DNA of 20,432 nt from a bacterium (GTDB lineage: Bacteria > Bacteroidota > Ignavibacteria > UBA10030): contig JAZDJN010000075.1 of assembly GCA_043803945.1 (NCBI GenBank), forward strand, positions 1 to 20,432. The letters are read 5' to 3'. Positions within the stretch are counted from its first letter, which is position 1. Each line of letters starts with the position of its first letter. The notes below the pieces were generated by a model. It saw only the letters and a list, made by a program, of their open reading frames with translations. It did not search any database and was not told the DNA's origin. Below are positions 1 through 20,432 of this stretch, piece by piece. The position numbers and the translations under genes are program-made.

Positions 1-210
1 CATTCTATTGCACAAACTAAATCTCAAACCCCCTTCCAGGCTTGAAATGAAACTCAAATTGTAGTGTAAACTTTTGACACCTTTTGCCTCTTATAGCTCA
101 GAATCATCGTTTTTTCTTCACAACTGTCGAACTTGGGTTAGGAGTTGGCGTAGCGTGATCGGGAATTGGTTATCGAGATGATTGGAGCAAATTTGTGATG
201 CAATAGCAGG

Positions 211-1047
211 TCAACCACAGCTCAAATCAGCAGTTAGAGCGAGATTGCGAATTCTCGTAATCGCCTGAGAAAACAACTCTGGACCTGTTTCACCGCTGAA
301 CTGACCCCCTGATTTTAAATGTGGTTCTATCGTCAAAAAGCCTTCATACTCCATTATGGCAAGGTCGGCTAAAAGCTCCGGAATCTGAGCATCGCCCTCA
401 CCCGGCATACTTCCAATATGATCGCTCCCAAGTTTCCAATCTTTGAGATGTACATGATCAACGTACGGTTTCATCTGAGGCCAACAATCCTCAATCGAGT
501 TTGTACGTTTCTGCCCCGACACGAAATTGGCTGGATCATATGCCAGTCTGAACTGTGGGGAGTTCACTGATCGCACGAGATCAACACAATTCTCGGGAGT
601 CGATCCATAGATATCTGTTTCATTCTCGTGCACTATTCTTATAGTTGAATCCTTAAGGAGTGTAACTTTTTTATTCATCCGCTCCAGGATTTCCGTACGA
701 TACGAACCGATATTTTTTCCCTCTGGCGGATAGTAGCTGAAGATTCTGATGAATGGTGCATGCAAAAAATGAGCTATCTCAACCGCATGTTTGAACTTGT
801 CAAGATGTGGTCCGAATGGTTCATCGATCCTTACTTTGCCTATCGGAGAAGCAATTGCACTGACTCGTACGTCATTTTCATTAAGGATCCTCTTCACTTC
901 AGACAATTCTTCACATGTCAATTCCACAACATTTTTCTTGTTGACAAATCTGATTTCGATGCAATTGATATTCTCCAATCTCAGAAAGTCTATTTGAGAT
1001 TTGAAATCATCCATCGCTTCATCTGCGAAAGCGCTTAACGTGGCCAT
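211..1047 (-). CDS. Sugar phosphate isomerase/epimerase family TIM-barrel protein (AP endonuclease 2 / xylose-isomerase-like), cytoplasmic
   Basis: 278-aa ORF starting LSAFADE; motifs IRIFSYY, VHENE, YDPAN, HVHLKD and TIEPH give the canonical E-D-H-E metal ligands; no signal peptide. Confidence 0.88.
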   Translation of the reverse strand: MATLSAFADEAMDDFKSQIDFLRLENINCIEIRFVNKKNVVELTCEELSEVKRILNENDVRVSAIASPIGKVRIDEPFGPHLDKFKHAVEIAHFLHAPFIRIFSYYPPEGKNIGSYRTEILERMNKKVTLLKDSTIRIVHENETDIYGSTPENCVDLVRSVNSPQFRLAYDPANFVSGQKRTNSIEDCWPQMKPYVDHVHLKDWKLGSDHIGSMPGEGDAQIPELLADLAIMEYEGFLTIEPHLKSGGQFSGETGPELFSQAITRIRNLALTADLSCG

Positions 1048-1095
1048 TCAAGTAGTCTGCAATGTTTATGAATTCCACATGGCATGAGCTTAATG

Positions 1096-2508
1096 TCAAT
1101 CCTCTGGAAGGGGTTTATCTTTGGTTTCAGGAGCCCAGAGAAGCGTGATCAGACCGAGGAGAAAAATGAACGAAAGCACCGTGGCTGATTTGCGGAATGG
1201 ATCAGCAACACCTTGTTGGATCAGTAGCTGGTTCATTCCCATAAGCAAGGGTGGAAAAGCGGCAGCAAGATATCGGACAGTGTTGTAGCAAAAACCAACG
1301 CCCGTTCCGCGAAGGCGCGTTGGGAAAAGTTCCGGGAAGTAGATGGAGTATCCGCCGAACACCGACTGTTGAGCAAAGCCCATCAGAGGGAGCATCCAGT
1401 ATGCATCACTGGCACTTCTAAGATTGTTGAAGACAAATATTGTGGTGATCAAACAAAGGATGAAAGAGCCGAAAAATGCACGTCGTCTGCCGACAAATGT
1501 GGCAACCAGCGTGAATGCCATCATGCCGAGAAATGATCCCACATCTTGTAACGCCATGCCGTAGCCGCGCACAGTGTCGATGATTGCCTGTGATTGTCCT
1601 TTCAGCGCGGTCGAGATTAATTCCGGTGAAAAGAATCCAATCCCCCATAATCCTGCCATGCCAGATAAGCCCAAACCCACACCGACAAACAAATTCTTGC
1701 GCCAACGAGGATGTCGGAAAAGATCTGTGATGGATCCGATTCGTTGCTGCATATCGGAAGAGCTCTTCGATCTCTCTTTCGCTTCTTTCCACGCCGTTGG
1801 TTCTCGAAGCAATACCACAATGGGAACAATCAGCAAGGCTGGAATAACACCGACAAAAAAGATGATTCGCCATCCAGACATGCCAAAGAGAAAGTCGGCT
1901 TGGCCAGGTTGAATCTGCGTGCTGATGAGCGATCCAAACAGATTTCCAACCGAGGACAATGCTTGGAGAGAGCCTAATGCAATGGAGCGGAAGTTCCCAG
2001 GGACACTTTCCGCAACAAGGGTGGTAGCAGATGAAAACATGCCGCCGATCCCCAGGCCCATGATGAAGCGGAAAATCATAAATTCCTCAGGCGATCGAGC
2101 CAAACCGGAGAGACCTGTAAAAATCGAATAGAGAAGCAATGTCACCACCATCGTTTTCACACGCCCAAGTTTGTCACTCATCGTACCAAAAATAATTCCT
2201 CCCGTCGCCCATCCAATCATCATGATCGCTGTAGCCCAACCAACCCAGGATTTAATGATTGCATCATCGACATTTCCTCCAAGAACTTCGGTGAGCGCCG
2301 GTTCGCGCGAAAGAGCGAAGATCCGCTGGTCCATACAATCGAACAACCAACCCAATGACGCAATAATAACCACGAGCCAATGATATGGCGTTACATCCTC
2401 GAATATACCTTTGGGCTTTGGAGTAACAGATTTTTCAATGGGCATACGATATTCTTTGTGTACGGATGAACCATCCTCACAGAGCGCACGGTCTTTCACT
2501 TTTTTCAT
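1096..2508 (-). CDS. MFS transporter (sugar/organic-acid:H+ symporter type)
   Basis: About 12 hydrophobic segments; MFS motif A GTMSDKLGRVK, FRFIMGLGIGG, YFPELFPTRLRGTG and C-terminal APETKDKPL. The ATG at 2508 overlaps the upstream stop (ATGA 2505-2508); an alternative start is ATG 2445 (MPIEKS). Confidence 0.93.
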   Translation of the reverse strand: MKKVKDRALCEDGSSVHKEYRMPIEKSVTPKPKGIFEDVTPYHWLVVIIASLGWLFDCMDQRIFALSREPALTEVLGGNVDDAIIKSWVGWATAIMMIGWATGGIIFGTMSDKLGRVKTMVVTLLLYSIFTGLSGLARSPEEFMIFRFIMGLGIGGMFSSATTLVAESVPGNFRSIALGSLQALSSVGNLFGSLISTQIQPGQADFLFGMSGWRIIFFVGVIPALLIVPIVVLLREPTAWKEAKERSKSSSDMQQRIGSITDLFRHPRWRKNLFVGVGLGLSGMAGLWGIGFFSPELISTALKGQSQAIIDTVRGYGMALQDVGSFLGMMAFTLVATFVGRRRAFFGSFILCLITTIFVFNNLRSASDAYWMLPLMGFAQQSVFGGYSIYFPELFPTRLRGTGVGFCYNTVRYLAAAFPPLLMGMNQLLIQQGVADPFRKSATVLSFIFLLGLITLLWAPETKDKPLPED

Positions 2509-3563
2509 TCGACGGAAACAACCCGATGCTCTTGAGCAGAGCGATAGATGGCAGTGATAATGGCGACGGCAGCGCGTGCCTCAGCTCCATCGATTTTTGG
2601 GAGACGATTTTCTCGAATCGCTGATACGAAATCTTCAAATTGACGTCGATGCCCTTCACTATTGATCGCGCGAGGGTCTGTTGCACCCCCGGATAATTGG
2701 ACACCAGCACCTCCAAACTGCCTGCGGATGTTTTCATCTTCTGGTGTTTCATTTCGGAATTGCCATGTCGGGAAGGATTCATCCTCCATGACGACACTAC
2801 CTTCGCTGCCAGAAACTTCTATTCGAATTTTTGCTCCAGGCCATGCTCCGGTTGTACCTTCAATCACTCCAAGCGCACCCGATCGAAACCGTAATGACGC
2901 AACGGCAACATCTTCTACTTCAATCCCCGTGTGAGCCCGAGTTGCCGTAAAGGCCGATACTTCTTCTACTCCTCCAAGAAGCCATTGAAGAAGATCGATC
3001 CCGTGAATACCCTGGTTCATGAGGGCACCGCCGCCATCAAACTGAAACGTGCCACGCCAGCCACCATGAGTGTAATACTCTTGAGTGCGGTACCACTTAA
3101 TATAGACATCTGCCAGTACGATGGTGCCAAATCGACCAGCATCAATGGCCTTTTTCAGCATCTGACTCGAGTCCATAAACCTTCGTGGGAAGATAGCTCC
3201 AAGCTTGACATTGTTTATCCGACAAGTATTGATGATCCGATCGATTCGCTCGAGTGTAATTTCGATAGGCTTTTCCACCATAACGTGCTTCTTTGCATTG
3301 GCAGCAGCAATTGCGGCTTCCATATGCAACCCGGAAGGTGTACATATCGAAACGGCATCGATCTCAGGGATGGAAAGAAGTTCTTCCAGGTGTGTGCAGG
3401 CCTTCCCGCCGAACTGTGCAGCCCGTTTCTCAGCGGCTGCTTTGAAAGTATCGTAAAAGGCTATTACTTTAGCTCCAGGTATTTTTGCTATCGCCTCGGC
3501 CTGAAATTCACTGATCATCCCGCATCCAATGATGCCAACGCAGATCATTCCATCTTGTGCCAT
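2505..3563 (-). CDS. Gfo/Idh/MocA family NAD(P)-dependent oxidoreductase
   Basis: Rossmann motif VGIIGCGMI, ICTPSGLH, HVMVEKP, WRGT..DGGGALMNQGIHGID and VEDVA; no signal peptide; AGAGGAAG SD upstream. Confidence 0.95.
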   Translation of the reverse strand: MAQDGMICVGIIGCGMISEFQAEAIAKIPGAKVIAFYDTFKAAAEKRAAQFGGKACTHLEELLSIPEIDAVSICTPSGLHMEAAIAAANAKKHVMVEKPIEITLERIDRIINTCRINNVKLGAIFPRRFMDSSQMLKKAIDAGRFGTIVLADVYIKWYRTQEYYTHGGWRGTFQFDGGGALMNQGIHGIDLLQWLLGGVEEVSAFTATRAHTGIEVEDVAVASLRFRSGALGVIEGTTGAWPGAKIRIEVSGSEGSVVMEDESFPTWQFRNETPEDENIRRQFGGAGVQLSGGATDPRAINSEGHRRQFEDFVSAIRENRLPKIDGAEARAAVAIITAIYRSAQEHRVVSVE

Positions 3564-3640
3564 TGAACTTCCTCTTTATGTACGTTTATCGACAAGCAAC
3601 TCGTTTTACCTGCTTCGCTGCTTTCAATGCTTTCACCATT

Positions 3641-4603
3641 TCAAGACATCTCGTTAATCGCTTTCCGAACTTCTTGTTGAAATCTCATGACTTTTTCATA
3701 CGGATTATAAGATTGTTCCTGTCCCTTGACAGAGAGTGTCTCGATAGGACAATAGCCGCGATACCCTGAATCACAGATAATTTTTATCAATCTTTTAACA
3801 TCCGTACGAATCGGACTTGCCGCTCCCGACGGGCTTTCTTTAATCTGTAAATTCACTGCATAGGGCATCGCTTTTGCAATATCGAGATACGGATCAGGTG
3901 TTAGGAAATATCCAGTGTCAACGATAATTCCAAACCAATCCGAATTGACCATGGTCACAATCTTGATGGCTTCATCGGCAGTTTTAAGAAAGTCTCCATG
4001 GTTTTGAACGCCTACCAGCACGCCGAATTTTTTACCATAGTCTGCACATTCTTTTAAATCTGCAACCATCCACTCTGCAATCTCGTCCCATTTCTTTTCA
4101 TATCCGCTTGGAATAGCACCCGCGAATACGCGAATGACAGGGGCACCCAGCTTCGCTGCCGCTTCGATCCAATTTTTCACAAGCCTGACATCGGCAGTCC
4201 TCTTCTCTTTATCAGGCTCTGCAAAATTATTTTTCACACCTGTCCCACTAATATCCAGTCCAAGGTGAAAAGCCCTGCGCTTAAAATCGTTGATGTACAC
4301 ATCGGTCGGCACAGATGGATATCCCGGGAAAAAATATCCTGTTGGATCGATGGCATCAAAATCGTTCTTTGCACAATACTCGAGGAGATCAAAAAGCGAG
4401 ATACCTGACCCAGGATTTTTTATATTATCGCCAAGAAGTTTGCTGAAGGAATAAGCATTGAGACTGGTTTTTAGCTTTGGTCCACCAACTCTCTTGGTCT
4501 GCGGTTGTGCCGATATATTGCTAGATCCCACACCGACCACGGAACAGAGCGAAAGCCCGGAGACGCTCCGAAAAAAATCTCTTCGATTCAAACGAATATT
4601 CAT
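3641..4603 (-). CDS. Tat-exported sugar phosphate isomerase/epimerase family TIM-barrel protein (paralog A)
   Basis: Twin-arginine signal LNRRDFFR followed by an h-region and ISA/Q; motifs SLNAYSF, LGAPVIRVFAG, QNHGDF, DTGYF and GYRGYCPIE; SD AGGAGAAGAGGTG upstream. Confidence 0.88.
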   Translation of the reverse strand: MNIRLNRRDFFRSVSGLSLCSVVGVGSSNISAQPQTKRVGGPKLKTSLNAYSFSKLLGDNIKNPGSGISLFDLLEYCAKNDFDAIDPTGYFFPGYPSVPTDVYINDFKRRAFHLGLDISGTGVKNNFAEPDKEKRTADVRLVKNWIEAAAKLGAPVIRVFAGAIPSGYEKKWDEIAEWMVADLKECADYGKKFGVLVGVQNHGDFLKTADEAIKIVTMVNSDWFGIIVDTGYFLTPDPYLDIAKAMPYAVNLQIKESPSGAASPIRTDVKRLIKIICDSGYRGYCPIETLSVKGQEQSYNPYEKVMRFQQEVRKAINEMS

Positions 4604-4739
4604 GCTTCACCTCTTCTCCTAAAAAACTGAATTAGTCATGTACCGCACTGATATGATTCAAAACCTTATGGAGAAAGAAAAGCCGCCAAGGAACCAAAAC
4701 TCCGGGAATTAATTACGACGTGAGAGAATAAATTCCGCT

Positions 4740-5726
4740 CTATGGCTTTTCTTCAAGTACTGCACGCAACTCCGCGAGAAATTTCGGCACAGCATCAAAT
4801 GGGTCATATGGCTGACCTTTCACCGACAAGGTTTCGATCGGGATATACCCCCGATATCCCGACGCACGGATGATACTGACGAGTCTTTTAAGATCCGTTC
4901 TGATTCCGCTTTCTGCACCAAAGGGGCTTGTTTTGATCTGCCAGTTCACAGCATAGGGTGCCACCTTTGCCATATCTTCATAAGGGTCCTTCGTCGTAAA
5001 GTAACCTGTATCGACGATTGGACCGCACCAAACAGAATCAACGCGTTTGATAAGGTGAAGAAGATTCTCTGCGGTTTGAAGAAAATCGCCGTGGTTCTGT
5101 ACTCCGATAATCACGCCATAGTTTTTTCCATGCTCGGCACATACTTTCAGGTTTTCTACTATCCAGTCTTCAACCTGTTCCCGAGTACAGCCCGGAGCAA
5201 CGGTGTGCCAGCTTTGGCCTTTCATCTGAGTATCGGCAAAGACTCTGAGTACCGGTGCTCCCATTTTTGCCGCGACTTCCACCCATTGTTTAATATGCTT
5301 CACGTCGGCTGCTCGCTTTTCCTTGTCCGGCAAGGTGAAGTTATTACGGACTCCCGTGCCGCTGATGTCGAGCCCCAGCTCAAAGGCTCTGCGTTTAAAA
5401 TCATTGATGAACGAGTCGGGCGGCAGCTCCGAAGGGTATCCCGGAAAGAAATAACCGGTGGGATCAACCGCATCGAAATTATTCTTTGCACAAAAGTCGA
5501 GGAGATCGAACAATGAGATTCCTCCCCCTCTTCCTTTGTTATAATCATTCAGCAGCTTTGAGAAAGAATAGGCATTCAGGCTGAGCTTCAACTTTGAACC
5601 ACCCACACGTTGTATCTGCTGTTCAGCATGGGCCAGCGTCATACCAGCGCCAATCCCGGTTGCTGCATACAGTGACATCATCGACGTGCTTTTGATAAAA
5701 TTTCGCCTGTTGATTTTCGAATTCAT
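4740..5726 (-). CDS. Tat-exported sugar phosphate isomerase/epimerase family TIM-barrel protein (paralog B)
   Basis: Start moved from the ORF-track 5780 to ATG 5726 (MNSKINRRNFIK), which has an AGGAG SD and a twin-arginine motif; same family motifs as 3641..4603. Confidence 0.88.
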   Translation of the reverse strand: MNSKINRRNFIKSTSMMSLYAATGIGAGMTLAHAEQQIQRVGGSKLKLSLNAYSFSKLLNDYNKGRGGGISLFDLLDFCAKNNFDAVDPTGYFFPGYPSELPPDSFINDFKRRAFELGLDISGTGVRNNFTLPDKEKRAADVKHIKQWVEVAAKMGAPVLRVFADTQMKGQSWHTVAPGCTREQVEDWIVENLKVCAEHGKNYGVIIGVQNHGDFLQTAENLLHLIKRVDSVWCGPIVDTGYFTTKDPYEDMAKVAPYAVNWQIKTSPFGAESGIRTDLKRLVSIIRASGYRGYIPIETLSVKGQPYDPFDAVPKFLAELRAVLEEKP

Positions 5727-5760
5727 ACTACTTCTCCTCTCGTGTGTGGGAATTCCTAAG

Positions 5761-5782
5761 GAGTGTGCTCGTTTGCACACTC
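5761..5782. other. Intergenic stem-loop
   Basis: Perfect 8-bp inverted repeat GAGTGTGC-TCGTTT-GCACACTC; no U-tract on the coding (minus) strand. Confidence 0.5.
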
Positions 5783-5821
5783 GTCGCTTTCGATATCAAC
5801 TTCAATACCGGCCGAAATACT

Positions 5822-6544
5822 TTACTGCTTCTTTGTCGTGTCTGCCTTTTCTTTACTACTATTTTTTACGTTGGTGGCAGTCTTATCCTTGCCGCTGGTA
5901 GAAGCGGTTGCTTCTTTCCAGGCTGCAAGTTGTTCCGCGGTAAGAAGTCCTGATAAATCTGTATCGAGCTTTTCTTTGAATGGTCTTGAATTTGGTCGCC
6001 GATTAAAAGACTTGATCGATTCCTTACTCGCGGTCTCGTACTCGGTAACATACTTGATCAAGAATTGCATCGCAGATGTCATTTTTGCCTTTTCCAGTTT
6101 GAGGTCAAGCAGTGTGGCAGCATACCCATCCCAACGTGTGTTGAAGCTCCCCAGCGTTTGAGTGAGCTTTGCAATCAATTCGTCGCTGAAGTTCCCTTTC
6201 AACGCTGAAACGAATTTTTCACAATCTTTCTCAATGGCAAGCTGGGTTGCGATACGCGACTTGTCCTTGTCCTTCTCCTCTGGTAACTCCTTCAGTGATT
6301 GTTTGTGGCCTGTTCGTGCTGCGAGGTACGCTTTGGTCAGTTTTGTGGTTTGGTCTTCGGAGAGCCCCAAGAGATTTGACACACTCTGCGCCTGGAGTTT
6401 CCAAACCGTTTCAGAATTTTCTTTTACTTCTTTCTTCTTTGTTACAGTCTCGGTTTGGGCTGTACAAATAACACTCAATAGAGTGCAACAACTCATGAGG
6501 ATTATCAGACGTGTGAGCTTTTTGATGTTCATCAGTTTATTCAT
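5822..6544 (-). CDS. Secreted alpha-helical hypothetical protein with LTxxQ-like motifs (Spy/CpxP-like)
   Basis: AGGAG SD; Sec signal peptide ending CTA/Q; K/E-rich helical composition; motifs LGLSEDQ and LLTAEQLAAW; low-complexity K/T tail. Confidence 0.65.
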   Translation of the reverse strand: MNKLMNIKKLTRLIILMSCCTLLSVICTAQTETVTKKKEVKENSETVWKLQAQSVSNLLGLSEDQTTKLTKAYLAARTGHKQSLKELPEEKDKDKSRIATQLAIEKDCEKFVSALKGNFSDELIAKLTQTLGSFNTRWDGYAATLLDLKLEKAKMTSAMQFLIKYVTEYETASKESIKSFNRRPNSRPFKEKLDTDLSGLLTAEQLAAWKEATASTSGKDKTATNVKNSSKEKADTTKKQ

Positions 6545-6582
6545 TTGTGTAAACTCCTATGTAAGAGATTCGAAATAACTTG

Positions 6583-9051
6583 TTATTGGCGAGGAATCGA
6601 CAAAAGATCAATTTTTCCTTTTTGAGGAGTGTACCGTACTTCTATAAATGGCTCTTTCCCTTTCTTTGTTTTTTCGTTACTGGATAAATCAACCATTATC
6701 TTGGTCTGACCGATATCCTTGAAACGTGCATTGATTTCAATCTTGTTCGCAGCACCATGCTTGATATCGATTTCTGGTTGCTCACTTCCTTCTCCAATCG
6801 ACATTATGGCAGCGATCTTTATGCTCTGACTCTTCTCCCTGACTTTGGCACTGAAATGCCACTGCTTTGCCGGAGGCTCCTCCGTTACCATGGGGTAGCC
6901 TTCCTTCGGATCAACGGGCCAGAGATCGTCCTGATGAAAATCCATTCCTGCAGGAGTGAGCAGATTTACTTTCATGAATGCACCGTTTCGGCTGGAGATG
7001 AATGCTTGATTCTTTTGATTCAATTCGAATTGCTCCTTCCCGTGCATCAGCCAATCGACTTGCACCGACTCTGAGGCGGCAAGATCATCCACGATTAAGA
7101 CTACCGATGGACGGATCAGTACGATGTGGCGAGTGTATCGGGTAACCGGCGGTCCATAGCATTTTTGTGCCTCTCCGGCAGCATAGGCGATGTGGGGCAG
7201 CGACTTGAAAGCAGTCAATTGTCCCGTCGCGCTTTCATCTTTTTCGATTTGTCCATTTCCATTAACAAGAAGTGCATTGTGGGCGATTGTCTGAATTGTG
7301 TATTTTGTATGAAAAGGGGATCCTTGTTGTGGAAATCGTGCTCCGCTTGGCAGAGCCAAAGCTCTCCCTCCCTTCATAATTGCAAAACTGTTCTGATCTG
7401 CATGGCTGTGGCTATCCTGTCCAAATGGTGAGCACTTGAAAAGTACGAGGATATCATCGGATGGATCACTGATGTTTGTGTGCATTGCCGACCATCCAAT
7501 TCCGGAGAAAGATTTATCGAGAGCAATATTTTTCGGTATTATGGATGATATTGCATCAGCAAGGATGAGTCGATGCACAACTGCCTGACCATCGTCTGAT
7601 TTGAGTTGCTCTTTTCCAAAGAGATCTACCCACCATTGGATCACAGGATCCTTGTATCGTTGGGCATAGAAATAGAGGATGGAACAAAGTTTATCCGCGC
7701 GGTTTCCGATACCGATATGCTCCATATCTCCAAAGGGAGATATCTCTCCCCTTGGTGAGAGGCAATAAATCAGGAAGTACGGGAATTTTCTAAAGAAGGA
7801 TTTCTGCCAGAGGTCGTAGCCCGTACCAAGATAGAGGGATTGCAGCGGTGAAAGGAAACGGTCGTTATATGAGAGTGCATAATCGACGCCCTCTGCCCAG
7901 CCTCCATCGCTATCTGCCCAGTGCGGAAAAACGGTAAGCATCGCTTTCAAACCGTATTCCAACCAAGCTGCTGCCTCAGGTCGATGGGAGAGAGCAAGAG
8001 AGAATTCGAGAAGGTAGCCCGGTACACGGCCATCATGACTTTCGCCGGATGTGTTGAGAAAATCACGGCGCTGCATGCGGGCCAGCAAGAGATTTCCTCG
8101 GGCAACTAGCATTTCTTCGATTGCGTTGCGTTCTTCTTCCGAAAGAAGATCGTAGCACCAATCATACGTCTGTGGAGCTGTATGGGCGATGTTCAAACCG
8201 AGTTCATCGAACCGGGGATCTTGAACTGATGTAACACCCTCAAGCGGCCAGTCGAGTAGGTTCAATAAGTGCGCTTTGGCAGCTTCACCATATTTTTTTT
8301 CACCAGTGAGTGTATAGAGCAGCGCCATCTGCACGACATACCCGTTATAGATCCGCTGAAATTCGCGGTAGGAATCTCTGTATGCTGTGCGTAGTGTGGC
8401 GAATTGACTCCTTCCATATTTATCAAAATCTGGTTTCTTCATCAAATCGAGTTTCAATCCTTCGTCTGCAATCTTGCGCAAATCGTCGAACGCTCTCTTT
8501 CGCGTAGTGGTTAATGTTGCGCGCATCCCAGAAAGTTGAGAATTGAGGAAGAGTAATCTGGGATGTTCATTGGGAACCCTACTCAAGAGCACCTTCGGAG
8601 TTACCCAGGGCAACTCCCTTGCATGTTCAACTATTGAAAATGTTGAGGCGGGTCTCACATCTCGAACAACATTATCAGACGATAGCGCCTCTACCGTCCA
8701 TGAATATGTTCCTGCCCGCAGCGTTACTTCCGGAATGTAGACAGGATCTTCGAGGTTTCCGGAAGCATGGATCTCCTTGCCTTTGCTGTCTCTTATGCGG
8801 ACGCGGTAGACAACTTTTCCACGATCGGCCGCTCGCCACCAGCAGAAACCAGGAGGAGAGACATCAAGAATTTCACCCGGCGCCGGGCGATTAAAGTTGC
8901 CATTTTGCGGGCGGGAGTTCGGAAACTTCACCCTGATGTCATTCTGCGCCCAGACATAACTGACCATGAGAACGAGAAGAATCAAAAGAGAAGACTGCGT
9001 TTTGGGACTTGAGAGAATAGTCGGAATGATCATTCGATTTTCTAGTTTCAT
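6583..9051 (-). CDS. Secreted DUF4962 / heparinase II-III domain polysaccharide lyase (PL15-like oligo-uronate lyase)
   Basis: N-terminal beta domain, EHPRLLF, GESHDGR, GGWAEGVDY, SHSHADQNSF, AHNALLVNGNGQ and VDWLMH; signal peptide ending VWA/Q. Start placed at ATG 9051 (or 9033) rather than 9120, which would overlap the upstream gene. Confidence 0.82.
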   Translation of the reverse strand: MKLENRMIIPTILSSPKTQSSLLILLVLMVSYVWAQNDIRVKFPNSRPQNGNFNRPAPGEILDVSPPGFCWWRAADRGKVVYRVRIRDSKGKEIHASGNLEDPVYIPEVTLRAGTYSWTVEALSSDNVVRDVRPASTFSIVEHARELPWVTPKVLLSRVPNEHPRLLFLNSQLSGMRATLTTTRKRAFDDLRKIADEGLKLDLMKKPDFDKYGRSQFATLRTAYRDSYREFQRIYNGYVVQMALLYTLTGEKKYGEAAKAHLLNLLDWPLEGVTSVQDPRFDELGLNIAHTAPQTYDWCYDLLSEEERNAIEEMLVARGNLLLARMQRRDFLNTSGESHDGRVPGYLLEFSLALSHRPEAAAWLEYGLKAMLTVFPHWADSDGGWAEGVDYALSYNDRFLSPLQSLYLGTGYDLWQKSFFRKFPYFLIYCLSPRGEISPFGDMEHIGIGNRADKLCSILYFYAQRYKDPVIQWWVDLFGKEQLKSDDGQAVVHRLILADAISSIIPKNIALDKSFSGIGWSAMHTNISDPSDDILVLFKCSPFGQDSHSHADQNSFAIMKGGRALALPSGARFPQQGSPFHTKYTIQTIAHNALLVNGNGQIEKDESATGQLTAFKSLPHIAYAAGEAQKCYGPPVTRYTRHIVLIRPSVVLIVDDLAASESVQVDWLMHGKEQFELNQKNQAFISSRNGAFMKVNLLTPAGMDFHQDDLWPVDPKEGYPMVTEEPPAKQWHFSAKVREKSQSIKIAAIMSIGEGSEQPEIDIKHGAANKIEINARFKDIGQTKIMVDLSSNEKTKKGKEPFIEVRYTPQKGKIDLLSIPRQ

Positions 9052-9061
9052 TTGCTGTTCG

Positions 9062-10720
9062 TTATTTCGAATCGGATTGATCGACGATCCAGATATTGCG
9101 AAACTGAAGCGCCGTGCCATGCTCTTGAAGCATCAGGGGACCTTTCGGCGCCTCCCCAATTCTTGTGACAGCACCTTTCAATTTCACCGGTTGGAGATTT
9201 TCATAAAGCTTAATCCCATTATAGAAGACCGTTATGCGGGCGTTTTCTATTTTTGTACCACTCTCATTAAACCTTGGTGCTCGAAAGTCGATGTCGAGCG
9301 TTTGCCATTGGAAGAGCGGTGCAGCGGCATTCACAATCGGATCTTTCCGTAACGGCTCAGCGATGTTACCGGGCGCTCCACATGGGTCTCCTTTCGTCTG
9401 ACCATAGGAGTCCTTGATGTTTACTTCATAACGCGTCATCAAATAAATACCGCTATTCGTCGCTTCACCCAGCAGGCGGAATTCTGCATGGAGCTTGAAA
9501 TCACCGAATTGCCGTTTTGTGATGATCGAGCCTGCTTTGGGCACAACTTCGAGTTTGCCGCCCGGGAGGATGTTCCAATTGTTTGCCGGACCGTCTTCCG
9601 TAAGCCATTCCTTCGCTTTCTGTTTTGCCCACTCGTTCGTACTCTGTCCGTCAAAAAGAACGATGGCCTCTTTCGGTGGAACCATATTCAGTGAGGGGGA
9701 ATTGCGAATCACATGCTTCATATCAAATTTATTTCCATCCTTTTGCCCCTTGAACCGGCCATTCTCAATCGTACCAGTCCATCCATCTCCCGTGAATGCG
9801 ATACCATTTGGATTCTGTATTCCCTCGAGCACTGCCAGAGGTTTTTCAGAAGTGACCATGGTTCGCAGGAGAAGAGCACGGTATTGACCTTCTGTAACTT
9901 TTACTACTTGCGCCACCGGTCCCTCTTCATTGGAAATCCAATCTCCAATAAAAGAATCTTGCTCGTTCTCAGCTTTTGCGTCGTTGAAGCCAAGATTTTG
10001 GATCTTAATATTCTTCCAGCACACCTGCAGCGGCTGTTCACTCTTGACAGCGTGAACCTGGAGGCCGATGAAACCATTAGGAGTCATGGCATCGACGATC
10101 CCTGCGGCGAAAATCCCATTAATCCAGGTCCGAATTCCATCGCCAAGTGCTTCGATACGAAGATGATTCCACTCACCCGGTTTGAATGCATTCCGTGCGG
10201 CCTCATTGAGGGTGAGATCGCATAACCAGCCTCGCCTTGCTTCATCGTAGATTCCTCCTGTCCATCGTCGCGGCTCTGTACCGCCAGGAATGATTGCACC
10301 ATCCGTATGACGGTTCGGCGGGTTGGCTGCATAGAGCTCTTTTTGCGCCGGATCAATTTCCACCTGATATCCATGAACACGGCCATTTTTGAATTCTTTC
10401 AGGCTCTGGCTCCGGATCTGTATACCTGAGTTCAGAGCTTCATCGGCTTTGAAATCCACTTCAAGAACAAAATTGCCATAGCTTTTCTTTGTGCAAAGAA
10501 AACTATTGGGCGAGCCGGGCGTTGTTGTTCCTACGATCATACCATTCTCAACCGTATACTTCGCTGTACCATTTACGAGTTCCCATCCCGCGAGGGTTTT
10601 GCCATCGAAGAGGTTTTCCCACTGTTCCTTCTCTTGTGCAATCGAGAAATTGTAGTATTGGATCAGAATTAACAGCGTGCAAGTTATCCATGCAAGAAAA
10701 TGCCTTTTCATCTTCATCAT
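9062..10720 (-). CDS. Secreted protein with two DUF1080 (3-keto-disaccharide hydrolase family) domains
   Basis: Domain 1: LFDGKTLAGW, NSGIQIRS, GYQVEID, GEWNHLRI, GFIGLQVH. Domain 2: VLFDGQS, FGDFKLHAEF, NSGIYL, WQTLDIDF, GPLMLQEHG, FRNIWI. Signal peptide ends SIA/Q. The start may be 10720, 10717 or 10711. Confidence 0.9.
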   Translation of the reverse strand: MMKMKRHFLAWITCTLLILIQYYNFSIAQEKEQWENLFDGKTLAGWELVNGTAKYTVENGMIVGTTTPGSPNSFLCTKKSYGNFVLEVDFKADEALNSGIQIRSQSLKEFKNGRVHGYQVEIDPAQKELYAANPPNRHTDGAIIPGGTEPRRWTGGIYDEARRGWLCDLTLNEAARNAFKPGEWNHLRIEALGDGIRTWINGIFAAGIVDAMTPNGFIGLQVHAVKSEQPLQVCWKNIKIQNLGFNDAKAENEQDSFIGDWISNEEGPVAQVVKVTEGQYRALLLRTMVTSEKPLAVLEGIQNPNGIAFTGDGWTGTIENGRFKGQKDGNKFDMKHVIRNSPSLNMVPPKEAIVLFDGQSTNEWAKQKAKEWLTEDGPANNWNILPGGKLEVVPKAGSIITKRQFGDFKLHAEFRLLGEATNSGIYLMTRYEVNIKDSYGQTKGDPCGAPGNIAEPLRKDPIVNAAAPLFQWQTLDIDFRAPRFNESGTKIENARITVFYNGIKLYENLQPVKLKGAVTRIGEAPKGPLMLQEHGTALQFRNIWIVDQSDSK

Positions 10721-11916
10721 CCCTTTTGTGTTTTACGTCTGCTCGGTTTAAACTGCAATGAGTTAATTTTGCCGAATCCTCGTACTGCCGAATGTTTATC
10801 CGACTTATGGAGTATGGCGCCGCAGGATTCTCGAATGACAAGTGAAGGTTTCAGTATCCTCCGGGTCTGGACTGGTTGTCCGGTAATTGTTCTTAGGAGA
10901 ATATCGACTGCAGCTTCACCGATTTCTGCCAATGGTTGGTGGACAGTCGTGAGCGGCACTGGAGCCGTTACACCTCTTCGGATGTCATCAAATCCTACGA
11001 TGGCAATATCCTTTGGCACGCCAAGACCTTTATCGAGTACGGCTTTCTGGAATCCTAAGGCGGAGAGATCATCAAAAGCAAAAATAGCGTCCGGTCGATC
11101 TGAAGCACTGCTGAATTCAAGTCCGATCTGGTACCCTGATTGATAATCATTCCACTCTCCGCGCAACTGAAATCTGTATTCATACTTTGGAGAATATTCC
11201 ATCTTATGGTGATGCAATGCGCGTAGAAAACCTTTTTTTCTCAGGTCGCCCAGCAAACTTCCCCTCTCACCGCTCACACCGTTGATATATCCGATTTTCT
11301 TATAGCCAAGAGAAATAAGATGTTCAGTCGCAATGAATGCTCCTTCTTCATGATCAGTGCCAACATAGGTAATATCTTCATCGGCGATGTACGAGACGAC
11401 GACATAGGGAAAGTGTTCACGATGGAGTTGCCTGATAATCGGCGATGCAATGTACTCTCGCGACATCGAGGCGATAATCAATCCACTGACGCCGATCTCG
11501 AGAAAATGTTGAATCATGGTATCTTCTTTATCGTCTCGCCCAGCAGTGCTTGATAAGAGGAGGTTGTATCGTTCTTCAGAAAGGGTCTTTTCTACACTCG
11601 ACAGGATACGTGAGAAGAATGGACTTTCGAGATCTCTCAGGACAAAACCGATCGTTTTCAGTTTGGAGAAATCGACTCGGTTCGTACTCTTTGTAATGTA
11701 GGTCCCCTTTCCTGCTCTCGCATAAACCACTCCTTCTCGAATAAGTTCACTTATTGCTTTTTTTATTGTAATAAGGCTGACGGAGTATTGTTTCGCCAGT
11801 TCGCTTTGCGTCGCTAATTGGTCACCCGCTTTCAACGCGCCAGAAACTATCTTTGCTTTGATATCATTTGCCACCTGAACGTATAATGGTGCAGAAACAT
11901 TCATATCAATTGCCAT
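10717..11916 (-). CDS. GntR-family transcriptional regulator with LacI-type sugar-binding domain (AraR-like architecture)
   Basis: GntR wHTH (PLYVQVANDIKAKI..GDQLATQSELAKQYSVSLITIKKAI..GKGTYI) plus LacI/PBP domain (PDAIFAFDD, VPKDIAIVGFDD, LTTVHQP, LVIRESCG). Start set at ATG 11916 with a GAGGT SD; the ORF-track start 11976 is the TTG inside the -35 box. Confidence 0.92.
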   Translation of the reverse strand: MAIDMNVSAPLYVQVANDIKAKIVSGALKAGDQLATQSELAKQYSVSLITIKKAISELIREGVVYARAGKGTYITKSTNRVDFSKLKTIGFVLRDLESPFFSRILSSVEKTLSEERYNLLLSSTAGRDDKEDTMIQHFLEIGVSGLIIASMSREYIASPIIRQLHREHFPYVVVSYIADEDITYVGTDHEEGAFIATEHLISLGYKKIGYINGVSGERGSLLGDLRKKGFLRALHHHKMEYSPKYEYRFQLRGEWNDYQSGYQIGLEFSSASDRPDAIFAFDDLSALGFQKAVLDKGLGVPKDIAIVGFDDIRRGVTAPVPLTTVHQPLAEIGEAAVDILLRTITGQPVQTRRILKPSLVIRESCGAILHKSDKHSAVRGFGKINSLQFKPSRRKTQKG

Positions 11917-11936
11917 TCTTACCTCTATAGAATGAT

Positions 11937-11948
11937 TAGGTATACCAA
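11937..11948. promoter_or_regulatory. Operator 1 (TAGGTATACCAA), putative binding site of the GntR regulator
   Basis: 11/12 match to the palindrome at 12044-12055; covers the predicted start site of the leftward promoter. Confidence 0.75.
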
Positions 11949-11976
11949 TTATATTATTTAGAAAAGACTTTGTCAA
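11948..11976 (-). promoter_or_regulatory. Sigma70-type promoter for the leftward operon
   Basis: Perfect consensus on the minus strand: TTGACA (11976-11971), 17-nt spacer, TATAAT (11953-11948). Confidence 0.88.
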
Positions 11977-12009
11977 GTTAATAAATCAAGGTAAACTTGA
12001 TAAAATAGC

Positions 12010-12039
12010 TTGACAAAGAATATATATTATTACTACATT
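12010..12039 (+). promoter_or_regulatory. Sigma70-type promoter for the rightward (TBDR) operon
   Basis: TTGACA (12010-12015), 18-nt AT-rich spacer, TACATT (12034-12039). Confidence 0.7.
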
Positions 12040-12043
12040 CACA

Positions 12044-12055
12044 TTGGTATACCAA
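12044..12055. promoter_or_regulatory. Operator 2 (TTGGTATACCAA), putative binding site of the GntR regulator
   Basis: Perfect 12-bp palindrome just downstream of the -10 box; resembles GntR-family TGGT..ACCA operators. Confidence 0.78.
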
Positions 12056-12268
12056 ATACATTAAGAGAAGATGCTGGATGCATTTCGCATCTTCCCATCT
12101 CATTGAAGAGTTAGGAGTCATGGAGGATCCGAAGCCGCCATAGCATTGTCCAGTGCAAGCGGCTTGCTGTCGTGTATTTCAATCTGGCTACTCTTGACGT
12201 TGTTTTCCTGTATCAACGATTAAGCTGAACCATTCCTTATAGCTGAAGAGAATTATTCAGAGGGTACT

Positions 12269-15247
12269 ATGCCTCGATTTTTCTGCACCATCACTCTTGT
12301 GTTTCTTATTCTTCTATTTTTTATTCCCCCTGGGTCGCTGAATGCTGCTGAAACTGGAAAAATCTCTGGAAGAGTAATCGACAAGAATTCTCGCGAACCC
12401 ATAATCGGTGCCAATGTTTTTGTGGATGTTGTCTGGATGAATGAACGAGAAGTGAAACTTCCCACCATTCAAGGAGCTTCAACAGACACTGAAGGCCGCT
12501 TCGTTATTCTTGCTCTCCGACCCGGTGAATACAACCTGAAATGCAGCGTTATCGGCTATGGTAAAAAGGAAGTCACTAAAGTCAAAGTGAATATTGACAA
12601 GACGACAGAAGTGAATTTTGAATTGACATCGATGAGTCTCCAGATTGAGGAAGTGGTAGTGACAGCCTTCAAACCAAACGAGGTTGAGAAAGATCTCACA
12701 GCCACCAAACAAACCTATGACATCTCCGACGTCGAGAAAATCGCCGGAGTGACAACGATCTCAGATGTTATAGCACTCCAGGCTGATGTTGTTGATAACC
12801 ATTTCAGAGGAGGGAGAGAAGGAGAATCAATGTATCTCATCGGTGGAGGAAGTATCAACAATCCACTCGATGCAAGTAAATCATTCGAGCCGATGGTGAG
12901 CGCACTCCAAACGGTGGAGGTGCTCACAAGCGGTTTCAGCGCTGAGTTCGGTAACGCACAATCTGGTGTTATCAATATGGTACCGAAAGAAGGAGGTGAT
13001 CGATGGACCGTGCGCACCGACTTCTCGATTGATCTCCCTCATTCTCGGTTATGGGGCGGGAATCCATATTCCATCGAGAACATGTCTTTTTATAAGTTAT
13101 TATCGACTCCAGAAGAATGGATTAGATCATATTACGAGTATGGAAATACAACCCCAAGGTCACTCATTGAAAAAGATTGGAGAACCTATATCGTCCCAAA
13201 CGACAGCTCCTCACGGAACTATTCCAGATTGAATTCTAAAGACAAGCTTCTCTTCATGCGCATGGATAGCCTGCGAGCTGCCAGGTTTGCGTTGGTCAGT
13301 TGGCTGCAATCTGCAAGAGATCTGATGCTGGAAGAGAGCGGAATTCCCCAGCATCGGTTGAATCTCACGCTGGGCGGTCCAATTTCTGAGAGCATGAGGC
13401 TCTTCATCTCAGTGGAGCAAGAGAAGAAAAATGCTAGTGTCCCCGAGCCGAATCCCGATCTTAACCGACAACTGATGAGCAATTTAACGATTCAATGGAC
13501 GAAGGAAGATAAACTCACCCTTTCATACTTCTATAGTTATTCTTTTAAGAATGGCATTGGTGGCCCTTCCGACTGGTTTGACCGGATTCTGCAAGATCCA
13601 AAAACCATCAAAACCAGCCAGCAGATCGGAATTCGGTGGATGCATCACCTCAATCAATTCAGCTTTGCAGACATCGCAGTCCGAATGCTCAACACAAGAA
13701 GCGAGGTTCGACCAGAGTTCCTCGATCCTGGCCGGTTCATCGATGTTAATGCATTCAACGGTGGAAAAGTATCGGGCCTCTCTTACATTGATGAATGGTT
13801 TAACTCTCCCACCTGGAGTGTGAACACCGTCAATGGCAATCGAGGTGTTGAACGAACAACAACATATTCATTTGACGGCAGCTACACTCTTCAGGCAACA
13901 TCTGAGAACCTGTTGAAAAGCGGGATCCAGTTTCAATCGTATGTACTCGACCTCGATAAATTGTACGGGATGAACGATCTGAGCGACTTTTCTTATTCAA
14001 ACTGGAAGGTGACTCCGTACGAGGGTGCGCTCTATATCCAGGATAAAATGGAATTCCAGGGACTCATCGCCAACGTAGGTTTGCGATTTGACTACTACAA
14101 CATCAACTATGATTACTACACCAACATCTTCGATCCTTTGAAGAATCCTGCTGATACCACTACCGGAGCTCTCCCTGATCCATCAAAAGCTCCGAAGGCG
14201 AGGACAAAACCTTTCGGCAGACTCCAACCACGATTCGGAATATCCTTTCCCGTCTCTGAATACACGGTGTTCCATCTCAACTATGGAACATTTGTGCAAC
14301 GACCTCCATTCAATTATGTCATCGGCGGGCAGTACAAAGAAACAAACGGCGGACTCACCGTTGTGAAAATTGGAAATGCTCAACTCCGCCCTGAGAAAAC
14401 TTCAGCCTGGGATGTTGGGATTGTGCACTCGCTACTCGGAGGACTCCGCATCGATTTAAGCGCCTATTATAAAGATGTCAACGATCTGATCGAACAAGCA
14501 GACTATATTGACCTGAATACAGGTATAGGGTACACCAATTATTCGAACAAGGACTATGCTGCAATCAAAGGATTCAATGTCAATCTTGAACAGAGAAAAG
14601 GATTGCTCAATTTTCGTTTGCGGTACAACTACCAAATTGCGAAGGGTAAAGCCAGCGGGCCTGGAGGTTCTCCCATAACAATTTTCAGAACACGCGGAGG
14701 AAATGATTCACTCGCGCTCTCAAAATCCGTCGGCACAAGGGATATTCTTCTTGACTACGACAGAACGCACAGGCTGCTTGCTAATCTCACGGTAGTCACG
14801 ACAAATGATGACAGTCCTGAGATTTTCGGCTTTAAACCATTTGCGAATTCTTCCGTCAGCCTCACGTTCACATTTCAATCGGGCCGTCCTTACAGTGATT
14901 TCTCGTCGGGTGATCTTACAACAAACAATGTGCGGATGCCGGATCTCTATGATTTTAAGATACGACTGCAGAAATCATTCAAACTTGGAAGTTACAGATA
15001 TACTGCTTACGTCGAGGGATTTAATATCCTGAATCAGAGAGAATGGTCGTATAGCGACATATTCAAAGATAAATATAATACGTTACGCCGATGGAATGAT
15101 GGAGAAAGAGAGAGCCTCATCTGGTATGATCCAAAATATGAACAAAAACCAAACGTACTCGATGAGCGTTATCTCTACAGCAATGCCTACTCCGTTTATG
15201 AAAATCAACCGAGGTATGTTCGTCTCGGAATCTGGATCGAATTGTAA
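12269..15247 (+). CDS. TonB-dependent outer membrane receptor with N-terminal carboxypeptidase-regulatory-like domain
   Basis: Signal peptide; GKISGRVID..EPIIGANV N-domain; TonB-box-like EEVVVTA; plug motifs HFRGGR and SGFSAEFGNAQSGVINMVPKEG; barrel motifs YIQDKME, NVGLRFDY, QPRFGISFP, GNAQLRPEKT and SAYYKDV; C-terminal PRYVRLGIWIEL. Confidence 0.93.
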   Translation: MPRFFCTITLVFLILLFFIPPGSLNAAETGKISGRVIDKNSREPIIGANVFVDVVWMNEREVKLPTIQGASTDTEGRFVILALRPGEYNLKCSVIGYGKKEVTKVKVNIDKTTEVNFELTSMSLQIEEVVVTAFKPNEVEKDLTATKQTYDISDVEKIAGVTTISDVIALQADVVDNHFRGGREGESMYLIGGGSINNPLDASKSFEPMVSALQTVEVLTSGFSAEFGNAQSGVINMVPKEGGDRWTVRTDFSIDLPHSRLWGGNPYSIENMSFYKLLSTPEEWIRSYYEYGNTTPRSLIEKDWRTYIVPNDSSSRNYSRLNSKDKLLFMRMDSLRAARFALVSWLQSARDLMLEESGIPQHRLNLTLGGPISESMRLFISVEQEKKNASVPEPNPDLNRQLMSNLTIQWTKEDKLTLSYFYSYSFKNGIGGPSDWFDRILQDPKTIKTSQQIGIRWMHHLNQFSFADIAVRMLNTRSEVRPEFLDPGRFIDVNAFNGGKVSGLSYIDEWFNSPTWSVNTVNGNRGVERTTTYSFDGSYTLQATSENLLKSGIQFQSYVLDLDKLYGMNDLSDFSYSNWKVTPYEGALYIQDKMEFQGLIANVGLRFDYYNINYDYYTNIFDPLKNPADTTTGALPDPSKAPKARTKPFGRLQPRFGISFPVSEYTVFHLNYGTFVQRPPFNYVIGGQYKETNGGLTVVKIGNAQLRPEKTSAWDVGIVHSLLGGLRIDLSAYYKDVNDLIEQADYIDLNTGIGYTNYSNKDYAAIKGFNVNLEQRKGLLNFRLRYNYQIAKGKASGPGGSPITIFRTRGGNDSLALSKSVGTRDILLDYDRTHRLLANLTVVTTNDDSPEIFGFKPFANSSVSLTFTFQSGRPYSDFSSGDLTTNNVRMPDLYDFKIRLQKSFKLGSYRYTAYVEGFNILNQREWSYSDIFKDKYNTLRRWNDGERESLIWYDPKYEQKPNVLDERYLYSNAYSVYENQPRYVRLGIWIEL

Positions 15248-15283
15248 ATCATTCTTGCTTTCAGCGGTTCAGAGGCAAAAAGT

Positions 15284-17623
15284 ATGAATCAGAGGTTCGT
15301 AATGAAACTAAAGCTGCAAAGGATGATCCGATTATTCTTAGTGCTTGTTCTTGCTCCATGCTTCTCTGCCGTGACACAGACTTCGTTTGTCGAGACACGG
15401 TGGGAAGTGCACAACCGCGGCATGCTCCATGAAACTGTATACAACACAGGGGAGATCTGCCAGCCCTTCCAAACCGGTAAATTGACTGCTGAGAAAGTCC
15501 TGAATCCTATGATGGAGTGGCCTCCCTATTTCAGGACGGTCATCGACAATAAACAATATGTCGGCCAAAATAATGGATGGGCAGGTGGTATCTACATCTC
15601 AGCGAATTATAAGGGATCAACCGGTACGCGACCTGACCTGACGAAGAACCGCCTCGTTGCACTTTGTGGAGGTGTGGGAGGTTCGAATGCCGAACAATGC
15701 TACGGCGTCTGGAGTTTTCCGATCTCGATACAAAAAATGCAGAACTTTCCCGTGCTCGAAGATGGTTCACTGAATTCAGCATTTAATCCTAACGAAGCAG
15801 AAGAGAAAATCATCGCTCAGTGGAACACCAGTGCCGGTATCTCGGTCAAAAGAACTTCACGTGCCTTCAGTTATCCTGATTATGACGACTTCATCATTTA
15901 TGAATATGAATTCGAAAACAATGGAATCTTTGTTGACGAAACAACAAACCGGCTCGTGAAAAAAGATACGACACTTGTTGATGTAACAATAACATTCACC
16001 TATGCCATATCGCCATCAATGTTTGGATACACAAGATACAATAACGATCCCCTCTGGAGTCCCCATCAACGAGGGCAGTGGACCATGAGCTTCTGGGATC
16101 CCGATTATTATTTGTTATACAACCAGACATCGGGTGGAATCGATTCTTCCTCCATTTCTGGATGGCCTGAGCAGAATGCACAGAACTTCCTGGATTGGTC
16201 TCGAACAGGAAATCATGGCGGGGGAATATTAAGTCCACAAGCTGCAGGATTCAGCGTACTCTATTATGATACCGAACATCTATCCTATGTCGATTCACTC
16301 AACGGCCCGAATAATCAATCGCCACAATATGCTTTGATCCGCAATGACCTTAAGTCGACACTCAAAGGCATGGACCTTGATCCAACTGGAAAAGTCAGAC
16401 AGCCGTATCAATTATTTAATAGTAATGCGGGTATGGCAAGCTCGAAGATCTTTCAAAACGTCATCGATTTTGCAAAAAGGCCCAGCATATTCTATGCTGG
16501 AGGAATACTCCTGCCTCCGATTTGGCAAGGCCGTAATATACCGATTAACAAAGACGATCCCTTTAGTGCCAACTTCCCTGTAAAAACCATCACCTTCGGT
16601 CCGTACTATTTGAAACAAGGCGATAAAATCAATTTCACGACGGCTGAAATCGTCGGCTATGGTGCTGATACCAGCAAGGCGGTGCTGGGTGGATTCTATA
16701 GCAGTTCAGACCCATGGCATCCTGGCCGATTTTGGAACAGACCGGTTGTTATCAAAGGACAAAAAGTCACGGATAATTATGTTCGTGATTTTGGTCTGCC
16801 CGACTATGTGAACTCAAAAACTGTGTTTATCAATGATGTTGCACATAAAGCGTTTGAAGCGTATTTGGGTCGTGTACTTCCAAAGCCGCGTGACAATGCA
16901 AATTGGGATAAAAATAATCCCCCCAACTGGCCTGAGAAAAATCCTTCACACGGTCTTTATAAAGTCCCCATTCCGATCCCTGCTCCTAAAATCCTGACAT
17001 GGAACACAGACACAAACGCTGTGGTAATCAAGTGGAATCGGAACGTGGAGAGTTTCGAAAATATGTACTCCACATACGCTTCTGGAAAACTTGCGAAGTT
17101 CAATATCTACAGGGCGGATTTTAAATCCGGCCCCTGGACGTTGTTAGCCTCAATTCCACGCGGCAATGTAACCAATACCGGTGAATATTTGTATGGAGAT
17201 AACGAAAGGTCATTTCTTATCGGTGAATCGAAGTACTACGCTGTTACTTCAGTCGATAACCTCGGCAATGAGAGCGGCAAGACAAATATCGTTCTCCATG
17301 AGAAGCTTATTGGTCCTGCATCAAAACTGGGGAACATCTATGTCGTCCCGAACCCATACAATGCTTCCCTTGGATCCGGCTTTACTGGTGAAGGAGCATC
17401 GACCCGTCTCGGAATCTACGGTCTGCCGGCAAAGTGTACCATCAACTTTTATTCGTTTGCAGGCCAGCGGCTCTGGACCATCGAACACGATCAACAATCG
17501 AATTCTCATAACTTCGAACTGATCACACGAAATGTCCAGGAGATTGCCTCAGGTCTGTATTTCTTTGTTGTCCAGACGCCCGAAGGAGAAAAATTCATGG
17601 GTAAGTTTATCGTGGTCAAATGA
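15284..17623 (+). CDS. Secreted hypothetical protein with FN3-like domain and T9SS type-A-like C-terminal sorting domain
   Basis: Sec signal without lipobox (alternative start 15302). FN3-like segment VVIKWN..FNIYRA..YYAVTSVDNLGNESG. CTD-like tail IYVVPNPY..CTINFYSFAGQ..IASGLYFFVV..GKFIVVK. Confidence 0.8.
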   Translation: MNQRFVMKLKLQRMIRLFLVLVLAPCFSAVTQTSFVETRWEVHNRGMLHETVYNTGEICQPFQTGKLTAEKVLNPMMEWPPYFRTVIDNKQYVGQNNGWAGGIYISANYKGSTGTRPDLTKNRLVALCGGVGGSNAEQCYGVWSFPISIQKMQNFPVLEDGSLNSAFNPNEAEEKIIAQWNTSAGISVKRTSRAFSYPDYDDFIIYEYEFENNGIFVDETTNRLVKKDTTLVDVTITFTYAISPSMFGYTRYNNDPLWSPHQRGQWTMSFWDPDYYLLYNQTSGGIDSSSISGWPEQNAQNFLDWSRTGNHGGGILSPQAAGFSVLYYDTEHLSYVDSLNGPNNQSPQYALIRNDLKSTLKGMDLDPTGKVRQPYQLFNSNAGMASSKIFQNVIDFAKRPSIFYAGGILLPPIWQGRNIPINKDDPFSANFPVKTITFGPYYLKQGDKINFTTAEIVGYGADTSKAVLGGFYSSSDPWHPGRFWNRPVVIKGQKVTDNYVRDFGLPDYVNSKTVFINDVAHKAFEAYLGRVLPKPRDNANWDKNNPPNWPEKNPSHGLYKVPIPIPAPKILTWNTDTNAVVIKWNRNVESFENMYSTYASGKLAKFNIYRADFKSGPWTLLASIPRGNVTNTGEYLYGDNERSFLIGESKYYAVTSVDNLGNESGKTNIVLHEKLIGPASKLGNIYVVPNPYNASLGSGFTGEGASTRLGIYGLPAKCTINFYSFAGQRLWTIEHDQQSNSHNFELITRNVQEIASGLYFFVVQTPEGEKFMGKFIVVK

Positions 17624-17657
17624 GACAGCATTCTAAGAGATTGTATGAGGTCTACTC

Positions 17658-18632
17658 ATGAAACATAATGTCGTTCTCTATTCTTTCACGCTTTTCCTGG
17701 CTGCTCTCTCCCAGCTTTTGGCCGGTGAGAAAGTAGGAACAACCTCTTTTCAATTCTTAAAGATGCCGCTGGATGCGAGGTCTGCAGCGATGGGAGGTGC
17801 TGCCATATCCTCCGTCAATACTTCGGAAGCACTCTTCTGGAATCCAGCAGGATTGAGAAGGACAACCGGGCTCGATGTTTCTACCTCCTATGTCGATTAT
17901 TTTTTAGATGTCAATATGTTTTCGGGCGCCATCTCAATGCCGCTCGGTCAATCCAGTGCTGTAGGCCTCTTTGCCGTTGTTGTCGATTATGGTTCCATTG
18001 ATGTAACAGATGCCGATCACCTCTTTTTCAATGCAGATTGGACCTATAATCCCGGACTGACAGGAGAAAAGATAAATCCTCGTGCAAGCGTCTTCGGAAT
18101 TTCTTATGCTCTCTCGGTAACCGATAAGCTCACATTTGGAGTCTCTGCCAAGTACCAACGGGAAGACCTCATCATGGCAAAGGGATCCACCGTTGCATTT
18201 GATGGCGGGTTGACCTTTGATACGGGATGGCGGACGCTTCGCTTCGGAGCTGCAATTAGAAATTTTGGCCCGGATGTGACATTCATTAAAGAATCATATC
18301 CATTGCCCGAGACCTTTACTGTCGGCATTTCGGGGTATCTCTTTTCATCCAATGAGTCACTCTTCATGAAGTCGAGCTCACAAAGTCTTCTACTTTCCTA
18401 TGACTTGAGCCATCCACGAGATTATGACCAGCAACATCATTTCGGTGTTGAGTACACTGTCATGGATTTTCTCTCCCTTCGTGGAGGCTATAAGCTGAAT
18501 TTCGATGAAGAGGGAGTCACCTATGGCATCGGAGTGAAATTCAACAATTTCAGATTGGATTATGCTTATGATCACTTCGGTACTGTTTTACCTTCAGTGC
18601 ACCGCATCTCTATCGGTTATGCGCTGAATTAA
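17658..18632 (+). CDS. PorV/PorQ family (UPF0164-like) outer membrane beta-barrel protein
   Basis: GAGG SD; signal peptide; KVGTTSFQFLK..DARSAAMGGA..ALFWNPAGL; amphipathic strands; C-terminal LDYAY..HRISIGY; 324 aa. Confidence 0.85.
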   Translation: MKHNVVLYSFTLFLAALSQLLAGEKVGTTSFQFLKMPLDARSAAMGGAAISSVNTSEALFWNPAGLRRTTGLDVSTSYVDYFLDVNMFSGAISMPLGQSSAVGLFAVVVDYGSIDVTDADHLFFNADWTYNPGLTGEKINPRASVFGISYALSVTDKLTFGVSAKYQREDLIMAKGSTVAFDGGLTFDTGWRTLRFGAAIRNFGPDVTFIKESYPLPETFTVGISGYLFSSNESLFMKSSSQSLLLSYDLSHPRDYDQQHHFGVEYTVMDFLSLRGGYKLNFDEEGVTYGIGVKFNNFRLDYAYDHFGTVLPSVHRISIGYALN

Positions 18633-18651
18633 ACTCGAGGGAATTACCGTT

Positions 18652-20220
18652 ATGCTCGCAATCTCACAGACACAATTAAGATGCACCATGATCTTTCTAT
18701 TGATTATCGCTTCCTTCATGATTTCTGGAACACTGATAGCGCAGCATAATGGAGATCCCCTTCTTTTCCAGGGATTAACCGAGAGGAATCAAGTCGGTGT
18801 GAAAGGATCAGCATACGGTAATGCATTTACTTCACGCTCAAATGATTTAAACGCCCTGTTCTCCAATGCTGCCGGACTGGCCGATTTGCAGTCCATTCAA
18901 ATTTCTGTTTCTACTCACTATAGAGACTTCTTGACGAGAGACAACCAGAACTTTTATCCGGGGAGCGGGTATGTCGGTACATCATTGTATCTGGAACATC
19001 TGCTCATTCCGGATCCCGCATGGAACAACATCTGGGACGATTCTTTGAGAACGATTGTCTATGATTCCCTGGGCACGCCTATCGGAACGAATTGGTGGAA
19101 CGCCGATAAACTCCAGTGGCCGGTTCAGGGTGTCGATGATTACAGCAAAGAGGCCACCGACCATGAACAGACATTCAACAGGGTGGCATTTGATCATATC
19201 GCCATAGCAGTTCCTTTTAAATTTGAAGGAAAGCACTTCGTCGTAGCAGCTTCGTACAATCGGCAATACGATGTCTACGACTACGACTGGAATGGCTCCT
19301 ACCTGGATCCGCATTGGGGTTCGTCGGATATTATTCAGGCTGCCCCGGGATCTATCGTTCGCAGTAACTGGTCTGTTTTTTCACGCCGCCGTACAGGAGG
19401 GCTCTATGCGTTTACTGGAGCCTTGGCCTTCCAGTATGATGACCATCTATTACTTGGAACAAAGTTGAATTGGGTTTCGGGAAAATCAACGGACGAACAA
19501 ACACTCGACAGAATAGGCTACTTTCGCTTCAAGCATGGCGAGAACCAATCGAGATGGTCTTTCTCCTATGAGACCAATGGCCAACAGATCAATGGTACTT
19601 CTGAGTATCGTACATCAGAACTCTCTCTCGGTGCGCTCTATACATCGAGCACTCTGAACCTTGGACTTAACATTCAGCTTCTCTCTACAATTACAAGAAC
19701 ATGGTCCTATTCGACACAACTCATAGACTCCTCTAATGTTACCACTTCGATAATATCTGGCATCGACAAAGTGCATATGCCTGCAATCTATACGGCAGGA
19801 ATTACCATTAAGCCAAACCAGGGTCTGATCGTATCGTTTGCCTATGAATATAATGCACTCAGTACAGCGAAGTATGAATTGAGCCGCGGCACTCCAGATT
19901 CCCTCCCATACTATGCACGATGGGTGGATCAAATCTCTTTACGCGCAGGTATTGAATACTCCATTTCCAGCACGGTAACAATCCTCGGAGGATATCAAAC
20001 TCGAGGGGCTCCATTCATCGGCTATGGTGTGGCAATCAGAGATGCCGGTGCACCGATGGAGAGTTATTCATGTGGTATAAGTTTATCCATTGTGTATGGC
20101 CGATTTGATGTGGCGTACATTGTTAACCGATTGAAGTACTATGATGTGTATATGACCAATAGAAATTTCACCCTGGAGCAATCACAGCGTCTTTCTTTAG
20201 GCTATACAATGAGTTTGTGA
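18652..20220 (+). CDS. Outer membrane beta-barrel protein, FadL/OmpP1/PorV-like superfamily
   Basis: Signal peptide ending LIA/Q; hatch-like motif GVKGSAYGNAFTSRSNDLNALFSNAAGLA; many alternating beta-strands (LRAGIEY, FDVAY, LSLGYTMSL). Confidence 0.7.
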   Translation: MLAISQTQLRCTMIFLLIIASFMISGTLIAQHNGDPLLFQGLTERNQVGVKGSAYGNAFTSRSNDLNALFSNAAGLADLQSIQISVSTHYRDFLTRDNQNFYPGSGYVGTSLYLEHLLIPDPAWNNIWDDSLRTIVYDSLGTPIGTNWWNADKLQWPVQGVDDYSKEATDHEQTFNRVAFDHIAIAVPFKFEGKHFVVAASYNRQYDVYDYDWNGSYLDPHWGSSDIIQAAPGSIVRSNWSVFSRRRTGGLYAFTGALAFQYDDHLLLGTKLNWVSGKSTDEQTLDRIGYFRFKHGENQSRWSFSYETNGQQINGTSEYRTSELSLGALYTSSTLNLGLNIQLLSTITRTWSYSTQLIDSSNVTTSIISGIDKVHMPAIYTAGITIKPNQGLIVSFAYEYNALSTAKYELSRGTPDSLPYYARWVDQISLRAGIEYSISSTVTILGGYQTRGAPFIGYGVAIRDAGAPMESYSCGISLSIVYGRFDVAYIVNRLKYYDVYMTNRNFTLEQSQRLSLGYTMSL

Positions 20221-20280
20221 TATCGTATATTCCAATGGTTTGGTATTCTTTTTTATTCTAGAAACTTGGACGAAAAGTCC

Positions 20281-20417
20281 AACCACAAAGAACACTAAGG
20301 ATGCGAAGAATAAAAAGAAAAAGGAGTAATGGAAATTTAAATTAATTCAACAGTTTTTCCTTTGTGTCCTTGGTGAACTTTTCAGCCAGAGGCTGATGCG
20401 CCTTTGGTGCAGTGGTT
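20281..20417. repeat. Long imperfect inverted repeat built from 9-nt units, with a 30-nt double-hairpin inserted in the right arm
   Basis: Left arm 20281-20308 pairs with 20360-20381 plus 20412-20417 (22/28 Watson-Crick, 4 G-U, 2 mismatches); insert at 20382-20411. Confidence 0.72.
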
Positions 20418-20432
20418 TGATTATGTTCTTAA

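Follow-up and report, generated by a model that had tools for sequence, protein, structure and literature searches.

How a TonB-dependent receptor takes up its substrate when no SusD-like lipoprotein is encoded beside it is the question raised by a four-gene cassette in the window, the whole 20,432-nt stretch of DNA analysed here. The genes encode, in order, a TonB-dependent receptor, a 779-aa secreted protein (the partner), a PorV/PorQ-family barrel, and a FadL/BamG-like barrel. A first-pass annotation of the sequence had proposed that the partner is held at the cell surface by a cognate PorV paralog next to the receptor, where it serves as a substrate-capture lid. On balance, we slightly favour reading the cassette as a module of the outer membrane that captures and imports nutrients and corresponds in function to the SusC/SusD system of gut Bacteroides.

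Gene order and the divergent control region

The four ORFs lie on the forward strand, separated by 36, 34, and 19 nt (Table 1), in agreement with the annotated co-orientation and gaps of 19-36 nt. No terminator-like site was found on this strand within the four cassette genes. A single operon is the best explanation, and it belongs to an import-module reading that we place, as a whole, just on the probable side. The window contains exactly two copies of the palindrome GGTATACC, both in the intergenic region between the divergent genes. Each follows the -10 hexamer of a promoter-like site, one per strand, at a distance of 1-6 nt; two or more copies were reached in 0 of 100 shuffles. The operator said to be common to the cassette and the catabolic arm is thus present at both divergent promoter-like sites. 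The adjacent GntR/LacI-type regulator is likely a repressor acting on both GGTATACC operators, and would thereby control both divergent promoters. As listed, its ORF begins at a TTG (11976) that coincides with the -35 hexamer; translation more probably starts from the ATG at 11916. A regulator of this type is also found upstream in the nearest related locus (L034).

Table 1. Features of the window, in the order of their coordinates (nt).
Feature	Coordinates	Strand	Evidence
Catabolic arm	211..10720	-	Family assignments of encoded proteins
Two-domain 3-keto-disaccharide hydrolase	within 211..10720	-	
Heparinase II/III-like lyase (DUF4962 + Hepar_II_III_C)	within 211..10720	-	
240-aa protein without assigned family	within 211..10720	-	
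Three xylose-isomerase-like TIM barrels, plus one more at 211-1047	within 211..10720	-	
GFO/IDH/MocA oxidoreductase	within 211..10720	-	
MFS sugar transporter	within 211..10720	-	
Regulator, GntR-HTH + LacI-type sugar-binding domain	10717..11916	-	PF00392 4e-16, Peripla_BP_3 1.6e-31
Divergent control region	11917..12268	.	Two promoter-like sites, each followed by one GGTATACC copy
GGTATACC palindrome, first copy	11939-11946		
Promoter-like site TTGACA-17-TATAAT	11976..11948	-	12/12 hexamer matches
Promoter-like site TTGACA-18-TACATT	12010..12039	+	10/12 hexamer matches
GGTATACC palindrome, second copy	12046-12053		
Gene 1, TonB-dependent receptor, 992 aa	12269..15247	+	PF00593 72.6 bits (cut-off 27)
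Gene 2, partner protein, 779 aa	15284..17623	+	AF2 model pLDDT 84.4, pTM 0.85
Partner signal peptide	N-terminus	+	Sec type, without lipobox
Partner beta-supersandwich body	~residues 35-561, nt 15386-16966	+	AF2 model
Partner FN3 domain	residues 562-675, nt 16967-17308	+	AF2 model
Partner C-terminal T9SS-type domain (CTD)	residues 676-779, nt 17309-17620	+	AF2 model
Gene 3, PorV/PorQ-family outer-membrane barrel private to the cassette, 324 aa	17658..18632	+	NF033709 182.7 bits (cut-off 90)
Gene 4, FadL/BamG-like 14-strand-type barrel, 522 aa	18652..20220	+	AF2 model pLDDT 84.6

The receptor, the partner, and the two barrels

The receptor consists of an N-terminal CarboxypepD_reg domain (PF13620/PF13715, E 2.5e-16), a plug region, and a 22-strand-type barrel. 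Its assignment as SusC was rejected; TIGR04056 gave 70.5 bits against a cut-off of 368.25 and matched the N-terminus only.

The AF2 model of the partner, which has 316 homologues at E<=1e-5, is mainly beta, with a galactose-mutarotase-like body. VIA-align matched it to the supersandwich domains of GH15, GH94, GH65, and GH116 enzymes and of dextran dextrinase (Z 18.5-10), the best matches being the non-catalytic N-terminal domains of these GH enzymes. In the model, the body is a carbohydrate-enzyme supersandwich without the catalytic (alpha/alpha)6 domain. The annotation held that no SusD-like lipoprotein follows the receptor, and the partner was rejected as SusD: it has no SusD Pfam match, its model contains no SusD fold, and 1 of 39 partner family members shows a lipobox-like motif. 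By sequence, its sole family match is to a T9SS tail and stays below threshold (TIGR04183, 18.3 bits; cut-off 23). Among the 39 family members, the type-A tail model matched 34 (E<=0.01), the NCBIfam PorZ model 29, Pfam CHU_C 28, the PorU model 17, and the NCBIfam type-B model 1. The CTD of PorZ (5m11) aligned with the partner tail at Z 10.9 (rmsd 2.8, 87 residues, 25% identity). By its profile scores the partner CTD is atypical, falling under the type-A cut-offs and resembling PorZ/PorU tails.

All 35 orthologues of gene 3 match PorV_fam, and 13 of these 35 cassette barrels match the PorP/SprF model weakly. Gene 3 is under the equivalog cut-offs of both PorQ (99.9 of 220 bits) and PorV (67.2 of 250), and its sequence identity to the PorQ and to the PorV of this genome is about equal, at ~25%; its assignment as PorV specifically was rejected on both counts. 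Complex models of the partner CTD on this barrel scored 0.90, 0.91, and 0.91, against 0.02 for the best of three controls, which were unrelated proteins and included neither a generic CTD nor the general PorV. The mark used is reached by 116 of 157 solved complexes and by 2 of 215 mismatched pairs. At least 87% of contacts recur between runs, the partner pLDDT is at least 76, and 10 of the 13 invariant tail residues fall inside the modelled interface. Since CTD-PorV-type complexes have already been solved structurally, the pass may stem from likeness to them. The models support, short of demonstrating binding, docking of the partner CTD on the private barrel. Of the proposed anchoring by a cognate PorV paralog, the pairing of CTD and adjacent barrel is supported by complex modelling; the barrel is not specifically a PorV and the CTD is not a typical type-A domain.

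Sequence matches of gene 4 are weak (BamG NCBIfam, 36.1 bits of 250, plus a weak PorV-family match). With its model, which has long extracellular strands, Foldseek found a FadL homologue (3dwo, E 8.3e-16) and the BamG chains 9hiv_F, 9n2d_B, and 9hjm_F (TMt 0.70-0.72).

Secretion of the partner by T9SS, as the annotation assumed, is partly backed by the genome. SprA, PorU, PorV, and PorQ, the outer-membrane parts, are over cut-offs, and 131 other C-termini match a cassette-tail profile (E<=10); the PorK, PorL, PorM, and PorN models gave nothing over cut-off in the genome. The GldM model was absent in 2 of 2 relatives and positive in 3 of 3 positive controls.

Recurrence in the genome and across phyla

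Fourteen loci in the genome hold a receptor, a homologous partner, and a private PorV/PorQ barrel. PorV_fam has 18 matches over cut-off in the genome, 14 of which adjoin a partner and a receptor of one subfamily. This receptor subfamily has 15 members (E<=1.6e-32; next match only 4.9e-14) and is confined within the genome to the 14 cassettes. A profile built from 13 partner tails recovered 14 proteins, all with at least 75.7 bits and one of them absent from the training set. The best other C-terminus scored 42.4 bits; among the 131 others, a PorU2-like tail ranks 1st and a PorU tail 4th. In terms of such profiles, all 14 partners carry a distinct CTD subclass that is found only in cassettes. 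The partner bodies remain related when the tails are left off: the P0002-body profile matches 9 of the 11 partners outside its three-member group (E<=1.4e-3, in collinear pieces); partner C59 is joined by pairwise links, and C61 alone is unlinked.

Distance matrices of receptor and barrel (r=0.59, p=1e-4) and of receptor and tail (r=0.48, p=1e-4) are correlated, and the barrel tree shows the same sub-groups, which supports duplication of the triad as a unit. Tail-barrel co-variation beyond shared cassette history was not detected (partial Mantel r=0.005, p=0.48). Because 12 of 16 inner branches of the barrel tree are open, it does not show the cassette barrels as a clade separate from PorQ.

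Synteny was assessed in 80 loci from other genomes, with positions counted over loci with enough flank. The receptor lies upstream of the partner in 65 of 66 loci, and the barrel follows the partner in 69 of 70; barrel and fourth gene both follow in 58 of 59. With 14 recurrences in the genome and nearly all examined loci elsewhere, the arrangement is far beyond chance, and the triad is conserved. Related loci are labelled Ignavibacteriales, Calditrichia, KSB1, Marinimicrobia, and Fidelibacterota, in line with the similar triads that the first-pass annotation placed in Ignavibacteria/KSB1-like genomes. The expected mutual exclusion with SusD holds as a tendency and not strictly: one SusC over cut-off with a weak SusD-like neighbour is present in the genome, and both occur in other families. 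No description of the cassette was found in a full-text literature search, and it is apparently widespread and undescribed.

Proposed function, known relatives, and substrate

In the import-module reading, the partner would retain its CTD and dock on the adjacent private barrel, as PorZ does on PorQ and PorU on PorV. Docking would keep the supersandwich body, which is of a sugar-binding type, on the cell surface and next to the receptor. The body may capture acidic uronate-containing polysaccharide, or oligosaccharides from T9SS-secreted lyases, and hand them on to the receptor. Gene 4, which is present in 3 of the 14 cassettes of the genome and is the fourth gene of a cassette subtype linked to uronate-polysaccharide loci, might be a further stable subunit or scaffold.

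It is unlikely that the private barrel is a dedicated shuttle only, escorting the partner from the SprA translocon to PorU processing and then release or LPS-linkage, with no standing receptor-partner-barrel complex. PorV shuttles type-A cargo and PorP/SprF proteins are described as specialised shuttles (parts of PMC12618676, PMC10202324), PorU is present, and the type-A tail model matches most family members; however, the partner tail is a separate subclass confined to cassettes and resembles the uncleaved PorZ/PorU tails, and keeping one barrel per partner across phyla and over 14 duplications would be a high price for a transient role. Rather improbable is a partner that acts as a surface glycanase or lyase beside the receptor instead of a binding lid. 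Its many invariant charged residues and the catalytic supersandwich matches (aldose epimerases (mutarotases), Z 11-12; GH174 endo-fucanase, Z 12.8; PL26 lyase, Z 12.1) would suit an enzyme, but the best fold matches are non-catalytic domains with no catalytic domain after them, the partner matches no Pfam or NCBIfam enzyme family, and generic-CTD lyases are encoded as separate proteins next to it. That one or both barrels are BamG-like helpers, which insert or assemble receptor and partner and stay outside the working complex, seems very unlikely. The structural matches of gene 4 comprise BamG alongside FadL, and BamG, a FadL-family barrel, anchors the surface protein BamH on BAM (parts of PMC12611786); against this, gene 4 has a low BamG equivalog score and is missing from most cassettes of the genome, and complex modelling predicts that the PorV-like barrel binds the partner tail.

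Like the SusC/SusD (RagA/RagB) pairs and utilisomes of Bacteroidota polysaccharide utilisation loci, the cassette co-encodes a TonB-dependent receptor with a surface partner, in a multiplied pair with CAZyme neighbours and a local regulator, and its receptor has the same N-terminal CarboxypepD_reg domain. In contrast, this receptor misses the SusC model, the partner is a beta supersandwich without lipid anchor where SusD is a helical TPR protein, and one or two extra barrels are obligatory. In the Porphyromonas gingivalis T9SS attachment complex, the PorZ-PorQ and PorU-PorV pairs serve as secretion machinery and exist in one copy per cell type, whereas the cassettes supply 14 private pairs, every one linked to a nutrient receptor, with a barrel under both equivalog cut-offs. 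Alike is a CTD-retaining T9SS substrate on a PorV-family barrel: PorZ retains its CTD to bind PorQ, and PorU stays on PorV (parts of PMC10202324). Type-B cargo (SprB-SprF, PG1035-PorP) also adjoins its own barrel in the genome, and this PorP/SprF barrel is required for secretion and surface anchorage (parts of PMC9143113, PMC12618676). The CHU_C matches fit this likeness, but the type-B model hardly matches cassette partners and the cassette barrel scores far higher as PorV/PorQ family. To our knowledge, the known examples of type-B cargo are adhesins without a receptor link. Anchoring by a cognate barrel thus has precedents in PorZ-PorQ, PorU-PorV, and SprB-SprF, and a secretion adaptor as permanent anchor, which the first-pass annotation had proposed, is not a new principle (parts of PMC10202324, PMC9143113, PMC12618676). 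BamG-BamH, conserved in FCB phyla, likewise uses a FadL-family barrel with extended extracellular strands to anchor a surface protein (parts of PMC12611786); gene 4 differs in being ~100 residues longer, far under the BamG cut-off, and in a nutrient locus, not with bamA.

The neighbouring genes point to uronate polysaccharides of alginate type as substrate. Among 19 orthologous loci examined, 10 hold polysaccharide-lyase families and 17 have a generic-CTD protein directly downstream of the cassette. CAZymes flank at least 6 of 13 paralogous loci, and some paralogous loci adjoin peptidases or a nucleotidase instead.

Organization and control region of the cassette

The first-pass annotation had called four co-oriented genes, and their exact coordinates were recovered (see the table). 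The genes encode a TonB-dependent receptor (P0001), its partner (P0002), a private PorV/PorQ-family barrel (P0003), and a FadL/BamG-like barrel (gene 4). They are separated by gaps of 36, 34, and 19 nt, and no terminator-like site was found on the plus strand within them. An Rfam scan of the window, including the leader of ~215 nt, returned no family at the gathering score.

Features of the window and their coordinates
Feature	Coordinates	Strand	Remarks
Catabolic arm	211-10720	-	Divergent from the cassette
Protein without family (catabolic arm)	5822-6544		240 aa
GntR/LacI-type regulator	10717-11916		
GGTATACC, one copy	11939		Divergent intergenic region
GGTATACC, other copy	12046		Divergent intergenic region
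Gene 1, TonB-dependent receptor	12269-15247	+	992 aa
Gene 2, partner	15284-17623	+	779 aa
Gene 3, PorV/PorQ-family barrel	17658-18632	+	324 aa
Gene 4	18652-20220	+	522 aa
Remainder to contig end	20221-20432		212 nt

The palindrome GGTATACC occurs twice in the window, a number reached by none of 100 shuffles. Each copy sits just downstream of the -10 hexamer of one promoter-like site, TTGACA-17-TATAAT on the minus strand (12 of 12 matches) and TTGACA-18-TACATT on the plus strand. This agrees with the earlier description of a common operator on the cassette and the catabolic arm, and, as read from the sequence, the placement is of the repressor type for the GntR/LacI-type regulator. The longest reading frame of the regulator begins at a TTG that coincides with the -35 hexamer of the same-strand TTGACA-17-TATAAT promoter (window 11916-11976); translation more likely begins at the ATG at 11916.

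In a survey of 19 orthologous loci of other genomes (76 flanking proteins scanned), the gene right after the gene 4 homolog had a generic type-A tail in 17 (loci L034-L105); therefore, the operon in the window may continue past the contig end. This downstream gene is often followed by a PL6-type or a large beta-helix/DUF5123 protein.

Receptor, partner, and barrels

P0001 matched the TonB-dependent receptor beta-barrel family PF00593 (72.6 bits against a cut-off of 27). Its N-terminus is a CarboxypepD_reg domain, and NCBIfam receptor models matched the plug region at residues 204-264; the Pfam Plug model was not among the matches listed for P0001 but was among those of a paralog. The SusC model TIGR04056 covered residues 31-158 only, with 70.5 of 368.25 bits, rather than the full length.

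As the first-pass annotation had claimed, no SusD-like lipoprotein follows the receptor. The SusD Pfam family was absent from the matches of P0002 and of 39 family members, a lipobox-like motif occurred in only one of the 39, and just 2 of 39 have a cysteine in the unconserved column of P0002 Cys26. Signal peptides of the family are ordinary and end in A-Q. The P0002 model was confident (pLDDT 84.4, pTM 0.85) and consisted mostly of beta strands; the helical TPR-type fold of SusD/RagB was not found in it, and its best fold matches were supersandwich domains. The earlier concern that the 779-aa protein might fold as SusD was thereby removed, and its identity as a SusD-like lipoprotein was rejected because it has no lipobox and a different fold.

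In the alignment with VIA-align wide, residues ~35-617 of the P0002 model matched beta-supersandwich (galactose-mutarotase-like) domains, namely the non-catalytic N-terminal parts of dextran dextrinase and of GH15 glucoamylase, GH94, GH65, and GH116 enzymes (Z 18.5 to about 10, 200-285 residues aligned). Foldseek with the whole model matched only the FN3 and C-terminal part; the fold of the body, i.e., the partner without its tail, comes from VIA-align wide. Residues 562-675 are predicted to form an FN3 domain. Residues 678-779 matched the C-terminal domain (CTD) of PorZ, 5m11 (Z 10.9, rmsd 2.8 Å, 87 residues, 25% identity). As for the claimed type IX secretion system (T9SS) CTD on this protein, P0002 fell below the type-A cut-offs by sequence, with 18.3 of 23 bits for NCBIfam TIGR04183 and 16.3 of 27 bits for PF18962; no Pfam family other than this sub-threshold tail was found. 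Across the 39 family members, TIGR04183 (type A) matched 34 and Pfam CHU_C (PF13585, type B) 28, both at E<=0.01 (best CHU_C match 1.3e-7); the NCBIfam models of PorZ, PorU, and type B (TIGR04131) matched 29, 17, and 1, and Pfam Por_Secre_tail matched 8. By sequence, the tail is ambiguous between CTD types.

The first-pass annotation had proposed that the barrel of gene 3 holds the CTD, and an interface between the two was predicted. Three runs with the mature barrel (residues 23-324, 35 orthologs) and the tail (residues 676-779, 39 orthologs) gave scores of 0.90, 0.91, and 0.91. None of three controls exceeded 0.02; all three were unrelated proteins, with no generic CTD or general PorV among them, so the score does not bear on cognate specificity. 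In calibration, 116 of 157 solved complexes attained the score mark, as did 2 of 215 mismatched pairs. The runs shared at least 87% of contacts, with a partner pLDDT of at least 76. Within the predicted interface lie 10 of the 13 invariant tail residues, including the PNP motif and the final G-K...K; on the barrel side, where 51 of 302 residues form the interface, the invariant residues are only weakly enriched in it (9 of 33). Such complexes have already been solved, so the pass may reflect likeness. The model supports, but does not show, binding of the partner tail to its private barrel.

The label "PorV-like" for this barrel was correct for the family but not for PorV proper. P0003 matched the PorV/PorQ family NF033709 (182.7 bits against 90, positions 1-325 of 326), as did all 35 gene 3 orthologs, but it stayed below the equivalog cut-offs of PorQ (NF033711, 99.9 of 220) and PorV (NF033710, 67.2 of 250). 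The PorQ (242.6 bits) and PorV (308.1 bits) of its own genome, G000, are other genes, and P0003 is ~25% identical to both.

Gene 4 gave weak BamG and PorV-family matches by sequence, with 36.1 bits against the 250 of the BamG equivalog NF053685. Its model (pLDDT 84.6) had a FadL-type barrel fold; Foldseek probability was 1.00 to FadL, TodX, and BamG chains (TMt 0.6-0.72), with a Pseudomonas aeruginosa FadL homolog as the best match (E 8.3e-16) and TMt 0.70-0.72 to the BamG subunits of three Bacteroidota BAM structures. A KdgM- or AlgE-type porin was rejected, since FadL was the best fold match and AlgE reached only E ~1e-4 and TM ~0.25.

Recurrence of the cassette, the T9SS, and SusD

Homologs of gene 2 numbered 316 at E<=1e-5 in a 90%-cluster collection. 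The best 120 were 720-815 aa long with a query coverage of at least 95%, were named 'hypothetical' or 'T9SS type A sorting domain-containing protein', and came mostly from Calditrichia, Melioribacteraceae, KSB1, and Neomarinimicrobiota bins. A gene 2 profile retrieved 113 proteins at E<=1e-30 and 2000 at E<=1e-10 from a library of 1.84 billion representatives. With one genome per species, 201 stretches encoded a gene 2 relative, and gene order was counted in the best 80 loci of other genomes. By their record labels, these belong to Ignavibacteriales/Ignavibacteriaceae, which include the closest relatives (59% identity), Melioribacteraceae, Calditrichia, KSB1, Neomarinimicrobiota, Fidelibacterota, and some probably mislabelled bins. 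Where the flank sufficed, the receptor lay directly upstream of the partner in 65 of 66 loci and the PorV-like barrel directly downstream in 69 of 70, followed by the gene 4 homolog in 58 of 59; the misses were L090 and L095. The suggested triad of receptor, CTD protein, and barrel is thus kept together.

The genome G000 (5.54 Mb, 118 contigs, scored 100% complete) carries 18 PorV/PorQ-family genes over the cut-off, 14 of which share a locus with a receptor of one subfamily. This subfamily has 15 members at E<=1.6e-32, all within the 14 loci, and the next receptor follows at 4.9e-14. Every locus has a large partner protein (633-1264 aa). The order is receptor-partner-barrel in 13 loci; in the remaining one (contig C87, 29-39 kb), the partner is encoded farther up the same gene string. 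The four genes outside the cassettes are PorV (adjoining PorU), PorQ, a PorV2-like gene, and one of two barrels on contig C34 that come after a CTD-bearing glycosylhydrolase-like gene. The paralogous cassette at C24:29578-31018 (L119) lacks the FadL-like fourth gene; in its position stand two 239-aa proteins in tandem, which match no Pfam family and have barrel-like C-termini.

A tail of ~90 residues is common to the partners. A profile built from 13 of them gave at least 75.7 bits to these and to the one partner left out of its training, and the best of the other 131 C-termini matching at E<=10 scored 42.4 bits; the tails of a PorU2-like protein and of PorU ranked first and fourth among these. 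Without tails, and with its own group of three set aside, a profile of the P0002-family body matched 9 of 11 partners (E<=1.4e-3, collinear pieces). Pairwise body matches also link the C59 partner, and the C61 partner alone has no link. Since the bodies are related without the tails, the partners are, as judged from these profiles, one divergent family, like SusD, and not arbitrary cargo.

A test of co-phylogeny for the three genes had been proposed. Distances across the 14 loci correlated between receptor and barrel (r=0.59, p=1e-4), receptor and tail (r=0.48, p=1e-4), and tail and barrel (r=0.29, p=0.02), but no tail-barrel co-variation was found past the shared cassette history (partial Mantel r=0.005, p=0.48). 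The barrel tree also contains the groups {C75, C81, C56} and {C70, C106, C38}, supported at 92/90 and 93/96. These patterns indicate that the cassettes were duplicated as whole units. In the tree of the 19 PorV-family barrels of G000, 12 of 16 inner branches are open, and the tree speaks neither for nor against a single clade of cassette barrels.

Of the T9SS components to be checked in this genome, those of the outer membrane were found, and PorK-N were not. SprA (746.6 bits in a 2285-aa frame) and PorU (1001.5 bits), like PorV, PorQ, and many CTD proteins, were over the cut-off, whereas the PorK/L/M/N (GldK/L/M/N) models returned nothing over the cut-off: GldL, GldM (two models), and GldN had no match, and GldK had sub-cut-off FGE-type matches only. 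The GldK-like matches examined on contig C98 were false; they adjoin Avd and reverse-transcriptase genes of a diversity-generating retroelement. This retroelement-like locus (C98:44790-63161, L128; Avd 103.4 bits against a cut-off of 80) also encodes several proteins whose C-terminal domains are of the FGE-sulfatase type; some of these proteins carry caspase domains. The GldM model matched in three of three genomes of another family of the phylum and in neither of two nearly closed genomes of the window's family and order. Either this lineage has PorK/L/M/N that diverge too far for the models, or another mechanism drives export; for the proposed secretion route, this is the main gap. A second, PorU2-like sortase-type protein (C91:110791-116184, 1796 aa, 364.3 of 450 bits) and a PorV2-like barrel (C95:104983-106035, 233.1 of 325 bits) may form a second attachment module.

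No SusD was over the cut-off in G000. One true SusC, on another contig (496.5 bits), is followed by a 584-aa frame with a weak SusD match (20.5 of 23.1 bits). PorV-family counts, which are only a proxy for cassettes, were compared with SusD (PF07980, E<=1e-5) in 151 genomes sampled from the phylum, among the best ~13-14 candidates per genome. In the window's class, 29 of 36 genomes had at least nine PorV-family genes, and SusD occurred in 9 of 36, with one or two copies each; in families f15, f20, and f30 (23 genomes), PorV-family genes numbered 2-6 each and SusD occurred in 22, with up to at least 13-14 copies. Families f17 and f27 carry moderate numbers of both. The proposed relation to SusD therefore stood as an inverse trend in these sequence counts, but not as mutual exclusion; given f17, f27, and the SusC of G000 with its weak SusD-like neighbor, strict exclusion was rejected.

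Substrates, precedents, and proposed role

The catabolic arm encodes a heparinase II/III-like lyase, a two-domain 3-keto-disaccharide hydrolase, a GFO/IDH/MocA oxidoreductase, four xylose-isomerase-like TIM barrels, and an MFS transporter. The hydrolase, the oxidoreductase, and the TIM barrels are of the kinds that usually serve in the oxidative (3-keto) breakdown of glycosides. L034, which is the nearest related locus, has the same regulator and hydrolase upstream. Among the 19 orthologous loci, polysaccharide-lyase families (Chondroitinase_B/PL6-type, Alginate_lyase, Heparinase II/III) occurred in 10 and upstream GntR-type regulators in 7; beta-helix/DUF5123 proteins, an SDR, and a PfkB kinase also recurred. 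The two closest paralogous cassettes in G000 are the only others with a gene 4 homolog; one (C81) adjoins a PL6-type gene and the other (C56) GH28 and GH88 genes. These lyase, GH28, and GH88 neighbors suggest that the gene 4 subtype is linked to alginate- or pectate-type polysaccharides, which are acidic and contain uronates. Other cassettes of G000 adjoin GH29/GH97/alginate-lyase genes, GH94 with beta-1,2-glucanase-type genes, NamZ, deacetylases, or peptidases and a nucleotidase. Judged by its neighbors, the system as a whole is PUL-like, but not for glycans only.

SusC/SusD explains glycan capture in Bacteroidia. In the literature searched, we found no explanation for polysaccharide uptake without SusD in Ignavibacteria, Calditrichia, KSB1, and Marinimicrobia, which are abundant environmental relatives of Bacteroidia. 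The cassette is a concrete candidate, with defined families, a predicted tail-barrel interface, 14 loci in one genome, and polyuronates suggested for one subtype. It would permit PUL-style prediction of carbon use in these four lineages and would extend the role of the T9SS from secretion to the building of uptake machines. In the proposed mechanism, the partner would be exported by Sec and leave via the T9SS with its tail kept; the retained tail would tether it to the private barrel beside the receptor, where the sugar-binding-type body would capture substrate for TonB-driven import. Lyases with ordinary tails would be secreted alongside.

According to a review (PMC10202324), PorZ keeps its CTD to bind PorQ, PorU stays on PorV, and cognate PorV-like barrels are suggested to shield CTDs from cleavage. 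Type-B cargo binds and requires its own PorP/SprF barrel (PMC9143113, PMC12618676), and the FadL-family barrel BamG serves as the anchor for BamH, a surface protein (PMC12611786). The proposed mechanism borrows the established principle of a CTD-retaining protein on a cognate barrel. The observed gene arrangement was confirmed and extended, and the first reading of an uptake cassette was partly supported: the triad is conserved and tail-barrel binding is predicted, but the anchoring principle was already established. What appears to be new is that the CTD-barrel pair is coupled with a TonB-dependent receptor in an uptake unit that is regulated, repeated, and in the place that SusD has in Bacteroidia. 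We found no description of such a cassette in the main texts of openly accessible full-text literature, and the available parts of the Caldithrix genome paper (PMC5317091) and of a T9SS review (PMC11205867) hold none. The system is best filed as one built from known kinds of parts, namely a TonB-dependent receptor plus a T9SS substrate with a cognate PorV-family anchor.

Three rival readings bear on the anchored capture protein. The private barrel could serve as a shuttle only; against this stands the resemblance of the tail to the uncleaved tails of PorZ and PorU. The partner could be a catalytic protein, and its supersandwich matches do come from enzymes; the best of them lie in the non-catalytic parts of these, and the P0002 model has no catalytic domain after the supersandwich. 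The barrels could be assembly factors, and the fold of gene 4 does resemble BamG; against this stand the low BamG equivalog score of gene 4 and the predicted binding of the tail by the gene 3 barrel.

Beyond the anchored capture protein, a wider proposal, which we put forward tentatively and consider rather doubtful, is that FCB lineages outside Bacteroidia use a T9SS-built 'utilisome' as their standard device for capturing glycans. Its hinged lid or substrate loader on the TonB-dependent receptor would be a non-lipidated supersandwich protein, held permanently via its uncleaved PorZ-like tail by a private PorQ-like barrel and braced by a FadL/BamG-like barrel in the polyuronate subtype; SusD lipoproteins would be the alternative that largely replaced it in Bacteroidia. 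If this is true, FadL-superfamily barrels (PorV, PorQ, PorP, BamG, and those of the cassettes) would be a general surface-protein anchoring system of the superphylum.

At another locus of G000 (C34:48489-51903, L126 and L018), two PorV/PorQ-family barrels come after a CTD-bearing glycosylhydrolase-like protein of 521 aa and the BNR/F510_1955 type. Since this locus has no TonB receptor, cargo with a private barrel also occurs outside the receptor cassettes.
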